Assembly (NCBI GenBank): GCA_041645215.1
Contig: JBAZQK010000004.1
Location: forward strand, 2,475-66,474
DNA from: Patescibacteria group bacterium
Lineage (GTDB): Bacteria > Patescibacteriota > Patescibacteriia > Veblenbacterales > UBA10138
DNA: 64,000 bases
Direction: 5' to 3'
The position numbers were made by a program, and so were the translations under genes. This document shows, in pieces, positions 1-64,000 of the stretch (positions within the stretch are counted from its first letter, which is position 1; every line of letters starts with the position of its first letter). The notes beneath the pieces were generated by a model. It did not search any database and was not told where the DNA came from. It saw only the letters and a list, made by a program, of their open reading frames with translations.

Positions 1-807
1 CAATAAACTATCAATCACGGCTTTAAGTTGGGCATACGGTACCGCGCCCGCGACTGGTTGACCGTTAACAAATGTAGTGGGAGTGCCATTTACGCCAAAA
101 CTCGTGCCTTCCTGCAGGTCAGTTTGAACATGAGCGGTAAATTCGCCGCTATCAAGGCAAGTTTTAAACTTCGCTTCCGGTAGGCCAAGTTCTTGGGCGA
201 GCGGAACGAGCGCGTCCAGCGCGAAGCCGGTACCGTTGGACGCGGTACGCTCAAAAATTTTGTCGGTATAAGCCCAAAACTTGTCATTGCCGCCCAGTTT
301 CCCAGCGCACTCGGTCGCTTCCGCCTCTTTTTGGGCATTGGCGTGGAACGAAAGCGGAAAGTGGCGGTAAACCCAACGAACCTGACCAGGGTACTCCTTC
401 ATAATCTGTTGCATAACCGGATGAAACCGTTTACAAAAAGGACACTCCAGGTCAGAATACTCAACCAGCGTAATCGGCGCATTATTATCACCCAAAATAT
501 GGTCATCAGCCTTAACCGGGACATTAACCTTGCTCGGGGGGGAGGAAGGTTGATTAGGCACCGTCGTGGGGGACGACGAATCACCGCCTTGAGTTACGGT
601 TGGCGCCGCCGCTGAATTTAGAGCCAACCGGCCGGAAGAACTGTACCAAATTGCCAAGGCAAAACCAATCAAACTTATAATCGCGACGCCCGCCATCAGC
701 CCAGTTATGAACGCCAACTGGGGCGAGGCTCCGGTCCATAAACCGGGTTTTGGCGGTAAGGACGATTGAACAATATTTGAATCTTGCAAAATAGGAGATG
801 TTGTCAT
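1..807 (-). CDS. DsbA-family thiol:disulfide oxidoreductase (5' part; gene runs off window start)
   Basis: Minus-strand ORF starting ATG at 807 with no stop before position 1. N-terminal TM segment, then a thioredoxin-fold region with a C-P-F-C active-site motif (encoded around 430-444). Not in the ORF track because it lacks a stop in-window. Confidence 0.7.
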   Translation of the reverse strand, partial: MTTSPILQDSNIVQSSLPPKPGLWTGASPQLAFITGLMAGVAIISLIGFALAIWYSSSGRLALNSAAAPTVTQGGDSSSPTTVPNQPSSPPSKVNVPVKADDHILGDNNAPITLVEYSDLECPFCKRFHPVMQQIMKEYPGQVRWVYRHFPLSFHANAQKEAEATECAGKLGGNDKFWAYTDKIFERTASNGTGFALDALVPLAQELGLPEAKFKTCLDSGEFTAHVQTDLQEGTSFGVNGTPTTFVNGQPVAGAVPYAQLKAVIDSLL

Positions 808-880
808 AAATAAAATAAAATTAAATAATAAAAACAGCGATTTAATTTCGCTCCCGCCAGATTAAACTAACGGTGAGCGC

Positions 881-1321
881 TTAAACGCCGGCGGCAAAAA
901 AACTATAGGTTCTCGGGTTGAGCAAGCCTTGAGCCAAGGCTAAATTCAAAAAACTGTGTAATTTTATATCAGGATGATGAAGGCTGTAAAACTTCAAACC
1001 GTCGGCCGCCTGATCGTACAACCTTAGCGTTACAACCAAAGCGGCCCCGATGGACATCAGGACAATGGCAAAATCCCTCAACGGCGGTCGGGGTTGAGCG
1101 CTATGTGTCAGTAAATTGTAAACTGACTCTGTGCTATTATTTTGCAATTGGCAGCACTTATTACTCACGGCGACTACGGCCGAGTCAGTATATAAACCAT
1201 AATCGCCGGTCATACTGTGGGACGCCATAATTTGACAGTGTACCAGCAAACCTCCAATAAAAAAGCTAAACAGCGCTACAGCCGCGATAACGGTTCTAAA
1301 TTTGGCCGGATAAATTTCCAT
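881..1321 (-). CDS. hypothetical membrane protein (no DsbB/VKOR CxxC motif seen)
   Basis: 146-aa ORF with hydrophobic segments immediately downstream of the DsbA-like gene. No recognisable catalytic motif. Confidence 0.35.
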   Translation of the reverse strand: MEIYPAKFRTVIAAVALFSFFIGGLLVHCQIMASHSMTGDYGLYTDSAVVAVSNKCCQLQNNSTESVYNLLTHSAQPRPPLRDFAIVLMSIGAALVVTLRLYDQAADGLKFYSLHHPDIKLHSFLNLALAQGLLNPRTYSFFAAGV

Positions 1322-1515
1322 AACAATATTATATACTATAACACTAGGGAATACTATATACTATATTTCTCTAGTTGTCGTTCAGTGTCATTGGCTCATG
1401 ACAGAATCGTACCCCCGTGCAGTGTCATTTTAGATGATTGAATACGCGACTTAGACCAATGTTAATATAACTGATAGACTATACACTTAATCACACTAAG
1501 TATAAAACCATTGTT

Positions 1516-2766
1516 ATGACTGACTTTTCCCCCGCTAATCAAGGTTTTGACGGTTTAGGCATTGCGCCCAAGCTTATTGAAATTTTGGACAAATTAAAAT
1601 TCGTCACGCCCACCCCCATCCAACTCCAAGCTATTCCGCTCGCAATTACGGGTAAAGATGTTATGGGTGTGGCTCAAACCGGCACTGGCAAAACTTTGGC
1701 TTTTGGCATTCCGATGTTGCAGCGCTTGGCCCAAACCAAAGGCGCCCAGGGCCTAGTGGTACTGCCAACCCGCGAATTAGCTTTGCAGATAGAAGAAAGT
1801 CTAATGAAAATTGGCAAGGGCATCGGCTTGAGAACGGCCGTGCTAATTGGCGGCGAATACATTAACAAGCAAGTCAGAGCTTTGCGCCGCAACCCGCACA
1901 TTATTATTGCAACACCGGGACGATTGATTGATCATTTGGACCAAAAAAATTTAACCCTGCACAACGTTAGTATTCTGGTGCTGGACGAAGCTGACCATAT
2001 GTTGGACATGGGGTTTGCTCCGCAAATCAAAAATATTTTGCGCCAAGTACCGACCAATCGGCAAACCATGCTATTCTCGGCCACTATGCCTAAAACCATT
2101 ATTAATATGGCCACTAGCTGTATGAAACTGCCGATTCGGGTAGAAGTGGCGCCCTCCGGCACCACACCCGGCGATGTCAGCCATGAATTATTTTTTGTAA
2201 CTAAAGCCAACAAAATTTCATTACTTAAAAAACTATTAGAAGAGTATCGCGGCAGTGTGCTGATATTCAGCCGCACTAAATTCGGCGCCAAGCAAATCAC
2301 CCACACCCTGCGGAATAACGGCTTTACGGCGGCGGAAATACACTCCAACCGCTCGCTTAACCAGCGGCTGGAGGCCTTGTCTGGATTTAAACTTGGTATC
2401 TACCGCGTGTTAGTGGCGACTGATATTGCCGCCCGCGGTATCGACATTACCGGCATTGAACTGGTTGTGAACTACGACTTACCTGATAATCCGGAAGATT
2501 ACGTGCACCGCATCGGCCGAACCGGTCGGGCCGGCCACAAAGGCCACGCTATTTCCTTTGCCACACCGGAACAAAAATGGGACGTTAAAAGCATTGAGCA
2601 TGTTATAAAAATACCTTTGCCGGTTTCGCGCTCGCCCCATTTGGCTGGCCTGGCGTCTGAACCAGAGCCAGCGCGCACCGGCCAACGAGCGCCTAACCGC
2701 CGGCCGGATTTAGGCCGAGGCGCCCGACTGTCCAACCGCCGCTCTTTTCACCACCGCGGCCGCTAA
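1516..2766 (+). CDS. DEAD-box ATP-dependent RNA helicase with RG-rich C-terminal tail
   Basis: Motif I AQTGTGKT, motif II VLDEADHML (DEAD), SAT, and HRIGRTGRAG motif VI. Arg/Gly-rich C-terminus. Confidence 0.95.
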   Translation: MTDFSPANQGFDGLGIAPKLIEILDKLKFVTPTPIQLQAIPLAITGKDVMGVAQTGTGKTLAFGIPMLQRLAQTKGAQGLVVLPTRELALQIEESLMKIGKGIGLRTAVLIGGEYINKQVRALRRNPHIIIATPGRLIDHLDQKNLTLHNVSILVLDEADHMLDMGFAPQIKNILRQVPTNRQTMLFSATMPKTIINMATSCMKLPIRVEVAPSGTTPGDVSHELFFVTKANKISLLKKLLEEYRGSVLIFSRTKFGAKQITHTLRNNGFTAAEIHSNRSLNQRLEALSGFKLGIYRVLVATDIAARGIDITGIELVVNYDLPDNPEDYVHRIGRTGRAGHKGHAISFATPEQKWDVKSIEHVIKIPLPVSRSPHLAGLASEPEPARTGQRAPNRRPDLGRGARLSNRRSFHHRGR

Positions 2767-2776
2767 CGATAGTACT

Positions 2777-2808
2777 AAAAATCAGCCGTTGTAATCGGCT
2801 GATTTTAG
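2777..2808 (+). terminator. intrinsic terminator hairpin downstream of the helicase gene
   Basis: aaaaATCAGCCGttgtaatCGGCTGATtttagat: 8-bp GC-containing stem followed by a T-rich run. Confidence 0.6.
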
Positions 2809-3043
2809 ATATCAAATTTATAGCTGGATATCCACCTTACCTTCAGCCCGAGGCTGATTCTCGCCGGCACGCCCCGCCAAAGGCGAGGCTCCGCCGAATG
2901 GCGGGCCGAGGGCGGCGGATGGGCCTTGGGCGCACACCTTTTGAAACAGAGGTGAGAATCTGCCTATGGCATGAGGCGAAAACGCCCATGGTTTTAGGCG
3001 AAGCCCCGCTAAGCGGGGCGAAGGCGGATAAATTAACCTAAAT

Positions 3044-3208
3044 AGGACTTACGGGTTTGAGCCAAGTTCGAGGCAAAACCGAGCATTTGAGCGAGCCGTA
3101 GTAAAACTACGGTGAACGAAAAGCGGAGGTTTTAACAAAGAAATTGGCCAAAGCCGCTTGCGGGGTCGTCCCTGCGCCCGCCCTGCAAGCGGCCAACCCG
3201 TAAGTCCT
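3044..3208. mobile_element. 165-bp MITE-like repeat, copy 1 (TIR AGGACTTACGGGTT / AACCCGTAAGTCCT)
   Basis: Near-identical copy at 4725..4888 in direct orientation. 14-bp perfect terminal inverted repeats. Internal hairpins (ccgtagtaaaactacgg; gccgcttgc...gcaagcggc). Confidence 0.75.
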
Positions 3209-3214
3209 ACTAAA

Positions 3215-4687
3215 CTATAACTTGTCTAAATCAACTGTGTCATCAATCCGCACTTGCGCCACAAAATCCGGAATGTGACTTACTATAATCATGGCTCCGG
3301 CAAAAGCCTTTAACGCCCGCGCAATTACCGGCAAGTGCCGCCAATTTATGTGATTAGTCGGCTCGTCCAAAATTAGCAAACCAGGCTTAAATAGAACTAA
3401 GCGGGCAAACACCAATAGTCCTTTTTGCCCTTCGGACAAACTTTTAATTTGACTCGCCAAAATTTTGCCATCCAGTAAAAATCCTGCCGCGGTGGAACGC
3501 AATAAATGTTCGTCTTTTATTTCCATAACTTCTTCTAAACTGTCGTACGCTGTTTTTTTAAAATCAAGCGTGGAAAAATCCTGCCGACAATAACCAACCC
3601 GCACGTCTTGGCCAATGGTTACCCGTTGAGCTTGCCCTAATACTATTTTCTCTAAAAAAGTGCTTTTGCCGATTCCGTTGGGGCCAGTCAGCAACAAATG
3701 CGAACCGCGACGGAGCACAATATTAACCGCCTGGCTGACGGGCTCGCCCTGCTTAATAATACCAATCTGCAATATTTCCAAAATCTTACCGTTAAAATCA
3801 AAAGCAAATTCCTGGGTGGAAATTTCAAAATTACGGATAGTTTTATCCTCGCGCCGCACCTCCACCATACCCTCCTCCATATCGGCCGCATATTCACGCA
3901 TGCGCTTGGCCACGGAACGCAACTTCCCGCCTTTGTGGGCAAACACCTCGGCTTGGGCAATTTTCTTTTTTACGTCGGCCTCGGCCCGAGCGTTCAATTG
4001 GCGCTCCCGTTCAATCCGGCTGGCAATCTGCTCAACCACGTTAAAATAATTGCCCACATACTGTTCAATCTTTTGCGCATGCATATCCAAATACAACACG
4101 CCGTCAGTAAAAGCGTTTAAAAAGTCAGCATCGTGCGATATAACAATAACGGTTTTGTCATAGCTCATTAAAAAACCAGTCAAGTGGTTGATGCCGGTTT
4201 GATCAAGGTTGTTAGTTGGCTCGTCCAACAATAAAATATCCGGATCTTGCATAAGCGCGTAGGCCAATAATAAACGAGCTTGTTGGCCGCCGGAATGAGC
4301 CCGGACTTTTTTGGTTAAATCGGTTTTTAAATTAACCGCCTGTAACACGTCGCCAATATGTTTGTCCAAATTATATGGTATGTCTGTAAAAGTGGTGGCA
4401 AACCAAGCGCGCAGCGTTAAATCCAGATGGCTCGGCGCTATGACCTGTTTGGCAATGCCAATAGTGGCATTCTTAGGTGTAATAAAAATACCGCCGCGAG
4501 TCGGCGTAAGCTCGCCTAAAATAAGTTTGAACAACGAGGTTTTACCAGCCCCATTCTGGCCCATTAAGGCCACGCGCGAACCAGTGCGAATTGAAAAACT
4601 AACCTCATTCAAAATAGGTTTGTGGTCGGCGTGATTAAATACGACTTCGTCAAATCGAAGCACGACACTGTTATTTGGCATAACCAT
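3215..4687 (-). CDS. ABC-F family ATPase (tandem ABC domains, no TM domain; EttA/Uup-like)
   Basis: Two nucleotide-binding domains. Walker A GQNGAGKT and GPNGIGKST; signatures LSGGQQARL and LSEGQKGLL; Walker B LLLDEPTNNLD and LILDEPTNHI. Confidence 0.9.
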   Translation of the reverse strand: MVMPNNSVVLRFDEVVFNHADHKPILNEVSFSIRTGSRVALMGQNGAGKTSLFKLILGELTPTRGGIFITPKNATIGIAKQVIAPSHLDLTLRAWFATTFTDIPYNLDKHIGDVLQAVNLKTDLTKKVRAHSGGQQARLLLAYALMQDPDILLLDEPTNNLDQTGINHLTGFLMSYDKTVIVISHDADFLNAFTDGVLYLDMHAQKIEQYVGNYFNVVEQIASRIERERQLNARAEADVKKKIAQAEVFAHKGGKLRSVAKRMREYAADMEEGMVEVRREDKTIRNFEISTQEFAFDFNGKILEILQIGIIKQGEPVSQAVNIVLRRGSHLLLTGPNGIGKSTFLEKIVLGQAQRVTIGQDVRVGYCRQDFSTLDFKKTAYDSLEEVMEIKDEHLLRSTAAGFLLDGKILASQIKSLSEGQKGLLVFARLVLFKPGLLILDEPTNHINWRHLPVIARALKAFAGAMIIVSHIPDFVAQVRIDDTVDLDKL

Positions 4688-4724
4688 AACAGATTACGCT
4701 ATATGAACTGTTTTGACAATAATT

Positions 4725-4888
4725 AGGACTTACGCGTTTGAGCCAAGTTCGAGGCAAAACCGAGCATTTGAGCAAGCCGTAGTAAAACTACGGTGAGCGA
4801 AAAGCCGAGGTTTTAACGAAGAAATTGGCCAAAGCCGCTTGCGGGGTCGGGCTGCGCCCGCCCCTAAGGCGGCAAGCGCGTAAGTCCT
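4725..4888. mobile_element. 165-bp MITE-like repeat, copy 2 (TIR AGGACTTACGCGTT / AGCGCGTAAGTCCT)
   Basis: About 90% identical to 3044..3208. The TIR carries a compensatory G-to-C / C-to-G change that preserves end complementarity. Confidence 0.75.
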
Positions 4889-5007
4889 AAATAATCAAGG
4901 GTAGTGAAACGCCACGGCCCTTAAGCCGTGGCGTCTTGGAGTACAATGGTTTCACGGAGCGAAACTCCCGCCCAAGGCGGGCTGGTACAAAGGGTAAAGA
5001 AGCCTAA

Positions 5008-6243
5008 TTATTCAGCCGCCAGGCTGGCGCCGGCCGTTTGTCCGGTTGCCCAAGCTGATTGCAAATTAAAACCGCCAGTAAATCCGTCTATATTCAAAAT
5101 CTCACCAACCAAATAAAGTCCCGCGCATACTTTGGATTGCATTGTACGCGGATCAACCTCGGTTAACTCTACGCCGCCGGCGGTAACAAACTCATCCCCG
5201 GCCCGGCGACCAATCACATTCAGTGGCAAATGCTTTAATCGTTGCTCAACCTGGTGCAAATCATATTTGCTCATAGCGGCGTTTTTCTGTTCCGGTGGAA
5301 TACTAAGTTGCCGGCATATTAGTTCGGCGACTGACAGTGGCACAAAATTATGTAAGGTATTTTTAAAACTTTTTTTAGGGTTGACCGACACCAGACTTTT
5401 TAATTCTGCCGCCATGGTCGCAACTGTTAAATCCGGCAACAAATCAATATAAACCGCCAGTGGCTTAGTGGCGCTATAATCAACAAACGCCATTAGTGAT
5501 GACAGAGCAAATACCGCCGGTCCGCTAATACCCCAATGAGTAAATACCAACGGACCCAAGGCGGCTTGGTATTTAGGCGTATCAGTCTGAATTTTCACCT
5601 TAATCAACGACACGCCAGTAAGTCGAGCCGGCCACTGCTCCTGAGTAGTAAAAGCATTAAGACTGGGCGCGAGTGGCGTAATATGATGCCCCAGCTGCTC
5701 GGCCAAACTATAGCCATCGCCAGTTGATCCGGTGTAACGCCGGGCTTGGCCACCTAAGGCCAACACGACCCTGTCTACTGCCAGCGACGGTTGAGTGGCA
5801 AAATCAACCCTAAACCCCTGGGCAGTTTTGGCAATATGCTTGACGGTATGCTTAAAAAGTAAGGTAGTTTTATGTAATGCAAAAATATTCTCAAAAACCT
5901 TAACCACCTCCTCGCCTTTGTTAGATAAAGGAAACAAACGACCGTCCGCCTCGCATTTAAGCGGTACATTATGATTGGCAAACCAAGCCTTGACTGCGGC
6001 CGGCGGAAAACGATGCATGGCTGAATTTAAAAATTTACCACCGCGGGGATATTTGCTAAGCACGACTTTTATATCAGTAAAGCCAGTGGTGACATTACAG
6101 CGCCCGCCGCCGGAAATAATTACTTTTTTACCCAGCGAGTCGTTTTTTTCCAACAAAAAAATTTCTATCTTGGGGTTAAGCTCGTTAATAGCGGCGGCAC
6201 ACATCATACCAGCCGCTCCGCCACCCACCACGGCAATTCTCAT
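5008..6243 (-). CDS. NAD(P)/FAD-dependent oxidoreductase, HI0933/YhiN-like flavoprotein
   Basis: N-terminal dinucleotide-binding motif MRIAVVGGGAAGMMCA. GGGRCNVTT motif characteristic of the HI0933 family. Confidence 0.85.
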   Translation of the reverse strand: MRIAVVGGGAAGMMCAAAINELNPKIEIFLLEKNDSLGKKVIISGGGRCNVTTGFTDIKVVLSKYPRGGKFLNSAMHRFPPAAVKAWFANHNVPLKCEADGRLFPLSNKGEEVVKVFENIFALHKTTLLFKHTVKHIAKTAQGFRVDFATQPSLAVDRVVLALGGQARRYTGSTGDGYSLAEQLGHHITPLAPSLNAFTTQEQWPARLTGVSLIKVKIQTDTPKYQAALGPLVFTHWGISGPAVFALSSLMAFVDYSATKPLAVYIDLLPDLTVATMAAELKSLVSVNPKKSFKNTLHNFVPLSVAELICRQLSIPPEQKNAAMSKYDLHQVEQRLKHLPLNVIGRRAGDEFVTAGGVELTEVDPRTMQSKVCAGLYLVGEILNIDGFTGGFNLQSAWATGQTAGASLAAE

Positions 6244-6365
6244 ACATTATTATTTTTAAATATTAGATAAATTCTACCTTAGCACATCTTAATTGCTCTA
6301 AACCAGCCGCCTTAACTGCCATTAAACTTTTATTGCTTGGGCGGCTTCCCGGGCGACAAGGCAAA

Positions 6366-6395
6366 CAAAAACACCCCGAACCTGTCGGGGTGTTT
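6366..6395 (-). terminator. intrinsic terminator downstream of cold-shock gene
   Basis: aacaCCCCGAcaggtTCGGGGtgtttttgtttgc on the minus strand: hairpin plus T-run. Confidence 0.55.
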
Positions 6396-6405
6396 AAGTT
6401 TACCG

Positions 6406-6603
6406 TTAGATGCGGCGAACATTGACGGCGCGCGGGCCTTTTTCAGCCTGCTCAGTATCAAACGATACTTTGTCGTCAACATGAAGCTCGTCAAAAGTTA
6501 CATCAACGAGAGCGGACGAGTGAAAAAACAAGTCCTTGTCTTGACCTTCGGGGGTAATGAAACCAAAACCCTTGTCAGTCAGACGCTTAATCGATCCATT
6601 CAT
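6406..6603 (-). CDS. cold-shock protein (CspA family, S1-like OB fold)
   Basis: 65 aa. KGFGFITPE and VFFHSSAL-type RNP motifs (KGFGFITPEGQDKDLFFHSSAL). Confidence 0.95.
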   Translation of the reverse strand: MNGSIKRLTDKGFGFITPEGQDKDLFFHSSALVDVTFDELHVDDKVSFDTEQAEKGPRAVNVRRI

Positions 6604-7018
6604 AGTAATATTTAAAATTATGAATTATGTGCTAATTTGAGCCTCAGAGCGGAAACTCGACCAATCTCCCGTTTAGGCTTTTTCGCAAACTCAATGTACC
6701 ATAATCTAACAATAGTGTAAAGGGCTATATATTTATTGCTATTGGAAACAAATTTTAAAACCCATATAAAACCGCCAACCATAGTGGCTCACGATTTTTT
6801 ATTTGGCTCCAAATAATGGATGATACTCGAACTTATTTTATGAAGGCTGGCGCTCAGGAATATAAGTTACCAGTGGGGGCAATATAACCGCGCAAAGTTG
6901 CCTTTGTGAAAATAAGAAATGGTAATTGGACCAGCAACAAGTTGAATAATAGTAAACCCCGTTACACCCCGCCGAATCGGCGGGGCATTTTTGGGGAAGA
7001 TTTTTAATTTCCCATTCA

Positions 7019-7083
7019 CCCCGTTAGAAGTCTCCACCAGTGGTGGAGTATCCCGACAGCCATTGGGATTGCTTCCAACGGGG
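7019..7083. mobile_element. MITE-like element, CCCCGTTAGAA-TIR family (short copy)
   Basis: ccccgttagaag...cttccaacgggg terminal inverted repeats. Flanked on both sides by ccccgccgaatcggcgggg hairpins and an outer ccccgttacaccc / gggtgtaacgggg inverted pair. Confidence 0.55.
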
Positions 7084-7973
7084 TTCATCCCCGCCGAATC
7101 GGCGGGGCATTCTGGGTGTAACGGGGTAAATCGCCAGGAAATATTATGTGAAGGAATAGAGTAGCAAGACTTATTTTTAATGTCTCAACTTGCCCAACTC
7201 CGCCGCTAAATTTTATACCAAATTCTTACTATTCGCCTATTTCCTCCAAACCTGCCTGCCCACGGTCCCGCTGCGACGGAACCTCGCCTATAGCGGGGTG
7301 TGACCGGCAGGCAGGGGCGGGCGCGCGAATTAGATCATGGAAAAGATAGGATGGACAATCAAAAGTATGGTTCAACTTTTTAAAACCAATAGCCTCACCC
7401 AATAAAATAAATAGTATTAACCCCCCAGAGCAGGCTCTGGGCTCATATTCTGATTTTAATCCCGTAGCAAGCGGGCGCGGTATTATGATAAATGGAACTC
7501 CCTCCCGCTGTCCGCCGGCTGGCGGAATCCGGAGGTTATTCTGACGAAGCCCCGCTAAGCGGGGCGGAGGCGGATAAAAGAATCGAGTATCGAATAATTA
7601 AAATAGAACCCCCCAGCTAAAGCCGTGGTACCTGTCCCAACGCTCCTGCGGGGCGAACCGTAACACATATTGTGCGGCCGCACAATATGTGTTACGGCAT
7701 GCGGCCAGCGTCAGCCTTGGTCCCGAACTTTGCTCTGGTACAAAGGCGCCAGCGGACCAATTCACTCACCTTTGATGTACATCGGGGTGATCCTCTGGAC
7801 GCTGCGCTAGAATGAGTTGTGTTTTAACCTCTTGCTTTATTACCTAAAGGTTATATTTTTTTATACATCTCGCGCCATCAAATTTTGTGTTAAATTGTTA
7901 CTATTCGCCTATTCCCTCCAAAGGCGGGCAGACGCACGAATTAGATCATAGAAATGAACTACCTCACAGCCAG

Positions 7974-8051
7974 CCCCGTTAGAAAGCTTTGCACCGAGGA
8001 ATCTCAAAATGAGATATTAAAAACAAACTTAAAAACAACTTTCTAACGGGG
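7974..8051. mobile_element. MITE-like element, CCCCGTTAGAA-TIR family (short copy)
   Basis: ccccgttagaaagc...ctttctaacgggg, 13-bp perfect TIRs, AT-rich interior. Confidence 0.55.
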
Positions 8052-8317
8052 CAAACCGACGAGGTATTGACAGCGGAGGAGAATAATAAAGAGATTGATT
8101 AAACATATTGTTCGGCCATTTGAATTCAATAATCCACAAAGTGAAATGAAACTCCCTGCCGATGTACAAAAGGGAGGGTATGCTGGCGCAGCCCCGCTTG
8201 GACGGGGCGCAGAAGAATAAACACCTCCGGTTGTAGAAATCTTCAGGTGTTTAAAATGCCACAACTTTGCTCGGGCGCCGCCCCGCCGAATCGGCGGGGC
8301 GCCGGCGGAAGTGATAA

Positions 8318-9889
8318 CTAAGGCTTAATTCCCTCTGCCGGCATGGTTTCGGCTGGAGCTGGCTTGGGCGACGGCACAAATTTATTGATGTCGAAATTTA
8401 AACTGGGCGGGTTAAATTGTTGTAACCCATTTTCCCAAGGCATCACATCTTTTTTACCCGTTAACTCCTGCATGTTGTTGTCAAAATCATTCCTTAACTC
8501 TTGCATTTCCATCAAACCCGAGGTGATTGCCTCTTCATCAATTGGCTTGACTTTGACTAATTCTAAAATTTCATTACCCTTGGCTTTGGACTGATTAAAC
8601 AGATCCTCTAATCCCGCCGTGTCAATTTTTTGCCGCTTTAATCTATTGATTTGCAGTTGCGCTTGGTTGATGCCTTGCTTAAATTCTCTGGTAAATTGGC
8701 CCAAATTGCTCATTGTTTGAATGACTCGTTGGTTTTGCCAGACATCTTCCATTTGACCAAAAAAGTCATCCGGCAGCGATTCAAAAATACCTTGAGCAAT
8801 TTCAGCATCACCGATTTGGATTTTATTGACAGCTTCATCTCTGACGGCTTTTAATTTATTAACCGCCGCCTCAAAGTCAGTATAAAGCGAAGTCAGGTCA
8901 ATGCCTTTTTTTTGCAGGCGGTCCACAATACTTTTACTGCGCTTGAGCGCGCTAGTCAGTTGTTTTAACTGTCTGTCCATATCCCTCAGGGTCTGCGGCC
9001 AGCGAACAAACATTTCCAACTGTTGACGGCTTTGTTGCAAATTGTCCATAAATTCCTGGATTTGATCAAGTCCGGCGTTTTCAATTTCGGTCCAGGTTTT
9101 GGCGTTGTTAATAATAGCAATAACAGCTTTTAATTTATCAAGGTTGTCAGTCACCTGGATTGGAACGCCTATTTTTTGTCTTTTCAGGGTAGCAATCTGC
9201 TTTTCAAACATTTTCACATCCCGTTCCAGACCACGCATATTGCGTTTAATATCATTAATCCGTTGGGCGGCCTCAACATATTCCTGGCGCGCTTCTTCTA
9301 GTGACCGCATCTCTTCGTTTAATCCTTCCATATCAATGTCCCCCATTTCATCCGTACTTTGGGCGACTTTAACAGATTTTATTGTTTCTTTAACTTTGGT
9401 TAGTTTGTCTTTTACTTCCGTGGGAATGTTAATGCCTTTCTTTTCCGCACTTTGGAACATGCGCTCCAGCCTGGTTAAATTAAGACCCATTTGATTTAAG
9501 CCGCGCTTCATGTCTGATAACTGCCGGTTTCTGTTTTCTTGTTCTCTTTTCATCATGTCTTCTTCACTCGGCCCAGCTGGCGCTCCGCTTGGACCAAAAC
9601 TTTCGCCCCCCGGACTCATGGGGCCTTGGTTATAATTACTGCACGGCCCGGGCATTTCTTGGCCGTTAATATTGCAAGTTTGTCCCGAGGTGTTAGGTTG
9701 CATTCCTGCTGGCGGTTGTGGCAAGGGTGTTTGTTCACCCAAAACTTTTTGTCGGCTCACTTTCCAGGCGTCTTTAAAATAGCTCGGCACTTCCAGATAA
9801 AAAGCTTGGGCCGGCATGGCTACCAGCCAAACGACTAATAATGCCAAGATAATATTAAATTTCCTGGCAAAAGATGATAATTTACACAT
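8318..9889 (-). CDS. hypothetical secreted/membrane-anchored coiled-coil protein
   Basis: N-terminal signal/TM (LALLVVWLVAMPAQA), Pro/Gln-rich low-complexity region, then a long heptad-rich coiled-coil region. Confidence 0.65.
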   Translation of the reverse strand: MCKLSSFARKFNIILALLVVWLVAMPAQAFYLEVPSYFKDAWKVSRQKVLGEQTPLPQPPAGMQPNTSGQTCNINGQEMPGPCSNYNQGPMSPGGESFGPSGAPAGPSEEDMMKREQENRNRQLSDMKRGLNQMGLNLTRLERMFQSAEKKGINIPTEVKDKLTKVKETIKSVKVAQSTDEMGDIDMEGLNEEMRSLEEARQEYVEAAQRINDIKRNMRGLERDVKMFEKQIATLKRQKIGVPIQVTDNLDKLKAVIAIINNAKTWTEIENAGLDQIQEFMDNLQQSRQQLEMFVRWPQTLRDMDRQLKQLTSALKRSKSIVDRLQKKGIDLTSLYTDFEAAVNKLKAVRDEAVNKIQIGDAEIAQGIFESLPDDFFGQMEDVWQNQRVIQTMSNLGQFTREFKQGINQAQLQINRLKRQKIDTAGLEDLFNQSKAKGNEILELVKVKPIDEEAITSGLMEMQELRNDFDNNMQELTGKKDVMPWENGLQQFNPPSLNFDINKFVPSPKPAPAETMPAEGIKP

Positions 9890-10200
9890 AAGTTATTTTT
9901 AAAATTTAAGATTAAAATACTATCGACTTTTTAAAAACCATATTAAATGAAGCTTCTACGGGTTTATGGTTCGACTATGCTCACCATCCTGAGATTGTCG
10001 AAGGACGCCAGTAACATCCTTCATTTCTTCGTCCCGCCACGGCGGGACGAAGGCGGATAAAGGCAGGAAATATATATCCATTATACCATATAATTAAAAA
10101 ATAAAACACCAACCCAACGCTTTCACGTCGGTTTGTACTGTACACACTGGCTCGCTGTTGTGCTTGCCTGCCTTGAGTGGGGAGGAAATTAGAACTAAAA

Positions 10201-10998
10201 TTACGGCCAAATACGGTTATATGGATGGAATATTCTGAATCCGTTTTTTCTTTTTAACTCTGACAAAATTAGTGATTTCTTGATTTCAACACCACGTGCA
10301 TTTAATGGAGTTTCACCTCGTTTCCCCCGACTGTCAAACCACCAAACGCCTAAATTTCTTTTATAGATTGGTGTGCCAAATATCTTTGCATACGTTGGAA
10401 TTTTATATTCTAGCATTCCTCTCTCTTTATTAGGTATTTCTTGCCACTTCCTAAAGAAGCTTCGCGGTAAAATTTGAAGTATAAACAAACTGCATAGCAG
10501 TCTTCCTTTATATCCATACTTTTGCTCTAAATATTTCTTAAAAGCAACATAGTCATTCCGCCGTTTACTTTGAGGTTTAGTCCAGTTCCAACGTACCTCT
10601 ATATTTTTATCTAATATACGAGTTCCCGATATGAATAACTGATCATTTTTTAAACCAGGAAACTGCTTCTTTATTGAGCCAAGGACTAAGGCATCCCATT
10701 GAATTACAACAATACTGTCCCACTTAAGTCGTCTCCCTTGTTTTTTATACCAGTCAAGAATCATTAGGTCACCATGGATCCATTTCCACGCAGTTGATTT
10801 AGCATGTTTTGAACTAACATAAAAATCGTTCAAAAGAGGTACAAGCAATTTTCTGTACTTAGAAACTTCTTTTTTTGTGCCACCATAAAGTCCGTAGATG
10901 GGTAGTCTCGGATTGTATCTCTTAATAAGCTCCAGACGATTTTTACATATGTCTGATTTTTGATAAAACCAAAATAATACTGCGAGTTTCATATACAA
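10201..10998 (-). CDS. hypothetical protein (Lys/Arg/Trp-rich)
   Basis: 265-aa ORF with clean start and strong coding periodicity. No recognised motif. Confidence 0.55.
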   Translation of the reverse strand: MYMKLAVLFWFYQKSDICKNRLELIKRYNPRLPIYGLYGGTKKEVSKYRKLLVPLLNDFYVSSKHAKSTAWKWIHGDLMILDWYKKQGRRLKWDSIVVIQWDALVLGSIKKQFPGLKNDQLFISGTRILDKNIEVRWNWTKPQSKRRNDYVAFKKYLEQKYGYKGRLLCSLFILQILPRSFFRKWQEIPNKERGMLEYKIPTYAKIFGTPIYKRNLGVWWFDSRGKRGETPLNARGVEIKKSLILSELKRKNGFRIFHPYNRIWP

Positions 10999-11448
10999 AT
11001 TATATCACAGTCCGTGTTTACTTACGTAAAGTAAAAATATCAGATTCAATCAGGTGATTTAACTGGCCCCGGGGGTCACTTCGACAAGCTCAGGACACAT
11101 TAAACCAAAACCATTCGCCAGGCTCATTGTTTTTAAAATTCGACAGGCCCATGGCACAAAGCCATGGGCCTGTCGAATGGCTCCCCAGCCATCACGCTGT
11201 TATAAGTTTGCTATCGAATATAGATTACTCAAATACTGGATGGCCTTAAAATTATAGCTCCGGGTCGTGGTGCCTGCCTGACGGCAGGCAGGGACATTAA
11301 AACTGGAGTGATAGCTAAGGCTGCAGCCTTAGCCTAAGTACCCCACACCCCAGCACCAGCATAGCTTCCTATTGACTCATTATTTCTTTTATTGTAAGGT
11401 CTTTATGAAGACCACAAAAGTACCCAACAAACAAAAAAAGAGGTAAAA

Positions 11449-12303
11449 ATGAAAACCCTTAAAATTCTACTTGTCGGTTTTATTTTGTTTATCGCTATCT
11501 CCTGTCAGAGCGAAAAGGACAAAACCAATCCTCCTAACTCAGAGCAGTCAAACATAACTACTAAATATGGGGAACCAGAAGAATACTTTCCCATGGTCAT
11601 CGGCAAAAAATGGAAATACAATATTAAATTGGCCGAGAACAAAGAAATGAGCCCATTGCAATATGAAGTAGTTAGCTGGCCAATAGGAAAAAATGCTATT
11701 TCCTACTTAACACGCGGCATATTATACAGCCGAGACAAAAATGACGACCTCTGGTTAGTTCTTCAAATTGATAGCTCGGCGTCAAAACAAGGACCGTTGC
11801 AATTCCCAATCGGTGTGAGATTAAAAGTGTTACGCGATGATTTACGTATCTACGGCTGGCCGGAATATAATGAAGGTATTTACTGGGCCCGCCCAGCATC
11901 TGGCCGGTTTCAAGTTACCGAAGTGGTTTTGTATGACCCTATGGGCCCGGGTGCGCCGCGGATAGGCAGTTGGGGTGGATGGGGTGCAGAGCCCGGCTAT
12001 TCATTAGGAATTAAATTCTTTGGTGGTCGTCCGAATACTAGTATTAGTTTGGGAAAGAATAGTCCCGATCGTCTAGTATTTATCGGACCAGAGGATTTTG
12101 CCGGTTCAACTGCCCTGCATTTTAGGCGTCTGGTAGGCGAGGATAGTGAAAACGATTACGGAAAATCAAAAAACATCAAGGCTGATTACTTAAACAAATC
12201 GTTCACTGAGGATATGTGGTACCTCAGGCACGTGGGGTTAGTACGCTTGGTCCAAATAGTCGATGGAACAAGGACAATGGTTTGGACACTTGAAGGGCAT
12301 TGA
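11449..12303 (+). CDS. hypothetical lipoprotein
   Basis: Signal peptide with lipobox LFIAISC, then a hydrophilic domain. Confidence 0.65.
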   Translation: MKTLKILLVGFILFIAISCQSEKDKTNPPNSEQSNITTKYGEPEEYFPMVIGKKWKYNIKLAENKEMSPLQYEVVSWPIGKNAISYLTRGILYSRDKNDDLWLVLQIDSSASKQGPLQFPIGVRLKVLRDDLRIYGWPEYNEGIYWARPASGRFQVTEVVLYDPMGPGAPRIGSWGGWGAEPGYSLGIKFFGGRPNTSISLGKNSPDRLVFIGPEDFAGSTALHFRRLVGEDSENDYGKSKNIKADYLNKSFTEDMWYLRHVGLVRLVQIVDGTRTMVWTLEGH

Positions 12304-12513
12304 ACCCAAACATCAGCATGCATAGTTGCTGTCGATTTAGCTCGGCAGCAATTTTTTTAATGAGCGATGATTCAAATTTACTCCCAGACATCACTATAGC
12401 CTGGAAACAAAGAACTCACGTGCGTAACGATAAAAATGGTGGACAAAAGTCCTTGGCTCCGCATCGTGGAGGATATTAGAATCAGGATTGTGGTGAAATA
12501 TATGGCTAAAGTC

Positions 12514-12594
12514 TTAAAATCCACAAATGTTCCCAACATTGGCCGTTATGGGTACCAGTAACAGACCGCCCAATATGTTAAGTGATTTTTTCAT
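12514..12594 (-). pseudogene. remnant duplicate of the N-terminus of the 13468..14520 gene
   Basis: Encodes MKKSLNILGGLLLVPITA...CGF* versus MKKSFNLLGGLLLVPATA... of the downstream gene. Includes an exact 25-nt match gtcttaaaatccacaaatgttccca (12511-12535 vs 14413-14437). Confidence 0.5.
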
Positions 12595-12679
12595 AAATTA
12601 AACTATTAAATATTCAAATTAATTACATAACCTTTCATATTTTTTATAATTAAGAATTAATAAATTAATCATTATAATT

Positions 12680-13411
12680 TTACAGCCGTGATACCACAAA
12701 AGCCACCAAAAAACCAAAAACCGTTAAGGCGCTAATGGTAAACCCGCCCTCTTCATAAGCTTCCGGCATCATGTTAGCCGCCAGCATAGCCAGGATAGCG
12801 CCGGCCGCTAATGATTCCAAAATACCGATAGTGTTTGGACTTAAATCGTGTAAAAATAAATAACTAAATATCGTTATCAAAGTGATGAACAAGCTGGCGG
12901 CAAGCCAAGTGACAAAGATTTTGCCTGGCTTAAAGCCGGCTTTTTTCAAGCCACTGGCTGAAGCTACACCTTCGGGAAAGTTAGAAATGGCAATAGCCGC
13001 CAGCATCATCAAGCCAATATTTGGCTGGGCAAATAAGGTTATACCGAGGGCTATTGATTCAGGAATACCGTCTAACATTGAACCTAAGGTTATCATAAAT
13101 CCACTAGGTTCGCGTGGCGTAATTTTGAATTGATGGCGTTTATGCTTGCGACCACCCAGGTAGTGCACCAAATAATCGCTGCCGATATATATTAAGCCGC
13201 CAGCCAGAAACCCGATTATAACCGCGTCAAAACCGCCGCTTAAGAAAGCTTCGTCCATCAAACCAAAGGTTAGCGCGCAAATCAGCGCCCCGGCGCCAAA
13301 AGCCATAAAAGCCGCGATAGTCCTCTGCTCCCAGCGGCTATAAACACCACAGGCGGCTCCTAAAAGAAGACTAAAGCCATTCACCAGCGCAAAGGCAATT
13401 ATTTGAGTCAT
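12680..13411 (-). CDS. ZIP-family divalent metal transporter (ZupT-like)
   Basis: Multi-TM protein. HDLSPNT and NFPEGVA motifs (ZIP HNxPEG-like). His-rich loop GGRKHKRHQ. Confidence 0.8.
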   Translation of the reverse strand: MTQIIAFALVNGFSLLLGAACGVYSRWEQRTIAAFMAFGAGALICALTFGLMDEAFLSGGFDAVIIGFLAGGLIYIGSDYLVHYLGGRKHKRHQFKITPREPSGFMITLGSMLDGIPESIALGITLFAQPNIGLMMLAAIAISNFPEGVASASGLKKAGFKPGKIFVTWLAASLFITLITIFSYLFLHDLSPNTIGILESLAAGAILAMLAANMMPEAYEEGGFTISALTVFGFLVAFVVSRL

Positions 13412-13467
13412 AGCAAATTAATATTTAGGTAATTTATCATACAAAAGCGAAGCCATGAACCAGGCAA

Positions 13468-14520
13468 TTAATTCAAGGGCTTATTATTTTCTAATTGTTT
13501 CCGTAAAGTTTCGCCTTTGGTAGCAACGGCGTCAACTTCGGCTTTAATCTGATTAAGCACAGTCTGGGGCACGCCAAAATCATTAGGAATTTTAACGTCA
13601 CCCAGTTTGGGCGTCAGGTCAGGAATATTTATTTGGGGCGCACCGGGTGGAAGTTTAATAATTGGAATAATACCAGTGGGCAAACCTATTTCATTCAATG
13701 TTATATCCAAAACAATGTCTGGTCCGCCCGTGCCAGTGGGATAAGGAAAAGCGAGCGGCAATGGCGGCAAGTCAATCCGGGCGGCCAAGGTCATTCTAAT
13801 AACCCGGCCATCATTGGCAAATGATTTAATTTTAATAAAACTTGGCAAATACGGTTCGATGACCTGGCGATTGATATAATCCTTCATACCGGCCTCAATG
13901 CGCGCCTTAATATCGCTCTCGTTGGGCAACTGCGCTAAAGCGGCGGCAGGAATATCCGCCGGTATCAACGGTTTAAACATCTTCTCAAACTGAATATAGG
14001 CTAGTTCCGCCTCCTTGGCCAAATCCACATTAATATCTACCTCCACATTTTTAATGCTCATTTTGCCGGATTTATAAGTGCCGGCCGGAATGTTAAGCTG
14101 CCCTAAATTAACCATATTTTTCCCTGGGTACAAAGTTTTAACGCCGCTGGCCGGTAGAACCACCATCTCCTGATTTTGGTCGTTTACAAAAATTAGATCA
14201 CCCATCTCCACCCTAATTTCAGGCACGCTGACCGAAGGCCTGAGGTTGGGCGGATCGGTTAGAAAGATATTTATTTTGCCAACTAAAAATTGCACATAAG
14301 GCGAGATTAGAATACCAATCACAATGGCACCAGCCCAGAATTTTGGCAACTTTATAATAAAATGTAATATCGCCACTACCACCACGGCCACGCCAGCGGC
14401 CAGGGCCAAAGTCTTAAAATCCACAAATGTTCCCAGTTTGGCTTCGGCCGCTAGCGCCGCCCCATAGGCCGTTGCGGGCACCAGCAACAAACCACCTAAG
14501 AGGTTGAATGATTTTTTCAT
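13468..14520 (-). CDS. hypothetical exported membrane-anchored protein
   Basis: N-terminal signal plus TM, Pro-rich C-terminal half. Its N-terminus is duplicated as a remnant at 12514..12594. Confidence 0.6.
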   Translation of the reverse strand: MKKSFNLLGGLLLVPATAYGAALAAEAKLGTFVDFKTLALAAGVAVVVVAILHFIIKLPKFWAGAIVIGILISPYVQFLVGKINIFLTDPPNLRPSVSVPEIRVEMGDLIFVNDQNQEMVVLPASGVKTLYPGKNMVNLGQLNIPAGTYKSGKMSIKNVEVDINVDLAKEAELAYIQFEKMFKPLIPADIPAAALAQLPNESDIKARIEAGMKDYINRQVIEPYLPSFIKIKSFANDGRVIRMTLAARIDLPPLPLAFPYPTGTGGPDIVLDITLNEIGLPTGIIPIIKLPPGAPQINIPDLTPKLGDVKIPNDFGVPQTVLNQIKAEVDAVATKGETLRKQLENNKPLN

Positions 14521-14530
14521 AAATTGGAGT

Positions 14531-14926
14531 TTAAATATGCAAATTAATTACCAATGGTATAAGCGTATAATAAACCAGTAGCGACAGCAGTAGCCAGAGC
14601 AGAGAAAACTTAAAACAAATCAAACCTTTATAATTTAACCAACAACCAGAATAGTCCCAATCTAATTTTAAATTATGTTTTAATAAATAAACAGCCACGG
14701 CCAATTCCATCCCGGTGGTGAAGACGATGATTAACAATACTTGGTATATTAAGGCCAAACCGTAAAAATGTAAAAACCATAAAAATACCGCCGTGGCAGC
14801 ATACATCTGCACATTAACCAACCGTGGCCGTATTAGTTTATGTCTTTCAACTGACTTATAAATAAACTCCGCCACCGAACCAATCACCAAACCGGAAATA
14901 AAAACGATTATTAATTTAAGTAACAT
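14531..14926 (-). CDS. hypothetical small integral membrane protein
   Basis: 131 aa with 3-4 hydrophobic helices. Confidence 0.45.
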   Translation of the reverse strand: MLLKLIIVFISGLVIGSVAEFIYKSVERHKLIRPRLVNVQMYAATAVFLWFLHFYGLALIYQVLLIIVFTTGMELAVAVYLLKHNLKLDWDYSGCWLNYKGLICFKFSLLWLLLSLLVYYTLIPLVINLHI

Positions 14927-15093
14927 AAATTATAATACCTCCGACCAATTGTTCATCGAAATAATTTTCCCTAGGCCCTTTTTATTATACGCTAAATCAG
15001 CAAAATACCTTATAGACTAACCAGATTAATCAAAAAACATCTAAGGTGGTATAATATTATGACACAAGCAATTAACTCTTAGCCTTTAAATAT

Positions 15094-15381
15094 ATGCTTA
15101 ATGGACTTAGAGAAACCTCAATAGACAAACCGACCACAGATACAGATAAAGAAAAAAGTGATTTAGTAGTTGACCCAGAAGGAAAACTGAAATTAAATAA
15201 AGAAACCTGGGAACTTAGCTCCAAAGCCAGAAAAATGATTGAGAACCGTTGTCAAAGCCAGAAACTGACAGTTAAATTCCTAAAAGATTCCGTAGAACTC
15301 ACTTTCCCAAGCGGCCAGACAAAAACCTTTCCTAATGAAATTGCCATGCAATCTATTCTGAAAGTGCCGAACTGGTATTAA
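15094..15381 (+). CDS. hypothetical protein
   Basis: 95-aa hydrophilic ORF. No motif. Confidence 0.35.
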   Translation: MLNGLRETSIDKPTTDTDKEKSDLVVDPEGKLKLNKETWELSSKARKMIENRCQSQKLTVKFLKDSVELTFPSGQTKTFPNEIAMQSILKVPNWY

Positions 15382-15434
15382 GTTGCTGTCACAAAACACC
15401 CAGCTGACTAACCAGCTGGGTGTTTTATTATTTA

Positions 15435-15535
15435 CCCCGTTAGAAACAGAATGCCCCGCGGCTTGCCGCGGGGATGAATGCCGGTCGGTTTTAGCGAACA
15501 CGGTGTTTAATGCCCCGTGTGAGTTTCTAACGGGG
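15435..15535. mobile_element. MITE-like element A, CCCCGTTAGAA-TIR family (101 bp)
   Basis: ccccgttagaaac...gtttctaacgggg, 13-bp perfect TIRs. Internal hairpin gccccgcggcttgccgcgggg. Homologous inverted copy at 50898..51001. Confidence 0.7.
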
Positions 15536-15536
15536 T

Positions 15537-16061
15537 TTACAAAATAATTGGAAAAACCTTAAACAATAAGAACAACCAAAGTATAATTTTAACCACCAAC
15601 TCCAGTGGCACTCTAACATAAGAAATTGTCGGCCGAGCCAAATAACTTTCCAGCGCCAACCATACGGCCATAATTACATCCCACCAGATAAAAAACAGGA
15701 AAAAGTTAAACTGATAGCCGGTAAGACCATAAAGAACTATTAATATGGCAATATTGCTGAATTTATCACTCCAGTGGTCAAGATAACCTCCGAAGTATGT
15801 AACTTTGTTTTTTAAACGCGCCATCGCCCCATCCAGCAAATCCAAAAAATAAACCAAGCCGAAGACCAAAACCTGAATTAAGCTTGGTTTAAATATCGCC
15901 CAGGGCAACCAAACCAGTAATATCACGCTGCGAAATATAGTTACCTGATTCGGTGTCAACCACTCTGGCAAAATTTTTACCAAAGGTATGAATTTTTTAT
16001 CCTTGGTCAGCCTTAGCTGGTCGTGAAACTTGGAAAGATTTTGTCCAATTTTGCTTAACAT
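15537..16061 (-). CDS. CDP-alcohol phosphatidyltransferase family protein
   Basis: D-x2-DG-x2-AR-x8-G-x3-D-x3-D motif (DLLDGAMARLKNKVTYFGGYLDHWSD) in a multi-TM protein. Confidence 0.8.
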   Translation of the reverse strand: MLSKIGQNLSKFHDQLRLTKDKKFIPLVKILPEWLTPNQVTIFRSVILLVWLPWAIFKPSLIQVLVFGLVYFLDLLDGAMARLKNKVTYFGGYLDHWSDKFSNIAILIVLYGLTGYQFNFFLFFIWWDVIMAVWLALESYLARPTISYVRVPLELVVKIILWLFLLFKVFPIIL

Positions 16062-16177
16062 AAATTTTAGGTTCTTATATTATAGCACTAATAACCAACG
16101 GTTGTCCGAGTATTAATTATAATAAAAACCAGCGCTTCCTAAGAATTGCTGGCTTGAACAATTTGTCAGCTCGTTTG

Positions 16178-16360
16178 TTAACGAGCCTTTTTCTTTTTGA
16201 AAAAGTATATCACCGCGGCTGTAGCAGTGACCGCCAGGGTTGAAAGAAATCCCCAGGCGAAACCCTGATTGGCATTTTTACCTTTATCTTTAAAATAGCG
16301 GTAGCCTACTATTCCAACCAACAGGGCGATAATTACTCCATATATTACTATATTCGGCAT
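16178..16360 (-). CDS. hypothetical small membrane protein
   Basis: 60 aa, two hydrophobic helices, immediately downstream of 16378..17601. Confidence 0.3.
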   Translation of the reverse strand: MPNIVIYGVIIALLVGIVGYRYFKDKGKNANQGFAWGFLSTLAVTATAAVIYFFKKKKAR

Positions 16361-16377
16361 TGTATCCTCCTTAATCG

Positions 16378-17601
16378 TTAGTTGATATTGAAAGAATTGA
16401 CTCTTACTAATTCTCCTTCTTTGACTGTAAATTTCCTGGTCCGGCCGCCTCCTTGTTGATAATATTCTCCCACTGCTAGCAGTACCCTTCTTATCCCACG
16501 CGGGCGGACAGTGAGAACTAACCTTCCAGATGAATTATATATCTTAAAAGCAAAGTTGGTTTCATTATAGAATCTGACCTTACCTTTGAGCGGATACGAC
16601 CTAGAAATAGTGGGTGGTTCTTCATTGTTTTTTAAAGTCGTAGGAGCTGTAATTTCCTCCTGTTTAGGAACGGTGGAAGGCTGAGACGCTTGAGTTTCCG
16701 CAGATATATCCTGATTCTCTTTATATCTTTTATCTACGGCTTTTTCTTTTGGTGGTTCGGAAGCAGGTACTTCAGTCGGCCACAAACCTTTGCTTTTTAA
16801 GACAACCTCCCTACTCACCTTTTTAAGAACATCACCAGTAACAGGATCATAACCTGGTCCAGAATAGAACTTATACTGTCCATCCGGCCACTGGCTGTAA
16901 TATTTCAGCGGTTCGCCAGTTTTCGGATCAAAATCATAATCTTCAGTCGGCCAAAGTCCTTTGCTTTTCAAAATTATTTCCCGAGTCACCTTCTTTACCG
17001 GTTCGCCGGTCAAAGGATCAAAGCCGGGTTGAAGGTAAAATTTGTATTCGCCATTGGGCAGCTGACTGTAATATTGTATCGCTTCTCCAGTTTCCGGATC
17101 AAAAGGCGAATTGTTCTCGGGCCAAAGTCCATTGCTTTTCATACTGACTTCAGGAGTAACTTTTTTGAGCGAGTCACCGGTGAATGGATCAAAGCCGGGT
17201 TCGGAGTAAAACTTGTATTCGCCATTGGGTAGCTGACTGTAATACTTGACGGGTTTACCGGTTTCCGGATCGAAAAAGGTGTTTTTGGAAGCCAGATAGG
17301 CAAACAGGAAGAAAACAGCGATTCCGCCGAAAACGAGCGCGCGATAAAGACTCTTTTTCTTTTCCGGCAAAGGGGTGAAGGCTAAGGCCATGCGACCGAA
17401 AGGCAGCATGACTAGAACAGCTAAGAGTAAGGCGGCAAGCGCCTTGCTTAACTGGACATCCAAGCCGGTGATACCGCGGACTCCACCTTGAATCCAATTA
17501 AATATACTCCAAAAAAATAATAAGTTTCCGCCTGTAAGTAAAAGAAACAGGAGGAATAGGCCGATTATGACCAATACGGCGTTTCTTATGAATTTCTTCA
17601 T
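16378..17601 (-). CDS. hypothetical membrane protein with 4 tandem ~55-aa repeats
   Basis: N-terminal TMs, then four repeats DPETG-PVKYYSQLPNGEYKFY--PGFDP-TG--LKKVT-E---KSKGLWP. The repeats are also visible at DNA level (~165-bp periodicity, 16800-17290). Confidence 0.65.
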   Translation of the reverse strand: MKKFIRNAVLVIIGLFLLFLLLTGGNLLFFWSIFNWIQGGVRGITGLDVQLSKALAALLLAVLVMLPFGRMALAFTPLPEKKKSLYRALVFGGIAVFFLFAYLASKNTFFDPETGKPVKYYSQLPNGEYKFYSEPGFDPFTGDSLKKVTPEVSMKSNGLWPENNSPFDPETGEAIQYYSQLPNGEYKFYLQPGFDPLTGEPVKKVTREIILKSKGLWPTEDYDFDPKTGEPLKYYSQWPDGQYKFYSGPGYDPVTGDVLKKVSREVVLKSKGLWPTEVPASEPPKEKAVDKRYKENQDISAETQASQPSTVPKQEEITAPTTLKNNEEPPTISRSYPLKGKVRFYNETNFAFKIYNSSGRLVLTVRPRGIRRVLLAVGEYYQQGGGRTRKFTVKEGELVRVNSFNIN

Positions 17602-18135
17602 GGCTTACTCTCCTTTTTTGTTATTGTTATTAAAGGACAATTTTGAATTCAGTTTTGAATTCTTTAAATCTTAATATATAGTTAAAAATATGTCAATTTA
17701 TTAATACTAATCAAGGGACAGATAAAAAAGAGGCTCTTGTTTCTCTTAGTACATGTTAGCTTGTGATAATAAATGTTTCAGACAAATAAAAACGAGCGAT
17801 TTAAATCTACTCGTTTAAACATTCTAATTTTTTGTCTTATTTTGATAAGACGCATTTAAAGCTTTGATAAACAGAAATAGAACCCGTACCAAATTTGTCC
17901 GATTTTGATTAACATAAATTTATCTTTTCATTATACCGCAAATCACCGCTGGCACGCTTATTATAAACAAAACAACCCTTCCGAATAAACAAGTTGTTTT
18001 GTTTGGCTCACTGCCGTCAGGCAGGCAGGCGGGGGTGGAACGTCAAACGTTCCTTGTTCGAGTGCCACACACTTACAAAGCAAAACAAAAAACCGCGAAC
18101 CAAAAAATTGGCTGCTTAAAGTATCGTTATAAATT

Positions 18136-18258
18136 TTACTTTTTCTTTCTCTTACTGGCCCTGGCTTCCAGCATCAGACGCTTTATTTCCAATCGCTTCT
18201 TGGTTTTGTGAGAATGTGATTTTTTGCCCTTACCGACTGCTTTTCTTCTTTTTGCCAT
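18136..18258 (-). CDS. possible 40-aa highly basic small protein
   Basis: MAKRRKAVGKGKKSHSHKTKKRLEIKRLMLEARASKRKKK*. Below the ORF-track length cutoff. Flanked by ~45-bp direct repeats. Confidence 0.2.
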   Translation of the reverse strand: MAKRRKAVGKGKKSHSHKTKKRLEIKRLMLEARASKRKKK

Positions 18259-18395
18259 ATATATATTTCAATTACTTGATTATTCTTTAAGTATAACAGA
18301 AAATACTAACAAAGGAAAATACTCCCCGCTCGTGCCCGACTCGTCTGACGTTCCCCCGTTCGAGTTCCACGCATTCACAAAATAAAATAAAAAAA

Positions 18396-19289
18396 TTATT
18401 TTTCTTTTAATATAAAATGTTCAAAAATATACATTGCATCTTCGTTTCCGTATTTTTTAGCCATCTTATTAAAAAAATCTAAAACTGGTTTAGCCAAAAC
18501 ATTATCTACTTTTTGATTTTTAACAATTTCATTAAAGATATTCATATCTTTAGCCATGTACTTAAGATAGAAACCTATACTGGGATGTTTTTTACCCAAC
18601 CTACTTTTAATGGAAATACTTAAGGCGCTATTATTCCCAGAACTTTCGGATATTACTTCAACAGCTTTACGTAAATCTATATTGTTTTTCTTCAGGATTA
18701 TTAAACCTTGAGTACTGGCTAATAAATTCATGGCAAAAATAAAATTATTAAGTGCTTTAACATATAGACCTGAACCAAAAGACCCCAGATGTATAACAAA
18801 TGTACCCATAGATTTAAAAATTGGTAAACATTTTTGAAAAGCTTTTTTGTCGCCCCCTACCATAATTGACAAAGTACCTTTTACTGCCGCCTTCTGCCCT
18901 CTCGATACTGGAGCATCTAACATAACAACTCCTTTCTTTTTTAATATCCTCATTATTTTCAGGCTTTCCATTGGATTAGAAGTGCTCATGTCAATTACAA
19001 TCTGCCCTCTCTTTAGGCCTGCGAGTAATCCATCTTTACCAAACATAACTTGCTTAGTTTCTTTTGAGCTAGGTAACATTAAAATTACAATCTCACTTTC
19101 CAAGGCTACTTGTATTGGTTTTTTAGCAACACCTAAACCAGATTTTTCCAATTCATCTAGTACTTCTTTGGAGCGATTATAACCAGTAATTTTATAGCCA
19201 TTTTTAATGAGATTTTTGGCCATATATTTACCCATCTGGCCTAGCCCAATAAATCCTAATTTATACTTTTTCATAAATTTATTATACAT
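18396..19289 (-). CDS. NAD(P)-binding beta-hydroxyacid dehydrogenase (3-hydroxyisobutyrate/6-phosphogluconate dehydrogenase-like)
   Basis: N-terminal Rossmann motif KLGFIGLGQMGKYMAKNL. Length and layout typical of the HIBADH family. Confidence 0.8.
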   Translation of the reverse strand: MYNKFMKKYKLGFIGLGQMGKYMAKNLIKNGYKITGYNRSKEVLDELEKSGLGVAKKPIQVALESEIVILMLPSSKETKQVMFGKDGLLAGLKRGQIVIDMSTSNPMESLKIMRILKKKGVVMLDAPVSRGQKAAVKGTLSIMVGGDKKAFQKCLPIFKSMGTFVIHLGSFGSGLYVKALNNFIFAMNLLASTQGLIILKKNNIDLRKAVEVISESSGNNSALSISIKSRLGKKHPSIGFYLKYMAKDMNIFNEIVKNQKVDNVLAKPVLDFFNKMAKKYGNEDAMYIFEHFILKEK

Positions 19290-19328
19290 TATATAATCAT
19301 TAGGTTCTAACCTTCATTTGTCCTATAC

Positions 19329-19360
19329 AAAAATCCCCAATATCTATTGGGGATTTTTGG
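19329..19360. terminator. bidirectional intrinsic terminator hairpin
   Basis: aaaaATCCCCAATatctATTGGGGATttttgg: 10-bp stem with T-runs on both strands. Confidence 0.6.
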
Positions 19361-19364
19361 TATG

Positions 19365-19600
19365 GCTTCGGGGGTGGACTTCCGCCACCGGCGGATAAAC
19401 TACCCCATCCGCCAGGGCGGACCGCGGACGGACTCTACCACTTAACTCTTACATATCGTCGTCCTCCTTAGGAGGACTCCTCGGGTTAGCCACCGCCTCG
19501 CAGTCCGCCTTGGGCGGACATTGCTCCGGCGTTCTCGTCCCAACGCGAGTGAAGCAGTTCACTCGCTCCCCCTAAAAAAACAATAATAAAATCACCCACC
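19365..19600 (-). ncRNA. candidate structured ncRNA (unidentified family)
   Basis: About 235-bp GC-rich (~60%) non-coding segment in a ~40% GC genome. Multiple hairpins (gtcctccttaggaggac). Followed on the minus strand by the terminator at 19329-19360. No coding frame. Confidence 0.25.
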
Positions 19601-19852
19601 TTGATGGTGAGTGATTGTATTATTGCTCGAACGATGATATGATTATAGAACAACTGACTGGGCAACCGAGCTTGAATACCCAGAGTTTACCCTGAAACAA
19701 ACTCAGCAACTCTTAGCCGTAATCTAATCCTCAGACTAACTCTTTTATATAAAGGGTAAACCATTTTCATTTTAGGTTTAAGTATAGTTTATCAGATTAT
19801 TAAGCTCAAAGAAACAAGAAGAGAAGCCTTAAATTTGGTATAATCTGGTGTT

Positions 19853-22087
19853 ATGAGGCATATTATTTTTGCTGTCTTGATCATTTTTTTAGCAATTGGT
19901 CTTATTGCCGTTGTTTTTACTTATAATCAAGCCAATCAGGAACAACAGAGGTTAGCCCTTGATTTGCAATACCGTTCCGATTTACTCGCCAGAAGTCTTC
20001 GGGAAACAATCGAACCAAATTTTATAAACAAATCGAACGATTATCTCCAAACACTCGTTGAAAAATTTGCCAACCGTGAAAGATTTGCGGGGATGGCGAT
20101 TTACGATAATAAAGATAACATCGTAGCCATATCATCTGATTTACCAAAAGAGCTATCTGCTTCGCAACAAATTGTAACAGAGGTTATGGATGCGGACAAA
20201 GCAAACGGGGATTTTTCAAATTTGAATGATAAAAATTACTATCTTTTCGCCATGCCTCTACACGATAAAGACAGTGTTGTTGGTGCGGTAATGATTGTTC
20301 AAAATGCAGGTTATATTGACGGAAGGCTTACAGAAATATGGAAAAACAACTTAACAAGATTATTCTTACAAACCTCGCTTCTTGTAATAGCGTTACTTCT
20401 TCTTATCAGATGGTTGATCTTTGCTCCAATCAGAAGCCTTGCGGAGTCGTTAAAATCTGTAAGAGCAGGAAATGATAACACAAATAAACAGTTATCAAAC
20501 TCCTTATTTCTACAGCCTCTTACAAAAGAAATCTCAGGTATCAGGAGAAGCCTTTTAGAAGCAAGGCTTGCGGCAAGTGAGGAAGCAAAGGTAAATTTGG
20601 AAAGATTAGATTCTCCCTGGACAGCTGAAAGATTAAAACAATTCGTCAAAAACACTCTTGAAGATAGGACAATTGTTGTCGTGTCCAACAGAGAGCCTTA
20701 TATACATACCAAAGTTGGCAATAAGATAAATTATTATTTTCCTGCAAGTGGTATGGTCACCGCCATAGAACCTGTAATGCGGGCTTGCGGAGGGACATGG
20801 ATTGCCCATGGAAGTGGAGATGCCGATAGGCTCGTGGTTGATAAAGACAATAGACTGCAAGTTCCACCTGATGAACCTAAATATACCCTCAAGCGGGTTT
20901 GGTTGACAGAGGAAGAAGAAAAAGGACATTATTATGGTTTTTCCAATGAGGGATTATGGGCATTATGCCACATAGCACATACCCGACCGATTTTCAGGAA
21001 AGAAGATTGGGAAGAATATAAAAAGGTAAACGGCAAATTTGCTCAAGCCGTGCTTTCGGAAATAAGAAACTTACAAAAACCGATTATCTTCATTCAAGAC
21101 TTTCATTTTGCATTACTGCCGAGAATGATAAAAAGAAGTAGACCTGATGCGACAATAGGTTTGTTTTGGCATGTCCCTTGGGTAAGTGCAGAATCTTTTA
21201 GCATCTGTCCCTGGAAGAAAGAGATTTTAGACGGAATGTTGGGCGCGGATCTTGTAGGATTTCATACGCAACTTCACTGTAACAATTTTATTGAAACTGT
21301 CGGGAGAGAACTTGAGTCTTTAATTGATTTTGAACAATTTACCGTTACTCGAAACGAACATGTGTCTTTTATTAAACCATTTCCTATCAGTATTGCTTTT
21401 TCCAACGGCTACGAATATCAAGCAAGAGATAAGGAAGAAAAATATAATAGTCAAAAACTCTTAAAAAATTTGGGCGTTGCTACAAAACTCGTTGGCGTTG
21501 GAGTCGACCGATTAGACTATACCAAAGGAATCCTTGAACGCCTGAAGGCAATCGAAATTTTTCTAAAGAAGTATCCTTCTTACCAAGGTCATTTTACTTT
21601 TATTCAGATTGCCGCACCCTCAAGAAGTAAAATAAAGAAATATCGAGAGTTTGCCCAAGAAGTAGAAAAGGAAGTTGAGCGAATAAACACACTATTTAGC
21701 GCTAAAGGTTGGAAACCAATCTTTTTGATAGAAAGACATCATGACCATGAAGAAATCAACCAATTTTATAAACTGGCTGATTTTTGCTTAGTAACCTCTC
21801 TTCATGATGGAATGAATCTGGTCGCCAAAGAGTTTGTTGCCAGCAGAAGCGACGAGAAGGGCGTTCTTATTCTAAGTCAATTTACAGGCGCTTCAAGAGA
21901 GTTAAAAGATGCTTTAATTGTTAATCCTTATAACGGAGAACAGACCGCTGAAGCTATCCATACTGCTTTAGAAATGCCTCCTTCCGAGCAAACAAAGCGC
22001 ATGAAAAAATTACGGGAAACGGTAAAAAATCATAATGCCTATCGCTGGTCAGCAGAGTTTTTAAAAACGATGGTGAATTTAGGATAA
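19853..22087 (+). CDS. otsA: trehalose-6-phosphate synthase (OtsA, GT20) with N-terminal two-TM sensor-like extension
   Basis: Residues ~265-744 match GT20 hallmarks (IVVVSNREPY, FIQDFHFALLPRMI, GFHTQLHCNNF, VDRLDYTKGI). The N-terminal ~260 aa contain TM1, a ~150-aa extracytoplasmic segment, TM2 and a HAMP-like linker. Confidence 0.85.
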   Translation: MRHIIFAVLIIFLAIGLIAVVFTYNQANQEQQRLALDLQYRSDLLARSLRETIEPNFINKSNDYLQTLVEKFANRERFAGMAIYDNKDNIVAISSDLPKELSASQQIVTEVMDADKANGDFSNLNDKNYYLFAMPLHDKDSVVGAVMIVQNAGYIDGRLTEIWKNNLTRLFLQTSLLVIALLLLIRWLIFAPIRSLAESLKSVRAGNDNTNKQLSNSLFLQPLTKEISGIRRSLLEARLAASEEAKVNLERLDSPWTAERLKQFVKNTLEDRTIVVVSNREPYIHTKVGNKINYYFPASGMVTAIEPVMRACGGTWIAHGSGDADRLVVDKDNRLQVPPDEPKYTLKRVWLTEEEEKGHYYGFSNEGLWALCHIAHTRPIFRKEDWEEYKKVNGKFAQAVLSEIRNLQKPIIFIQDFHFALLPRMIKRSRPDATIGLFWHVPWVSAESFSICPWKKEILDGMLGADLVGFHTQLHCNNFIETVGRELESLIDFEQFTVTRNEHVSFIKPFPISIAFSNGYEYQARDKEEKYNSQKLLKNLGVATKLVGVGVDRLDYTKGILERLKAIEIFLKKYPSYQGHFTFIQIAAPSRSKIKKYREFAQEVEKEVERINTLFSAKGWKPIFLIERHHDHEEINQFYKLADFCLVTSLHDGMNLVAKEFVASRSDEKGVLILSQFTGASRELKDALIVNPYNGEQTAEAIHTALEMPPSEQTKRMKKLRETVKNHNAYRWSAEFLKTMVNLG

Positions 22088-22104
22088 GTATCACAATTTC
22101 TATT

Positions 22105-23247
22105 ATGAGAATTGCCATAGTATGTTCAAATTACTTTAATATCGATAAAAAAACCAAAAAAGGAACGGAGATATTTTCTTATATCCTGATAAATAACTTA
22201 GTTAAGTATGCCAAAAACAAGAATTTAGACATAACCGCTTTTGCTTCAGGTGCATCCCGACTACCAGTAAAGATTGAAAGTATCGACTCTAATCCTTCTT
22301 TCTCAGACAAAAATGTTATTTTAAACGGCAAACATATTATTTTTGAGTTAGCCCTTATCTCCAAGGCGATATCTGAGCAAGATAACTTTGATCTTTACCA
22401 TATTAATATTGGCGATGGGGATATTGTGCTTCCCTTCGTCCCTTTTGTTAAAAAACCTATTTTGATTACCTTACATCATATAATAGATGCGGAATTTACA
22501 AGAAAATATTTCTCTTTGTTCAAGCAAAATAAAAATGTTTTCTTTGTCTCTGTTAGCAATGCCCAAAGAAAGATATTGCCTGATTTGAATTATGTAGCAA
22601 CAATTTATCACGGAATAGATACTGAAACATTCAAATTTAATTCGGAAGGTGGAGAAACGATCATGTGGGCTGGCAGGGCAATTCCTGAAAAAGGCATAGA
22701 AATAGCAGTAGAAGTAGCAAATAGGATTAAAAAAGAAGCTAAACTGTTTGGAATTACTAAAAAAGAACATCATGGTTGGTTACAGGAAAAAGTTGTTGCA
22801 AAGATTAATTCTAATAATCATCCCTTGCCGATTTCTTTTATCGCAGATAAAGAAAGATCTCAGTTGGTAAATCATTTTCAAGCAAGTAAACTATTTCTCT
22901 TCCCTGTTCAATATGAAGAGGCATTTGGACTCGTTCTCATAGAATCGATGAGCTGTGGCACACCAGTTGTAGCATATGCCAGAGGCTCGATACCTGAAAT
23001 CATCAAAGACGGTGAAACGGGTTTCATTATTAACTCTTCGAATGCTGATAAACGAGGAAACTGGACTATTAAAAAAACAGGAATAGAGGGATTATGTGAA
23101 GCGGTTGAAAAGATATACTCAATGCCCGAAGAAGAATATAAAAAGATGCGAGATAACTGCCGCAAGCATGTTGAGAAAAATTTCACAGTAAAACGAATGG
23201 TATGGGAATATGAGGAGTTATACGAAAGGCTACTTTCGAAAAGTTAG
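22105..23247 (+). CDS. glycosyltransferase family 4 (GT-B, E-x7-E motif)
   Basis: EEAFGLVLIESMSCGTPVVAYARGSIPEII C-terminal GT4 signature. Immediately downstream of otsA. Confidence 0.85.
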   Translation: MRIAIVCSNYFNIDKKTKKGTEIFSYILINNLVKYAKNKNLDITAFASGASRLPVKIESIDSNPSFSDKNVILNGKHIIFELALISKAISEQDNFDLYHINIGDGDIVLPFVPFVKKPILITLHHIIDAEFTRKYFSLFKQNKNVFFVSVSNAQRKILPDLNYVATIYHGIDTETFKFNSEGGETIMWAGRAIPEKGIEIAVEVANRIKKEAKLFGITKKEHHGWLQEKVVAKINSNNHPLPISFIADKERSQLVNHFQASKLFLFPVQYEEAFGLVLIESMSCGTPVVAYARGSIPEIIKDGETGFIINSSNADKRGNWTIKKTGIEGLCEAVEKIYSMPEEEYKKMRDNCRKHVEKNFTVKRMVWEYEELYERLLSKS

Positions 23248-23440
23248 TCCTTTAATTATAAGCAAGTTAGATATGAAAGACCCAGAGGTTTTGGAGAAGG
23301 CAAAACAGGCAGAAGAATGGTGCAAGATCACTTCAGGAGCGACTAAAAAGAAGTGGATCTACAAACTTCTGCCCCATACAGCAGTAAGTAGAATTAACAG
23401 TTTTGACGCTATTATCAGTAGCGCTTACAAAATTAACTAG
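23210..23440 (+). pseudogene. orphan fragment resembling the C-terminus of restriction-enzyme helicase subunits
   Basis: VLEKAKQAEEWCKITSGATKKKWIYKLL resembles the conserved C-terminal (ekakaa..Wc....g..kW.Y.l) tail of Res/HsdR-type proteins. No upstream catalytic domains. Overlaps the GT4 stop. Confidence 0.25.
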
Positions 23441-23645
23441 ACATGCAAATCCATGAAAAACATAAACGACCTATTAACTGAATTAGTTAAGGATTCAACC
23501 TTACAGAGCAGTGAACTAGAGAAGTAATATCTAAATTTAAAAGTGTTGATTTTAGAGCGTTTGAGGTAAAAAAAGGACAGGTGCCAATGTAATCCACCCG
23601 AAGGGTGGGATGAGTGGGGCAGGCCATTGAGCTACACATAGAAAC

Positions 23646-23800
23646 TTGGCTCCGAACGCTGAACGAAATCCGAACTTTTTTTAGCGAAAATCCGAACGCT
23701 GAATTTTGAAAAACTTTTAAGCTCGGGCGGGCAAAAAGGAAGGGGGTTGGGGGGAAGGAATTTTTGCCCGTCCTCGCTTTTCCGCCGCCGCCGAATTTCG
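23646..23800. repeat. IR-A copy 1 (155 bp), begins with core TTGGCTCCG
   Basis: 100% identical inverted copy at 26624..26780. Internal sub-repeats tccgaacgctgaa x2 and a G-rich hairpin gggcaaaaaggaagggggttggggggaaggaatttttgccc. Confidence 0.9.
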
Positions 23801-23848
23801 TGCCAACTTCGTTGGCGCGCCGCCTATAAATTTAAAAATTCATTCTTT

Positions 23849-26230
23849 TTAATTCTTATGAAATTTCCAAACAACGTCATAGGCCAAATCCGCAAGTTCT
23901 TCTTGTCTTTCTCTTATTTCTTTCTCGCCCCATTTATAATTAAGTTTTTCAAATTCTTTGATTAACTTTTTATTAATTTCTAAATCAGACCTCCTAAATT
24001 CACCAACTTTTTCTTGCAACTTTTTATTTCCAACTAAACCATTTATTTTTTTAGCTATTAATGTTAAGTTGCCTAACATATTAACATAATTCTTTATTTC
24101 TTTTTTAGTTAGCGACCATTGAGAGGGATCCTGCGGTAAAACATGTTCGATATTAACCTTTGTAAAATTTAAAGTTTTCTCTTCGGTTGCAGATAATGCC
24201 TTTTCTATATTGGAGAGAATGTAAAGAACAAGTTGATAATTTCTGTACTCAATTTCTAAAAACTTCTCTTTAAATAATGACTTATTCGGATAAGAAAGGT
24301 TTTTTTCGAACTGCGATAATGCTCTTTGTACATTTTTGATTATATTTTCCTTGCTACTAGAATTCTCTATAGCTTTTCTGACCTCCTTCGCAGCGTTGAA
24401 ATAAACCCTTTCTACAACGTTCCCAGATAATTTGCAAACGGCAGAATATGCAAAATGGTACCTTTCAATTACTTTAAAAATTTCGCTGAAATCATACTCA
24501 ATCTTGTCTTTATTCATCAATAAACATAGCACCAACGAATAACATTGAGTTATCCCCATGATCCTTAATCCGGCCATGGCCTCGTTAATTTTCTGAGCTG
24601 TTTTCTTTTCTTGAAAATCCTCTAACCAATCTTCGGGACTTATTGAATCATTAGCAATTTTATAATAAAATCCAGAAGCCTTCTGTAATTCTTGCAAGAA
24701 CGCCCTTGGATCGCCCTTAACTTCGTTTTTTATTTCTTTGTAAAGTTTCTTTTCTGGAACAAAAGAATATCTCGAAAGCCAAAAATATCTAATAAATTTT
24801 GAAACATTCAATGGTCCTCTTGCGCTTTCAACGTTATTCTCAATGTTACTCCAAATATCCTTCGCAACATCTTCTCCCCCAGGAGTTTTCGGCAACTTAC
24901 CAAAAAGATAGTTCTTTAATAAATCAGCCGCTGTTAGGTCTGCTCCGCGTGCGTTGACGGTTTCAAATATAGAATATGCGTCTTCTTCATTTTCTATCTT
25001 TATTAAAATTATTTTTAAACTAAATATTCTTGCTTTAAAATCGTCTAAACATTTAACTTTATCTTCTAAATTAAATTGATTAAGATCTTCGCTTATTTTG
25101 TCTCGGATAAACTCATAATTAGATTTTATTAATTTTTCCTCTTTTGTTTTTGGCTTAGAGGCTAGAATATTAGAATCTTGCTTCTGGATATGTTCCGTAA
25201 AAAAGTTGTTCAACGAATCTCCGCACTTTAATCTGTTTTCTTGTTTCGCAGTAACAGGATCTTTGCGTGCTATTATACTTTGCGTAAGAATCGATTTTTC
25301 AGTTTGATCTAATTCTTTGTATTTATCTCTAATAACGGCCATCAATATGGTTAATGTTATTAACCTTTGCTGACCGTCTATAACCTCAACAAAACCGTCT
25401 TCATCGTATCTTTCATAGTTGAAGACAAAAGATCCTAAAAAAGTGCTCTCTCCACTAATCAAATCACCCCACAAATCGGAAACTTGATCATTGGTCCACG
25501 AATATGGTCTTTGATATCTCGGTATCTTATATTTTTCCTCACCATCATATAAAATAGCCCTTAGCTCTATATCGACAGCACGAAAATCCAATTTATCGAT
25601 TTTTTGCCTATTATAACTAATGGTATTATACTTCATATTGTTCCCACTTTTTACATCAGAATTTTCTAAATTATCTTCCGTTTGTTTGTCGTTTTTTCTT
25701 GTTTTAATTTTTGTATCTTTCTTTTTCTGAATCATTTTGTCAGTAATTATATACGATTTCTTAATTTTCATAAGTCTCTTTTCGGATAACGGGTATTCCT
25801 TTTTATCTTTTTGAGAGCCCTCCAAAAGATTTTTAATCGTGTTGCCATCTTCCTCGTTTAACCTATTCGGGGACCCTCGTCTGATCCCTCCCCATTTTTT
25901 GGCTATCGTTAATTCAGAAACGATCCGATCTGCTGGAACGCTATGCAAAAGATCTAAAGTTATTACCGGCTCAATATCCATTAAGCATGGGAATGGTCCG
26001 CCTCTCCAAACTTTCTTTGATGCCTCATGGCTAAAATACGGTTTTGAGATTACTTTTAAGATGCCCGAAAAACGCATTTCTCCTGTTATATAACAAACTA
26101 AAAAATCTCCGGGTTTAATTTGCTGGGTTAAATGCCATCTATTTTCGCGAAACCCACTTAATTTAAAATTATTCTTTTTTGCTTCCTCCCAGGTTTCAGG
26201 AGTGAATAAATCTAACCAATATTGAGTCAT
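23849..26230 (-). CDS. GmrSD-like type IV restriction endonuclease (EVE/PUA-like N-domain + DUF262 + DUF1524)
   Basis: N-terminal EVE-like modified-base reader fold pattern. DUF262 motifs YQRPYSW and DGQQRLITL. C-terminal DUF1524/HNH-like NIEHVLPQ. 793 aa. Confidence 0.8.
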   Translation of the reverse strand: MTQYWLDLFTPETWEEAKKNNFKLSGFRENRWHLTQQIKPGDFLVCYITGEMRFSGILKVISKPYFSHEASKKVWRGGPFPCLMDIEPVITLDLLHSVPADRIVSELTIAKKWGGIRRGSPNRLNEEDGNTIKNLLEGSQKDKKEYPLSEKRLMKIKKSYIITDKMIQKKKDTKIKTRKNDKQTEDNLENSDVKSGNNMKYNTISYNRQKIDKLDFRAVDIELRAILYDGEEKYKIPRYQRPYSWTNDQVSDLWGDLISGESTFLGSFVFNYERYDEDGFVEVIDGQQRLITLTILMAVIRDKYKELDQTEKSILTQSIIARKDPVTAKQENRLKCGDSLNNFFTEHIQKQDSNILASKPKTKEEKLIKSNYEFIRDKISEDLNQFNLEDKVKCLDDFKARIFSLKIILIKIENEEDAYSIFETVNARGADLTAADLLKNYLFGKLPKTPGGEDVAKDIWSNIENNVESARGPLNVSKFIRYFWLSRYSFVPEKKLYKEIKNEVKGDPRAFLQELQKASGFYYKIANDSISPEDWLEDFQEKKTAQKINEAMAGLRIMGITQCYSLVLCLLMNKDKIEYDFSEIFKVIERYHFAYSAVCKLSGNVVERVYFNAAKEVRKAIENSSSKENIIKNVQRALSQFEKNLSYPNKSLFKEKFLEIEYRNYQLVLYILSNIEKALSATEEKTLNFTKVNIEHVLPQDPSQWSLTKKEIKNYVNMLGNLTLIAKKINGLVGNKKLQEKVGEFRRSDLEINKKLIKEFEKLNYKWGEKEIRERQEELADLAYDVVWKFHKN

Positions 26231-26235
26231 ATGTT

Positions 26236-26445
26236 TTATTTCATTAAATTATCAAGCGAAACGCCGAGCGCGTCCGCAATTTTTTTGACTGTATCAATAG
26301 TAGGGTTGGGTGTCGAGCCCGCTTCAATTTTAGCGATAGTATGAAAAGCCAAATTTGCCTTTTTTGATAAGACATCTTGAGAAATACCGAGCTTATTTCG
26401 GAATTTCTTTATATTCTCGGCGATTGTGGATTTTTCGTTTGACAT
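26236..26445 (-). CDS. XRE-family helix-turn-helix transcriptional regulator
   Basis: 69 aa with canonical Cro/CI HTH (LGISQDVLSKKANLAFHTIAKIEAG). Forms an operon with the GmrSD-like gene. Confidence 0.85.
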   Translation of the reverse strand: MSNEKSTIAENIKKFRNKLGISQDVLSKKANLAFHTIAKIEAGSTPNPTIDTVKKIADALGVSLDNLMK

Positions 26446-26623
26446 ATTCGTATAGTTTTACTACGATAGTTAGTAGATAACCATGATCATAACTTATCAC
26501 TAGTTAGTATATGAAATTTTTACAATTTAGTCAAACGAAATTAGGGAGTTCCTTGATGTTGCGCGCGAATGGGCAGGGTGGGTCAAGCGCAACTGTATTG
26601 GCGGCGCATTTCGCAAAGCGAAA

Positions 26624-26780
26624 TACGAAATTCGGCGGCGGCGGAAAAGCGAGGACGGGCAAAAATTCCTTCCCCCCAACCCCCTTCCTTTTTGCCCGCC
26701 CGAGCTTAAAAGTTTTTCAAAATTCAGCGTTCGGATTTTCGCTAAAAAAAGTTCGGATTTCGTTCAGCGTTCGGAGCCAA
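26624..26780. repeat. IR-A copy 2 (inverted), ends with core GGAGCCAA
   Basis: Reverse complement of 23646..23800 with no mismatches. Confidence 0.9.
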
Positions 26781-26898
26781 ATTGTATGTTGTGAGTTTAT
26801 TGCCTCGGCGCTTCGCGCCTCGGCAGGCAGGTTGTATAGTATTTGCCAAGATTTTTTGGGTTCAATCGCCACCTTTTGCGAAAGCAAAACGCGGTTCG
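26772..26898. repeat. IR-B copy 1 (126 bp), begins with core GGAGCCAA
   Basis: Reverse complement of 28347..28472 with no mismatches. Shares the 9-bp core with IR-A copy 2. Confidence 0.9.
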
Positions 26899-26998
26899 CC
26901 GTTGCAAAGCAACGGATAAACGAAGTTTATGAGCCAATCCTTTTATTTCCGCCAAAGGCGGAAAGCAAAGCGATAATTTTTAATAGCCCAAAAACGAT

Positions 26999-28507
26999 AT
27001 GAAATATTTTTTATACATTAGAAAATCAACAGACGAGGACGACAGACAAGTTTTGTCGTTGGAAGCGCAGGAAACGGAATTGAAAGAATTTGCCTTGCGG
27101 GAAAATCTTTTGATCGCCGCGACTTTTCGAGAATCGCAAACTGCCAAAGAGCCGGGCAGACCGATTTTCAACGATATGCTCAAACGAATGGAAAGCGGCG
27201 AAGCCGAAGGGATTTTAGCGTGGCACCCCGATAGATTGGCAAGAAATAGCATAGACGGCGGACGAGTTATTTTTCTGATTGATACCGGAAAAATCAAGGC
27301 GCTAAAATCCCCGACATTTTGGTTTGAGCCGACCCCGCAAGGCAAATTTATGTTGAATATCGCTTTTGGGCAATCCAAATATTTTGTGGATAATCTTTCA
27401 GAGAATACCAAAAGAGGGTTGCGTCAAAAATTGCGCCGAGGCGAATTGCCCGGCTATGCTCCGCTCGGCTATTTGAACGATTTGCTAAAGCACACAATGT
27501 ATAAAGACCCAGAGAGATTTCGCCTCGTCAAGAAAATTTTTGAACTTTACGCAACTGGCAATTATTCTCTGAAAGATGTGCGGAAGTTAATAACTTCCGC
27601 TGGCTTGTTGAGCCGAAAGAAAAATATGCTTTCCGTTTCAAATATCCAAAGCATACTTTCAAATTCTTTTTATTACGGCGTTTTCAAATATAACGGCGAA
27701 ATGTATGACGGAAAGCATGAGCCAATGATTCCAAAGAAACTTTTTGAAGCGTGCCAAAAAGTAATGGCGGATCGTTCGCGCCCGAAAAAACCAAGCCAAA
27801 AAGAATATCCATTTAGAAATATGCTCGTTTGCGGTGAGTGCGGGTGCGCCATCACTTCCGAAACGCAAAAAGGACATAACTATTATCGTTGCACCAAAAA
27901 GCGGGATAAAAAATGTTCGCAAAAATATATTCGCGAGGAAGTTTTGGCAAGCCAGATTAAAGACGAGATTCAAAAAGTTTCTTTGTCTTCCGCTTGGGCG
28001 GAGTGGATGTTAAGCGAGATGAATAAAGAAGAAGCGGAAGCCGCCCAAAGCGGAGCCGTTTTCGCTCAAAATCTTAAAGACAAAATAAAAGAACTTGAAG
28101 GAAAGCTCGACCTACTTTTGGACGCACATTTGGACGGCACAATTTCTCGCGAGGAATACACCGCTAAAAAGGAAAAAATCATCAACGAAAAAAGCGAGTT
28201 TTCCGAAAAATCAAAGGATTTTGAGCGAAACGGCAATCATTGGCTCGAACCGGCCAGACAATTCATTTTAGCGGCTCAACAAGCCAAAATTGTCGCTTTG
28301 CAAGAAAATCCCGTCGCGGGACGGGATTTTCTCAAAAGGATTGGCTCGAACCGCGTTTTGCTTTCGCAAAAGGTGGCGATTGAACCCAAAAAATCTTGGC
28401 AAATACTATACAACCTGCCTGCCGAGGCGCGAAGCGCCGAGGCAATAAACTCACAACATACAATTTGGCTCCGGGGGTGGGACTCGAACCCACGACCAAG
28501 TGCTTAA
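26999..28507 (+). CDS. large serine recombinase (resolvase/invertase catalytic domain + recombinase domain + zinc ribbon)
   Basis: N-terminal YIRKSTDEDDRQVLSLEAQ (catalytic Ser), recombinase domain, Cys-rich CGECGCAITSE...YYRC, coiled-coil tail. The last ~50 codons are encoded by IR-B copy 2 and the tRNA-Asn 3' end. Confidence 0.9.
   Translation: MKYFLYIRKSTDEDDRQVLSLEAQETELKEFALRENLLIAATFRESQTAKEPGRPIFNDMLKRMESGEAEGILAWHPDRLARNSIDGGRVIFLIDTGKIKALKSPTFWFEPTPQGKFMLNIAFGQSKYFVDNLSENTKRGLRQKLRRGELPGYAPLGYLNDLLKHTMYKDPERFRLVKKIFELYATGNYSLKDVRKLITSAGLLSRKKNMLSVSNIQSILSNSFYYGVFKYNGEMYDGKHEPMIPKKLFEACQKVMADRSRPKKPSQKEYPFRNMLVCGECGCAITSETQKGHNYYRCTKKRDKKCSQKYIREEVLASQIKDEIQKVSLSSAWAEWMLSEMNKEEAEAAQSGAVFAQNLKDKIKELEGKLDLLLDAHLDGTISREEYTAKKEKIINEKSEFSEKSKDFERNGNHWLEPARQFILAAQQAKIVALQENPVAGRDFLKRIGSNRVLLSQKVAIEPKKSWQILYNLPAEARSAEAINSQHTIWLRGWDSNPRPSA
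28347..28472. repeat. IR-B copy 2 (inverted), ends with core TTGGCTCCG fused to the tRNA-Asn 3' end
   Basis: Identical to the reverse complement of 26772..26898. The core equals the last nucleotides of tRNA-Asn (GGAGCCAA). Confidence 0.9.
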
Positions 28508-28540
28508 CAGGCACCTGCTCTACCACTGAGCTACCCCGGA
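28466..28540 (-). tRNA. tRNA-Asn (anticodon GTT), CCA encoded
   Basis: Cloverleaf folded by hand. Acceptor TCCGGGG/CCCCGGA, D-arm GCTC-AGTGGTA-GAGC, anticodon loop CTGTTAA, T-arm GTGGG-TTCGAGT-CCCAC, discriminator G plus CCA. Confidence 0.9.
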
Positions 28541-28800
28541 AAGTTAAATGACTTTTGTTTTAATAAACTTCTTAAATATTCTTTACCGCTACCTGATTTA
28601 AAATACTTCTCCCTTTTCCTGGCATCATTTCTACTACCTACTCTTTCCGAATAAACCAACACCCACGGATAGTAACCTTTAGTTGAAAAAACTCTTTTGT
28701 TATTATGTTCATGCAACCGCTGTTTAATATTTTGGGACATCCCAACGTATAATCGACGATCAATTGAACTTTGAATTACATAAATTGAATATATAGGCAC
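28531..28800 (-). CDS. small GIY-YIG nuclease family protein
   Basis: 89 aa: YSIYVIQS...RLYVGMSQNIKQRLHEHN...G (GIY-YIG core). Stop codon lies within tRNA-Asn nt 2-10. Confidence 0.85.
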   Translation of the reverse strand: MPIYSIYVIQSSIDRRLYVGMSQNIKQRLHEHNNKRVFSTKGYYPWVLVYSERVGSRNDARKREKYFKSGSGKEYLRSLLKQKSFNFPG

Positions 28801-28841
28801 AACTCAATTATACACCTACTCCCTGCCTACCGGCAGGCAGG

Positions 28842-28861
28842 TACCGCTGAGCTACCCCGGA
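28842..28861. repeat. duplicate of tRNA-Asn 5' segment (nt ~1-17)
   Basis: accgctgagctaccccgga versus tRNA 5' end accactgagctaccccgga (28523-28541). Lies on the far side of the GIY-YIG ORF. Confidence 0.6.
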
Positions 28862-28999
28862 TTATTAAAGATCGCCTGCAAAAGAGCATCTCCTTAAAAG
28901 GAAATGCTCTTGTATACTAAACTATTCTTTCCCGCCTGACAAGGGTATGGCTGGTAAAACACCCTTGAAGAAATAAAAATTATTTGATACCATATCCTT

Positions 29000-29242
29000 A
29001 TGAGCGAACGCCATTACGAGAATGACAAGCCACCCAAAATGGAGGACGGTAAATTTTACAACATTGACCCGTTAATTGAAGTTAATGGTAAAATTTTTCG
29101 TAAAGTCCAATGCGAATACAGAAACCCAAGCAATCCTGATGAATATGCGGTCCGCGGTATTCCTGAAGGTAGTGATGAAATGAAATCTTTTGTATTGGGT
29201 TTTACGGACGATGGGGTAAAAATTACCGTAACTCAAGAATAA
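29000..29242 (+). CDS. hypothetical protein
   Basis: 80-aa hydrophilic ORF. Confidence 0.35.
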   Translation: MSERHYENDKPPKMEDGKFYNIDPLIEVNGKIFRKVQCEYRNPSNPDEYAVRGIPEGSDEMKSFVLGFTDDGVKITVTQE

Positions 29243-29307
29243 AGAATTAAAAACTCCGATTGAAAGAGGGTCTTACCCGCCGCTACGCCGAATAAAGTAA
29301 AATCATT

Positions 29308-29754
29308 ATGAGCAATCCTGATAAAAATACCCAAAACGAAATGGCCCTGGCCGAATTCAGGCTATGCCAGGAACAAATAGACAAATACGACGCGTCTTTG
29401 GACCACATCAGAACTTGGACTATAACCTTGTGGATAGCCACGCTGGGTTGGTCGTTTCAGACCAAACGCCAGGAAGTGGTGCTTTTAAGCATGGTGGCGG
29501 TAATTATCTTCTGGCTGCTCGACGCTATTAACAAATCATTCCGCGAGAATTATAAAACGCGGCGTGACCAAATAGCTACGGCTCTGCAATTACTCTTTAA
29601 CCAAGGGGTCTTACCGGTAGGATTTTCTTCTCCTCAGCTCCCGGCTCATGAAAAACTATTCAGCCAGACTTTAAGGGTAATGTTTTATTTCCATACGGCC
29701 CTGGTCTACATTATTCTTTTAATAATTTCACTACTGCTTTACCTGCAAATTTAA
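29308..29754 (+). CDS. hypothetical membrane protein
   Basis: 148 aa with 3 predicted TM helices. Confidence 0.5.
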   Translation: MSNPDKNTQNEMALAEFRLCQEQIDKYDASLDHIRTWTITLWIATLGWSFQTKRQEVVLLSMVAVIIFWLLDAINKSFRENYKTRRDQIATALQLLFNQGVLPVGFSSPQLPAHEKLFSQTLRVMFYFHTALVYIILLIISLLLYLQI

Positions 29755-29817
29755 AACCAATAAAGAACCGTCCCGATGTACATCGGAACGGTTCTTTAGT
29801 TAGGCAAAATTTAATAA

Positions 29818-30846
29818 CTATGCCTTATCCAAAAAGTCAGTCCAACGTTTGGCTGTACGCTCTTTCCACACGCCTGAGTGATAGGCGTACGCCGCAATTA
29901 AAGGTAAGGTCAGGGTGGCTTCGGCATACACCATTTGTTCGTAAGTGGTTTCCACTTTCCCCCAGGAACTCGCCTCTTTCAAAGTAGAACTGGAACAAGC
30001 GCCATCGCGCACATCCGCCACCGTCAGCTGCACTGCGTACTTGTGCATAGGTACTTCGTGCCCTAAGACTTCGGCAGCCACCACTGTGTCCTGGGCAAAA
30101 TTCTTAGGCACACCGCCGCCAATCATTAGTAAACCGGTTAAGGGCGCGGCCATTTTAATTTTAGTTAGTTCCAAAAAATCTTTGACTGAATCAATCGCCA
30201 CGTGTTTTTCAGGATGATGATACTGGTGATAAACCAAACCAAAACCGGCTGACGAATCGGAAAAAGCCGGACAGAAAATCGGCACACCCTGCTCGTAAGC
30301 AACTTGGACTAATGAATCCGGTTTTTTAGCTCCGCCATTTTTCAAGAATTTACCCATCTCCCGGATAAATTCACGAGATGAATATGGTTTAGCTTCCAGA
30401 CTGTCGGCAATTTTAGCCACCGCGCTGTCACACTCTTTAAGTTCATCCTCATTAATAAAAGTGTCGTAGATGCGGTCAATGTGCAAGTCGCGCATCAGAT
30501 TGTCGTCAACAAACGGCGTGCCTTGATAATGTTTAAACCCCAGTGCTTCAAAAAAATCCATATCCACGATGGAGGCGCCAGTGGCCACAATCACATCTAC
30601 CATGTGATTTTTCACCAAATCAACGTAAACCTGCATACAACCAGCCGCGCTGGTGGAACCGGCCAACGTTAAAATAACCGTACCGCCTTTTTCCGCCAGC
30701 ATCATCTTGTAAATTTCCGCCGCCCGGGCTAGGTCGCGTGAGGAAAATGACATTTTGCTCATGGCCGGCACTAAATACGACGGGTCAATTTTGGTAAAAT
30801 CAATATGTTCAATTGGCTCTTTTAGGAAATCAGCTTGAGTAGGCAT
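29818..30846 (-). CDS. deoxyhypusine synthase-like protein (DHS-like NAD-binding fold)
   Basis: Length and conserved blocks (TLAGSTSAAG, VIVATGASIVDMDFFEALG, GGGVPKNF) typical of deoxyhypusine/homospermidine synthase family. Confidence 0.7.
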   Translation of the reverse strand: MPTQADFLKEPIEHIDFTKIDPSYLVPAMSKMSFSSRDLARAAEIYKMMLAEKGGTVILTLAGSTSAAGCMQVYVDLVKNHMVDVIVATGASIVDMDFFEALGFKHYQGTPFVDDNLMRDLHIDRIYDTFINEDELKECDSAVAKIADSLEAKPYSSREFIREMGKFLKNGGAKKPDSLVQVAYEQGVPIFCPAFSDSSAGFGLVYHQYHHPEKHVAIDSVKDFLELTKIKMAAPLTGLLMIGGGVPKNFAQDTVVAAEVLGHEVPMHKYAVQLTVADVRDGACSSSTLKEASSWGKVETTYEQMVYAEATLTLPLIAAYAYHSGVWKERTAKRWTDFLDKA

Positions 30847-31327
30847 AGAAAATTAGAATTACGAATTATGAATGATGAATTAAGAATAATCCATTAAAAA
30901 TCCTAAATCTTAAAACTTAAATCCCCGCCTGCCAAAGCTAAAGTCCTGAAAGATAATCTAACTATGAATATAAGTACTGTAATTCAAAGAGCTACTAGTT
31001 AATCAGGTAAGGCTAGCGGCGGGCAGGCTAAATAAATACCAAATCCCAAAATATAAATCTATTCAGTAATCAATTTAATGTTTATATGTTAATTTTGGGC
31101 TTGGTAGATTGGGAATTATTTCCCGCCCGAAGCGGGTCGGCCTATGGTGGAAGAAATTAGGATTTAGGAATTAGGAATTAGAAATTAACTTCTAGTAGTC
31201 TTTCAACTTACGAAACCTCAATAATAAAATAATAACATACGCGAGTCAGAAAATCAAAACCATCTCTTTAATCATTTGGTGCTGTCTAGGGGGGTTTATT
31301 TTGTCAATAAATTATATTCACTAATAA

Positions 31328-32230
31328 TTAATTATTTTTCTCACGCTCATCACGCGACAAAAGATCTAAAACCTCATAATTCTTAATTGGCTTAATAATT
31401 TCATCCTCTAAAATCATTCTGACGGTATTTTTATGTTTTTCCCAGGCTTTATCGTCTTGAAACCTTTCGCGCCGACGAATATACCAACTGTCCCACCAAC
31501 TTTTTAAAACTTGCGCCAATTTCTCTACGGAAATTTGCTTAGGACTGCCCGCCACCGCAATTTGCAAATTTTCTTTTACCACCCGATTATCAAATGGCGT
31601 GCCGTCAGCATTCCATTCTAGGGGTGGCAAACGGTAATATACTTGCTCACCATTACCCGGTTTATAAAGCCTTCGCATGCCGTTTCCAGGCTCTATTTCA
31701 AAACCATTCCAATAGGCCTCGGACTGATCAACTGCTTCGCCAACCAATACTTCCAATTTTTTCCCTGGATGCATTAACTCTTGCTGTTCTCGCGCCACTC
31801 CCAAAAGAAGCTCATCAACTCTCTGACTTAGGCCAGTCCCGCGATAGCCTCTGAATCCCTTAAATCCCGGCTTTTTCTCTTGTTTAGAAACAGGATAGCC
31901 AAGATAAAGTTTTGCTTCGGTTAAGGTAAAACGTATGGCCAAAATGCCATCCTGAACCGAACCATAAGCTCCGCTGACAAACTTATTATCAAGAGGATCT
32001 TTCAGCAAAGTACAGATGAAACGAGTTTTTGAATCCGGGTTTTTATTTCGGCTCATCTCTTCTTGAAAAACCTCCAATGACTCAACCTCGCCAGGTTTAA
32101 AATTTTTTTCCAGAAAAGCATGAAAATCGGCCAATGATTCTGCTTCAGGAGATAATATAACTTCTGCTTGATTACCAACACGCGTATACATATCTCTAAT
32201 GTCCTGCGCTGGAAATTCTCCTAACTTCAT
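31328..32230 (-). CDS. hypothetical protein
   Basis: 300-aa ORF with good coding periodicity. No recognised motif. Confidence 0.55.
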   Translation of the reverse strand: MKLGEFPAQDIRDMYTRVGNQAEVILSPEAESLADFHAFLEKNFKPGEVESLEVFQEEMSRNKNPDSKTRFICTLLKDPLDNKFVSGAYGSVQDGILAIRFTLTEAKLYLGYPVSKQEKKPGFKGFRGYRGTGLSQRVDELLLGVAREQQELMHPGKKLEVLVGEAVDQSEAYWNGFEIEPGNGMRRLYKPGNGEQVYYRLPPLEWNADGTPFDNRVVKENLQIAVAGSPKQISVEKLAQVLKSWWDSWYIRRRERFQDDKAWEKHKNTVRMILEDEIIKPIKNYEVLDLLSRDEREKNN

Positions 32231-32344
32231 ATATTAAAATCAAAAGTTAAAATTACAAATCAAACCCAAATTCCTAATTTCAAATTTTGACATTTAGTCA
32301 TTTAGTCATTGATTTGACATTTGAAATTAAAAATTTGTCATTAA

Positions 32345-33631
32345 CTAGTAGTCTTTCAGCTTGCGCATATCAAAATGATCCTGAATGCGCTCCAAGGCCT
32401 TAGCCTCAATCTGCCGAATGCGTTCGCGCGTCACGCCGAATTCCTGCCCCACCTCTTCCAAAGTGTGCGACACGCCGTCATGCAAACCAAACCGCATTTC
32501 CAAAATCTTCTGCTCGCGCGGCGTCAATTCCTGCACGATCGCCTTAACATGGTCGCGCAACAGCTGCATCGCCGCCACGCGGTCGGGCGACACTGTCTTA
32601 ATGTCCTCAATAAAATCACCCAAGGTGGAATCTTCGTCGTCCTCGCCGACTGATGTTTCTAAACTAATAGTTTCCTGGGAAATTTTTATAATATGATGAA
32701 TCTTTTCTATCGGCTCGCCCATTTCCGCGGCAATTTCCTCGGGCAACGGCTGGCGCCCCAAATCCTGAATTAATTGGCGTTCAATCTGCTGAAAACGGTT
32801 AATGGTTTCTACCATATGCACGGGAATGCGAATCGTGCGCGATTGGTCGGCCAAAGCGCGCGTAATCGCCTGACGAATCCACCAGGTGGCGTAAGTCGAA
32901 AATTTGTAGCCCTTGCGATAATCAAACTTTTCCACCGCTCGGAACATGCCGATATTACCCTCCTGAATTAAATCCAGCAACGATAATGATTTACCAGTGA
33001 ATTTTTTGGCAATTGATACCACCAAACGCAAGTTTGATTCAATCAAGCGTCGTTTGGCCTCTTGGTCGCCGCGCTCCTTACGCTTGGCCAAGACAATTTC
33101 CTCGTCGGCTTTTAACAACGGCACCTTACCAATTTCCCGTAAATACATTTGTATGGAGTCGGTCGAAATTTCCGAAAGATCATAAGGTTTTTTATCATTG
33201 GAAAGCCCGGCTCGTTTAAAAATACCCTCCTTTTTTTCGGCCATATCCAAAATACTGCCCTCGGTTTCCAATACCTGAATACCCTGCTTATCCAAATCAT
33301 CCAAAAAAATATCGTAGCGGTCAATATATTCCTCCACCTCGGGAAAGACGGCTAAAGCCTCGTCTTCGGTTACAAAACCGCGCGTTCGGCTTTTTTTTAT
33401 AAGACCAAAAATTTCGTCCTCGTTCGGCTCCAGTATCAACGGTTTGGCTTGGAACCGGCTTTTAACTTTTTTAACCGCTGACTTCTTAGCTTTGGCAGTC
33501 TTGCCCTTAACTTTGACCTTGCCAGTTAGCTTAGTAAACCGCTTAACTTTTGGCTTAAGGCCGGCCTTGGGCTTGGTTCTGGCAGGCGGGCGGCTAATCT
33601 TAGCTTTAGCGGCCGATTTCTTTTTTACCAT
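32345..33631 (-). CDS. rpoD: RNA polymerase primary sigma factor (sigma-70/RpoD)
   Basis: Region 2 [39 protein letters not shown], region 4 [26 protein letters not shown]. Lys-rich N-terminus. Downstream of dnaG. Confidence 0.95.
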
Positions 33632-33633
33632 AA

Positions 33634-35424
33634 TTAATTTTGCGAGTTGGATAATTGCTGACTAATTTTATTAAAATGATCTAACAAACTGGCGAGCTCT
33701 TCCTGGCTCCCCCGTTTTTCCGCATCCTTAATAGACAAACTAAGCTGTTTAAGCTCATTACTAAAATAATGCCGTCTAAGCTGAATGAGTAAATTTTGCG
33801 CTTCTTTAACTGCCGCGGTCTCGTCATAATCGGCAAAATCGCGCTCACCCATCATACCTAAAGCATCAAACTGACGGACTAAATCCGCCTCCGCCCATAA
33901 TTCACTGCGAAACTCATCAATATCAAAATCCTGAACTTTATTATAATAAATCATTAGTCGTTTGTAAAGTTCGGACAAATCCTTTCCGGCTAACATTTCA
34001 AAAGGTAAATTAGCCATTAACTCATTCCAATCCCGCTTAAACTTAATCAGCAAGGCCAATAACCGTTCGGACATTAAGCGTGGCCGGTCAATATTAGGCA
34101 AAGGCGTGGCGGCTGATTCAACTGCCGTATTTTTGGTCGGAGTTAGTTGGGCAAATTTTTGCCGCAAAGCTAGCTCATCCGTACTTATGACGCGCGCCAA
34201 TTGTTTTAAATAATAATCTTGCTCCACCGGATCAGGTAGTTTACTGATAGCTTTAAGCAAACGATTAGCCGCTACTTTCTTGCCTTCGCGCGTGGCCACA
34301 TCAACCTCTTTTAAAACAGTCTTAAACGCATAATCAACTATGGGCAAGGCTTGGGCAACGGCCGCCTGCCAGGCGGCAGTATCTTGACGGGCGCATTCGT
34401 CAGGATCTTTGCCGAACGGCAAAATTATAACTTTAACCTCCATTTCTGCTTGCAACGCTAAATCAATACCGCGCTCGGAAGCGCTCCGACCCGCCAAGTC
34501 AGCATCAAAGGCAATTCTAATTTCATTAGTATAGCGTTTGATTAATTTAATTTGGTCCGGTGTTAAGGCCGTGCCTGATGTCGCCACTACATTCTTGGTG
34601 CCAGCTTGCCAGACGCCGATAACATCCATATAACCCTCCACCAAAACCGCGTAGCCTGCCTCTTTTATATAGCTCTTGGCGCGATTAAGGTTATAAACCA
34701 AAAAACTTTTATTATAGGCCGGCCCTTGGGGTGAATTAATATATTTAGCCTCCTTAGCCTCCGCTGTCAGAACACGACCGCCAAAACCAACTATGCGGTT
34801 TTGCGCGTCAGCTATCGGGAACATTAAGCGTTCGCGAAACCGATCATATATACCCGGCCCCCGCTCACTCTTGAGGGCCAAACCAGCCGCGACTAATTCG
34901 TTAATGGTAAAACCTTGTTGGCGCAAATAATTACTTAATTTATCCCATTCCGGCAAGCTATAACCAATGCCGAAAGTATTTATACTGTCGTCAGTTATTT
35001 GACGCTCCCGCAAATAGGCCCGGACAGTTTGGGCCAACGACGATTTAAGAAGCTGCTCCTGAAAAAACATTTGCGCCTTTTCCAAAGCGTGCAGTAAACG
35101 CAAACGCTGGCTTGATTCAGCTGGACTGACTTTGTCCAAAGTAACTTGCGCCCGCCGCGCCAGCATTTCCAGCGCCTCGGGAAAATCCATACTCTCTAAG
35201 CGCTGTATAAATTCAAAAATATCACCGCCGCTATTGCAGCCAAAACAATGCCAAATCTGGCGTTCACGCGACACCATAAAAGACGGCGTTTTTTCATTAT
35301 GAAACGGGCACAATCCCTTCCAATTTTGACCAGCTTGCTTTAGGCGCACATATTCACCCACCACATCTATAATATCCAAGCGGGCTTTGATTTGTTGAAT
35401 AACATCAGACGAGGCCATAAACAA
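33634..35424 (-). CDS. dnaG: DNA primase DnaG
   Basis: Zinc ribbon [40 protein letters not shown] plus DxD. Classic dnaG-rpoD arrangement. Confidence 0.95.
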
Positions 35425-35561
35425 CGGATGAATTAAATTATATACTATTCTTAGAGCGATATGTGAATATGATAGGTATCACCGCTTCATAGGTATTGTA
35501 AGGGGTTTAGAGAGCTTAGTCTATCAGTCTATTGAAGGGTATTTGGGCCGAAGGACCGCAG

Positions 35562-36197
35562 TTAGATAATTTTAATTTCAATAGAGCCTGACCCGATTTT
35601 TTTATACTCTTTGGGAAATTTATCAAGCTCAAATTCTATCGCCGTCAGGCTATCAATTCCTATACCATAACGCGCCTTAGCTTGTTTCATTTCTTGAACA
35701 AGCATCGTTTGTCTTTTTTTTTCCGTATAGTGTGGCTCTATTATTGTATTTTTTATAATCCCAAGACCCCTAAGGAGCCGACGCGGGCCGTCACGGCGGC
35801 CTGACCTAAAATACGTTCCCAAAACCATAGCACCGGCTGATTCACCAATAATATAAGAAGCATTTTTAATCAAATTTAATAACCGAGAATTTGATTTAAT
35901 TTTCTTAATTAGATTAACATGCTCGCTGCCACCGCTTATGAAAACTAACGGCGAACGAGCCTTGTTAATATCGGATTTATTGGCAGCATTAAGATAATTT
36001 ATTCCCGGCAAATGAATATGCCTATGGAACCAATCTCCACTCCATTCTATTTCTTGGGTTTGCGTGCGGGCAAAAGGAATATGAAGGACTTGTTTTACCC
36101 CCAAGCGTTTTATAACTTTTTCAATAAGTTTTAATTCCCGCGCTACCTGCCTGGGCTCAGCGCCGCCAAATAAAAATACTTTCATTGATTTATACAT
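35562..36197 (-). CDS. peptidase S51 / class-I glutamine amidotransferase-like (peptidase E/cyanophycinase-like)
   Basis: GESAGA nucleophile-elbow motif and overall Rossmann-like layout. 211 aa. Confidence 0.55.
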   Translation of the reverse strand: MYKSMKVFLFGGAEPRQVARELKLIEKVIKRLGVKQVLHIPFARTQTQEIEWSGDWFHRHIHLPGINYLNAANKSDINKARSPLVFISGGSEHVNLIKKIKSNSRLLNLIKNASYIIGESAGAMVLGTYFRSGRRDGPRRLLRGLGIIKNTIIEPHYTEKKRQTMLVQEMKQAKARYGIGIDSLTAIEFELDKFPKEYKKIGSGSIEIKII

Positions 36198-36399
36198 TTA
36201 CTTATAAATTGGCCCTACCTTTCCTTAATTTTGGTAAAATTGAACAGGTACTATCTAATGTTACACTATAGAGAAATAATTTATTTGCGGGGTTCTACTC
36301 TGAACGAGCAGGACGGCGGGACTTCACTTTTCGCGCCTACGGAACTTGTGTCAACTAACGCTGATACGCCACTTTTTATGGTTAATGTTAATTATAATT

Positions 36400-37554
36400 T
36401 TACTCTTTTGCTTGCTCCAATAAAGGTTTAATCAATTGCATTTTCGGACCGAATTTCTTTCCTAGTTCTTTCGGTTGGGAAGAAACAATAGAAAGAATTT
36501 GTTCTTTTTCTTCGGCGGATATTTGCCCAGTGGAAATTAGAGTATCAAGTTTCTCTCCAAGAGTCAGAAGATTATACTTTTCCTCGCGAGGTATAATTTT
36601 TTCAATGTCCTCGGCGGTTAGAACCTTATCTTGTTTTTTTAAAGCGGTTAACTCGTTTTCTCTAAAAGTAGTGCCTTTATCCGTATATTGTTTAATAAGT
36701 AAAAAATTGTCACGCGACTTGGCTAGATTAGCAAAGTTACTTAAATTAGGTTTGCCGTCTGGTCCAAGCGAAGCTATTGTATCAATGTAAGATGCAACCA
36801 AAATAAACTTTTGCTGATTTTCAGAAAACCCCGGCTTTACAAAATGTCCTTCATAAGTCGCCGCGTTTATTTTGCCAAATTGGTAAGCCACCTCGTGTTT
36901 GCTTATGGCCGTAATAATTTCGGGTGGTATCCCCTTGTCTTTCAACATCTCGGCGGCCTTGTTCCCGTGTTGGCCATTTGCTCCTTCACTTGAATGAAAG
37001 TAAGAAATTGAGGTGATCAGTTTACCCTCGTGTTGGTAAGGAAGGCCATTTTTCTCAATATCTTTCCATTGTTCCCAAGTAATTTCAATTCCTTTTTTCT
37101 CAGCTTCAATTTTTAGAGTCAGACAATCGGGCTTAGCGACATCGTGAAGAAAAGTATAATCAATGAGAGCGGGATTAACGGCAGTTTTTTCCGGATTATT
37201 CCCTTCTCGCCTCACAGCGATACCCGCCATTGCTTCCCTTAAACTCACTTCCTTGAGTGATTCGTGAAATTGTCCATCTTTCATTGACTCTAGAGTTGCT
37301 AATATCAAAGAAAGATGAGAATCCATTCTAGGGCCTTCATTATGATGCTCACCTAGCTGTGGAGTCTCAAGCGAGGTTTTAATTTTTTCCGAGAGTTCGG
37401 GGAGTCTTTTACACACCTCGTTTAAGGCAATTTCAAAGTCCCTTTTTTGCAATTCTTTTACCCGCTGTTCGCCCATCGCCCTCTCCTTATTTGTCATCAT
37501 TGCTTCGGCCTGATTGATTTCTTCTGGCGGTGGTTCGTATTTTTCCATAGACAT
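36400..37554 (-). CDS. HD-domain-like phosphohydrolase (putative)
   Basis: FLHDVAKP (HD motif) with upstream His residues. Otherwise uncharacterised. Confidence 0.45.
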   Translation of the reverse strand: MSMEKYEPPPEEINQAEAMMTNKERAMGEQRVKELQKRDFEIALNEVCKRLPELSEKIKTSLETPQLGEHHNEGPRMDSHLSLILATLESMKDGQFHESLKEVSLREAMAGIAVRREGNNPEKTAVNPALIDYTFLHDVAKPDCLTLKIEAEKKGIEITWEQWKDIEKNGLPYQHEGKLITSISYFHSSEGANGQHGNKAAEMLKDKGIPPEIITAISKHEVAYQFGKINAATYEGHFVKPGFSENQQKFILVASYIDTIASLGPDGKPNLSNFANLAKSRDNFLLIKQYTDKGTTFRENELTALKKQDKVLTAEDIEKIIPREEKYNLLTLGEKLDTLISTGQISAEEKEQILSIVSSQPKELGKKFGPKMQLIKPLLEQAKE

Positions 37555-37613
37555 ATTTGTAATGTTAAAAATTATTCTTCTAAAATTGTTATATCCTTAC
37601 TATATTATAACTT

Positions 37614-38165
37614 TTATTTAAACTCGCTAAAAGTAACTACAGTGATGTTATCCAGATTATAGCCGTAGTGCCTAAAGACTTCCCGTGCATCGCCGTCAAA
37701 TCTTTTTTCCCAATCAAGGCCGAGTTGATGGCAAACGTTTTTCAAAGATTCCACCGCCGGTCCTTCCATTTCCGCATAAACAGGAATCTTAGGCCAGGTG
37801 TCAATATCAATAGTTACGTCGCCCAGCTTAAAGGTATGCCGATACTTCTCTAATCGTCTTATCGCTTTTAATCCAGTACTTATTAAAAATTCCGAACATT
37901 CATTAAAATCCGATACTTCCAATTCAATTTCTTGCGCGCTGTCCACTGTTTGCCCCACATTCTCTTTATAAGTCAGCTTAACTTTATTTTTGGTTTGGCG
38001 TAGCCGCACAAACTTACCCTTTCCCTTCCACAATCCTTCTTTGTCGTGGAAAATTATTTCTGCCAATTTTTCTTCACCTTTATTAATCGCCCCGAGCGAA
38101 ACGAGTTTTTTGACCAGTTCATCTTTATTTATATCCAAAAACCTGGTTTCTATTTCCTTTTGCAT
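37614..38165 (-). CDS. CYTH-domain protein (class IV adenylyl cyclase / triphosphate tunnel metalloenzyme)
   Basis: N-terminal EIETRFLDI (CYTH ExExK-type motif) and ~180-aa size. Confidence 0.75.
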   Translation of the reverse strand: MQKEIETRFLDINKDELVKKLVSLGAINKGEEKLAEIIFHDKEGLWKGKGKFVRLRQTKNKVKLTYKENVGQTVDSAQEIELEVSDFNECSEFLISTGLKAIRRLEKYRHTFKLGDVTIDIDTWPKIPVYAEMEGPAVESLKNVCHQLGLDWEKRFDGDAREVFRHYGYNLDNITVVTFSEFK

Positions 38166-38415
38166 AACACCTAATTAAAATATTAATCCGCGGAAGGGGC
38201 AATCTGTCCCGTGGTGCCTTGCGGCCCATCCCGAGTTCCATCGGTCCGATGACTCCGTATGAGGCCGAGTATTGGGCTCCATCGGAGGACGCACTATATT
38301 TCCCTGTGCGGAGAGGAAGGCCCCGCAGTAGAACTGTAAATTCACTACGGGGTAAAGATTCGCCACCGCAGAGCGGGGTCCCGCTTGGCGGGAAACCCTA
38401 CCTTATCCTACTCAT

Positions 38416-38769
38416 CTATCCCACCCAGAGCGGAGAGGGCGGGATTTGAACCCGCGATACCTTGCGGTATGCCGCCTTTCCAAGACGGTGCACTAGACCA
38501 CTATGCGACCTCTCCGCTCTGGGCAAGATTCTCGCCCATGAGTATTTTAAATTGTATTCCCCCCTTATAGGATTTAATTTCTCTTTCCCGACGATACGCT
38601 TCAGACCTATTAGGAAAACTCTCTTGAAAATAAGCCTCCATGGCCGATAAGGCTTTGTTGAGCGAACTGTACCTCGGTTATGCTGTGTCAGTCGAACGTC
38701 AATATCTACAGCAGAACCAATGTAGTAACGGCCACTGCTTAAGCCTTTTAAAATATAAACGTAAAACAT
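38416..38769 (-). CDS. small GIY-YIG nuclease family protein (ORF reads through tRNA-Ser)
   Basis: MFYVYILKGLSSGRYYIGSAVDIDVRLTQHNRG... GIY-YIG core. The ORF track extends it N-terminally to 38919, probably spuriously. The frame stays open across the whole tRNA-Ser. Confidence 0.7.
   Translation of the reverse strand: MFYVYILKGLSSGRYYIGSAVDIDVRLTQHNRGTVRSTKPYRPWRLIFKRVFLIGLKRIVGKEKLNPIRGEYNLKYSWARILPRAERSHSGLVHRLGKAAYRKVSRVQIPPSPLWVG
38431..38515 (-). tRNA. tRNA-Ser (anticodon GGA), long variable arm
   Basis: Acceptor GGAGAGG/CCTCTCC, D-arm CGCA-TAGTGGTCTAG-TGCA (as typed in reasoning), anticodon loop TTGGAAA, 17-nt variable arm, T-arm CGGG-TTCAAAT-CCCG. Confidence 0.9.
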
Positions 38770-39049
38770 AAGTTGCTTTCTACCGCTAAGCGGCATCCTC
38801 CCGCATACAGGGTCCCGCCATGCGGTGACGTCAGCGGGCCAAACAGACACACCCCGCATTCTGCGGGGTAAACTAGACCACTTTACCCCGCCAGAGGCGG
38901 CGGTAGGCGATCTCTCCACTGGCTATATAATTAGGTAAATTTACACCGCAAGCGACTTTCACCTTAACACTTTTCGCCTAAAAAATAAAGCCCCCTAATC
39001 ATTCTTAATTGAAGATTAAAAGGGCCATAAAAAAGGGAAATACTAAACT

Positions 39050-39433
39050 CTAAACTCTACTCTTGGCGGCTGTTACGGTTTGGACCACAGAAATAATATT
39101 AGTGCCAATTATCTTAACGATGCCATTATCGTTTAAAACTTTTGTTTTAATAGCAGCAGCGGAGTTTTTCAACTCATCGTTAAATGACAAATTCTTTTCC
39201 AAAGTCATTAAGACATACCCATCATCACCTAAACTGTTGCTTAAAAGTTTTAGATCTTTTAAGTTTTTAATTGTAAAAGCCCCCAAGATAGGGCCCAATA
39301 TCAGATAAGCGGTTTCAATTGTAACATCAGACTTTGTTGGATTAGAGCCAGCAATCATTATTAACTCCTTGTTTTTAGTGATTATTTTAGCGGCATATTT
39401 TGTCGCGTTAATTAAAAGACCGATTTTATCCAA
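39050..39433 (-). CDS. hypothetical protein (possibly fasciclin-like)
   Basis: 127 aa. Weak resemblance to the FAS1 C-terminal NGVIHVID block (NGIVKIIGTNII). Confidence 0.4.
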   Translation of the reverse strand: MDKIGLLINATKYAAKIITKNKELIMIAGSNPTKSDVTIETAYLILGPILGAFTIKNLKDLKLLSNSLGDDGYVLMTLEKNLSFNDELKNSAAAIKTKVLNDNGIVKIIGTNIISVVQTVTAAKSRV

Positions 39434-39538
39434 TTAAACTAACATGGTACTTGATTTACGTCAAGGGTTTGATAACCGTAGGCGCCAAGAATCAACTTAG
39501 TTATCTTAAACAATGCTTTCTGCTATAATAAATAAAGT

Positions 39539-40873
39539 ATGAATAAAAAATATCCCTCCCAAGCTTGGGTCGTGGCGGTTGACATGGGCTACGGCCACGA
39601 ACGAGCCGCTTATGCCCTCAAGGAACTGGCTTATGGCCCAGTTCTGATTGCTAATAATTACCGTGGCATACCGCGCCAGGAACGCGCTTATTGGCGTAGC
39701 TCGCGCGAAATTTATGAAAAAGTATCGCGTTTAAAAAGTTTACCGGTAATCGGCGATTTGATTTTTGAGGTGATGGACCGCTTTCAACAAATTGAACCAT
39801 TTTATCCGCGGCGCGATTTATCCGCCCCTACCATACAACTTAAACAAAGCTATGATTTAATTAAAAAAGGGCTGGGCAAGCATCTGATAGATTTGATGCG
39901 TCGTCGCCCTTTGCCGCTGGTGGCTACTTTCTTTCAAGCCGCTTTTATGGCCGAGGAGGCCGGCTATCCCGAAGATATTTACTGTGTTGTTTGTGATGCT
40001 GACTGCAGCCGCACCTGGGCGCCGCTTAACCCCAAACAAAGCCGGATAAAATACCTGGCCCCCAACGGACGAGTGGTGGAACGGTTAAAACTGTATGGCG
40101 TACGAGAGGCCAATATTTTCTTAACCGGATTCCCCCTGCCCAAGGAGCTTATTGGCGGCACCAACTCGCCGATATTGCGCCACAATTTGGCGCGACGAAT
40201 AAAAAATCTAGACCCCAAAGGTGTTTTTTGCAGTAAATATGACCGAGCCTTAGCCAGACGTTTAGGGGCGCGTTGGCGCTCCATTAACCATAAGCGTCCC
40301 CTAACCCTGACTTTTGCCATTGGCGGCGCGGGCGCGCAAAAAGATTTAGGCGTGCAAATTACCGAAAGTTTAGCGGTTAAAATCAGTCAGGGAAAAATTA
40401 AACTTAATTTAATTGTCGGTACGCATCATGAAACTATGCGCTATTACCGCCAAACGGTTAAAGACTTAAAACTTAATAAATACTTGGGTAAATACATTGA
40501 TATCATTCATAACGAAACTCGAGCCGAATATTTTGTTCAATTCAGTAAAATTATCGCTGATACCGACATTTTGTGGACCAAGCCGTCGGAACTTTCCTTT
40601 TATACCGGCTTAGGGCTCCCAATTATTATTGCTCCGCCCATTGGCTCACAAGAGCAATTTAACCGCCTCTGGCTCAAGACCGTGGCCGGCGGCATTACTC
40701 AAAACGACCCGCGTTACACCAACGAATGGCTGTTTGACTGGGTTGACTCCGGCGGCTTGGCCCGCACCGCCTGGAACGGCTATGTTGAAGCGCCATCGCA
40801 CGGCACCTACCGCATTGAAAGCCTTATCACCGGCAAAAAGACCGACCTGCCGCAAATTCCGTTGATTGTGTAA
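39539..40873 (+). CDS. putative GT-B glycosyltransferase (MGDG-synthase/UgtP-like N-terminal G-x-GH motif)
   Basis: VVAVDMGYGHERAAYAL resembles the GxGH..A motif of GT28-like lipid glycosyltransferases. 444 aa. Confidence 0.45.
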   Translation: MNKKYPSQAWVVAVDMGYGHERAAYALKELAYGPVLIANNYRGIPRQERAYWRSSREIYEKVSRLKSLPVIGDLIFEVMDRFQQIEPFYPRRDLSAPTIQLKQSYDLIKKGLGKHLIDLMRRRPLPLVATFFQAAFMAEEAGYPEDIYCVVCDADCSRTWAPLNPKQSRIKYLAPNGRVVERLKLYGVREANIFLTGFPLPKELIGGTNSPILRHNLARRIKNLDPKGVFCSKYDRALARRLGARWRSINHKRPLTLTFAIGGAGAQKDLGVQITESLAVKISQGKIKLNLIVGTHHETMRYYRQTVKDLKLNKYLGKYIDIIHNETRAEYFVQFSKIIADTDILWTKPSELSFYTGLGLPIIIAPPIGSQEQFNRLWLKTVAGGITQNDPRYTNEWLFDWVDSGGLARTAWNGYVEAPSHGTYRIESLITGKKTDLPQIPLIV

Positions 40874-40878
40874 TCAGT

Positions 40879-41598
40879 ATGATAAAAGGAGTTTTGTTTG
40901 ATTTTCGCGACACCCTGATAAACGTTAAAGCGGCGAACAAAGCCATAGGAGCCGCCGCTTTTAAGTTGGTTAAAAAGCTTAAACCACGGCTAAGTTATGA
41001 CAAATTTCAAAAAGATTACACTGCAGCCCGCCAAGAGACTAAAAAACGGTATTTTCAAAACCCGCTAATCCACAATTGGACAAAGATAATTTTACTAACC
41101 TACTTAGAATCGCAAAAACTTAAACTCTCACCCAAAGAACAGCAGCGCTGGCTGGATGAGCTGGACCGGGTTTTTATAAAAAACTGCCGTTTATTTGCCG
41201 ATGCCAAAATTGCCCTTGACCGGTTGCAAAAGAAACATTTAAAAATCGGCGTAATAATAGACGGTACAGTAAAACGCGAACAAGCCATTATTAAAAAATT
41301 AAAGCTGGCTAAATATTTCCAAGTCATCATTATCAGCGAAGCTGTCGGCAAAAATAAATTTACCTCCCAACCGCTGCACGCCGGCATTAAAAAACTCAAA
41401 CTTCCGGCCAAACAAATTATAGTAATCGGCGACCGGCTGGACAAAGACATCCGCTGGGCAAATCAGCTCGGCGCCATCAGCGTATTATTGCAACGACAAC
41501 GTGGCCGCTACAATCAATTCCCCGCGCGGTCACACTTAGAAATTCCACAGTATACTATAAAAAATCTAACTGAACTTAAAAAAATAATTAAATCTTAG
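40879..41598 (+). CDS. HAD-superfamily hydrolase
   Basis: Motif I FDFRDTL (DxD), motif IV-like IGDRLDKDI. 239 aa. Confidence 0.85.
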   Translation: MIKGVLFDFRDTLINVKAANKAIGAAAFKLVKKLKPRLSYDKFQKDYTAARQETKKRYFQNPLIHNWTKIILLTYLESQKLKLSPKEQQRWLDELDRVFIKNCRLFADAKIALDRLQKKHLKIGVIIDGTVKREQAIIKKLKLAKYFQVIIISEAVGKNKFTSQPLHAGIKKLKLPAKQIIVIGDRLDKDIRWANQLGAISVLLQRQRGRYNQFPARSHLEIPQYTIKNLTELKKIIKS

Positions 41599-41734
41599 AA
41601 TGATTAAGTTATGAAACATACAAAACTATTCACCTTATTTTTACTGGCCAGTTTGCAGGTACTTTTCAAATTCATTGCGCCACAGAAAGCCAACATTCAC
41701 TTCTATGAAGTTTAATATATAAAACCTTAGTACC

Positions 41735-42361
41735 ATGGAGCAACAATCAAATCCAAAACAATTAGCGACGAAACCGAAGTTTGCAATTGTCTACCAAGGC
41801 AAGATATTTGAAGTAATAAGGTGGGAAGGCAAACCTGGAGTTATGTTTGAGGCCGCAGTACGTGCGCCCGGTGTGCGTCTTATTATTGAAACTGAAAAAG
41901 ACGGACAAAAAGGGCTCCTCATGACCAAAGAGCTGCGCCGAGAAGCGGAAGGGTTTGATTATCGTCTACCCGGTGGCAAGGTTTTTGATAACTTGGAAGA
42001 ATACAATCAATTCCGCAGTAAGGGCGGCGATATTAGTGCGGCAGCGAAGCTAGCTGCGGTTAAAGAAGGCCGGGAAGAGGCGGGAGTGTTGACTGGGGAC
42101 ATTTCTCAAGTTGGTATTTCTAAAGCTGGCGCCTCGGTTGAATGGGATCTTCATTACTACCTGGTAAAAAATGCCAAGCTAGGAAAACAAAATCTAGAGG
42201 AGCACGAACAAGGCGATATTGAGACCATAATACTTTCGGCCCACGAAATTTTTGAGAAATTAGTCGCCGGTAAAATTCAGGAAGGACGCTCGGCTGATGT
42301 GTTGTGGAGGTGGCTAGCTAAAAATAATTTTGTGGAATTCGTTACTGACCTACGTGCTTAA
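41735..42361 (+). CDS. NUDIX hydrolase
   Basis: Nudix box GG-x5-A-x7-REEAGV (GGDISAAAKLAAVKEGREEAGVL). Confidence 0.75.
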   Translation: MEQQSNPKQLATKPKFAIVYQGKIFEVIRWEGKPGVMFEAAVRAPGVRLIIETEKDGQKGLLMTKELRREAEGFDYRLPGGKVFDNLEEYNQFRSKGGDISAAAKLAAVKEGREEAGVLTGDISQVGISKAGASVEWDLHYYLVKNAKLGKQNLEEHEQGDIETIILSAHEIFEKLVAGKIQEGRSADVLWRWLAKNNFVEFVTDLRA

Positions 42362-42496
42362 AACCCCGCTACGTTATCATATAAAAAATCTGAAAGAAGT
42401 TAAGCAATTAAGCGCCGCTTCGACCTAACCTAAACAGTTTGATATAATAATAGGCGGCTGTATCAATTGGTACGGCTGTCTTAATATCTTACACCT

Positions 42497-43597
42497 ATGA
42501 AAAAAATAATTATTCTATTACTAGTCAGCCTGCTAGTGCCCAGCTTAGCCTTGGCTGCTAGTCCAACCAAGTCAAAAACTACTAAACCATCTGTACCGGT
42601 CGTCACCAATATAGTTGTGCCCGAAGAAGAAGCTGTTATCAAAGCTTACGAAAACACCCTACCCGCAGTGGTCAATATCATAGTAAGCCAAAAATTAACC
42701 GATATTTTTGGCACTACCTCGGTGCAGGACGTTGGTGGCGGTACTGGTTTTTTTATTTCAACTGACGGCTATATTGTTACCAACAAACATGTCGTGGCTA
42801 ATGATAATGTTGATTACACTGTTATTACCAGCGCCGGCAAAGAATACGTGGCCTCGGTCTTAGCGCGCGATCCGGTTTATGATATTGCCATTGTAAAAAT
42901 TGAAGGCAACGGTTTTACGCCGGCCAAATTAGGTAATTCCGATAAAATAAGAATCGGCCAAACCGTTATCGCTATTGGCAACGTGCTGGCCGAATTCCGC
43001 AATACCGTAACTCGCGGCATTGTCAGCGGTATTGGCCGTACTATTTCCGCTACGGGCGGTGGCATCAGCGAAACTATTGAAAATGCCATTCAAACTGACG
43101 CCTCTATTAACCCGGGCAATTCCGGCGGACCGCTGGTTAATATGCAAGGCGGAGTTATTGGTATGAATACCGCTATTAACCGAGCGGGCGAAGCTTTGGG
43201 TTTTGCCATTCCAATCAATATAATTCAGCAAACAGTCAATAATTTTTTGCAACATGGTCGTATTGTGCATAGCTATTTGGGCGTACGTTACGTCATGCTG
43301 AACAAAAACTTGGCCCGGGCCAATAATTTGCGCATTTATCAAGGGGCCTTTGTGCTACTGCCCAATCTAACTGGCGGCACTGGTGTTGTACCCGGCAGTC
43401 CGGCCGCCGCCGCCGACATCCAGCCTGGCGATATTATACTGGCTATCAATAACGAAATTTTAACTGCCAACAAATCATTAAGCGGCCTAATAACAAAATA
43501 CAAACCCGGCGATCAAATTACGCTTAAGGTGCTCCGCGCCGGGCGGGAAATAATGCTAAAAGCCACTCTGACCGAGCGCCCAACAACTGACAATTAA
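42497..43597 (+). CDS. HtrA/DegP-family serine protease with C-terminal PDZ domain
   Basis: Signal peptide. Catalytic His in GTGFFISTDGYIVTNKHVV, Asp in DIAIVKIE, Ser in GNSGGPLVN. PDZ-like C-terminus. Confidence 0.9.
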   Translation: MKKIIILLLVSLLVPSLALAASPTKSKTTKPSVPVVTNIVVPEEEAVIKAYENTLPAVVNIIVSQKLTDIFGTTSVQDVGGGTGFFISTDGYIVTNKHVVANDNVDYTVITSAGKEYVASVLARDPVYDIAIVKIEGNGFTPAKLGNSDKIRIGQTVIAIGNVLAEFRNTVTRGIVSGIGRTISATGGGISETIENAIQTDASINPGNSGGPLVNMQGGVIGMNTAINRAGEALGFAIPINIIQQTVNNFLQHGRIVHSYLGVRYVMLNKNLARANNLRIYQGAFVLLPNLTGGTGVVPGSPAAAADIQPGDIILAINNEILTANKSLSGLITKYKPGDQITLKVLRAGREIMLKATLTERPTTDN

Positions 43598-43604
43598 TAA
43601 CTGT

Positions 43605-44891
43605 CTAGCGGCTAATGTAATTCTTATAATCATCCGACTCCTTCCACACACTCCACGGAATAGCCGGATGCACAGTTTTGCCGCCAAACTTAACCGCCTG
43701 TATAATGGCCTCCGGCGGATAACCGCCATAAACATAAGCTTTTACCAGAGTAAACCAGTTAGTATAGGCCGACAAGGGAACCTTGCCGGAAAATATATTA
43801 TTTAAAAATGCCCTAAGATTCACGGCCAAGGTTTTTTCTGAATTTAAATTGCGGCACAGTCCGCCATAAATTCCGCTGCTGTTGCAGCCTGATTGAGCTG
43901 TTGGCACTTCGCCGCTCAAAAACTTGGTTACAAAAACCGCCTCTTCGGTTTTAGCTGATTTACCTAAAACGTCAGTAGAATTTATTTTAAACTTATAACG
44001 TGTGCCGGCCTTAAGGTCAGCCAAAGTCAAACTGTGGTCCAGGTTGTAAAAGCCAGTCTCATTGATTTTAGTGCGGCGGGCGTATTTTTGGTCAGCCCAA
44101 TATTCTACATTGCCGCGAGCCGGGCGCGAACTATGCCAGGTCACGGTCACGCTGTTGCTGCCAACCACCGGGTCGTAAATTGAAACCGGTGAAATTAAGT
44201 TCAAAACCAAATTCTCTTTATCCCCGCTGGCGTCAGGCGCCGTAGTAACTGAATAATTCTCATTTATCCATTCCTTACGATCACTGTTGCGACTCTTAAT
44301 GCGATAATAGTAAACGCTGTTATTCTTTAAACCTTTAACCACTGCCTCGTGCGTAAGCACCTTGCCACCTCCGCCCGCGCGACTGTAGCGCTTAAATAAA
44401 TTATCCGTGGAATATTCCACGTCGCCATCAATCGCTTTATTGGTTTTCCAAGTCAAAATAAAATAAGTAGCGCCGCTGTAAGTTACATTGACTTCGCTTA
44501 GTTCCGGAGCGATATTATCGGTGTACTTAGGTGTTTTAAAAGTTTGGTCAAATGATTCCGCCAACAAACCATCAGCCGTATTAACGGTTATTTTATAATG
44601 ATAAACAGTTTCACTTTTAAGATTGGGCAGTTCTATTTCATTATAAGTATCTGTGGCCTTAGAAGAAGCCAGATAAGCTCCGTAACTTTCCGTCAAACCA
44701 TAGTCAATCCGGCCGGCCGAGATTACATTCGTATACCAACTTATGATTATGGCGGCCTCTGGTAAAACCTGGCCTTTGGCTTTAACCGAGACTTTGCTAA
44801 TTACCAAATCCTGCGCGCGGGCGACCGGCGCAAGTAGCCCGAAGAATAAAATGATTATTATAAAAACTATATTTAATTTAGCAAGTCTCAT
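43605..44891 (-). CDS. hypothetical secreted protein with fibronectin-III-like repeats
   Basis: Signal peptide. Three ~90-aa segments with FN3-like Y-x-Y/YRI(K) strand pattern. Confidence 0.55.
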   Translation of the reverse strand: MRLAKLNIVFIIIILFFGLLAPVARAQDLVISKVSVKAKGQVLPEAAIIISWYTNVISAGRIDYGLTESYGAYLASSKATDTYNEIELPNLKSETVYHYKITVNTADGLLAESFDQTFKTPKYTDNIAPELSEVNVTYSGATYFILTWKTNKAIDGDVEYSTDNLFKRYSRAGGGGKVLTHEAVVKGLKNNSVYYYRIKSRNSDRKEWINENYSVTTAPDASGDKENLVLNLISPVSIYDPVVGSNSVTVTWHSSRPARGNVEYWADQKYARRTKINETGFYNLDHSLTLADLKAGTRYKFKINSTDVLGKSAKTEEAVFVTKFLSGEVPTAQSGCNSSGIYGGLCRNLNSEKTLAVNLRAFLNNIFSGKVPLSAYTNWFTLVKAYVYGGYPPEAIIQAVKFGGKTVHPAIPWSVWKESDDYKNYISR

Positions 44892-45323
44892 AGGTAATTG
44901 ATTATAAACTAAACCACCTTAAAGTATAGCAAGACTAATGATAAACTGGTAGACTATAGAGGAAACTCAAAAGTCAAAGTTCAAAAGTCAAAACTTTTTA
45001 GTTTAGCCAAATTAAAATTCGTTTTATATCTTTTTGCCGCTATGCCGAAGGTTCAGCTAGCACTGCGGCACCCGCCTGAAGAATAAACTAACATATGTTG
45101 TAGCAGTTTGTGTACCCGTCTGATAAACAACGAACACCGTAGTTGCTGAGCTATGTATGGCTACTCTCCCTTTCATGGCGTGCCAGAAGTGGGGGTGCAG
45201 GGGGTAGAGGACGGGCATCGCAACTCGGAGTCCTCTACCCCCTGCGATTAAAACTTTTTTAAAAAAGTAACAAAGACCAATTTAGATTTAGAATTTTAAA
45301 CCGTTCATAATTTTTGTCAAATC

Positions 45324-46388
45324 ATGAATATACTCGCGATTGAAACTTCGTGCGATGAAACCTCAGTGGCGGTACTTAAAATTGATCGTAAAAATCTGGC
45401 TTTACGGGCTATAAACACATCTTCCCAAATCAAATTACACGCTCCTTACGGCGGGGTCGTGCCGGAGTTGGCGGCGCGGCGACATACCGAAGTAATTATT
45501 CCACTGTTAAATCAAACCTTAAAACAATCGCAAATAAACACTGGTCAAATTAATGCTCTCGCCGTAACGGGCGGGCCGGGTTTAATTACTGCCCTGCAAA
45601 TCGGAGTGGAAACGGCTAAAACTTTAGCTTATGCTTGGCGTAAACCATTAATACCGGTTAATCATATGACCGGACATTTAGTCAGTCCATTTTTAACGCC
45701 GGGTTTATGGCCAAAGGTTTTTTATAAAGCAATTTGGCCGGCGGTGGCATTAATCGTATCAGGCGGACACACTGAACTGTATTTAATGAAATCACTTAGT
45801 CAGTGGCAACTGTTAGGCCATACCCTTGATGACGCGGCGGGCGAAGCTTTTGACAAAGTGGCTAAAATGCTAAAACTCCCCTATCCGGGCGGTCCCGAGG
45901 TGGGCCGATTAGCTGAATTTGGCAACAGTCAGGCTTTTGCCTTTCCCCGACCAATGCTAAGCCATAAAAACTATGACTTTAGTTTTTCCGGGCTTAAAAC
46001 CGCCGTGCTGTATACGCTTAAAAAATACCCACCCTTAGCCATTAGCCATCAGCTAACAGCTAACTTATGCGCCTCTTTCCAACAAGCGGTGACTGATGTT
46101 TTAATAGGTAAAACTATCAGAGCGGCTCAAGCTTATAAAGCCAAAACTATTATGGTGAGTGGCGGGGTTTCGGCCAACCGATATTTGCGCGAAACATTTT
46201 TACAAACAACCAAAAAACTGCAGGGGCCGATTAATTTATTGTTCCCCGAACTAAAATATACCGGCGACAACGCGGCGATGATAGCTTTGGCGGCTTATGT
46301 TATTTCCAATAACGGTAAAAATTTAAGTAAATACAAATCAAGTTGGAAAAATCTGACCGCCCAAGCTAATTGGGAATTGTGGAATTAG
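45324..46388 (+). CDS. tsaD: tRNA N6-adenosine threonylcarbamoyltransferase TsaD (Kae1/YgjD)
   Basis: MNILAIETSCDETSVAV N-terminus, ASKH-fold motifs, metal-binding His pair. 354 aa. Confidence 0.95.
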   Translation: MNILAIETSCDETSVAVLKIDRKNLALRAINTSSQIKLHAPYGGVVPELAARRHTEVIIPLLNQTLKQSQINTGQINALAVTGGPGLITALQIGVETAKTLAYAWRKPLIPVNHMTGHLVSPFLTPGLWPKVFYKAIWPAVALIVSGGHTELYLMKSLSQWQLLGHTLDDAAGEAFDKVAKMLKLPYPGGPEVGRLAEFGNSQAFAFPRPMLSHKNYDFSFSGLKTAVLYTLKKYPPLAISHQLTANLCASFQQAVTDVLIGKTIRAAQAYKAKTIMVSGGVSANRYLRETFLQTTKKLQGPINLLFPELKYTGDNAAMIALAAYVISNNGKNLSKYKSSWKNLTAQANWELWN

Positions 46389-46549
46389 ACATAGAATTAT
46401 GAATAAAGAATTAAGAATCAAGAATACGGTACAAACACGCAGCGGCAAAGAAACCGAAAAATTGGGGCAAAAAATCGCCATAAATGGTTCCTACCTATAC
46501 AATTAGGATACGATTAACTATTAATCTTACTAATCATTAACTATCTCAT

Positions 46550-47125
46550 ATGCAAAACTCTATCAAACGTACGCTAACACTAGCCGTCGGCGCGGCTTTG
46601 TTATTAGGTACTATTATCCCAGTCTTAGCTCAAGACACTGGGGCCACTAACACTAACACTAATAGTGCCCTGGAGCAGGTACGTGAAGACGCCAAAAAAG
46701 CCCAAGAAGAAGCCAGAGAAAAGGCTAAACAAGCTCGTGAGGAAGCGCGCGAAAAAGCCAAGCAAGCCTTAGAAGAAGCTAGAGAGAGGGCTAAACAGGT
46801 GCGTGAAGAGGCGCGCGAGAAAGCCAAGCTGGCACGGGAGGTAGTGAAGGCTAAAAACGAAGCCCACTTAGCCACGCTTAAATCCAAACGTGAGGCTATC
46901 GGTTCCGCTACCGAAACCTACACCGCGGCTGTGCAAAAAGCCAATCAAGATTATAAAACAGCTGTTAAGGCAGCCAAGGAGACACGCCAAGCCGCGGTCA
47001 AGGCTGCTCGTGAAGCTTTAGTTGCCGCCCGCGAACAGGCGAGTACTATCGTGGTACAGCCAAACGTACCAACCACTACCCCAGTCATTCCTACTCCCGA
47101 GCCAACAACTGGCGCCACTCAATAA
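46550..47125 (+). CDS. hypothetical secreted protein with tandem 11-aa EEAREKAKQAR repeats
   Basis: Signal peptide, then about 5 tandem (EEAREKAKQAR)-type repeats (33-bp DNA periodicity), then a Pro/Thr-rich tail. Confidence 0.6.
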   Translation: MQNSIKRTLTLAVGAALLLGTIIPVLAQDTGATNTNTNSALEQVREDAKKAQEEAREKAKQAREEAREKAKQALEEARERAKQVREEAREKAKLAREVVKAKNEAHLATLKSKREAIGSATETYTAAVQKANQDYKTAVKAAKETRQAAVKAAREALVAAREQASTIVVQPNVPTTTPVIPTPEPTTGATQ

Positions 47126-47266
47126 ATTCTGGCTAACACTAAACTTCCTCCCCCGGCCTATGGCTTGGGAGGAAGTTTTTGTTATGGCGCCAAATATTTT
47201 TCTCACCCCAACTACCGATCGGCTACCCAATAATCAAATTAAAAGGTAAAATATCAATCAAGAACT

Positions 47267-47755
47267 ATGCCTAAATCAATCTCTACCGCTTCAGCCAAGC
47301 AAACCATGGCACTAGGCTTCAGGCTGGCCAAACAACTAAAAAGCGGCGAGGTTCTTGCCTTAATTGGAGACCTGGGTAGCGGTAAAACCACTTTTGTCAA
47401 GGGTTTAGCCAAGGGCTTGGGCGTAAAACAACCAATTACCAGCCCGACTTTCGTACTGCTCAAAGTTTATCCTGTAACCAAACACAAAGCCATTAAACTA
47501 TTTATTCATGTGGATTGTTATCGTGTCGCTGGTATTGAATTAAGTAAAATCGGTTTAGATGATTATTTGGGCCGGCCCGATTGCGTGGTGGCGATTGAAT
47601 GGGCGGAAAAAATTAAACAACTACCGCGCCACACCCATAAAATTTTACTAGCCTACGATCGCAGGGCTGGCGGACGAAAAATAAAATTTGGTCAAAAAAG
47701 TAAAAAAAGTTCTAGTTTAAAAATCTCACTAATGGCAGTAACTGGCAGAAAATAA
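47267..47755 (+). CDS. tsaE: tRNA threonylcarbamoyladenosine biosynthesis protein TsaE (YjeE) with Lys-rich C-terminal extension
   Basis: Walker A LIGDLGSGKTTFVKGLAKGLG and TSPTF motif. Confidence 0.9.
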   Translation: MPKSISTASAKQTMALGFRLAKQLKSGEVLALIGDLGSGKTTFVKGLAKGLGVKQPITSPTFVLLKVYPVTKHKAIKLFIHVDCYRVAGIELSKIGLDDYLGRPDCVVAIEWAEKIKQLPRHTHKILLAYDRRAGGRKIKFGQKSKKSSSLKISLMAVTGRK

Positions 47756-47784
47756 TAATATTATAATACGAAAAATTAACTGAA

Positions 47785-49002
47785 CTAACTTTTCTTTGCT
47801 TTTTTTGTTTGTCTAATATAGTCAATTGTTTTTGAACCTAGAAAACCTAATTTATCAACCGTTGCCAGTACACCCGGACCAATCTTTTCTGTCATCAAAC
47901 GGTTGAGGTGCAGTAAACCGTGTTGGGTAAAATTCGCTTCAACTAGAGGACGGAAAGTATCCTTATTGTCCAGAAGATTAGCCAAACACTCCTCCGAGGT
48001 AGGATCTAGCGGTAAATCATTAATGGCGTTAATAATCTCAACTGTAACTTCGTTAACTTTACCGTAAGGACCACGCGCTAGGGCAGGGGGCTTCTTACCT
48101 AAACGTAGTTCAACCATACGAGATAGAATCTCTGTTATACTCTCGTTCAGCGCTTTGAGTGAAATATGTTTATCCCCTCTCATATAATTTTGTGAAGCTA
48201 CCCCCATCTTCCCTATTAAACAAGATTCCCAATAAAGAGGATCAATTTTGGGATCATCTTTGATAACTTTATGAAGAGATAATGCATGCATGAGCTCGTG
48301 AGAGAGTAAATTATTGCGCTCTAAGGTATTAGTTGTCGTTAAATCATTCACGCCAATCATTACATTATGAAGACGAAAATTGTATACCCCCGCCGTATGA
48401 CTCGGACCACCCGCAGATACTTCCTTCGAAACGACAAAATCGTAGTAATCCAGATTCAGCGGGCCAAGAAATGTCACCTTAAACTGCTCGGAAGGCGGCT
48501 CAACGCCAAACTCAACCAACACCTCACGGGCGACTTGATGATGCCGTGCCACTAGCGCTCGAGTTTCTGGTTTATCAACCAGCTCCTGTATACGATTTTC
48601 CTCCCACGCCAGTCGCTCAGTTATCTCTTGGTCCAAAAAATGTTCCTTATTATTCGTCATGGAAAAACGTTCTTTCAACGCCAGAAGCTCGGTAGGGCTG
48701 TAGTAATGCCTTAGGGACTTGTAACTATAGAATTGCCGATTATATAGATCTGGATACTGCTCCTTTATATGAAAATCTTCACTACCGACTAATAATAGCT
48801 TAGCAAGGCCTTCTTCATAACGACCGATATTATCCTCTGAAACTTTGAACTGCTCTAATTCACGCCCAAGCCATTCACCCTTACTAATGATAAAACGTTC
48901 CTTGTTTTCCTTAAATTCTGGCTTATCTAGATAATTAAAGTGAGAACTAATTATCTCATCGTTTCCATCAAACAGTTCTTCGTTGCTAAACTCTTCTTTC
49001 AT
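47785..49002 (-). CDS. putative zinc metallopeptidase (HExxH)
   Basis: LSHELMHALSLH zincin motif. 405 aa. Interrupts the tsaE region and its duplicate. Confidence 0.5.
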   Translation of the reverse strand: MKEEFSNEELFDGNDEIISSHFNYLDKPEFKENKERFIISKGEWLGRELEQFKVSEDNIGRYEEGLAKLLLVGSEDFHIKEQYPDLYNRQFYSYKSLRHYYSPTELLALKERFSMTNNKEHFLDQEITERLAWEENRIQELVDKPETRALVARHHQVAREVLVEFGVEPPSEQFKVTFLGPLNLDYYDFVVSKEVSAGGPSHTAGVYNFRLHNVMIGVNDLTTTNTLERNNLLSHELMHALSLHKVIKDDPKIDPLYWESCLIGKMGVASQNYMRGDKHISLKALNESITEILSRMVELRLGKKPPALARGPYGKVNEVTVEIINAINDLPLDPTSEECLANLLDNKDTFRPLVEANFTQHGLLHLNRLMTEKIGPGVLATVDKLGFLGSKTIDYIRQTKKAKKS

Positions 49003-49034
49003 ATTGTATATTATAGCAAAAAATGTTAACTTAA

Positions 49035-49182
49035 CACAAAACCATTAAACTATTTATTCATGTGGATTGCTATCGCGTCGCTGGCATTGAATTAAGTAAA
49101 ATCGGCTTAGATGAATATTTGGGCCGGCCCGATTGCGTGGTGGCGATTGAATGGGCGGAAAAAATTAAACAACTGCCACGCC
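49035..49182 (+). pseudogene. duplicated fragment of tsaE 3' region
   Basis: About 92% identical to 47482..47631. Encodes ...DCYRVAGIELSKIGLDEYLGRPDCVVAIEWAEKIKQLPR, matching the TsaE C-terminal region. Confidence 0.6.
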
Positions 49183-49246
49183 TTACTAAAATAATAAATT
49201 TCAAGCACGCCAAAAACAATAATCAGAGGATTATTAAACTATAAGG

Positions 49247-50668
49247 TTATTTTACTGTTTGGTATTTGGGCATGATTAATTTACCCGCCCCCAATGGATT
49301 GTAACCATTTTTAACCTCATCGCCGTCTTTATACCCATCACCATCCGTGTCGGGATTATTTTTATCAGTACCATAAAATTCTTCCTCTTTATCACTTAAC
49401 CCATCATTATCACTATCATTTATAGCTAAATTATCCTTAGTTACTTCTTTTGATATACCGCCCATAAAACCAGCCAGCATTTGATTAAGGTCGGCAACTT
49501 CCTGTGGTACGTCAACTTTAACTGGTTCGTTTATCTTATCTAAATTAATAACTATAGTTATGCTATCTGATTTGTCACCTTTATTGTTTAATTGGGGAAT
49601 TACTATTTTAAAACGCCTGGCTATATAGTCGCTTTTTCCTACCCAGATTTCTCCTGTTAACGGTTCATTATAATCGCTATCTAGCTTTTTTAATTGGTCC
49701 ATTTGCTCTTTATTATAAGCTTCCCCTAAAATCACTGGCCCGGCTTGTTGTAAAAAATCTATTATCGCCTTAGGCTCAATAATAAAACCATAATGGTAGG
49801 AAGCTAAACCATTAATGTTTTCACTGCCATAGCGCTGGTTAAATTTAATAGGTTTGGTTTCTGCAAATATCTGTTTCAACTTGTCTTTTTGTTCCTGGCT
49901 GATAGTTTGAATTTTTTTATAATCAGGTATTTTACCAGATAGTAATGGTGAGTCGGCTAATTGTTCTTGGGAGAATTTAACCCACTGGTTCTTTAACGAA
50001 CTTAAGTCTAAAAAGCCTAAGCTAGGAACGTCTAGCAATTGTAAATAATTTTCTTTATCTTTTTTAATATATTGCAGACCCAATAACATAGGTCGCTCGC
50101 CCTCGCTTAGGCTCAACCACAATTTTCCATCAACTTGGCTGTTTGCCTGGTCTGTTTTATCTTGAGTAAGGTCGAACTTGATACTTAAATTAACTGAACT
50201 AGAATCATTGGGCAATTGTAATAGCGATAGCTGATCTTGGGCCGCACCGCTCAGATTAAATTTGGTACTGACGGTGCTGCTTAAATGAAAAGTCTTAATC
50301 TCTCCCATACTAATCAAACTTTTGCTAACGACTCTTTCCGGCGCTGTCCAATAATAATAGTAATAAGCCCAGGCGCCACCGGCCACTAAAAATAAACAAA
50401 CACTGATAATTGCCATTAACCACCATTTTTTATTAATACCGGAAAACCGTTTAAAAATTTTAACAGCATCAAAATGCCCGCCGCTTGAGGGTAATATTCT
50501 AGCTGAACCCAAGGACGGCACGATTTGAGGATTAACTATTTTATTAAAAGCCTCGTCTATTTGTTCAACTGGCCAACCAGCAGTTAGTAGTCCCTGCTTT
50601 ATGCCGGACTGACCAAGGCCGCGAGTTAATTCATTTTTAATATGGCTTTCTAATTCAAGAGGTTGCAT
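49247..50668 (-). CDS. hypothetical membrane protein with C-terminal calcium-binding (thrombospondin-type-3-like DxDxDG) repeats
   Basis: Central TM segment. C-terminal DSDNDGLSDKEEEFYGTDKNNPDTDGDGYKDGDE. Confidence 0.55.
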   Translation of the reverse strand: MQPLELESHIKNELTRGLGQSGIKQGLLTAGWPVEQIDEAFNKIVNPQIVPSLGSARILPSSGGHFDAVKIFKRFSGINKKWWLMAIISVCLFLVAGGAWAYYYYYWTAPERVVSKSLISMGEIKTFHLSSTVSTKFNLSGAAQDQLSLLQLPNDSSSVNLSIKFDLTQDKTDQANSQVDGKLWLSLSEGERPMLLGLQYIKKDKENYLQLLDVPSLGFLDLSSLKNQWVKFSQEQLADSPLLSGKIPDYKKIQTISQEQKDKLKQIFAETKPIKFNQRYGSENINGLASYHYGFIIEPKAIIDFLQQAGPVILGEAYNKEQMDQLKKLDSDYNEPLTGEIWVGKSDYIARRFKIVIPQLNNKGDKSDSITIVINLDKINEPVKVDVPQEVADLNQMLAGFMGGISKEVTKDNLAINDSDNDGLSDKEEEFYGTDKNNPDTDGDGYKDGDEVKNGYNPLGAGKLIMPKYQTVK

Positions 50669-50897
50669 AGATTAATAAGATTTAATTTTTATTTATCACA
50701 TTTTAATAGTACTCCTTCTGAGAAAAACAAAAAACTGCCCGATTGGCAGTTTGGTTGTATCTTATGGCGGGTGTGTCCCGATGAACGTCGGGAGACCCCC
50801 CATGCCCCGTAGCGTCCTCCAGAGGAGGACTGCTACTGGGTTTCTTCATTACCCCCGAAGAACGAACTGATATTCTTCTACGGGGCAAGTCAGTGAA

Positions 50898-51001
50898 CCC
50901 CGTTAGAAGCTCACACAGGGCATTAAACCCCGTGTTCGCTGTTGAGAATTGGGCATTCATCCCTGCGGCAGAGACCGCAGGGCATCCTGCTTCTAACGGG
51001 G
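50898..51001. mobile_element. MITE-like element B, CCCCGTTAGAA-TIR family (104 bp, inverted relative to A)
   Basis: About 85% identical to the reverse complement of 15435..15535. Paired compensatory substitutions in the internal hairpin (ccccgcgg/ccgcgggg vs ccctgcgg/ccgcaggg). Confidence 0.7.
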
Positions 51002-51016
51002 TGAAGTACATTCCAC

Positions 51017-51181
51017 TGGTGGGCGGCGATGGATTTGAACCATCGACCTTCTCATTACCGCGCCCCGTACCAAATTTGGGTTGGTGGGTGTGCCTGGATT
51101 CGAACCAGGGACCTCTTCATTATCAGTGACCCCGCACAACTTCGCCTTTGCTCAGTAAACGGGGCAAGAGTGCTTTTTCTC
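51017..51181 (-). other. two tandem tRNA-3'-half-like remnants, each ending in ACCA
   Basis: Minus strand: ...GGTC GATGG-TTCAAAT-CCATC GCCGCCC ACCA (51017-51081) and ...GGTC CCTGG-TTCGAAT-CCAGG CACACCC ACCA (51082-51181). T-arm plus acceptor 3' strand, but no matching 5' acceptor strand. Confidence 0.55.
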
Positions 51182-51490
51182 TGGTGGCTATTTACAACAC
51201 CGGTTGGACTTACTTTAGCAAAAAATCCTGACCCTGACCAGCGATTTACCCCTTCATGCACCCCTTCATTCGCTCGGTCGCGGCTTGAAGGGGCAGATTT
51301 CGCAATATCACGCTTAAACACTCGCTTCTTTCCCCTCACTCCTCGCAAAATCAAAGTCCGACTTCACTACGGAAAGGGTTGCTCCGCTCCTCGCTTCGCT
51401 CGTCGCTCCGCAAGTCGCGGGGTCGCGTCTGGTGGCTCGGCCTTCTCCTTCCGTCCCGCTATTTCTTTTTGCTCGTCGTGGGGGGGGTGA
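51182..51490. repeat. 309-bp terminal inverted repeat, left copy
   Basis: 100% identical to the reverse complement of 59241..59549. Outer end TGGTGGCTATTTAC, inner end poly-G(8). GC-rich. The embedded ORFs (51055..51354, 59377..59697) are judged spurious. Confidence 0.9.
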
Positions 51491-51572
51491 AGACGGGTAA
51501 AAAGGAAGGACGGAAGGAAGAAGGCCTCGTTAGAGGGGGTCGGAGGGCGTATAATGACAATATAACGCTTCT

Positions 51573-52436
51573 ATGTCAAAACCACGTCTTAAACAATTTG
51601 AACGAGCAGTGGTCGCCGACCCCCTCAAGCTCCAGCCCCGCGACATCGCGCTCCTCCGCAATGTGGCCGAGTTTCGTTTTCTAAACACCGAGCAGATTTT
51701 GACGCTTCACGAGGGAAGCCGCCGCAACCTGATGGAGCGATTGAGCCGCCTCTACCATCACGGCTTTCTTGACCGACCAGTCAGTCAAAGCTCCGCACGC
51801 CTTACCTCGTCGCACATGGTTTACTCCTTGGGACGCAAAGGAGCGGAGCAACTGTCAAAAGACGCGGAGGAGCGCGAAGGGATTTATCGCCGCGTCAAAG
51901 AAGTTGAGCGAACGCTCCCTCTTATGGCTCACGCCTTGATGATTTCTCAATTCCGAGTTTGCCTTACGCTGGCGGCGAAAACTCACGGGGTTAAAATTAC
52001 TCGCTGGTCGCAAGGTTACGACTTAAAAGAAACCTTGCGTCATGTCCACGGCGAAAATCCCTCGTTAGTGCCGGACGCATTTTTTACGCTGGAAGATAAA
52101 GATGATGTTATCAACTTTTTTCTTGAAGCCGACAGAGGCACGATGACGGCGGAAAGGTTTGTAAATAAATTAAAAACATATTGGTCGTGGCGAAGCGACG
52201 AGAGGTTGAAAAAGAAACTCCGTCTTGCCCGTTTCCGCGTCCTCACTATCGCCCCGTCGGAACGACGGAGCGACAGTTTACGGAACGCTGGAAAGGGCGG
52301 CGACCCGCGAGGAGAAGGAAGTTTAATGTTTTTATTCGCTTCCGAAACGCGATATAATACGGCTACACCAAAGACGATTCTCCAAACGATATGGAAATCG
52401 CCCAAGGACGAAATTCCTCACTCTATTTTAGAGTAG
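51573..52436 (+). CDS. replication-relaxation family protein (winged-helix, plasmid/ICE-type)
   Basis: N-terminal LQPRDIALLRNVAEFRFLNTEQILTLH...SRRNLMERLSRLYHHGFLDRP matches the replication-relaxation family signature. Confidence 0.7.
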   Translation: MSKPRLKQFERAVVADPLKLQPRDIALLRNVAEFRFLNTEQILTLHEGSRRNLMERLSRLYHHGFLDRPVSQSSARLTSSHMVYSLGRKGAEQLSKDAEEREGIYRRVKEVERTLPLMAHALMISQFRVCLTLAAKTHGVKITRWSQGYDLKETLRHVHGENPSLVPDAFFTLEDKDDVINFFLEADRGTMTAERFVNKLKTYWSWRSDERLKKKLRLARFRVLTIAPSERRSDSLRNAGKGGDPRGEGSLMFLFASETRYNTATPKTILQTIWKSPKDEIPHSILE

Positions 52437-52690
52437 AGTGTTATAATGGATTTAGAAAACAGAATGGTTTGGAAGCAAAAGTTATTTCCAATAATCATAT
52501 ATATTGTAATCGGATTTTTTAGTAGCGCGGGTTCAGAAAATCCTGCTTCAAAAGCATATGCGCCAACTATTCCACCGCAAACCAATCCGTTTTACGAGGA
52601 TATAACCGCATAGTTTTCTGGTAAAATTAAGTAAATAGCCGTCAGTCGAAACGGCTTTAATTAAGCAGTTGTTTAATAAAATCTTATATT

Positions 52691-53437
52691 ATGGGAACTT
52701 TAATTTTTTGGATTGTCGTTATCGCCTTCGTGGGCTATATCTACCTGCGGCGGAAAAAGAAGATTCCGCCTCTTTTCAGTTTGAACGCCAAAGCGGGAGG
52801 TCTCGGCAAAGGAACATCGGTCATTAACGAAAACAACATCGTGGAGGAGTGGTCGCAAATCATACTCGGTATGGGCGGCAAAGGCGAGGAACTCCTGAAA
52901 TCCATCACCGCCAAACTTCAGGCCCAAAACTTGCCGGATGTGGTCTTTGCCCGCAAAGAGGCGTCTTTGGGCCAGTCAAATTACACCTTGGGCGACAAGA
53001 GATACGAGTTTGTTACTATGCGTCACCAACGCTACCCCGACTACGAGATGTTTATCGGCGCGATTGACCGCGCGGGACAGCTTAAGGTGTCGTGGTATCT
53101 TACTGTCGCCTTGCCGGGGAGAATTATGGGAAAGTTGCGGGCCATAAACAAAGCGGACAGGGACGCCATGCCCCGCGCATTGAGAGCACCTCAAATGCTC
53201 TCCAAGACGCTCGGTAAAATGCTCGCCCAGCGGCTAAACGAAAAGATGGCCGGTAAGCCCGTGCCGATTCGCGTCCGGCCGGAGGATATGACGATGGACG
53301 ACAAGGAAGAACTCGGCACATACATTACCGTCGCCCACAATGTCGTCTTGGCCGCGCTGGAGGAAATGATGAACGACCTCAAACTGGATTTCTCCAAAGT
53401 GGACAAGCACACGCAGGGCTTCCTTAATCTTTCGTAG
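52691..53437 (+). CDS. hypothetical membrane-anchored protein
   Basis: N-terminal TM, 248 aa. No motif. Confidence 0.5.
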   Translation: MGTLIFWIVVIAFVGYIYLRRKKKIPPLFSLNAKAGGLGKGTSVINENNIVEEWSQIILGMGGKGEELLKSITAKLQAQNLPDVVFARKEASLGQSNYTLGDKRYEFVTMRHQRYPDYEMFIGAIDRAGQLKVSWYLTVALPGRIMGKLRAINKADRDAMPRALRAPQMLSKTLGKMLAQRLNEKMAGKPVPIRVRPEDMTMDDKEELGTYITVAHNVVLAALEEMMNDLKLDFSKVDKHTQGFLNLS

Positions 53438-53439
53438 TT

Positions 53440-54936
53440 ATGGAAAGCAATTTCCAAAAATGGCTACGGCTTGTTTTCAGCAAGCCGAAAGTTTTGCCGA
53501 TTTGGGCTAATGAAGAAAACCAAGAGCCGCTTTTACGCTCCCGCTCGCCGAACCCCGACGAGCTGGCTTTGGGTTGGGCGGCGGGCAAGGACGAAACGGA
53601 CAACCGCGAAGTCCATCAACTAAAAGGCGTGTCCCAAGAACACCGCGACACGCATTTTTACGTCATCGGGGCTTCCGGTAGCGGCAAAACTAAATTTTTG
53701 GAAACGCTCGCCAAGCAGGACATAGAAAACGGCTTGGGCTTCGGGGTGCTTGACCCGCACGGCGACCTGACGGAAGACATCAAGGGCTATCTCTACGTTT
53801 TGAAAAAGCACGCGGCCGAACAGCTTCAAGAGCGTGTTGTCCTGATTGATCCCACTGACCCGAAATATACTGTCGCCTTCAATCCGCTTGAAATAACCAA
53901 AGGAGAATCCGCCGCCTCCGTTGCCTCCGAGCTTACGGAAGCGTTCAAGAAAATATGGAAGGACGCTTGGGGCGCGAGAATGGAGGACTTATTAAAAAAC
54001 TCCCTTATCGCCCTTATTGAAAACGACCTCACGCTCGCCGAGTTGCCTTTGTTTCTTACCAACGCCGAAGTGCGTCGCAAGATTTTGGAAAAAGTTAATC
54101 ACGGCGTCAGCCGCCAGTATTTTGAGCGGTTTAATTCTTTGCGGCGAACTACGCAAGACGAGTGGATGGAATCCACTTTGAATAAAGTGAACGCCTTTTT
54201 ATTTGACGACAATATCCGGCAAATGCTCTCCTCGCCCAAAAGCTCTTTCAACCTGCGGGACGTAATGGACGAGGGGAAAATTCTCCTCGTTAAACTGGAC
54301 AAGGGCAGGTTGAAAGGCAACGCCGATCTTTTGGGGTCGCTTATGCTCGCCAAAATACAGGCGGCGGCGTTCTCCCGCACCGACACGCCGGAGCTTCAAC
54401 GGCAGAAGTTTTATTTATACATAGACGAGTTCCAAAACTTTGCGACAGAGAATTTTATCAGTATGCTCGGTGAAGCTCGCAAGTATCGGCTCGCGTTGTT
54501 GTTGGCTCATCAAAACCTCGCCCAACTGCCCGCCACCCTGCGGGCTTCCATTCTTTCCAACTGCGGGCTTCAAGCGTATTTCAGAATATCGCGCGACGAC
54601 TCCAACATTTTGGCGAAAGAATCACTCGCCTCAATTTACAACGACCCGCCCGGCTGGGAGCGATATATTCAAGCACTTCAAGAATTGCCGCGTCGCGGGT
54701 GCGTCATAAAAAACAAAATTGACGGCGGGGTGATTGCCGTGCGGACGCTCGACCTTCTTCCTCCGCACGAATTGGCGGAAACGGACGAGGAGCAATTCGT
54801 CAAAGAAGTTGCCGCCTGCGAGATAGGCAAAAACTATCTTTGCGAAAGGAAGAAGATCGAGGAAGAATACAAGGCACGGCGGGACAAGCTCACCAGAGCC
54901 GACGAATCGGAGAGTTTCAGAGAGCCGAGGCGTTAA
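53440..54936 (+). CDS. VirD4/TraG/TraD-like coupling-protein ATPase (AAA_10-like), soluble form
   Basis: Walker A GASGSGKTKF, DPHGD, Walker B YLYIDEFQNF, ARKYRL. Paralog of 57893..59182. Confidence 0.65.
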   Translation: MESNFQKWLRLVFSKPKVLPIWANEENQEPLLRSRSPNPDELALGWAAGKDETDNREVHQLKGVSQEHRDTHFYVIGASGSGKTKFLETLAKQDIENGLGFGVLDPHGDLTEDIKGYLYVLKKHAAEQLQERVVLIDPTDPKYTVAFNPLEITKGESAASVASELTEAFKKIWKDAWGARMEDLLKNSLIALIENDLTLAELPLFLTNAEVRRKILEKVNHGVSRQYFERFNSLRRTTQDEWMESTLNKVNAFLFDDNIRQMLSSPKSSFNLRDVMDEGKILLVKLDKGRLKGNADLLGSLMLAKIQAAAFSRTDTPELQRQKFYLYIDEFQNFATENFISMLGEARKYRLALLLAHQNLAQLPATLRASILSNCGLQAYFRISRDDSNILAKESLASIYNDPPGWERYIQALQELPRRGCVIKNKIDGGVIAVRTLDLLPPHELAETDEEQFVKEVAACEIGKNYLCERKKIEEEYKARRDKLTRADESESFREPRR

Positions 54937-55028
54937 TTGGACTGTTTCAATAATACGGATATAATGAGGGTATTATAAATTCTTTAAGGTCGAGACCATA
55001 AAAACTTTAATTATAAACAAATAATCTT

Positions 55029-55736
55029 ATGAAAAAAATAACCTTTTTAACTTTAGCTCTTGCGGTTGTTATCACAACCGGCAACCTTGTTGCCGTAGCT
55101 GAAATAAACCCACTGGCGGGAAAAATCATCGCGCTTGACGCCGGACACGGCGATACGGACGGTGCGGTAAATGAGAGAGTGCTGAAATCTGACGGCACGC
55201 CCGTAACAGAGGCGGAGGTAAACTGGGATGTAGTCCAAGCGTTAAAAACAAAGTTGGAAATTTCTAACGGCGCGTATGTGGTGGTCACCGAGCGTTTCTC
55301 AACGCGGCGGGATAGAGTGAACGACGCAGTAACGAAATGCGCCGAGCTTGATGTGGATGGCGTTGTTGGGGCAGACAACAGAAAGTGCGATGTCTTGGTA
55401 TCAGTTCACCACAACGGGAGCACCGACCCGACACATGACGGCACGCTCACTATTTACACCCAGAACTCGGACAAGCCGTTGGCTAAAGCCCTTTACGATT
55501 CATTGCTCCCTCTTACCAATAAACCGGAAGGAATGTTGAACGGCGGCTATGGGATGACAGTATATAAAAATCTTGTTTCTACCATCACCGAAGCGTATTA
55601 CATTACTAACGACGACGAAGCGCGTTTATGGCTTTCCGGCACAAGAACACCGGAGGAAGTAGACGCACAAATTGTCGGACTGACCAATTACTTCGCTTCT
55701 CAATCTTCCGGCGGCAAGGGAGGAAAACCAAGATAA
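55029..55736 (+). CDS. N-acetylmuramoyl-L-alanine amidase (Amidase_3 family), secreted
   Basis: Signal peptide. LDAGHGDTDGA zinc-site motif. VSVHHNGS and E-containing blocks typical of Amidase_3. Confidence 0.75.
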   Translation: MKKITFLTLALAVVITTGNLVAVAEINPLAGKIIALDAGHGDTDGAVNERVLKSDGTPVTEAEVNWDVVQALKTKLEISNGAYVVVTERFSTRRDRVNDAVTKCAELDVDGVVGADNRKCDVLVSVHHNGSTDPTHDGTLTIYTQNSDKPLAKALYDSLLPLTNKPEGMLNGGYGMTVYKNLVSTITEAYYITNDDEARLWLSGTRTPEEVDAQIVGLTNYFASQSSGGKGGKPR

Positions 55737-56202
55737 CCGCCCGCCCGCCGAAAACCTCTCCCTTGAAAAAACTCGCTTGACGAAAATCTCACCCGAAACC
55801 GCTTAATCGCTATTACAGAATGTCTGCGACATACTGTAATTTTCTGGCTTGATTTTCTGCTCTTTTTTCTCGGTCGCTTTCCTCAAAAACCTTTTCTCTC
55901 CGAGTAAAGTTTTTTCAGGAATTTTCGGCGTTATGGCGTCCGAATCCTTACCGCCTTTTGAAAGCACCCCGCAATACGATTGTGGCGTGTTTTCAAAACT
56001 CATTCGCCAAAGGCGAAAGAGCAAGGACGGACGGCTTCGTCCGCCATTTCAAAAAAGCCCCGCCCTACGCGGGGCTTTTCACATTTTCCTTATTGCCATC
56101 AGTGTCTCTTAATTTTAGCGTCAGCTTATCGCCCGTAAAGGTAGTACAAAGTCTCCACCTTGACTGGCGCAAGCTATCAGCCGCTTTCTCCTGCTTCGGT
56201 CG

Positions 56203-56556
56203 ATGGCAGATAAGGCGGCGATGCCAAACAACATAAATAGCCGCCAGTTAAATAAAAACATGATTAAACAAATCATATCTAACTGGACGGGTTCAGAGAA
56301 AACGTCCGACCTCGTTCGCGGTCAAATCGCGGAACGCTGGGGAGCCGAAGAGGCCAAGCGTTACGATCCGAGGACGAATTGCCTCACTTTCAAAGCGTGG
56401 GGCGATAATGGCTATGTCGTCCGCAAGGGCGAGAAAGCCATTAAATCCTTCATCATCGTTGAGAAGAAGGATGAAAAGACGGGAGAAGTCGTTGAAAAAC
56501 GACTCAAGAATATCTTCCTCTTTTACGAGAAGCAGGTCGAGAAGCTTCCCGCGTAA
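56203..56556 (+). CDS. ArdC-N-terminal-like (DUF1738) ssDNA-binding protein
   Basis: TFKAWGDNGYVVRKGEKAIK resembles the ArdC N-domain block TFKQA..GG.VRKGEKG. 117 aa. Confidence 0.4.
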   Translation: MADKAAMPNNINSRQLNKNMIKQIISNWTGSEKTSDLVRGQIAERWGAEEAKRYDPRTNCLTFKAWGDNGYVVRKGEKAIKSFIIVEKKDEKTGEVVEKRLKNIFLFYEKQVEKLPA

Positions 56557-56710
56557 CAGAAAGGGAGCCGGCTCCGGAAACGGGGTTGGCTCCCTTTTTT
56601 GCGTTTACACTGAACTGGTTTTTTAAGATAGTATTTTATGAGTAATCGTTAAATCGGAAAGTTTCAGAGAACCGAAAACATTGACAGAATAAACAAGCCA
56701 TTGTTTAATT

Positions 56711-57538
56711 TTGTCAATGGAGTCCACCGAAAAAAGATTTTTACGGACATTAGGAATAGCGATGGGAATTCTCTTTTTAGGTGGTCTAATCATTTTCATA
56801 GACACTCTAACACCGCCGCTTCCAACTCCTCAAACCGTTATTAAGGAAGCTCCGCAAGAAATTCCAAAAAGCGACAATGCGGACTACTCAACCATAGTTG
56901 CCGAGTGGCAAAACAGAGTGGTTCGAGTTACCTGCTATTGGAGTAGCTCTAACGAACAACCGCTAACATTAGTGGGAGGGTCTGCCCTCTTGACCACCAT
57001 TGCCGACTATGGCTTTGTGGCCGTGACAAACAAACACGTCATAACCGATTCTTATGGTAGGACGGCAGACAGTTGCGGTTTACTCTTAGTGGGGTTCGGG
57101 GATATTAGTTCTATGGAGACTAATCCGCTTAAATTTCTTTACGGCGATCCCTTTTTGGTTGATTCGAATAGTAGAGATGTGGCGTATATAAAACTTGGTC
57201 GCGCGAATATTTTGCGTGACAAAAACGGATTGTTCGCTGCAGCCGCCAAAGCGGCGTTAAATCTATGCTCTGTATCGAGAGTTCGTATTGGTGATGAATT
57301 AATTGTTTTGGGTTATCCAACTATCGGAAGTCAAAATGGAATCACCGTTACAAAGGGGATTATTGCGGGAATTGAGAATGACTATTACGTGACGGATGCG
57401 AAAATTGATCATGGTAACTCCGGTGGTGCGGCCATTCTTATTAAAGATGATTGCTATATTGGGATACCGACATGGGCGAGTACCGGTAGCGTTGAATCGC
57501 TTGGAAGAATATTAAAAACCGATTTTTATTACCCATAA
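56711..57538 (+). CDS. trypsin-like serine peptidase, membrane-anchored
   Basis: N-terminal TM. His in VAVTNKHVITDS, Asp in DVAYIKL, Ser in GNSGGAAIL. Confidence 0.65.
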   Translation: MSMESTEKRFLRTLGIAMGILFLGGLIIFIDTLTPPLPTPQTVIKEAPQEIPKSDNADYSTIVAEWQNRVVRVTCYWSSSNEQPLTLVGGSALLTTIADYGFVAVTNKHVITDSYGRTADSCGLLLVGFGDISSMETNPLKFLYGDPFLVDSNSRDVAYIKLGRANILRDKNGLFAAAAKAALNLCSVSRVRIGDELIVLGYPTIGSQNGITVTKGIIAGIENDYYVTDAKIDHGNSGGAAILIKDDCYIGIPTWASTGSVESLGRILKTDFYYP

Positions 57539-57568
57539 AACAATACAATTTTGCGCTTCTTTATTTTT

Positions 57569-57641
57569 GCCCTCGTAGCTCAATGGACAGAGCAAGACGC
57601 TTCTATCGTCAAGGTTGGGGGTTCGATTCCCTCCGAGGGCG
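57569..57641 (+). tRNA. tRNA-Arg (anticodon TCT)
   Basis: Acceptor GCCCTCG/CGAGGGC, D-arm GCTC-AATGGACA-GAGC, anticodon loop CTTCTAT, T-arm GGGGG-TTCGATT-CCCTC. No encoded CCA. Confidence 0.85.
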
Positions 57642-57892
57642 CAAATCTTGACTTTCGTATCTCTAATGTTGTATAACTCTTTTAAGTTTCATTACCCTCG
57701 CTTCTCCTGCACAAAGGATGTCGCGGGCGGGACGGCTTGGGGAAATACAAAAGCCGGTCCCGACCTTCAAACAATCTTTCCCCGATTGATTGAGGACGGA
57801 ATGGACACGATTTAATAAGTTAGGGCACACGGCAAAAGGGCGAGCAATCGCCCTTTTGTCTTTATGAAAGCTACGGAAAACAACTTTATTCT

Positions 57893-59182
57893 TTGGACGA
57901 ACATCATTTGGACGAAATAGAATCGCTCGGCGAAACTACTTTTAGAGAACAGCGTCGTGCGTTCGGAATAAGACCCAAAGACCGACGCCATCATGTTTAT
58001 ATCATCGGCAAGACCGGCACGGGCAAATCCACTCTTATCAAAAACATGGTCATTCAAGACCTGCGTCTGAATCACGGCGTCGCTCTTATTGATCCTCACG
58101 GCGACTTGGTGGAGGACATATTAAACTTCATACCGAAAACGCGGACAAACGAAGTTGTCTATTTCAATCCTGCGGACACCGAGCACCCTGTCGCTATCAA
58201 CATACTTGAAGCGAAGGGCGACGAGGAAAAACAACTCGTCGCCTCATCGCTTATTTCCGTTTTCCGTCATTTGTGGAAAGAGTTTTGGGGTCCCCGTCTT
58301 GAACACATTTTATACAACTGCGTCTTGGCTTTGATGGACACGCCCGGGCAAACTTTGCTCGGCGTGTATCGCATGCTCGTGGATGACGAGTTCAGAAAAC
58401 TCATCGTCGGCAACATCAAAGACCCGATTGTAAAAATGTTTTGGGTCGAGGATTATGAAAGTTACGACACCCGTTTTCGCAAGGAAATAATCTCGCCCGT
58501 TCAAAACAAAGTGGGACAACTTCTCACATCTCCGCAAATGCGAAACATCGTCGGCCAAGCCAAAAGCTCGGTGGACTTCGGTTTTGTGATGGACCAAAAG
58601 CGGATTCTTTTGGCCAATCTTTCCAAGGGGAAAGTTGGCGAAGATAAATCAAACCTGCTCGGTTCGGCCATCGTTACTAAAATGTATCTCTCCGCTTTGG
58701 AGCGGCAGAACTTGCCGGAGGAGCACCGCAAGGACTTCTATCTCTACATAGACGAATTTCAGAATTTTTCCACCGACATTTTCCCGTCTATCCTCTCCGA
58801 AGCTCGTAAATACCGCTTGAACCTCAACCTCGCCCATCAATACCTCTACCAACTGCCCGAAGGCATCAAGCACGCCGTTTTCGGAAACGTCGGGACTGTC
58901 ATTTCCTTCCGCGTCGGGAGCTACGACGCCAAAGAACTGGCGGAAGAAATGAAGCCCGTATTTACGAGCGAGGACTTGGAGAACTTGGACAATCATCATA
59001 TCGCCTTGCGGCTCTTGATAGACGGAAAAATGTCTCACGCTTTCTCCGCCGTTACCTTTCCGCCCCTGAAACCCACCGGACGGGAAGCGGAACGGGACAC
59101 GGTTTTACGAATATCGCGGGAACGCTACGCTACTCCGCGCGATATTGTAGAAGAAAAATTAAAAAATTGGTTTGAAAAATAA
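57893..59182 (+). CDS. VirD4/TraG/TraD-like coupling-protein ATPase (AAA_10-like), second paralog
   Basis: Walker A GKTGTGKSTL, DPHGD, Walker B YLYIDEFQNF, ARKYRL. Confidence 0.65.
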   Translation: MDEHHLDEIESLGETTFREQRRAFGIRPKDRRHHVYIIGKTGTGKSTLIKNMVIQDLRLNHGVALIDPHGDLVEDILNFIPKTRTNEVVYFNPADTEHPVAINILEAKGDEEKQLVASSLISVFRHLWKEFWGPRLEHILYNCVLALMDTPGQTLLGVYRMLVDDEFRKLIVGNIKDPIVKMFWVEDYESYDTRFRKEIISPVQNKVGQLLTSPQMRNIVGQAKSSVDFGFVMDQKRILLANLSKGKVGEDKSNLLGSAIVTKMYLSALERQNLPEEHRKDFYLYIDEFQNFSTDIFPSILSEARKYRLNLNLAHQYLYQLPEGIKHAVFGNVGTVISFRVGSYDAKELAEEMKPVFTSEDLENLDNHHIALRLLIDGKMSHAFSAVTFPPLKPTGREAERDTVLRISRERYATPRDIVEEKLKNWFEK

Positions 59183-59240
59183 AACGCTCTCGGCCACGCG
59201 GCCTTGAGCGTTTGTTATTTTATTTTTCAATCACGATTTA

Positions 59241-59549
59241 TCACCCCCCCCACGACGAGCAAAAAGAAATAGCGGGACGGAAGGAGAAGGCCGAGCCACC
59301 AGACGCGACCCCGCGACTTGCGGAGCGACGAGCGAAGCGAGGAGCGGAGCAACCCTTTCCGTAGTGAAGTCGGACTTTGATTTTGCGAGGAGTGAGGGGA
59401 AAGAAGCGAGTGTTTAAGCGTGATATTGCGAAATCTGCCCCTTCAAGCCGCGACCGAGCGAATGAAGGGGTGCATGAAGGGGTAAATCGCTGGTCAGGGT
59501 CAGGATTTTTTGCTAAAGTAAGTCCAACCGGTGTTGTAAATAGCCACCA
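59241..59549. repeat. 309-bp terminal inverted repeat, right copy
   Basis: Exact reverse complement of 51182..51490. Confidence 0.9.
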
Positions 59550-59699
59550 AGATACAACTCAATTCATTTTCAGAAATTTTTTGATGGGCTTCCTCAATGG
59601 AAGCCCATTGTTTTTCCGCAACGCCGCGCGCTTCGCGCGCGTGAAGTGTCAGGTTCAATCCGAAGATTTTTTGAGCGAACGATTTTTTGAGGGGTAAGG

Positions 59700-61448
59700 T
59701 TAAATATTATCGTGAATTTTTATAAGCAGTTGTACTAAATCCTTAATCTTGAATTTTTTGAGCTCGCTCTTGTCAGCAAGATACTCAAAAACATAGTGCG
59801 CTTTTGTATTCGCCTCCTTCCTGAATAAACCCACTTCTCTATTAAACTTATCTATATAGTTTTCAATGTTAGGTTTGCCGAAATTTTTTCTCTCGCCGTA
59901 AAGATTCTTTATAAGAACACCGAATTTGTGTCTCACCTTATTTTTTGTGTCGTACCACAAATCAACACGCCTAGGGAATTTCTTTTCCAGAATATTAAAC
60001 ACCAAATTTTCTATCATCTTCCTGCAAAGAAAAAACGCCGCGTTGGGGTGATTATGTTCATAACAAACATTAATTTCCTCTTGAAGTTGGTCATAAAAAT
60101 TCTCCGGGTACTTACCGCCAATCTCAACCAAGACCTCTGGCGGCGTTGGAACTTTTGTGGGCGTTGGAACTGGCAATGGGCCCTTGCGTTCTTTTGCAGT
60201 TTTCTTTTTCCTTGCTTTGATTTTATGCGATTCAAGCTCACTTCGCAGGTCGGTGAATATCCCGAATATGGAAGCCTGAACGAACGCAATCAAGTCTTGA
60301 AACTCCTCCGTAAATACAACGCCCTCCCTCGTAGTTGTATCAATAATTGCGGAATTTTTTGACCTGCTTATGTGAACCATTCCGATCAGTTGATCGCGTC
60401 TGGGATATATGCTGTTGTTATGTGCAGAGATATCCAGGTTAAGCCAGTCATTTCCAATATCCCCATAAGGTTTTACCCGAAAATTATCCCGATAGAGTTT
60501 GATTCCATTGTAGTGCTCCAGCAACTTTACAATCTCCTTGAGCTCGGCGGTTACCATCTTTTTCCCGACTGCCTGCTCAAAAGATTTCGGCGACTTGTAG
60601 AAGAAGTGCAGTTCAAAAACAGCATCTCCGCATTTAAGTTTTCTGTCCGTTGGCCGGTTGCCGTCTCTCTTTTTTCCTTTTGCCGAAGAAAATTCGTAAC
60701 GGATCAGGCTTCCGCCTACCAATTTGGTTTTCAAAGTATAAACAGCTTTATCAAGAAATTCTTTCTTGATTTTGGGGACTACGGCTAGCGGCGGGTCAAA
60801 TTTTGCGGCTACCTTAAAATCTCTTGCTTGTTTATTCAACGGGTTGAGCAGATATACATCTGACAATAGCTCTGTCTGTGTTTCTTGAATGTTCCAGTCG
60901 TGGTTTAGATTCTTGATTTCAATCCTTATGCCGTGTTCAGATTTTTTCTTCTTGAATTCGGATGTTGGATTATCAATATCGTTTACAAGAACTTTTTCGT
61001 CCTGATATTTATCCCAATCAAAGACAATTTTATATCCCGTATCCTTTCCTTTGGGCAAAGAAAACAAAGTCGCTGTTCTGCCCAAGCTTTCTACAGACAA
61101 TCTTCCAATACCTTTCTCGCCGATAAAAGTTCTCTCCCCGTTTTTTAGTTTCTTTGATTTAAATGGGGTGGCTATCCGCATCCATTTACTTTTAAGGTCC
61201 AGATAATCCATCCCGTTGCCATTATCTGATATAGAAATCATTGCGTCCTTCGTATTAACGGAGCTAAAATCAACCTCTACTTTAGCCGCACCAGCATCAT
61301 AGGAATTTTTAAGGAGTTCTAGTATAGCGACGTCCTTATTGGAAATGGACTCACGCCCGAATTTTCTTATCAGGTTGCCGCTAACGTCAAAGCGGAGCGG
61401 TTCAACGCTTTTCTCCTGAAAATTTTTGTGATCTTTCGGATTGTGCAT
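59700..61448 (-). CDS. GHKL-superfamily ATPase (MORC/MutL-like, HATPase_c_3-type)
   Basis: N-box ILELLKNSYDAGA, G1 box ISDNGNGMD, G2 GEKGIGRLS. 582 aa. Last gene of a three-gene minus-strand operon. Confidence 0.75.
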   Translation of the reverse strand: MHNPKDHKNFQEKSVEPLRFDVSGNLIRKFGRESISNKDVAILELLKNSYDAGAAKVEVDFSSVNTKDAMISISDNGNGMDYLDLKSKWMRIATPFKSKKLKNGERTFIGEKGIGRLSVESLGRTATLFSLPKGKDTGYKIVFDWDKYQDEKVLVNDIDNPTSEFKKKKSEHGIRIEIKNLNHDWNIQETQTELLSDVYLLNPLNKQARDFKVAAKFDPPLAVVPKIKKEFLDKAVYTLKTKLVGGSLIRYEFSSAKGKKRDGNRPTDRKLKCGDAVFELHFFYKSPKSFEQAVGKKMVTAELKEIVKLLEHYNGIKLYRDNFRVKPYGDIGNDWLNLDISAHNNSIYPRRDQLIGMVHISRSKNSAIIDTTTREGVVFTEEFQDLIAFVQASIFGIFTDLRSELESHKIKARKKKTAKERKGPLPVPTPTKVPTPPEVLVEIGGKYPENFYDQLQEEINVCYEHNHPNAAFFLCRKMIENLVFNILEKKFPRRVDLWYDTKNKVRHKFGVLIKNLYGERKNFGKPNIENYIDKFNREVGLFRKEANTKAHYVFEYLADKSELKKFKIKDLVQLLIKIHDNI

Positions 61449-61457
61449 GTTTTTGTC

Positions 61458-62714
61458 TTAAATACTACGCAGAATAGTGGAAGCGATTATTTCAGCAAAT
61501 ATCGGAGGTACAGCATTGCCGATTTGTTTGAACTGTGGTCCGCGCTCGCCCTCAAACTTATAATCATCAGGGAATGTTTGCAGGCGCGCCGCCTCTCTTA
61601 CGGTCAGAGAACGGTTTTGTTTTATGTCAGGATGAATATAAAAATGTCCATCTTTCGCGATGTGCGCAACGATGGTGTGTAAACCTTTAGCAACAGCATC
61701 AACCACCTTGAACCGGTCCAGAAAACCATCCTCGTTGCTATGTGTTTTCAGGCGTTCTGGCAGGTGATTATACTTTATGTTTTCACCTTTCCGTTTTGCA
61801 AGCACCGCACGTCTGTAAATTTCCAAGTCTTGGCTGTTATTCGGCCTGGCCACGTGATCCATAAGGATTCCAAACTTCGGATTGAGGATACCGAGTTTCT
61901 CCAAAAGCATGTTCCGTTTTGAAAATTTCCAGACCCGTTTGCCTGTTCCTGCTTGGACTTCCGGCAGACCGGCAAAAAAATCTTTAACGACATACTCGCG
62001 TTCAGTTGCCGGAAAATCCGGATAACCATTGATTTTTGATGTTTTATTCCAACCAACAAGAATGACCCGTTTTCTGTTCTGTGGAACGCCGAAATCCACG
62101 GCATTAAGAATTTTATAATCTGTATCATAACCAGCGTGCTTCATAAGACGGCGCATATCCCGAAGATATTTACCTTTTCCTGCTGTTTCAAGCCCAGGGA
62201 CATTTTCAAAAACAAACACCTTGGGTTTTAGAGCTTTCAGGAATTCTACATAATATCGGTAAAGAAAATTACGCTCATCCCGGCGCATATTTTTGCCGTC
62301 GCGGGCACGCCCTATGTACGAATAAGCCTGACAAGGCGGGCCGCCGACGATAATGTCTATCCTTTTCCCGTTCAAACGTTTCTTGATTTGCTGAATAAGT
62401 TCCGTTATGTTGTTTTTTTCTATTTTCGCGCATATCACAGAATCCTTTTCTTTTTGAAGTCCGTATTTTTCTATCAGCGAATCACGGGTGATTCTGCCGA
62501 ACACATAGTTTCTGTAATCGTCCAGCTTGTCTTTTTTAAGAAGTGCGTGATATACCATTCGCGTTATCAGAGTGCTGCAGGCTTTTTTGTCCATTTCTAC
62601 ATGGGCAACCATCTCACATCCGGCCTGCATAAAACCCTCCGATAGTCCGCCAGCTCCGGAGAAAAGGTCAATCGCGGTAAAAGTTTTATTTTTTCGTTGT
62701 TTTGGCTTTTTCAT
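61458..62714 (-). CDS. DNA (cytosine-5)-methyltransferase
   Basis: Motif I AIDLFSGAGGLSEGF, motif IV GGPPCQAYS, motif VI ENV. The target recognition domain and motifs IX-X are plausible but not examined in detail. Confidence 0.9.
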   Translation of the reverse strand: MKKPKQRKNKTFTAIDLFSGAGGLSEGFMQAGCEMVAHVEMDKKACSTLITRMVYHALLKKDKLDDYRNYVFGRITRDSLIEKYGLQKEKDSVICAKIEKNNITELIQQIKKRLNGKRIDIIVGGPPCQAYSYIGRARDGKNMRRDERNFLYRYYVEFLKALKPKVFVFENVPGLETAGKGKYLRDMRRLMKHAGYDTDYKILNAVDFGVPQNRKRVILVGWNKTSKINGYPDFPATEREYVVKDFFAGLPEVQAGTGKRVWKFSKRNMLLEKLGILNPKFGILMDHVARPNNSQDLEIYRRAVLAKRKGENIKYNHLPERLKTHSNEDGFLDRFKVVDAVAKGLHTIVAHIAKDGHFYIHPDIKQNRSLTVREAARLQTFPDDYKFEGERGPQFKQIGNAVPPIFAEIIASTILRSI

Positions 62715-62717
62715 ATA

Positions 62718-64000
62718 TCAATGAGAAAATATTCTCTCAAAATCATTTGTCCAATACTGCCTATATTCTTCCTTAATTTCTTTGCCCGGCTGTCGTTCGT
62801 TAAAGTAAAACATCTCGGCTTTTTCAAGTTTTTTATTCCTCATTTTATTAAAATCATTAAGAAAATCAAGGAAACCATCAATTTTTTCAGCAGAATTTTC
62901 AGTGTGTTCAATTCCGTGGGGGTCAATAAATTTCAAGTAATATTTATTGTCTTTCTTGAACCAAAAAATAAAATCTGGGAAAAACATTCTGTATTCACTT
63001 TTTTCTGAATCAAAATAAGGAATACCGATTTTATCAATAGTTTCGTCAATTTTTGAAAAATACCACCACTTACATTGTTTTAATTTATTATCTGCTTTAT
63101 TTAAATATTCTTTCAGTTTTTCTAAAAATTCAATTTCGCTCCCAACTTTAATAATGTGCTGGAAACGATCCGAATCCTTTTTAAATAAAATCGGGGAATA
63201 GTAATGTTCCTCTAAAATTTCAAAATCTAAGTAATTTTTCAATACTTCAAGATTCTTGCTATCGGCGATATCTTTAATCAGTTTTTTATATTCATCTCTT
63301 CCGATTTTTCCGTCATCAAACATCTTGTCAATTTCTTTCTCTGTTTTTCTCGGTTTGATAATTTTCAAAATATCTTTTTCCAGTTTCGCCACCTCGGTTT
63401 TATCTATGTTTGTTTTTACCTCTTTATAGTGAGAAATTTCGCCATCCAAAATTTTTATTGCGTTCAGTTTTTTTATGTTTTCATTAAAATAATTGTCCGC
63501 GATAAACAATATATTTTCTATTGATTTTTTCCTTCGCCTTTCGCCAATCTTAAAATTATTTTTGGCGTTTACCATTTTATATGTTCTTAATTTAGCCCAA
63601 TTTTTCAAAAGAAGTACTTTCGCGCCATTTCTTTGAACAATCTGTGAAAGTTCGTCAAATTCATTTTTGCCAATCCAAAAAGGCTTATCGTTTAATCCGC
63701 CATCCTCAAAGACCGGAATAAAAATCGGCAAATCACTTTCTTTGATTTCCTCGTTTTTCTTTATTCCCTCAATTTTAATCCATTCGGCGTTAGCTTGTTT
63801 CTCAAGCCCTTCTAAAATATTTTTCACAACTTCTTTATTCGTGGCGAAAACAAACAAGCTCTCCAAAAGATTATTGCTTTTTTCTATCTTTTCAATTTCG
63901 GAGTTTGAAAAAAGCGAATTGTCCAAATGCTCAAACCTTTTTCTTTGATTTGATGTCGGCTCAATTCTTATTCCTCGTCCGATTGACTGCAAAACAAATT
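62718..64000 (-). CDS. C-terminal part of an SF2-helicase-containing protein with putative nuclease-like C-domain (gene continues beyond window end)
   Basis: Begins in-window with helicase motif VI QSIGRGIRI. About 400 aa follow, ending FPDFIFWFKKDNKYYLKFIDPHG (possible PD-(D/E)xK-like). The upstream helicase motifs lie outside the window. Confidence 0.55.
   Translation of the reverse strand, partial: FVLQSIGRGIRIEPTSNQRKRFEHLDNSLFSNSEIEKIEKSNNLLESLFVFATNKEVVKNILEGLEKQANAEWIKIEGIKKNEEIKESDLPIFIPVFEDGGLNDKPFWIGKNEFDELSQIVQRNGAKVLLLKNWAKLRTYKMVNAKNNFKIGERRRKKSIENILFIADNYFNENIKKLNAIKILDGEISHYKEVKTNIDKTEVAKLEKDILKIIKPRKTEKEIDKMFDDGKIGRDEYKKLIKDIADSKNLEVLKNYLDFEILEEHYYSPILFKKDSDRFQHIIKVGSEIEFLEKLKEYLNKADNKLKQCKWWYFSKIDETIDKIGIPYFDSEKSEYRMFFPDFIFWFKKDNKYYLKFIDPHGIEHTENSAEKIDGFLDFLNDFNKMRNKKLEKAEMFYFNERQPGKEIKEEYRQYWTNDFERIFSH

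Follow-up and report, generated by a model that had tools for sequence, protein, structure and literature searches.

The window analysed here is a 64,000-nucleotide stretch of a 112.7-kb MAG contig from Patescibacteria (CPR) and contains five short elements with ends CCCCGTTA...TAACGGGG, one of them nested within another, while a sixth copy in the same genome lies 3.8 kb upstream of the window (L281 6166-6286). Element A, a 101-bp non-coding element, occupies positions 15435-15535, where its left 13-bp terminal inverted repeat (TIR; CCCCGTTAGAAAC, 15435-15447, plus strand) and right 13-bp TIR (15523-15535, minus strand) enclose hairpin 1 (CCCCGCGG-CTTG-CCGCGGGG, 15454-15473) and hairpin 2 (ACACGGTG-TTTAATG-CCCCGTGT, 15498-15520), the latter with one T.C mismatch. 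The element is flanked by a target-site duplication (TSD) of TTTA at 15431-15434 and 15536-15539. The adjoining gene encodes a CDP-alcohol phosphatidyltransferase (15537-16061, minus strand), and A sits exactly on the stop codon of this gene, a TAA at 15537-15539 that is rebuilt by the TSD. Element B (104 bp, 50898-51001) belongs to the same subfamily as A and lies in the opposite orientation, with ends CCCCGTTAGAAGC, hairpins at approximately 50913-50935 and 50961-50982, and TGAA at both 50894-50897 and 51002-51005. The third element (6957-7126) has variant ends CCCCGTTACACCC, a TAAA duplication at 6953-6956 and 7127-7130 and two occurrences of the hairpin CCCCGCCGAATCGGCGGGG, and it hosts the nested 65-bp element at 7019-7083, which has its own duplication (TTCA, 7015-7018 and 7084-7087), two internal hairpins and 88% identity to a copy in the MAG contig L085, where a second case of nesting with a separate TSD was found. 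The fifth, a 78-bp element at 7974-8051, has perfect ends CCCCGTTAGAAAG around an AT-rich interior, and its flanks (ccag/caaa) form no TSD.

Four of these copies had been claimed in a sequence-only reading of the window, and all were present where it had placed them; the outer element at 6957-7126, inside which 7019-7083 is nested, had been overlooked. The identity of ~85% given there for A and B was an overestimate, as alignment of A to the reverse complement of B gave 82% in aligned columns and 80% with gaps, and the copy L057 from another Parcubacteria MAG, at 86%, is nearer to A than B is. The same reading took A and B to have perfect 13-bp TIRs in common, but only 11 bases are common to the two, while the repeat of each element is perfect within itself (...GAAAC in A and ...GAAGC in B). 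The identical ends attributed to the shorter members are indeed perfect at 7974-8051, and 7019-7083 departs from this by a single mismatch at its right end (TTCCAACGGGG).

With up to one mismatch, CCCCGTTAGAA occurs nine times on the two strands of the window compared to an expected 1.4, a count that was reached in none of 100 shuffles. This excess makes it very improbable that the elements are chance inverted repeats or inert leftovers of a segmental duplication, an explanation in favour of which stands only the missing partner gene and against which stand the hundreds of copies elsewhere and the precise insertion polymorphism of element A described below. Comparison between loci also showed that only the elements match and that their flanks are unrelated, so that the copies are not parts of a larger duplicated region, the outcome that had been named as fatal to the mobile-element reading.

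The insertion polymorphism was found by alignment of the window to L276, a syntenic contig from another sample whose phosphatidyltransferase protein is 94% identical. L276 reads ...CCAATTATTTTGTAAATAATAAAACACCC... at this position, which is the sequence of the two flanks joined by a single TAAA, where the window has two TAAA and the 101-bp element A, and in 120 bases around the site there is only one other difference. Contigs L154, L155, and L277 carry the element. The empty site proves that element A is a transposon, and A is a recent insertion; the empty site in L276 could equally represent a precise excision. Since the stop codon of the phosphatidyltransferase gene lies inside the duplicated tetranucleotide, insertion of A left the gene intact.

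To collect relatives, genomes were scanned for two ends 53-83 nt apart, which gave at least 118 loci, and metagenomes were scanned for a single end with GTTTACCCCGTTAGAAAT and no constraint on length, which gave at least 120 contigs, with 108 ends having a partner end within 300 nt among the matches listed. The end pair of the family is CCCCGTTAGAA...TTCTAACGGGG. The further copies that the sequence-only reading had called for are thus numerous in other genomes, and the hosts among the matches listed are MAGs that represent many classes of Patescibacteria as well as Desulfobacterota, Planctomycetota, Nitrospirota, Omnitrophota, KSB1, Cloacimonadota, and others. Several matches lie on contigs too long for binning errors (one of 1.24 Mb, the closed 3.3-Mb genome CP113000.1 from Desulfobacterota, and CPR contigs of 80-290 kb), and long contigs with the element come from CPR, Desulfobacterota, Omnitrophota, Planctomycetota, and Nitrospirota. 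A blastn search of the consensus element against 72,556 plasmids, mostly from cultured bacteria, gave no match. Among IMG/VR contigs classed as viral, a scan with a 15-mer returned 34 matches, nearly all of them chance singletons such as that in L128 within a peptidase gene, and the real short elements were those of L121 (2297-2354 and 5697-5725) and L131 (4876-4943), one of which is a 29-bp bare end pair with the duplication CTCA/CTCA. These elements on viral contigs suggest phages as a possible vehicle between phyla.

Across ~250 copies, the inverted repeat is exactly 13 bp long and has two parts. Positions 1-11 are CCCCGTTAGAA and are invariant in the family outside a minority subfamily, while position 12 is A or G and position 13 any base, with both agreeing between the two ends of an element. 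When one element was taken per interior cluster, the two ends matched at position 12 in 93 of 104 cases and at position 13 in 87 of 104 (among the matches listed), compared to chance expectations of ~55% and ~38%, respectively; from position 14 onward, matching was at the chance level. A double change can be followed within one lineage, as these two positions are AC at both ends of A and GC at both ends of B, L057, and L022. In the minority subfamily, the terminal bases are T...A in place of C...G, with six T/T elements versus three mixed T/C elements and with TSDs intact. Members of this subfamily are the upstream copy L281 6166-6286 together with L039, L058, L232, and L037, and here, too, the terminal base covaries between the ends.

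The flanks were equally regular. Checking for TSDs, as the sequence-only reading had advised, revealed identical 4-bp flanks in 84 of 127 copies, with only three matching over 5 bp and two over 3 bp (among the matches listed). The duplications comprise 21 different tetranucleotides among the matches listed, mostly TNNA within G|TNNA|C, and the target logo from 258 ends, again among the matches listed, is palindromic, with G in 45% at -5, T in 83% at -4, and A in 85% at -1. In the unbiased single-end scan, a left flank of TTTA was followed by a right flank of TTTA in 63 of 108 cases (among the matches listed). Terminal inverted repeats combined with a duplication of fixed length and variable sequence are what cut-and-paste transposition by a DDE enzyme with a 4-bp stagger characteristically leaves. 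The proposal of a non-autonomous, transposase-dependent element (MITE) is therefore backed by the TSDs, the further copies, the unrelated flanks, the nesting, and the empty site of A, and we consider it highly probable that the elements are MITEs, that is, non-coding passengers moved in trans by a cut-and-paste transposase, the chemistry of which would be of the DDE type. The partners that had been suggested do not fit this picture. IS200/IS605 elements make no target duplication and have no terminal inverted repeats, and IS630 duplicates TA, so neither would leave the 4-bp TSD seen here. MITEs derived from Tn3 (TIMEs), which have ends starting with GGGG and a 5-bp duplication, were likewise rejected as relatives, given ends of CCCCG... 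and 4 bp in the present family.

The small size and stem-like ends of these elements also bring to mind REP/REPIN palindromes, whose spread depends on a domesticated HUH enzyme of the RAYT type, encoded in single copy and active on stem-loops of single-stranded DNA. REPINs are, like these elements, hairpin-forming inverted doublets of ~30-100 nt dispersed between genes with no transposase inside, and a reading of this kind would account for the lack of a transposase between the ends anywhere, for the covariation of positions 1, 12, and 13, and for the minimal pure-hairpin forms of 28-40 nt. REP/REPIN insertions make no target duplication, however, and a variable 4-bp TSD is the rule here, with 21 different sequences flanking copies among the matches listed. 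REPINs also carry a conserved GTAG, and no such 5' tetranucleotide is present in this family, nor was any recurrent or RAYT-like neighbouring gene found across 275 loci. A REP/REPIN origin is accordingly improbable. Integron attC sites, or remnants of cassette arrays, are a still weaker candidate and one we regard as very unlikely, even though the GTTAGAA and TTCTAAC heptamers visible in the ends recall the core GTTRRRY and the inverse core RYYYAAC and chromosomal integrons occur in several of the host phyla. The orientation of the half-sites contradicts it, as the order is GTTAGAA...TTCTAAC on either strand rather than RYYYAAC...GTTRRRY, and so does the structure of the empty site. The copies are also dispersed singly and not in arrays, they are flanked by variable 4-bp direct repeats, and no integrase is nearby.

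Between the ends, the elements are essentially arbitrary in sequence. The 108 copies fall into 52 unrelated interior clusters with lengths from 28 to 299 bp (among the matches listed), deletion series shrink down to bare end pairs of 28-40 bp, and there is no conserved ORF. Within the subfamily of A and B, by contrast with this general pattern of unrelated interiors, the hairpins have been conserved. The compensatory change noted earlier in hairpin 1 is a true C-G to T-A pair (CCCCGCGG/CCGCGGGG versus CCCTGCGG/CCGCAGGG), while the second C-to-T change that had been listed with it is one-sided and not compensatory; hairpin 2 has a T.C mismatch in A and a G.T wobble in B at different stem positions. 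A full-length alignment of A, B, five more CPR copies, and 14 copies from Desulfobacterota and Planctomycetota (n = 21) showed a common layout of end, GC-rich hairpin, AT-rich spacer, hairpin with a TTTAATG-type loop, and end. In this alignment, 87% of cells were paired compared to 42-56% when the partners were slid, and the observed covariation score was reached by no shuffle. Each hairpin contributes eight pairs, of which five in hairpin 1 and four in hairpin 2 have changed on both sides (9 of 16 in total). These pair counts across 21 relatives indicate that the compensatory pair in hairpin 1 is real and general.

The sequence-only reading had taken the covariation to imply selection on a folded structure and had offered a structured small RNA as an alternative. 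The covariation itself holds across the 21 related copies, but it is confined to one subfamily and is no proof of a role as RNA, as the signal would be no different for a terminator, a DNA palindrome, or a protein-binding site. As an explanation of the whole family, structured small RNA or cis-regulatory RNA genes, in which a three-way junction would be closed by the 13-bp stem and the repeats kept for RNA function, seem to us improbable, if slightly less so than REP/REPIN palindromes. The folds are stable (z-scores against shuffles of -4.6 to -7.0), compensatory changes affect both internal helices as well as end positions 12-13 and 1, hairpin 1 of A lies downstream of a gene and on the strand of that gene (minus) is followed by a T-rich run, CATTCTGTTT, scoring as terminator-like, and the interiors are more structured than the flanks, with z < -2 in 31% versus 9% of flank controls. 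Set against this are the TSDs, the empty site, and the nesting, all of which denote mobility of DNA, as well as the occurrence of copies in both orientations and the 52 interior clusters in 108 copies (among the matches listed), which are mostly unstructured; about one-third of members are structured, and structure is not a family-wide property. A consistent promoter is absent, and an Rfam search of the window returned only three tRNAs; for the elements, no family reached its gathering threshold, and the top sub-threshold match was to Leu_leader at 29.5 bits compared to a threshold of 50. A secondary, co-opted RNA role limited to the A/B subfamily is a more plausible version, though we still think it doubtful. 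The A/B hairpins are kept by compensatory change and most likely act as terminators, RNA-stabilising stem-loops, or DNA palindromes. As hairpins are absent from most family members, they are dispensable for mobility. Some copies of the delta-type carry secondary insertions (L105 2474-2600; L193, L205, L225, L216, and L227), either a segment CTCCCTCCGGGCCAGAGGCC... that recurs in the hairpin 1 loop or other inserts of 190-200 nt in the spacer, which points to a further small mobile sequence with these elements as its target.

If the elements are MITEs, an enzyme must be supplied in trans, and a partner transposase had been proposed to lie elsewhere in the genome. Five identical 94-bp copies in MAG DX4.bin27 (JAJYUJ01) and the insertion polymorphism of A speak for the existence of an active enzyme. 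No transposase domain was detected in the window or in 10 kb added on each side, including DDE_Tnp_1_7 and DDE_Tnp_1_4 in the window, and none was found in the flanks of other copies. A search of all fetched loci for end pairs 0.4-6 kb apart with a matching TSD gave no real case, every candidate being two separate short elements, and the "orphan" ends that might have been halves of long elements were all short elements with a degenerate other end. No autonomous element was found in the 1.84 Mb of flanking sequence around ~270 copies, which comes from short-read assemblies that under-represent multi-copy insertion sequences. All-against-all clustering of ORFs, from the window and the first 118 loci and then from 275 loci, produced housekeeping families only, the largest being two-component regulators. 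The ISEcp1 transposase was taken from plasmid pC15-1a; a homologue search with it gave only relatives of at least 83% identity, and tblastn with this protein against all loci (1.84 Mb), a search limited to close relatives, gave no match.

The best resemblance to a described system is to piggyBac and the IS1380 family. The terminal repeat of piggyBac is 13 bp long (CCCTAGAAAGATA) and its ends start with CCC; in the IS1380 family as classified in ISfinder, ends start with CC and the duplication is 4-5 bp, and ISEcp1 makes 5-bp duplications. The present family has ends of CCCCG..., and the ends of ISEcp1 read as CCTAGATTCTACG (CCTAG...), with only CC and TAGA-like bases in common between the two. 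At its TTAA target, piggyBac joins its two ends with an offset of 4 bp, and target choice depends chiefly on contacts to the outer T and A (T0 and A3; PMC7351741), and IS1380 has been used as the prokaryotic outgroup of piggyBac (PMC10813416). Common to these systems and the elements described here are a 4-bp stagger, a conserved outer T and A (TTAA versus TNNA), and ends of CC(C) followed by a TAGA(A)-like stretch, whereas the central two target bases are free in this family and, unlike in piggyBac, not fixed. No piggyBac/IS1380 transposase was found next to any copy. From this resemblance, a transposase of the piggyBac/IS1380 lineage may be suggested tentatively, as one possibility among others.

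In the mechanism we propose, the enzyme would recognise the 13-bp ends through positions 1-11 (CCCCGTTAGAA), with positions 12-13 free and yet alike at both ends, and would make a 4-bp staggered cut in the target with a preference for G|TNNA|C, after which repair of the stagger would yield the 4-bp direct repeat. The mechanism may depart from the textbook form, as a transposase dimer has no obvious need for identical bases at positions 1, 12, and 13, and the matching of these positions at both ends in ~100 independent lineages is left unexplained by the standard model. It is possible that the matching reflects descent from parents with perfect 13-bp repeats, co-evolving specificity classes, or an intermediate in which the ends pair; the covarying positions 1, 12, and 13 would point to such an intermediate, for example a single-strand stem-loop or a panhandle. 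A more speculative reading, which we hold to be rather unlikely, is that the elements are the footprint of an undescribed prokaryotic system, either a pan-phylum piggyBac-like TNNA transposase, possibly with seamless excision, or a trans enzyme encoded elsewhere, the substrate of which would be only 13 bp with identical or pairable ends.

As MITEs, these elements resemble those already described from bacteria, especially Correia and also RUP, ERIC, Nezha, and Chunjie, in being short (here 28-299 bp), non-coding, bounded by TIRs, and flanked by a short TSD, with insertion polymorphism, a duplication of fixed length and variable sequence, and several independent copies per genome. They are intergenic and often near gene ends, as are Correia elements and other MITEs, some of which have hairpins able to terminate transcription. 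Correia elements, from Neisseria, have a TA duplication and 26-bp ends, in contrast to the 4-bp TSD (TNNA) and 13-bp ends found here, and are likewise orphans, as we know of no cognate transposase for them. The known MITE families are, to our knowledge, confined to a genus or species, whereas the end of this family is exact in many phyla with interiors that are mostly unrelated between lineages. In the searchable literature, the end sequence as a string occurred in primers only, and a search for MITEs in these phyla gave nothing relevant. The family consists of MITEs with three unusual features, namely exact cross-phylum conservation, a two-part 13-bp end, and orphan status. Conservation of the end base-for-base from CPR to Desulfobacterota, Planctomycetota, and Omnitrophota implies either a transposase of exceptionally broad host range or DNA exchange at very high frequency between bacteria of the subsurface, the ultra-small CPR symbionts among them. 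The tag GTNNA-CCCCGTTAGAA can serve as a tracer of such DNA exchange and as a lead to the missing enzyme, and if that enzyme is piggyBac-like, with a relaxed TNNA target and a 13-bp recognition site, it would be attractive in practice as a compact tool for genome engineering. In annotation, the elements account for many intergenic hairpins and for some altered gene ends, including rebuilt stop codons and new prepilin leader peptides.

The rebuilt stop codon at element A is one instance of a wider pattern. In 10% of copies, an ORF of 100 aa or more has its stop codon inside the TSD, compared to 1.7% of random GTNNAC sites, an enrichment that is expected as a survivorship pattern in compact genomes. 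The codons for G-F-T in prepilin-like genes, GGG TTT ACN, contain the target GTTTAC, and they are the site of the element ends at L079 1263-1380 and at L270 967-1060 and 1929-2020. The right end in L079 has a 1-nt insertion and codes for the leader MITKISKRG|FTLIEL, and in L270, a decayed copy splits MNKQKR-FT...FTLIELLVV and gives a new start codon, indicating that the elements can rewrite pilin signal peptides.

Other repeats and mobile modules were observed in the window. A conjugative or integrative module (51012-59549) lies directly to the right of element B and contains a Replic_Relax protein (51573-52436), an amidase, a trypsin-like protease, a tRNA-Arg (57569-57642), and two coupling ATPases resembling VirD4/TraG (53440-54936 and 57893-59182). 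Perfect inverted repeats of 309 nt (51182-51490 and 59241-59549) bracket the module, and a tRNA 3' fragment with encoded CCA is present on the minus strand at approximately 51015-51047, as at an integration site. An island at 23643-28540 encodes a restriction enzyme of the GmrSD type (23849-26230) as well as a large serine recombinase (26999-28507) that abuts tRNA-Asn (28466-28540), with long inverted repeats at 23643-23801/26625-26783 (99%) and 26772-26898/28347-28473 (100%); the stretches 23779-23835 and 26598-26641 match the Portnoybacteria contig L043. Direct repeats of 130 nt (3039-3168 and 4720-4849, 95% identical) flank a double ABC-ATPase gene (3215-4687), and L281, from the same population in another assembly, breaks at this repeat. 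Three tandem 171-nt repeats (16778-17275, 70-79% identical) lie in a 407-aa ORF (16378-17601) with a weak DUF2963 match. Two families of GC-rich hairpins recur between genes, one with the sequence CCCCGCCGAATCGGCGGGGC and the other with CGAAGCCCCGCTAAGCGGGGCG...GGCGGATAAA; their sites are at 6967-6994, 7089-7116, and 8281-8308 and also at 2999-3032, 7545-7578, and 10028-10061, and they may be terminators or another small repeat family.

Follow-up and report, generated by a model that had tools for sequence, protein, structure and literature searches.

A compact cassette of a conserved palindrome and an Slx1-like GIY-YIG nuclease gene that restores the 5′ end of its host tRNA gene

In a 64,000-nt stretch of Patescibacteria DNA (the window), an ORF for a putative GIY-YIG nuclease ends inside a tRNA-Asn gene, and a second copy of the 5′ end of the same tRNA lies on the far side of the ORF. 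This arrangement raises the question of whether a selfish gene has entered the tRNA gene and, if so, how the tRNA remains complete and by what means the gene spreads. In the direction of transcription of the tRNA, the region possesses the following features:

28914..28942, minus strand: promoter-like site TTGTCA-17-TAGTAT, from a consensus scan only, in flank common to the empty alleles
28842..28861, minus strand: displaced original 5′ end of tRNA-Asn, nt 1–20, with C16, contiguous with the native 5′ flank
28521..28841, minus strand: inserted unit of 321 bp, comprising palindrome, decayed tRNA relic, GIY-YIG ORF and replacement nt 1–20
28822..28841, no strand: 20-bp palindrome (PAL), the 5′ end of the cassette, one mismatch to the consensus CCTGCCTGCCGGCAGGCAGG
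28801..28821, minus strand: decayed relic of tRNA nt 21 onward (GAGTAGGTG...), with a TATAAT box just ahead of the ORF start
28531..28800, minus strand: GIY-YIG ORF, 89 aa, GTG start, predicted Slx1/UPF0213-like single domain
28521..28540, minus strand: replacement tRNA nt 1–20, with T16, also coding for the final codons and TAG stop of the ORF
28466..28540, minus strand: complete rebuilt tRNA-Asn(GTT), full length, 73.4 bits (Infernal)

A preliminary description of the locus had placed a complete tRNA-Asn here with an 89-aa GIY-YIG ORF 5′ of it and the ORF stop within the tRNA, all of which was borne out: ARAGORN and Infernal agree on the tRNA, the ORF matches the Pfam GIY-YIG family (PF01541; 52.4 bits against a cut-off of 22.6; E 6.6e-14), and its TAG occupies tRNA-Asn nt 8–10. 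The second copy of the 5′ end that it reported is present as well, though it spans nt 1–20 and not approximately nt 1–17; it differs from the tRNA by one mismatch (C for T at nt 16) and forms a direct repeat with a start-to-start spacing of 321. Within the window the match is specific to the tRNA and not a common k-mer, as the 5′-end 19-mer, with up to three mismatches allowed, occurs at only two places, both of them tRNA-Asn copies, against 0.01 expected from shuffles. Two features were missing from that description, a 20-bp palindrome that directly follows the displaced fragment and reads CCTGCCTGCCGGTAGGCAGG on the tRNA strand and, after it, the decayed continuation of the tRNA. In this relic, eight of the first nine nucleotides (GAGTAGGTG) match tRNA-Asn nt 21–29 (GAGCAGGTG), after which similarity ends; at other loci the corresponding stretch follows the local tRNA identically as far as nt 49–72.

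Two independent contigs from near-identical strains (L081, ENA; L083, JGI) possess an uninterrupted tRNA-Asn whose immediate flank is the one found beside the distal fragment in the window, providing the empty site that the preliminary description had proposed to look for in related genomes, while an independent assembly of the occupied allele is also available (L082). The flanks of the window and the two empty alleles are 99.6–99.8% identical, and the sole indel at the site between occupied (window, L082) and empty (L081, L083) alleles is the 321-bp unit after nt 20. Based on this alignment, nt 21–75 of the tRNA at 28466..28540 are resident and nt 1–20 are supplied by the cassette, which puts the junction at nt 20/21 (the D-loop/D-stem junction, Sprinzl A21|G22) and not near nt 17/18 as initially suggested. 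Nucleotide 16 is C in both empty alleles and in the displaced fragment, and T in the rebuilt tRNA of the window and L082. From this nucleotide and the position of the flank in the empty alleles, the distal fragment is the original 5′ end and the cassette brought a replacement, in keeping with the initial proposal; whether the polymorphism arose by insertion or by precise deletion is decided by this one SNP alone. As the flanks are 99.6–99.8% identical but the relic matches at eight of nine nucleotides and then not at all, the unit appears to have been imported whole and not to be a fresh local duplication. This presence/absence polymorphism among close relatives, at one precise site within a conserved gene, is the distribution expected of a free-standing homing endonuclease gene.

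Because the cassette ends in tRNA nt 1–20, the resident nt 21–75 are again part of a complete tRNA and the host loses nothing. The cassette ORF (80–89 codons across loci) has no stop of its own and borrows one of two TAGs of the tRNA, U8-A9-G10 or the junctional TA|G. Its tail, KSFNFPG, is common to a 69%-identical homologue and is thus carried by the element. The native tRNA-Asn promoter is probably represented by the promoter-like site in the shared flank, which now precedes the fragment, palindrome, ORF and tRNA, though its function is inferred. By the same inference, one transcript driven by this stranded promoter probably runs through the palindrome, ORF and tRNA; the consensus scan identified no internal promoter for the tRNA-Asn-locus ORF and detected the native upstream site alone. 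A search of Rfam (E up to 1) over 28300–39100 recovered two tRNAs only and no intron, ribozyme or leader family, and a hairpin is predicted in the DNA fold of the 55-nt junction, with a z-score of only −1.7.

In an alignment of 29 sequences, six residues of the ORF product (Y7, Y18, G20, R28, H32, and E64) show no variation or a conservation of 90% or more; they include the catalytic set of the superfamily, the Tyr of GIY, the Tyr of YIG, an Arg and a Glu. The ORFs of relatives are under purifying selection (dN/dS 0.04–0.16). Profile matches are strongest to PDB 1zg2 (5.3e-10) and 1ywl (6.5e-10), followed by Slx1 (3.5e-5) and I-TevI (1.8e-3). The AlphaFold2 model (pLDDT 91) is a single compact domain for which the top Foldseek matches are Slx1 (TM 0.66–0.68), whereas the E values of I-TevI and UvrC exceed 0.2. 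No Asn is conserved after the Glu helix in the 29-sequence alignment, so that the C-terminal Asn by which the UvrC/I-TevI lineage is recognized (a criterion of PMC1564403) is lacking, and no Pfam domain beyond GIY-YIG that could serve as a DNA-binding module was detected in the 89-aa protein. On these profile and model comparisons, the nuclease belongs with the Slx1/UPF0213 (YhbQ-like) branch and not with UvrC or I-TevI, such that the earlier assignment as a homing-type GIY-YIG enzyme holds for the family while the I-TevI type with a DNA-binding domain does not apply. With its predicted catalytic residues, low dN/dS and Slx1-like modeled fold the protein looks active, though cleavage is inferred in the absence of cleavage data. 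Homologues form 5069 protein clusters at 50% identity. In PADLOC and PHROGs the protein has no membership, with weak partial motif matches to PDC-S14 only (E at or above 3e-4). A phage-borne homing gene was ruled out as a candidate, with only two relatives among 2.9 million viral contigs.

The layout is not confined to this locus. Relatives of the ORF numbered 563 (one genome per species), and the best 80 loci (~450 kb, chosen via the ORF), from Patescibacteria, Bacteroidota and others, were analyzed further. A same-strand tRNA starts −51 to +13 nt from the ORF stop in 61 of the best 80 loci, and the fragment-ORF-tRNA arrangement anticipated at other tRNAs by the preliminary description occurs at most of the 80, with at least 12 host tRNA species (Asn, five Arg anticodons, Met, Lys, Leu, Phe, Val, and Gln). 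Marked by the conserved 20-bp palindrome, the cassette design recurs at many tRNA genes in two bacterial phyla. In the 59 copies from the best 80 loci in which the insertion site could be analyzed, the upstream tRNA copy has a clean hairpin insertion, located at nt 20–23 (the D-loop/D-stem junction) in 48 and at TA|GA in 45, and the exact consensus CCTGCCTGCCGGCAGGCAGG is found in 34. The exact consensus palindrome is present in 43 of the 80 loci and almost always immediately precedes the ORF.

At most loci the displaced and replacement copies are identical, and the tRNA-Asn pair differs only by T16 versus C16. Signs of import from a donor come from differences between the two segments: four loci differ at D-loop position 16, a neutral site, and in L163 the acceptor and anticodon stems are affected, which fits the arrival of donor tRNA sequence. 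Similarity continues into the tRNA 5′ flank for no more than ~3–6 nt ahead of nt 1, except at a few loci where the ORF does not abut the tRNA. Tandem arrays (L015, L056, and L066) suggest repeated insertion at one site, with a target that stays attackable, and ORF-less remnants and pseudogenes also occur (L006, L030, L163, and the tRNA-Ser locus described below). Solo palindromes inside otherwise complete tRNA copies (L007 and L008) would be the expected product of aberrant repair using the relic as homology. In a mirror architecture that also occurs, the intact tRNA comes first, then the ORF and then a 3′ segment of the tRNA, where the palindrome sits at 32/33, 44/45 or 55–58, indicating that the insertion site is not fixed by one DNA motif. 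No near-identical cassettes at differing tRNA species, from which the unit transferred in an ectopic jump could be delimited, were found in the sample; the closest pairs share the same tRNA type, and ORF similarity tracks tRNA type weakly.

A second, degenerate cassette is present in the window at a tRNA-Ser gene:

38872..38917, minus strand: displaced tRNA-Ser nt 1–11 and 12–24, split by a 22-nt GC hairpin of the CCGCCGCCTCTGGCGG type
38501..38769, minus strand: second GIY-YIG ORF, 30% identical to the first, with a 1-nt deletion near 38672
38430..38515, minus strand: complete tRNA-Ser(GGA), 55.9 bits, target of the cassette

When repaired, this ORF matches PF01541 (E 5.9e-15) and in the restored frame ends with a TAG at tRNA-Ser nt 13–15; the frameshift is identical in two independent assemblies (L205 and L206). 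Past the displaced tRNA-Ser copy, further GC hairpins extend to ~38775, of a GC-rich type unlike the tRNA-Asn palindrome. The view that the tRNA-Ser locus repeats the tRNA-Asn architecture is correct with regard to an ORF running into the tRNA and a displaced copy, but not to the frameshifted ORF and the other type of hairpin. A search for an empty allele of the tRNA-Ser locus turned up only identical occupied contigs.

The palindrome is 20/20 identical across lineages whose ORFs have dS ~1 and, judged from this comparison, is under strong sequence selection, with too little variation among the 20-nt forms for a formal covariation test. It probably serves the nuclease itself as a binding or structure-specific site; it may act as a regulator, a marker of dead copies or a substrate for solo dispersal, and its exact role is unresolved. 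Two additional occurrences in the window lie outside the cassettes:

11273..11292, no strand: solo palindrome with one mismatch, intergenic, no ORF or tRNA nearby
7251..7315, no strand: nested form, with the halves CCTGCCTGCC ... GGCAGGCAGG around a 45-nt GC-rich insert

Comparable nested palindromes are found in L011, L035, L050, and L078, with L011 representing a palindrome within a palindrome. When palindromes were sampled without regard to ORFs (n = 85), 78 were solo and outside tRNA genes, and on this basis the palindrome may have an independent life. Exact palindromes in the 80 loci ascertained through their ORFs (~450 kb) all have a tRNA/GIY context. No target motif was found for the solo palindromes, nor were they located in hairpin loops. 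Transposon-type target duplication at solo palindromes was considered and dropped; abutting repeats of at least 8 nt occur at only 4 of 80 sites, an enrichment over controls but not a general feature.

The reading that is favored, with reasonable though far from complete confidence, is that of a compact (~0.3 kb) selfish cassette inside tRNA genes that spreads by nuclease-driven, homology-dependent copying (homing), the spread itself being inferred. The nuclease would break or nick a tRNA gene that lacks the cassette, at the D-loop junction or close to it, and the break would be repaired by copying an occupied allele, with tRNA nt 1–20 and flank as the presumed homology on the left and nt 21–75 and flank on the right, amounting to homing without an intron or intein. 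How a protein of 89 aa, consisting of the catalytic domain alone, would recognize a tRNA gene in a sequence-specific manner is not obvious in the absence of a DNA-binding module. Insertion also yields a complete tRNA again and so leaves the presumed target standing; the immunity of occupied alleles is unexplained. Further, homing alone does not explain why the replacement segment and relic match each new tRNA species; such matching must require rare ectopic jumps followed by gene conversion, or a different mechanism. In structure-guided transposition, an alternative that is credible but judged unlikely, the palindrome, as a hairpin or cruciform, would be the element end recognized by the Slx1-like nuclease, which would cut loop/stem junctions of folded single-stranded tRNA-gene DNA. 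Either the whole unit or a non-autonomous derivative consisting of just the palindrome would then be pasted into single-stranded loops, in functional analogy to REP/RAYT or IS200/IS605. Nearly all insertions do fall at unpaired cloverleaf positions or loop/stem junctions (8–10, 14–21, 26/27, 32/33, 44/45, and 55–58), they are clean and without target duplication at tRNA copies and solo sites alike, and the closest solved relatives, Slx1, are structure-specific nucleases; the tolerance of a sequence-conserved palindrome for nested inserts at its center implies that the stem is recognized, and the palindrome-in-palindrome of L011 and the many dispersed solo copies in genomes, including the window, lend additional support. 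However, GIY-YIG enzymes hydrolyze DNA and are not known to form a covalent intermediate, so that for strand transfer the host would have to ligate the ends without any evident splint; a cassette 3′ end consisting of a tRNA 5′ segment that matches each host tRNA is left unexplained, and neither the lack of a target motif and hairpin-loop location for the solo palindromes nor the tRNA/GIY context of all exact palindromes in the ORF-ascertained loci fits this scheme. That the palindrome and the Slx1-like GIY-YIG gene together represent an unrecognized class of bacterial mobile DNA, in which a structure-specific nuclease mobilizes a 20-bp hairpin, alone as REP-like solo copies or with the gene, into single-stranded loops of folded tRNA-gene DNA, can be offered only as a tentative possibility; if true, it would supply the first biological role for the large, function-unknown UPF0213/YhbQ family.

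Mobility need not depend on the nuclease, and the cassette could be a passive hitch-hiker, carried only by the routine homologous recombination of tRNA regions and by their horizontal transfer, with the nuclease having another role (e.g., stress-induced DNA processing, addiction or defense). The universality of tRNA genes as recombination anchors, the replacement of the whole tRNA in L163 and the weak tracking of tRNA type by ORF similarity are all compatible with this, as are the regeneration of the presumed target, atypical of homing enzymes, and the weak partial matches to the candidate defense proteins PDC-S14, though a defense function is not supported by membership in PADLOC or PHROGs. 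Passive carriage is rendered rather improbable by the strong purifying selection acting on the nuclease, whose gene invariably lies at one and the same nucleotide across many different tRNAs, by tandem arrays at the same site, and by 5069 protein clusters with multiple copies in genomes and frequent pseudogenes. A gene that is not mobile at all, but a conserved tRNA-leader gene with a regulatory hairpin beside the relic of an old tandem tRNA duplication, would account for the constant orientation and the geometry of co-transcription with the tRNA, yet it is contradicted by the presence/absence between strains with 99.6–99.8% identical flanks (L081 and L083) and by tRNA hosts that vary among genomes, decayed copies and ORF-less remnants, and a relic diverged far beyond the strain background, and is thus very improbable. 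A large serine recombinase flanked by a 127-bp perfect inverted repeat adjoins the tRNA, and 127 is a common assembler k-mer size, so that the cassette might be a by-product of this island or an artefact of assembly; this can scarcely be entertained, as the island is at the opposite (3′) end of tRNA-Asn, the cassette occurs in 80 loci of other genomes independent of the island (the recombinase having been examined at the tRNA-Asn locus only), and both alleles were assembled independently (L082 occupied; L081 and L083 empty).

No description of the element was found in the searched literature, including a search on the palindrome sequence, and PMC1564403, PMC13011429, and PMC12455944 make no mention of such an element. 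Integrase-driven islands and prophages likewise insert into tRNA genes, restore the gene with an element-borne segment and leave a partial duplicate at the far border, but they supply a replacement 3′ end, span 5–100 kb and use the T-arm or acceptor junction, whereas the cassette supplies the 5′ end, spans 0.3 kb, uses the D-loop, lacks an integrase and has a palindrome at the junction. No tyrosine or serine integrase is present in the 321-bp unit, which encodes the GIY-YIG ORF only. The serine-recombinase island in the window is a separate element at the 3′ end of the same tRNA-Asn. T-even phages possess free-standing homing endonuclease genes, the Seg and Mob families, with SegB located in the T4 tRNA gene cluster; reviews of the subject are available (PMC2988022 and PMC3943268). 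Like the cassette, these consist of a small, selfish ORF that encodes a GIY-YIG superfamily nuclease and lies at a conserved gene; close relatives differ in its presence, and spread by break repair with co-conversion of flanking markers is expected. Seg and Mob enzymes, however, have DNA-binding modules, belong to the I-TevI/UvrC branch and lie between genes with no gene-end duplicate or conserved palindrome, unlike the bare, predicted Slx1/UPF0213-type domain of a cassette that lies within a gene and rebuilds it. Group I introns in bacterial tRNA genes, some with homing endonuclease genes, are frequent in Patescibacteria (PMC13011429). They resemble the cassette as selfish DNA tolerated because tRNA function is restored, in the same phylum and with tRNA-Asn as a common host, but act through RNA splicing in the anticodon loop, while the cassette restores a contiguous tRNA gene at the DNA level without a ribozyme. 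REP/RAYT and IS200/IS605 systems also combine a short conserved palindrome by a nuclease gene with dispersed solo copies and no target duplications; their enzymes are of the HUH (Y1) type with covalent intermediates, not GIY-YIG, and have no link to tRNAs or gene-end replacement. The minimal GIY-YIG fold and motifs are shared with UPF0213 proteins (BH0048, EF2693, and E. coli YhbQ) and eukaryotic Slx1, and the prokaryotic Slx1-like group has been treated as vertically inherited housekeeping proteins (PMC1564403). UPF0213 proteins have no known mobile context, and Slx1 needs Slx4 and a RING domain.

Introns restore the product of an interrupted gene through RNA splicing and inteins through protein splicing. 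The cassette represents a third solution for selfish DNA in essential genes, a spare 5′ gene end that acts at the DNA level within ~300 bp. One lineage of the widespread, uncharacterized Slx1-like/UPF0213 single-domain nucleases thereby gains a putative selfish-element context, and a palindrome conserved across phyla forms with the nuclease a directly testable protein-DNA pair. The cassette accounts for tRNA-like pseudogenes, ARAGORN calls of a ‘tRNA with intron’ and odd N- and C-terminal extensions of called proteins, and it is the probable reason why contigs in assemblies of Patescibacteria and Bacteroidota break at tRNA genes.

Three tRNA genes were predicted in the window (ARAGORN). One of them, a tRNA-Asn, is overlapped by a GIY-YIG ORF and preceded by a second copy of its own 5' end, an arrangement put forward in the preliminary description and borne out by ARAGORN, Infernal, Pfam and a reading of the minus strand. 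The components of the locus are:

28466..28540, minus strand: tRNA-Asn(GTT) (ARAGORN; Infernal 73.4 bits, full model)
28531..28800, minus strand: GIY-YIG ORF, 89 aa (Pfam GIY-YIG, E 6.6e-14)
28822..28841: 20-bp palindrome, CCTGCCTGCCGGTAGGCAGG, directly after the distal fragment
28842..28861, minus strand: distal copy of tRNA-Asn nt 1–20, with a single difference (C for T at nt 16)
28942..28914: native promoter-like site, upstream of the distal fragment

The end codons of the ORF (TTT CCG GGG TAG) extend into the tRNA-Asn, and the stop codon, read on the minus strand, is borrowed from tRNA nt 8–10. The distal copy had been described as covering approximately nt 1–17, and while its existence is upheld, it spans nt 1–20 with one mismatch. 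Within the window, the 19-mer has only these two sites at ≤3 mismatches (0.01 expected). Following the palindrome, GAGTAGGTG matches tRNA nt 21–29 at 8/9 positions, with no similarity beyond, and the ORF starts 21 nt past the palindrome. The upstream piece is thus more than a bare 5' fragment: judged from its sequence, it represents a tRNA copy that was cleanly interrupted by 20 bp after nt 20 and whose remainder has decayed. The earlier proposal of an insertion into the tRNA that carries its own replacement 5' segment holds, with the junction placed after nt 20 rather than at nt 17/18.

An empty site was sought in relatives using exact protein identity of an 80-aa neighbor gene (29000..29242), which recovered four contigs. 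In two of these, L081 (ENA) and L083 (JGI), an uninterrupted tRNA-Asn directly adjoins the flank (...GCGATTTTTAATAA) that borders the distal fragment in the window, and carries C16, as does the distal fragment. Contig L082 (ENA) is occupied exactly as in the window. With flanks 99.6–99.8% identical between empty and occupied strains (blastn), the allele difference at the tRNA-Asn is a single 321-bp unit consisting of the palindrome, the relic, the ORF, and a second nt 1–20 with T16. This cassette is an insertion polymorphism that supplies tRNA nt 1–20 and so rebuilds the gene it occupies. As the relic is nearly unrecognizable while the strain backgrounds are near-identical, a recent local duplication can be set aside, and the unit arrived whole, with the old relic and its replacement 5' segment already aboard. 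In principle, exact excision between the two 20-bp repeats could also have produced the polymorphism, though keeping C16 would require resolution within the last four bases, and insertional activity is favored because of the wider pattern across loci.

Homologues of ~80 aa occur in Patescibacteria and Bacteroidota. One genome per species was scanned, yielding 563 relatives, from which the best 80 loci were fetched (L001–L080). A same-strand tRNA starts −51 to +13 nt from the ORF stop in 61 of these 80 (ARAGORN), with a tRNA within ~90 nt in five further loci, and the host tRNAs among them include Asn, five Arg anticodons, Met, Lys, Leu, Phe, Val, and Gln (Arg tRNAs being the commonest hosts in Bacteroidota). 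The commonest ORF/tRNA overlaps in this set are 10 nt, where the stop is U8-A9-G10, and 23 nt, where the stop codon TAG straddles the junction (TA|G). Nearly always, the first 20–22 nt of the local tRNA are copied 5' of the ORF, followed by a ~20-nt insert, after which the tRNA resumes, in some loci identical to the local tRNA to nt 49–72 and reaching the ORF start. For the 59 analyzable upstream copies, the insert lies at nt 20–23 (Sprinzl A21|G22, the D-loop/D-stem junction) in 48, has the junction dinucleotides TA|GA in 45, and is exactly CCTGCCTGCCGGCAGGCAGG in 34. Many different tRNAs carry the cassette at one and the same structural position. The window's remaining tRNA, tRNA-Arg(TCT) at 57569–57642, is without cassette, fragment, or palindrome.

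The exact 20-mer palindrome is present in 43/80 loci, nearly always 20–60 nt 5' of the ORF; variants keep the outer arms with a varied or expanded center, one locus has a palindrome nested within a palindrome (L011), and a few have compensatory arm changes (L037, L075). Tandem arrays (L015, L056, L066) are built as expected if the intact copy had been entered more than once at a single point, and remnants without an ORF also occur (L006, L030, L163, L157, L134). A mirror form (L052, L080, L036, L079, L006) runs from an intact tRNA through the ORF to a 3' tRNA piece, which holds the palindrome at 32/33, 44/45, or 55–58, within the anticodon loop, variable loop, or T loop. Whatever the form, the palindrome marks the border of the displaced short end segment, and the second junction shows no seam. 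In one mirror-form locus (L080, 2859–3386) each tRNA copy has its own terminator. Many contigs stop at the palindrome or ≤~100 nt beyond the ORF or tRNA (L001, L002, L005, L013, L019, L021, L024, L037, L038, L051, L054, L064), and L084 begins within the palindrome; short-read assemblies are probably interrupted by the cassettes because these are repeats. Among called homologues, 15 of 200 proteins (including P0005, P0018, P0054, P0055, P0089, P0139, and P0168) have N- or C-terminal extensions with LPAGRQ or PACRQA, which are the translated tRNA fragment and palindrome and thus gene-calling read-through.

A 29-sequence profile of the protein matched the NMR structures of the UPF0213 members BH0048 and EF2693 (~5e-10), followed by Slx1 (3.5e-5) and, more weakly, I-TevI (1.8e-3). 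The AlphaFold2 model is confident (pLDDT 91), and its top PDB matches are Slx1 nuclease domains (TM 0.66–0.68), with I-TevI and UvrC not significant. The GIY-YIG catalytic residues are conserved, and selection acts on the protein, given a dN/dS of 0.04–0.16 in related ORF pairs. At E up to 1e-3, the family falls into 5069 clusters (50% identity) made up entirely of small proteins, without PADLOC or PHROG membership and with only two relatives among 2.9 million viral contigs. Stand-alone prokaryotic Slx1-like proteins have been classed as function-unknown and vertically inherited, and a fusion with TrmH, which acts on tRNA D-loop position 18, has been noted (PMC1564403).

A non-mobile operon is contradicted by the existence of empty alleles. 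An origin as a by-product of the neighboring recombinase is likewise contradicted, as that gene is part of an island of its own at the opposite tRNA end and 80 loci in other genomes also have the cassette. The reading we infer to be the more probable one, with reservations, is that the nuclease would introduce a break near A21|G22 of an unoccupied tRNA gene, which homologous repair would then mend by copying the cassette from an occupied allele; the promoter-like site at 28942..28914 may transcribe fragment, palindrome, ORF, and tRNA together. Four loci have displaced and replacement segments that differ at the neutral position 16, and in L163 the two segments differ over both stems; such differences fit the import of donor sequence. 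Homing nonetheless leaves problems: the protein lacks a DNA-binding domain, the presumed target is regenerated, and homing alone does not account for the match of the tRNA-derived parts to each new tRNA species.

The main rival, which we regard as unlikely, is structure-guided transposition, in which the hairpin of the palindrome would be the end that is recognized and non-autonomous derivatives would appear as solo copies. Kinship with Slx1, insertion points directed to loops, and the absence of target duplications agree with this model, but it offers no chemistry for strand joining. That the cassette is merely a passive hitch-hiker seems less plausible still. The cassette is rated as belonging with homing-type selfish DNA. 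It would work like free-standing homing endonuclease genes, though without a DNA-binding module; like integrase-borne islands, it rebuilds its own tRNA target, though without an integrase; and it contains no intron. No description of it was found in the literature searched, including by palindrome sequence, which is not proof of absence, and that it constitutes a new class of hairpin-associated mobile element is less likely than not, though a real possibility.

When metagenome contigs were sampled with the palindrome as the sole criterion, 80 loci (L085–L164) with 85 sites were obtained, of which sites ~5 adjoin a GIY-YIG ORF and ~7 are in tRNA contexts; the rest are solo, with 78/85 exact-palindrome sites being solo copies elsewhere. 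Across the 80 ORF-ascertained loci, on the other hand, no exact palindrome falls outside a tRNA/GIY context. Neither a general target duplication nor a target motif was detected at solo palindromes in the metagenome sample, and this dispersal is REP-like behavior lacking both features. Some contigs carry several copies within 1.5 kb (L144). In the window, CCTGCCTGCC occurs 16 times at ≤1 mismatch (2 expected), and no further GIY-YIG gene accompanies the solo or split copies, located as follows:

11273–11292, 7251–7315, and 18016–18033: solo, split, or partial palindrome copies, intergenic, no GIY-YIG gene or tRNA nearby
26822–26831 and 28414–28423: palindrome half sites

The palindrome is identical (20/20) between lineages with an ORF dS of ~1, and its sequence is therefore selected. 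At L007 (4910–5005) and L008 (379–471) the 20-bp palindrome is the only interruption of otherwise complete tRNA copies, the product expected if repair of a broken tRNA used the relic as right-hand homology. ARAGORN calls these interrupted tRNAs odd, with an intron-like insert, and a cassette nearby holds the same tRNA in intact form.

A 4.8-kb island (23655–28465) lies at the 3' end of the tRNA-Asn, is absent from L081 and L083, and includes:

23849..26230, minus strand: GmrSD-type restriction gene
26999..28507, plus strand: large serine recombinase

The last 8 nt of the tRNA-Asn (TGGCTCCG, plus strand) are repeated at both island borders. Perfect 127-bp inverted repeats (26772–26898/28347–28473), the right arm including these 8 nt, flank the recombinase gene; the segment between them has the opposite orientation in L082 (MEGAHIT, k141) and so seems to invert, with the caveat that assemblers also commonly use a k-mer size of 127.

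The architecture was also said to recur at the tRNA-Ser, and an ORF running into its tRNA and a displaced 5' copy are indeed there, without an intact ORF or the same palindrome:

38501..38769: second GIY-YIG ORF, 30% identical to the first

Displaced tRNA-Ser nt 1–11 and 12–24 lie upstream of this ORF, which has a 1-nt deletion (a frameshift) identical in two independent assemblies, and no empty allele was found for the locus. Its hairpins are of the CCGCC/CCCGC type, unlike those of the Asn locus, and this cassette, which is older and in decay, belongs to a different subfamily. The GC-rich hairpin clusters (CCGCC..GGCGG, CCCCGC..GCGGGG) lie on both sides of the tRNA-Ser (38775–38906 and 38340–38420) in an otherwise AT-rich genome, and similar hairpins take the place of the canonical palindrome in four loci from other genomes (L013, L020, L033, L075).

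Follow-up and report, generated by a model that had tools for sequence, protein, structure and literature searches.

The minus strand of the window, the whole 64-kb stretch of DNA that was analysed, encodes an intact tRNA-Ser(GGA) at 38431-38515, where the original prediction had placed it. The gene is called by ARAGORN and by the Rfam tRNA model (55.9 bits), and its CCA end is not encoded. The leader, CCCAGAGC (38516-38523), and the trailer, GCTCTGGG (38424-38431), form a minus-strand inverted repeat (38423-38523) that is 94% complementary and lengthens the acceptor stem to 18 bp. The tRNA gene is part of a module that consists, in this order, of the broken 5' part of a tRNA-Ser gene, a frameshifted GIY-YIG nuclease ORF, the intact tRNA and the broken 3' part of a tRNA-Ser gene.

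The GIY-YIG domain begins with MFYVYILKGLSSGRYYIGSAV at the ATG at 38769, as had been predicted. The N-terminal half of the domain lies in one frame (38769-38638) and the C-terminal half (AYFQESFPNRSEAYRREREIKSYKGG...GEVA*) in another (38635-38501); the two tblastn segments are likewise in different frames. The raw sequence scores 34.7 bits against the Pfam GIY-YIG profile and covers its positions 1-54; once a base is added at about 38636/38637, the match extends over positions 1-70 and reaches 52.5 bits. The repaired gene encodes about 89 aa and stops at a TAG (38503-38501) 15 nt within tRNA-Ser, the first 15 nt of which overlap its 3' end. An ORF running through the entire tRNA without a stop had been described. 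Such a mechanical ORF of 167 aa does exist (38416-38919, minus strand) and holds the start of the domain, but the read-through is an artefact of the frameshift. The additional residues are a wrong-frame translation of the tRNA and, N-terminally, of the pseudo-tRNA and hairpin region. The identical 1-nt frameshift is found in a second, independent strain (locus L087), and the homologues of the nuclease are single-frame proteins of 79-90 aa. Programmed frameshifting at 38636 was considered and rejected, both a slippery heptamer and a +1 motif being absent on inspection. With its reading frame interrupted by a 1-nt deletion and its fragments heavily decayed, the Ser-module copy is a dead GIY-YIG nuclease pseudogene of the Slx1/UPF0213 type (38501-38769, minus strand).

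The broken 5' part of the tRNA-Ser gene (38775-38922, minus strand) was recognized by reading of the sequence, by chained alignment and by the presence of the same architecture elsewhere. It starts with a copy of the leader, acceptor strand and D stem, CCAGTGGAGAGATCGCC (38906-38922), which is followed by hairpin insert A (38884-38905), a D-loop copy AAGTGGTCTAGT (38872-38883), hairpin insert B (38851-38871), a copy of the anticodon stem and loop GTGTCTGTTTGG (38839-38850), a degenerate double-hairpin cluster at the anticodon 34/35 position (38781-38838) and GAAAGC, with which the anticodon loop and stem are resumed (38775-38780). The fragment extends beyond the copied leader and 5' end noticed originally, which had been regarded as possibly due to chance. 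Because MAFFT was uninformative owing to the insertions, tRNA fragments were compared by chained alignment with shuffle controls. Chained to tRNA-Ser across the hairpin insertions, the 5' part scores 47, against 26.9 ± 4.1 for shuffled sequences, none of which reached 47 in 1000 trials; chance is thereby excluded. The same architecture recurs at loci L003, L012, L024, L056 and L058.

The broken 3' part (38302-38412, minus strand) lies downstream of the intact tRNA and was delineated by a repeat, by chained alignment and from its version in L087. It comprises a remnant of the variable arm and T stem (38394-38412), a double hairpin TCCCGCCAAGCGGGA-CCCCGCTCTGCGGTGG within the T loop, which matches the regular expression for the double-hairpin motif (38363-38393), the sequence CGAATC (38357-38362), an extra hairpin (38321-38352) and the acceptor 3' strand with the trailer, CCTCTCCGCACAGGG (38302-38316). 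Its chained alignment scores 33, against 22.3 ± 3.8 in shuffles (13 of 1000). The L087 version is cleaner and reads GGGTT, the double hairpin and CGAATTCCCCTCTCTCCGC. Neither the conserved palindromic hairpins nor this 3' remnant had been noted originally. Together they imply that the tRNA gene has been split and replaced, and not merely preceded by an ORF. The adjacent segment, 38190-38301 (minus strand), is probably a second, older tRNA-Ser remnant with insertions, as suggested by a repeat and by a chained alignment score of 36 against 26.5 ± 3.8 in shuffles (21 of 1000). This segment is hypervariable between the window and L087, and the indels between the two are confined to it.

Single-strand folding does not support the formation of one large RNA by the flanks: the downstream flank folds no better than its shuffles (z = -1.1) and the upstream flank shows a modest effect (z = -2.8). 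Long-range complementarities of the flanks, considered as a large RNA fold or as terminal inverted repeats, are better explained by oppositely oriented copies of one palindromic hairpin family. Rfam scans of the whole window at the gathering threshold and of 38000-39200 at E <= 10 returned only tRNA and noise, with no intron, tmRNA, RNase P or other known RNA that would account for the GC-rich flanks.

The second module of the window is associated with an intact tRNA-Asn(GTT) (28466-28540, minus strand; ARAGORN; Rfam 73.4 bits). Its nuclease gene (28531-28800, minus strand), present in the ORF list, appears intact: it encodes 89 aa from a GTG start, scores 52.4 bits in Pfam, has 51 homologues and ends with a TAG stop 10 nt within tRNA-Asn. 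The relatedness of the two GIY-YIG proteins, which had been asserted from their core motifs, is confirmed by their alignment (31% identity, E = 2e-13). The broken 5' part (28813-28861, minus strand) consists of nt 1-20 of tRNA-Asn, 19 of 20 identical (28842-28861), a palindrome CCTGCCTGCCGGTAGGCAGGG within the D loop (28821-28841) and AGTAGGTG (28813-28820), which resembles tRNA nt 22-29. The same palindrome occupies the same position at loci L144-L149. A break in the anticodon loop accompanied by a 6-nt deletion was rejected as a description of this copy, since the homologous loci put the palindrome after nt 20, whereupon the tRNA resumes. A solo intergenic copy of the 20-bp palindrome, CCTGCCTGACGGCAGGCAGG, was found at 11273-11292 by a pattern search for which no chance matches are expected. 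The Asn module belongs to a sister subfamily of the Ser module with its own 20-bp palindrome.

On the strand opposite to tRNA-Asn, the gene of a large serine recombinase (26999-28507) has its end within the tRNA, as would suit an explanation in which the duplicated tRNA end is the attachment-site scar of an integrase-mediated island. At tRNA-Asn, however, the recombinase abuts the 3' side, yet the 5' duplication encloses the nuclease only. There is no integrase near tRNA-Ser. There it is the 5' end that is duplicated, and no more than about 320-400 nt, with the nuclease, are enclosed; dozens of unrelated genomes have the same layout and lack integrases. By these comparisons the attachment scar is refuted for the Ser module, and an origin of the duplicated end from such a scar, or from a chance resemblance, is extremely improbable.

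The comparative set comprised 80 homologous loci of other genomes, together with Asn-type contexts and syntenic comparisons, and gives strong support to the proposal of a family of tRNA-linked GIY-YIG elements, with the Ser and Asn modules as two of its members. A scan for nuclease ORFs near tRNAs found that a tRNA on the same strand begins within 30 nt on either side of the nuclease stop codon at 51 of the 80 loci. Fifteen loci have a mirror layout, in which the intact tRNA ends at most 130 nt before the nuclease start codon; the sequences read among them show the ORF followed by a broken 3' tRNA part. At a further 10 loci a same-strand tRNA is at most 400 nt away. Of 52 loci, 30 have an upstream tRNA copy with a score of at least 15, whereas two controls gave 0 of 52; nine of the upstream copies are perfect over tRNA nt 1-35 or 1-36. 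The breaks in the broken copies are at loop-coding positions: in the anticodon loop at 34/35 or 35/36, in the D loop after nt 13/14 or 20, and in the T loop. The elements were originally called tRNA-5'-targeting; the variety of the breaks and the mirror layout make the term too narrow. Tandem arrays of the type broken copy-ORF-broken copy-ORF-tRNA occur at L024, L072, L051, L018, L032 and L040, and L001 has an additional full-length broken tRNA-Ser upstream. At L016, L056 and L114 the broken and the intact copies derive from different tRNA-Ser lineages. The nearest neighbour of a nuclease protein shares the amino acid of its tRNA in 46 of 63 cases and its host label in only 23 of 63. Protein similarity is flat, about 50-55% all against all, and the proteins are too short and too evenly diverged for a convincing phylogeny of horizontal transfer. 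In an all-against-all nucleotide comparison of the 80 loci, few pairs were similar enough to define the ends of the element.

Many copies break at 35/36, the unusual position of the tRNA group I introns of Patescibacteria (PMC13011429), the same host phylum, and GC-rich hairpins come straight after the break. A remnant of a group I intron with its homing endonuclease in the anticodon loop would have these properties, but Rfam gives no group I intron match, either for the window at its gathering threshold or, at E <= 10, for the region. There is also no room for a ribozyme core, L001 having 59 nt from the break to the ATG and 5 nt from the stop to the tRNA. The ORF is followed by a complete tRNA instead of a 3' exon, no splicing is needed, and the endonucleases reported in Patescibacteria tRNA introns belong to another family, HNH. 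The intron-endonuclease model TIGR01453, whose cutoff is 56.05 bits, gives the nucleases only 19.9 and 21.2 bits over about 35 residues. For the region as it now stands the intron is largely refuted, and descent of the region from one is very improbable. The 35/36 break common to the two kinds of element suggests a shared vulnerable site in tRNA genes.

A tRNA-Ser gene upstream of a CYTH gene is filled with the cassette, as the module will be called here, in the window and in L087, both with tRNA-Ser(GGA). Beside the same CYTH neighbour, L090 has lost the nuclease ORF and retains the broken 5' part, L126 is a clean empty site with a leader/trailer pairing comparable to that in the window, and L114 carries the cassette at tRNA-Ser(TGA) with direct double-hairpin repeats on its flanks. 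Presence and absence at a homologous site are thus polymorphic among distant relatives: the empty and filled genomes are just 61-77% identical in the neighbouring protein and are not near-isogenic strains.

The repaired Ser nuclease, the Asn nuclease and even the raw read-through ORF score above the PF01541 cutoff of 22.6 bits. Residues Y5, Y16, G18, R26, H30 and E62, which include the catalytic residues (the Tyr of the GIY motif and that of the YIG motif, Arg, His and Glu), are invariant or nearly so in the homologues, and all are present in the Ser sequence of the window, split across the two frames. The closest solved relatives by sequence are UPF0213/Slx1 proteins, 1ZG2 (E = 1.4e-13) being followed by 1YWL and SLX1 chains. 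In a fold comparison run with database homologues in place of the repaired window sequence, Foldseek ranked 1ZG2 and Slx1 (query TM-score 0.71) ahead of UvrC (0.56) and I-TevI (0.47-0.50). Slx1 is a structure-specific nuclease. The protein is a catalytic domain of about 80 aa alone, with no auxiliary domains and no C-terminal DNA-binding module of the I-TevI/Seg type; its tail past this domain is the translated 5' end of the tRNA. It is a minimal prokaryotic Slx1/UPF0213-type domain and not a homing enzyme of the I-TevI type. It resembles BH0048 (1ZG2) and EF2693 (1YWL), the minimal UPF0213 proteins described in PMC1564403, in sequence, fold and single-domain organization. The UPF0213 family is treated as stand-alone and of unknown function, and PMC1564403 reports no embedding in tRNA genes, duplicated tRNA fragments or hairpins.

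The explanation that we favour, with rather better than even confidence, is that a selfish nuclease cassette invaded tRNA-Ser(GGA), replaced segments of the tRNA gene and survives as a wreck at 38190-38922. Such a cassette would consist of a gene for the GIY-YIG domain of about 80 aa, at least one GC-rich palindromic hairpin and tRNA sequence that rebuilds a working tRNA. Once inserted, it would divide the resident tRNA gene at sites that encode loops; the 5' and 3' pieces thus displaced would stay as flanking pseudo-fragments, and one intact tRNA, abutting the nuclease ORF, would be kept. For the cleavage, the repair and the role of the hairpins we infer the following course. The nuclease would break DNA in or beside a tRNA gene, probably recognising a structure such as a hairpin, cruciform or junction and not a long sequence. 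The break would be repaired by recombination with a cassette-bearing copy, with the conserved tRNA sequence serving as homology arms, in a homing-like gene conversion or, equivalently, a Campbell-type recombination through the carried tRNA segment. Repeated rounds would yield tandem arrays and graveyards of tRNA fragments. Transcription would probably start from the tRNA promoter and RNase P would free the tRNA; scans for promoters and terminators found none above shuffle expectation. Against this course, the rebuilt tRNA is identical to the presumed target, so that a simple homing enzyme guided by sequence would cut its own locus again, of which the tandem arrays may be a trace, and the catalytic domain of 80 aa has no evident DNA-binding module.

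GC-rich hairpins are enriched about 20-fold in the 100 nt before the ORF, and a conserved double hairpin lies in the anticodon or D loop of the broken tRNA copy. Its stems are conserved and its loops hypervariable, the invariance of the stems being overstated since they are partly preset by the search pattern, and both orientations are found. In the Asn subfamily a different 20-bp palindrome takes the same role, so the hairpin family co-varies with the nuclease subfamily. REP/RAYT and IS200/IS605 elements are served by HUH/Y1 enzymes that act on single-stranded DNA, and are dispersed genome-wide. The hairpins described here resemble them in being short GC-rich palindromes with conserved stems and free loops, found in both orientations and co-varying with a linked small nuclease gene; they differ in having a GIY-YIG enzyme and in lying almost only inside tRNA gene debris. 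The likeness raises the possibility that the hairpins are the primary mobile entities, MITE- or REP-like, that disrupt tRNA genes by inserting where loops are encoded, with the GIY-YIG protein as a trans-acting nuclease or transposase and the intact tRNAs as duplications favoured by selection because they make up for the loss. Hairpins without an ORF do occur inside full-length broken tRNAs (L001, 2681-2870; L040; L090), the palindrome at 11273 stands alone, every hairpin family is tied to one nuclease subfamily, and two strains that are about 99% identical differ in hairpin content. Against this, the hairpins are not dispersed: the 64-kb window has one double hairpin (38363-38393) and two Asn-type palindromes (28821 and 11273), 57 control loci gave two double-hairpin matches, both at GIY-containing loci, and a scan of viral contigs for the double hairpin gave no match. 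Primary mobility of the hairpins would also fail to account on its own for the intact tRNA that the ORF invariably adjoins or overlaps, and for perfect duplications of 36 nt that stop exactly at the anticodon. It is unlikely, but it overlaps with the cassette explanation and does not exclude it.

The same-strand coupling of the gene and the tRNA, tight and often overlapping, would also be expected if the protein were a cellular, non-selfish enzyme of tRNA or RNA metabolism that is co-transcribed with the tRNA, the fragments and hairpins being by-products of duplication or leader, processing or regulatory structures. With 10,044 clusters at E <= 1e-10, the Slx1/UPF0213-like family is of great size, and prokaryotic Slx1-like domains are fused to, or in operons with, RNA/tRNA-type methyltransferases, TrmH-like SPOUT and COG4123 (PMC1564403); these associations could point to an RNA-level cellular role instead of a cassette. 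The gene has, however, become a pseudogene in the window and in L034, related genomes have empty or ORF-less sites, and there are tandem arrays with broken tRNA copies that can be of foreign lineage. Diverged paralogues reside at different tRNAs within one genome, as in the window and in CAZJOI01 (L038 and L081), and the occurrence of the hairpins in both orientations argues for an element at the DNA level and not at the RNA level. A purely cellular function is decidedly unlikely. PADLOC gave no meaningful match to a defence system.

Mobile nuclease genes in and around tRNA genes or essential genes have precedents. SegB of phage T4 is a free-standing, intron-less GIY-YIG homing endonuclease gene in a tRNA gene cluster, and cleavage followed by recombinational repair drives preferential inheritance of the gene and the neighbouring tRNA region (PMC2330249). 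The cassette is like SegB in that a GIY-YIG nuclease gene is lodged among tRNA genes. SegB is a phage enzyme of the I-TevI type with DNA-binding modules, whereas the cassette has the bare 80-aa domain, resides in bacterial chromosomes, physically splits and rebuilds the tRNA gene and carries cognate palindromes. In the mitochondria of Allomyces, a mobile GIY-YIG ORF that carries a replacement piece of the host gene is reported to lie at the end of atp6 (Paquin, Laforest and Lang 1994). In 'fractured genes' a free-standing homing endonuclease lies between the gene halves (PMC2677866). The cassette shares with both the intron-less invasion of an essential gene by an element that supplies a duplicate segment and leaves the old one as a pseudo-fragment. 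Their targets appear to be protein-coding, in organelles or phage-like contexts, and their enzymes classical homing enzymes; the cassette, in contrast, is found at many bacterial tRNA genes, with breaks at loop positions, hairpins at the junctions and both 5'- and 3'-replacing layouts.

No earlier description of a tRNA-splitting GIY-YIG cassette was found in the openly searchable literature. The chances appear about even that the modules represent an unrecognised class of bacterial mobile element, in which a minimal, structure-specific nuclease of the Slx1 type and its own palindromic hairpins break tRNA genes at loop-coding positions, spread by recombination through tRNA sequence and carry a tRNA segment that spares the host. 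If so, the class would comprise thousands of protein clusters, concentrated in Patescibacteria and found also in Ignavibacteriota, Bacteroidota, Omnitrophota and Bdellovibrionota, and would provide the first biological role for the large orphan UPF0213/bacterial Slx1 family (about 10,000 clusters), members of which are placed inside tRNA genes with the hallmarks of selfish DNA. An essential RNA gene would then be invaded without an intron, by an element that brings a replacement piece, and cleavage may be specific for structure and not for sequence. The class would also account for the presence of fragmented tRNA genes in such genomes and for the breaking of their assemblies at tRNA loci. Hairpin-riddled pseudo-tRNAs and tRNA fragments would mislead tRNA annotation, many nuclease calls in public protein sets have ends that are translated tRNA, and metagenome contigs often end at these loci.

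The tRNA-Ser(GGA) gene of the window (38431-38515, minus strand) was found by both ARAGORN and Rfam (55.9 bits). The original prediction had a GIY-YIG reading frame running through the whole of this tRNA. The parts of that arrangement are real, but the read-through is an artefact of a frameshift. The mechanical 167-aa ORF (38416-38919, minus strand) is present in the ORF listing but is not a gene, and its residues 1-50 are translated GC-rich non-coding DNA. The N-terminal half of the GIY-YIG domain, MFYVYILKGLSSGRYYIGSAVDIDVRLTQHNRGTVRSTKPYRPW, starts at the ATG at 38769 (minus strand), and the C-terminal half, AYFQESFPNRSEAYRREREIKSYKGGIQFKILMGENLAQSGEVA followed by a stop, lies in a different frame (38635-38501, minus strand). 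Since the frameshift splits the domain over two frames, the apparent read-through of the tRNA is wrong-frame translation. Addition of one base after the Trp codon (~38636/38637) yields an 89-aa protein and raises the Pfam GIY-YIG score from 34.7 bits (profile 1-54) to 52.5 bits (profile 1-70); homologues are unbroken proteins of 79-90 aa. The repaired frame stops at TAG 38503-38501, 15 nt into the tRNA, and its C-terminus, G-E-V-A, which several database homologues share, is the translated tRNA 5' end, GGAGAGGTCGCA. No slippery site suggesting programmed frameshifting was seen at the frameshift on inspection of the sequence. L087, a separate metagenome contig from a near-identical strain (99.8% and 98.7% identity to the window in two blocks), has the identical frameshift, and the gene is therefore a real pseudogene, not a sequencing error. 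In the Ser module, the element survives only as a dead relic.

The duplicated tRNA 5' segment predicted upstream of the nuclease gene exists and is larger than first described. Reading of the sequence and insertion-tolerant alignment delineated a broken, hairpin-interrupted tRNA-Ser 5' part at 38922-38775 (minus strand). It begins with CCAGTG-GGAGAGATCGCC (leader, acceptor strand and start of the D stem) and continues through a 22-nt hairpin insert, AAGTGGTCTAGT (D loop), a second hairpin, GTGTCTGTTTGG (anticodon stem and loop, to G34/G35) and a degenerate double-hairpin cluster to GAAAGC, where the anticodon loop and stem are taken up again; the nuclease ATG lies 11 nt beyond. Its long-insertion alignment with tRNA-Ser scores 47; 1000 shuffles give 26.9 +/- 4.1, and no shuffle attains that score. 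A matching 3' remnant (38412-38302, minus strand) lies downstream of the intact tRNA. Its T arm has a double hairpin inside (GGGTT / TCCCGCCAAGCGGGA-CCCCGCTCTGCGGTGG / CGAATC), beyond which come another hairpin, the acceptor 3' strand and the trailer CCTCTCCGCACAGGG; the remnant scores 33, which 13 of 1000 shuffles (22.3 +/- 3.8) match. A weaker, probable tRNA-Ser remnant follows at 38301-38190 (minus strand; 21 of 1000 shuffles as good). From these remnants, the order of the locus is a broken 5' part, a dead nuclease gene, an intact tRNA and one or more broken 3' parts. The window and L087 differ almost solely by indels within the tRNA debris, including one hairpin present or absent. Between L087 2310-2353 and window 38244-38357 there are several indels, among them a 32-nt hairpin gained or lost, in sequences ~99% identical elsewhere; the debris downstream of tRNA-Ser evolves much faster than its surroundings.

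Metagenome contigs were compared using the downstream gene for a CYTH-domain protein (37614-38165) as the anchor. The tRNA-Ser(GGA) just upstream of this gene occurs in four states among relatives. The site is filled in the window and L087 (CYTH identity 98%). In L090 (77%), a hairpin-bearing broken 5' part stands directly before the tRNA without an ORF, and L126 (61%) has a clean empty site without fragments or hairpins. In L114 (73%), a cassette of nuclease ORF, hairpins and tRNA sequence occupies a tRNA-Ser(TGA). There, one double hairpin is found on both sides of the ORF-plus-tRNA unit, within the broken 5' and broken 3' parts, which mismatch each other. Two further loci (L095 1664-1900 and L137 311-560) have tRNA-Ser(GGA) without a GIY-YIG gene, yet carry a 3' tRNA remnant downstream (...GCGGGCGAATCCCTCCCTCTCCGCC), set apart by a ~100-nt non-hairpin insert in the T-loop region; they may stem from older invasions or from different ones. 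The leader and trailer of the window tRNA-Ser(GGA) (38423-38523) are complementary (CCCAGAGC/GCTCTGGG), extending the acceptor helix by at least 8 bp. The empty-site relative L126 (2140-2252) has another, likewise complementary pair, CCGGTGC/GCACCGG, and the pairing may be a conserved processing stem.

The second module of the window contains an intact 89-aa GIY-YIG gene with a GTG start (28531-28800), whose stop lies 10 nt into tRNA-Asn. Upstream of it are a copy of tRNA-Asn nt 1-20 (28842-28861; 19/20 identical), the palindrome CCTGCCTGCCGGTAGGCAGGG (28821-28841), AGTAGGTG, which is similar to tRNA-Asn nt 22-29, and TATAATTGAGTT, followed by the GTG. As predicted, the two window proteins are related (31% identity, E = 2e-13). 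The Asn-type subfamily has 51 homologues; the layout of their contexts is as in the Ser type, but the element differs, being a 20-bp palindrome, CCTGCCTGCCGG(C/T)AGGCAGG, after nt 20.

The proposal of a family of tRNA-linked GIY-YIG elements was supported and considerably extended. The Ser-type protein had 242 relatives in a scan limited to a single genome for each species, and 80 loci were kept. Their hosts are chiefly Patescibacteria and Saccharibacteria, with Ignavibacteriota, Bacteroidota, Omnitrophota, Bdellovibrionales and some MAGs labelled Gammaproteobacteria. A same-strand tRNA starts within +/-30 nt of the stop codon in 51/80 loci; these tRNAs are mostly Ser isoacceptors, then Tyr, and also Pro, Gln, Glu, Gly and Thr. 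Fifteen of the 80 have the mirror position, with an intact tRNA ending at most 130 nt before the start codon, and those whose sequence was read have a broken 3' tRNA part downstream of the ORF. Another ten, tandem arrays for the most part, have some other same-strand tRNA within 400 nt. The remaining four comprise two contig ends with a partial tRNA, one read-through ORF containing a tRNA and one broken 5' part alone.

A same-strand tRNA starts at most 30 nt beyond the stop codon in 52 loci. Of these, 30 have an upstream tRNA copy that reaches the threshold score of 15; in the reverse complement and in a more distant upstream window, none of the 52 does (maximum 11.5). In nine loci the copy is perfect over nt 1-35/36, ending with the second base of the anticodon. 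Of the homologues on complete genomes, the closest (L001, Saccharibacteria CP064992.1) has a perfect 36-nt tRNA-Ser(GGA) copy, two hairpins, the ORF, 5 nt and the full tRNA; another tRNA-Ser, broken but full-length, lies farther upstream and has a T-loop insert as well as a collapsed hairpin at 35/36. Tandem arrays of alternating broken tRNAs and ORFs ending in a tRNA occur in L024, L072, L051, L018, L032 and L040. In L016, L056 and L114 the broken and intact tRNA-Ser copies are of different lineages, which indicates that foreign tRNA sequence was brought in. Many genome contigs (L011, L013, L020, L027, L045, L053, L057, L070, L073 and L077) end in or right after the nuclease-plus-tRNA unit. 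Duplicated tRNA sequence probably breaks short-read assemblies, and such loci are therefore likely under-represented in MAGs.

The broken tRNAs of the Ser/Tyr type contain a conserved double hairpin, CCACCGC(C)-loop-(G)GCGGGG plus TCCCGC(C)-loop-(G)GCGGGA. It is located at 35/36 in Ser-GGA and Pro, at 34/35 in Tyr and the subtype containing the window, in the D loop after nt 13/14, and sometimes in the T loop, and the tRNA sequence continues beyond it. The 100 nt preceding the ORF show a ~20-fold enrichment of perfect GC hairpins (92 vs ~3-5 per 100-nt bin). The loops are hypervariable (27/30 distinct) and the stems constant, an invariance overstated by a search pattern with partly fixed stems; C-G, G-C and T-A pairs all occur at one stem position. 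Relative to the ORF, the double hairpin stands in either orientation, and this favours an element at the DNA level. In one of the two main alternatives, the primary mobile entity would be the hairpins, with the nuclease as their enzyme. In 57 loci picked via an unrelated neighbouring gene, the double hairpin matched only twice, both times in GIY-YIG-containing loci. In the mirror layout, a hairpin can take the place of a whole tRNA arm. An identical hairpin, TCCCGCTAAGCGGGA, stands in place of the anticodon arm in a broken tRNA-Ile (L018 2244-2300, Patescibacteria MAG) and a broken tRNA-Gly (L086 2244-2330, Saccharibacteria MAG); this is arm replacement, not simple insertion.

The nearest solved proteins by sequence are UPF0213 BH0048 (1ZG2, E = 1.4e-13) and EF2693, then SLX1. 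The AlphaFold model of the homologue P0005 (pLDDT 96.5) is better matched to 1ZG2 and Slx1 (TM-score 0.71, rmsd 2.6 Å) than to the I-TevI catalytic domain (0.47-0.50) or the UvrC N-domain (0.56). The nuclease scored 19.9 bits against the group I intron endonuclease model (cutoff 56), and PADLOC returned nothing meaningful for it. The catalytic residues are conserved across the family. When 1.84 billion cluster representatives were searched with a profile, 31,741 matched at E <= 1e-3, of which 10,044 reached E <= 1e-10. Many database proteins bear N- or C-terminal extensions of translated tRNA (AEWSNA..GSNP, ERWQSG, GEVA, AQLVEQ); by a crude count these occur in 32/133 proteins, vs 9 hits in a 2.6x larger core region. 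Among P0074-P0223, P0003, P0012, P0017 and P0020, many entries have such extensions, translated from tRNA or hairpin DNA, and some are two-domain fusions via tandem-copy read-through; like the 167-aa ORF of the window, they are artefacts of gene calling.

The other main alternative is a cellular RNA or tRNA role of the nuclease, in favour of which prokaryotic Slx1-like domains are fused to, or in operons with, a TrmH-like enzyme and COG4123 methyltransferases (Dunin-Horkawicz et al. 2006, PMC1564403). The same superfamily survey treated prokaryotic Slx1-like proteins as minimal stand-alone domains and did not report adjacency to tRNA genes. No description of the tRNA-embedded GIY-YIG arrangement was found in the full-text literature searched, mostly outside subscription journals; besides that survey, the nearest published items are T4 SegB (PMC2330249) and the group I introns that interrupt Patescibacteria tRNA genes at 35/36 and have HNH endonucleases (PMC13011429). 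The data support neither a remnant of a group I intron nor a scar left by an integrase.

Read from sequence, the loci fit a selfish cassette that would break a tRNA gene, restore it with carried sequence and leave the displaced pieces behind. Such a cassette would spread via the homology supplied by the conserved tRNA: a copy with a partial tRNA segment would recombine with the resident gene by break repair or a single crossover. A carried segment of nt 1 to ~43 would give a broken 5' part, ORF and intact tRNA, and one from ~nt 15 to the end would give the mirror layout. Renewed cutting of the rebuilt tRNA would produce tandem arrays and fragment graveyards, as in several loci. Because the nuclease is Slx1-like and has no DNA-binding domain, and because loop-coding positions are where the breaks fall, we infer that it recognizes not a long sequence but DNA structure, in the form of the hairpin elements or of extruded stems of the tRNA gene.

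Several minor observations concern the Asn type and hairpins elsewhere. Contig ERZ1426827 has two 82-aa GIY-YIG genes in tandem, 45 nt apart, a further Asn-type array. A large serine recombinase (502 aa; Resolvase, Recombinase, zinc-ribbon) at 26999-28507 (plus strand) runs 42 nt into the opposite-strand tRNA-Asn, and the GC content falls to 0.33 a few kb upstream of it (24000-26000); this region may be an integrated element on the 3' side of tRNA-Asn, with the GIY-YIG cassette on the 5' side. A solo Asn-subfamily palindrome, CCTGCCTGACGGCAGGCAGG, is intergenic at 11273-11292, where none is expected by chance; its flanking bases (TAGCTCCGGGTCGTGGTG) faintly resemble tRNA-Asn pieces. The ~2 kb at 6240-8330 have no ORF of at least 120 aa and one short cold-shock-like ORF (~6415-6603). 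They contain three copies of the hairpin CCCCGCCGAATCGGCGGGG (6967, 7089, 8279), other GC hairpins, and palindrome arms CCTGCCTGCC...GGCAGGCAGG ~45 nt apart (~7252-7313). This stretch could be either further debris of hairpin elements or another small repeat family.
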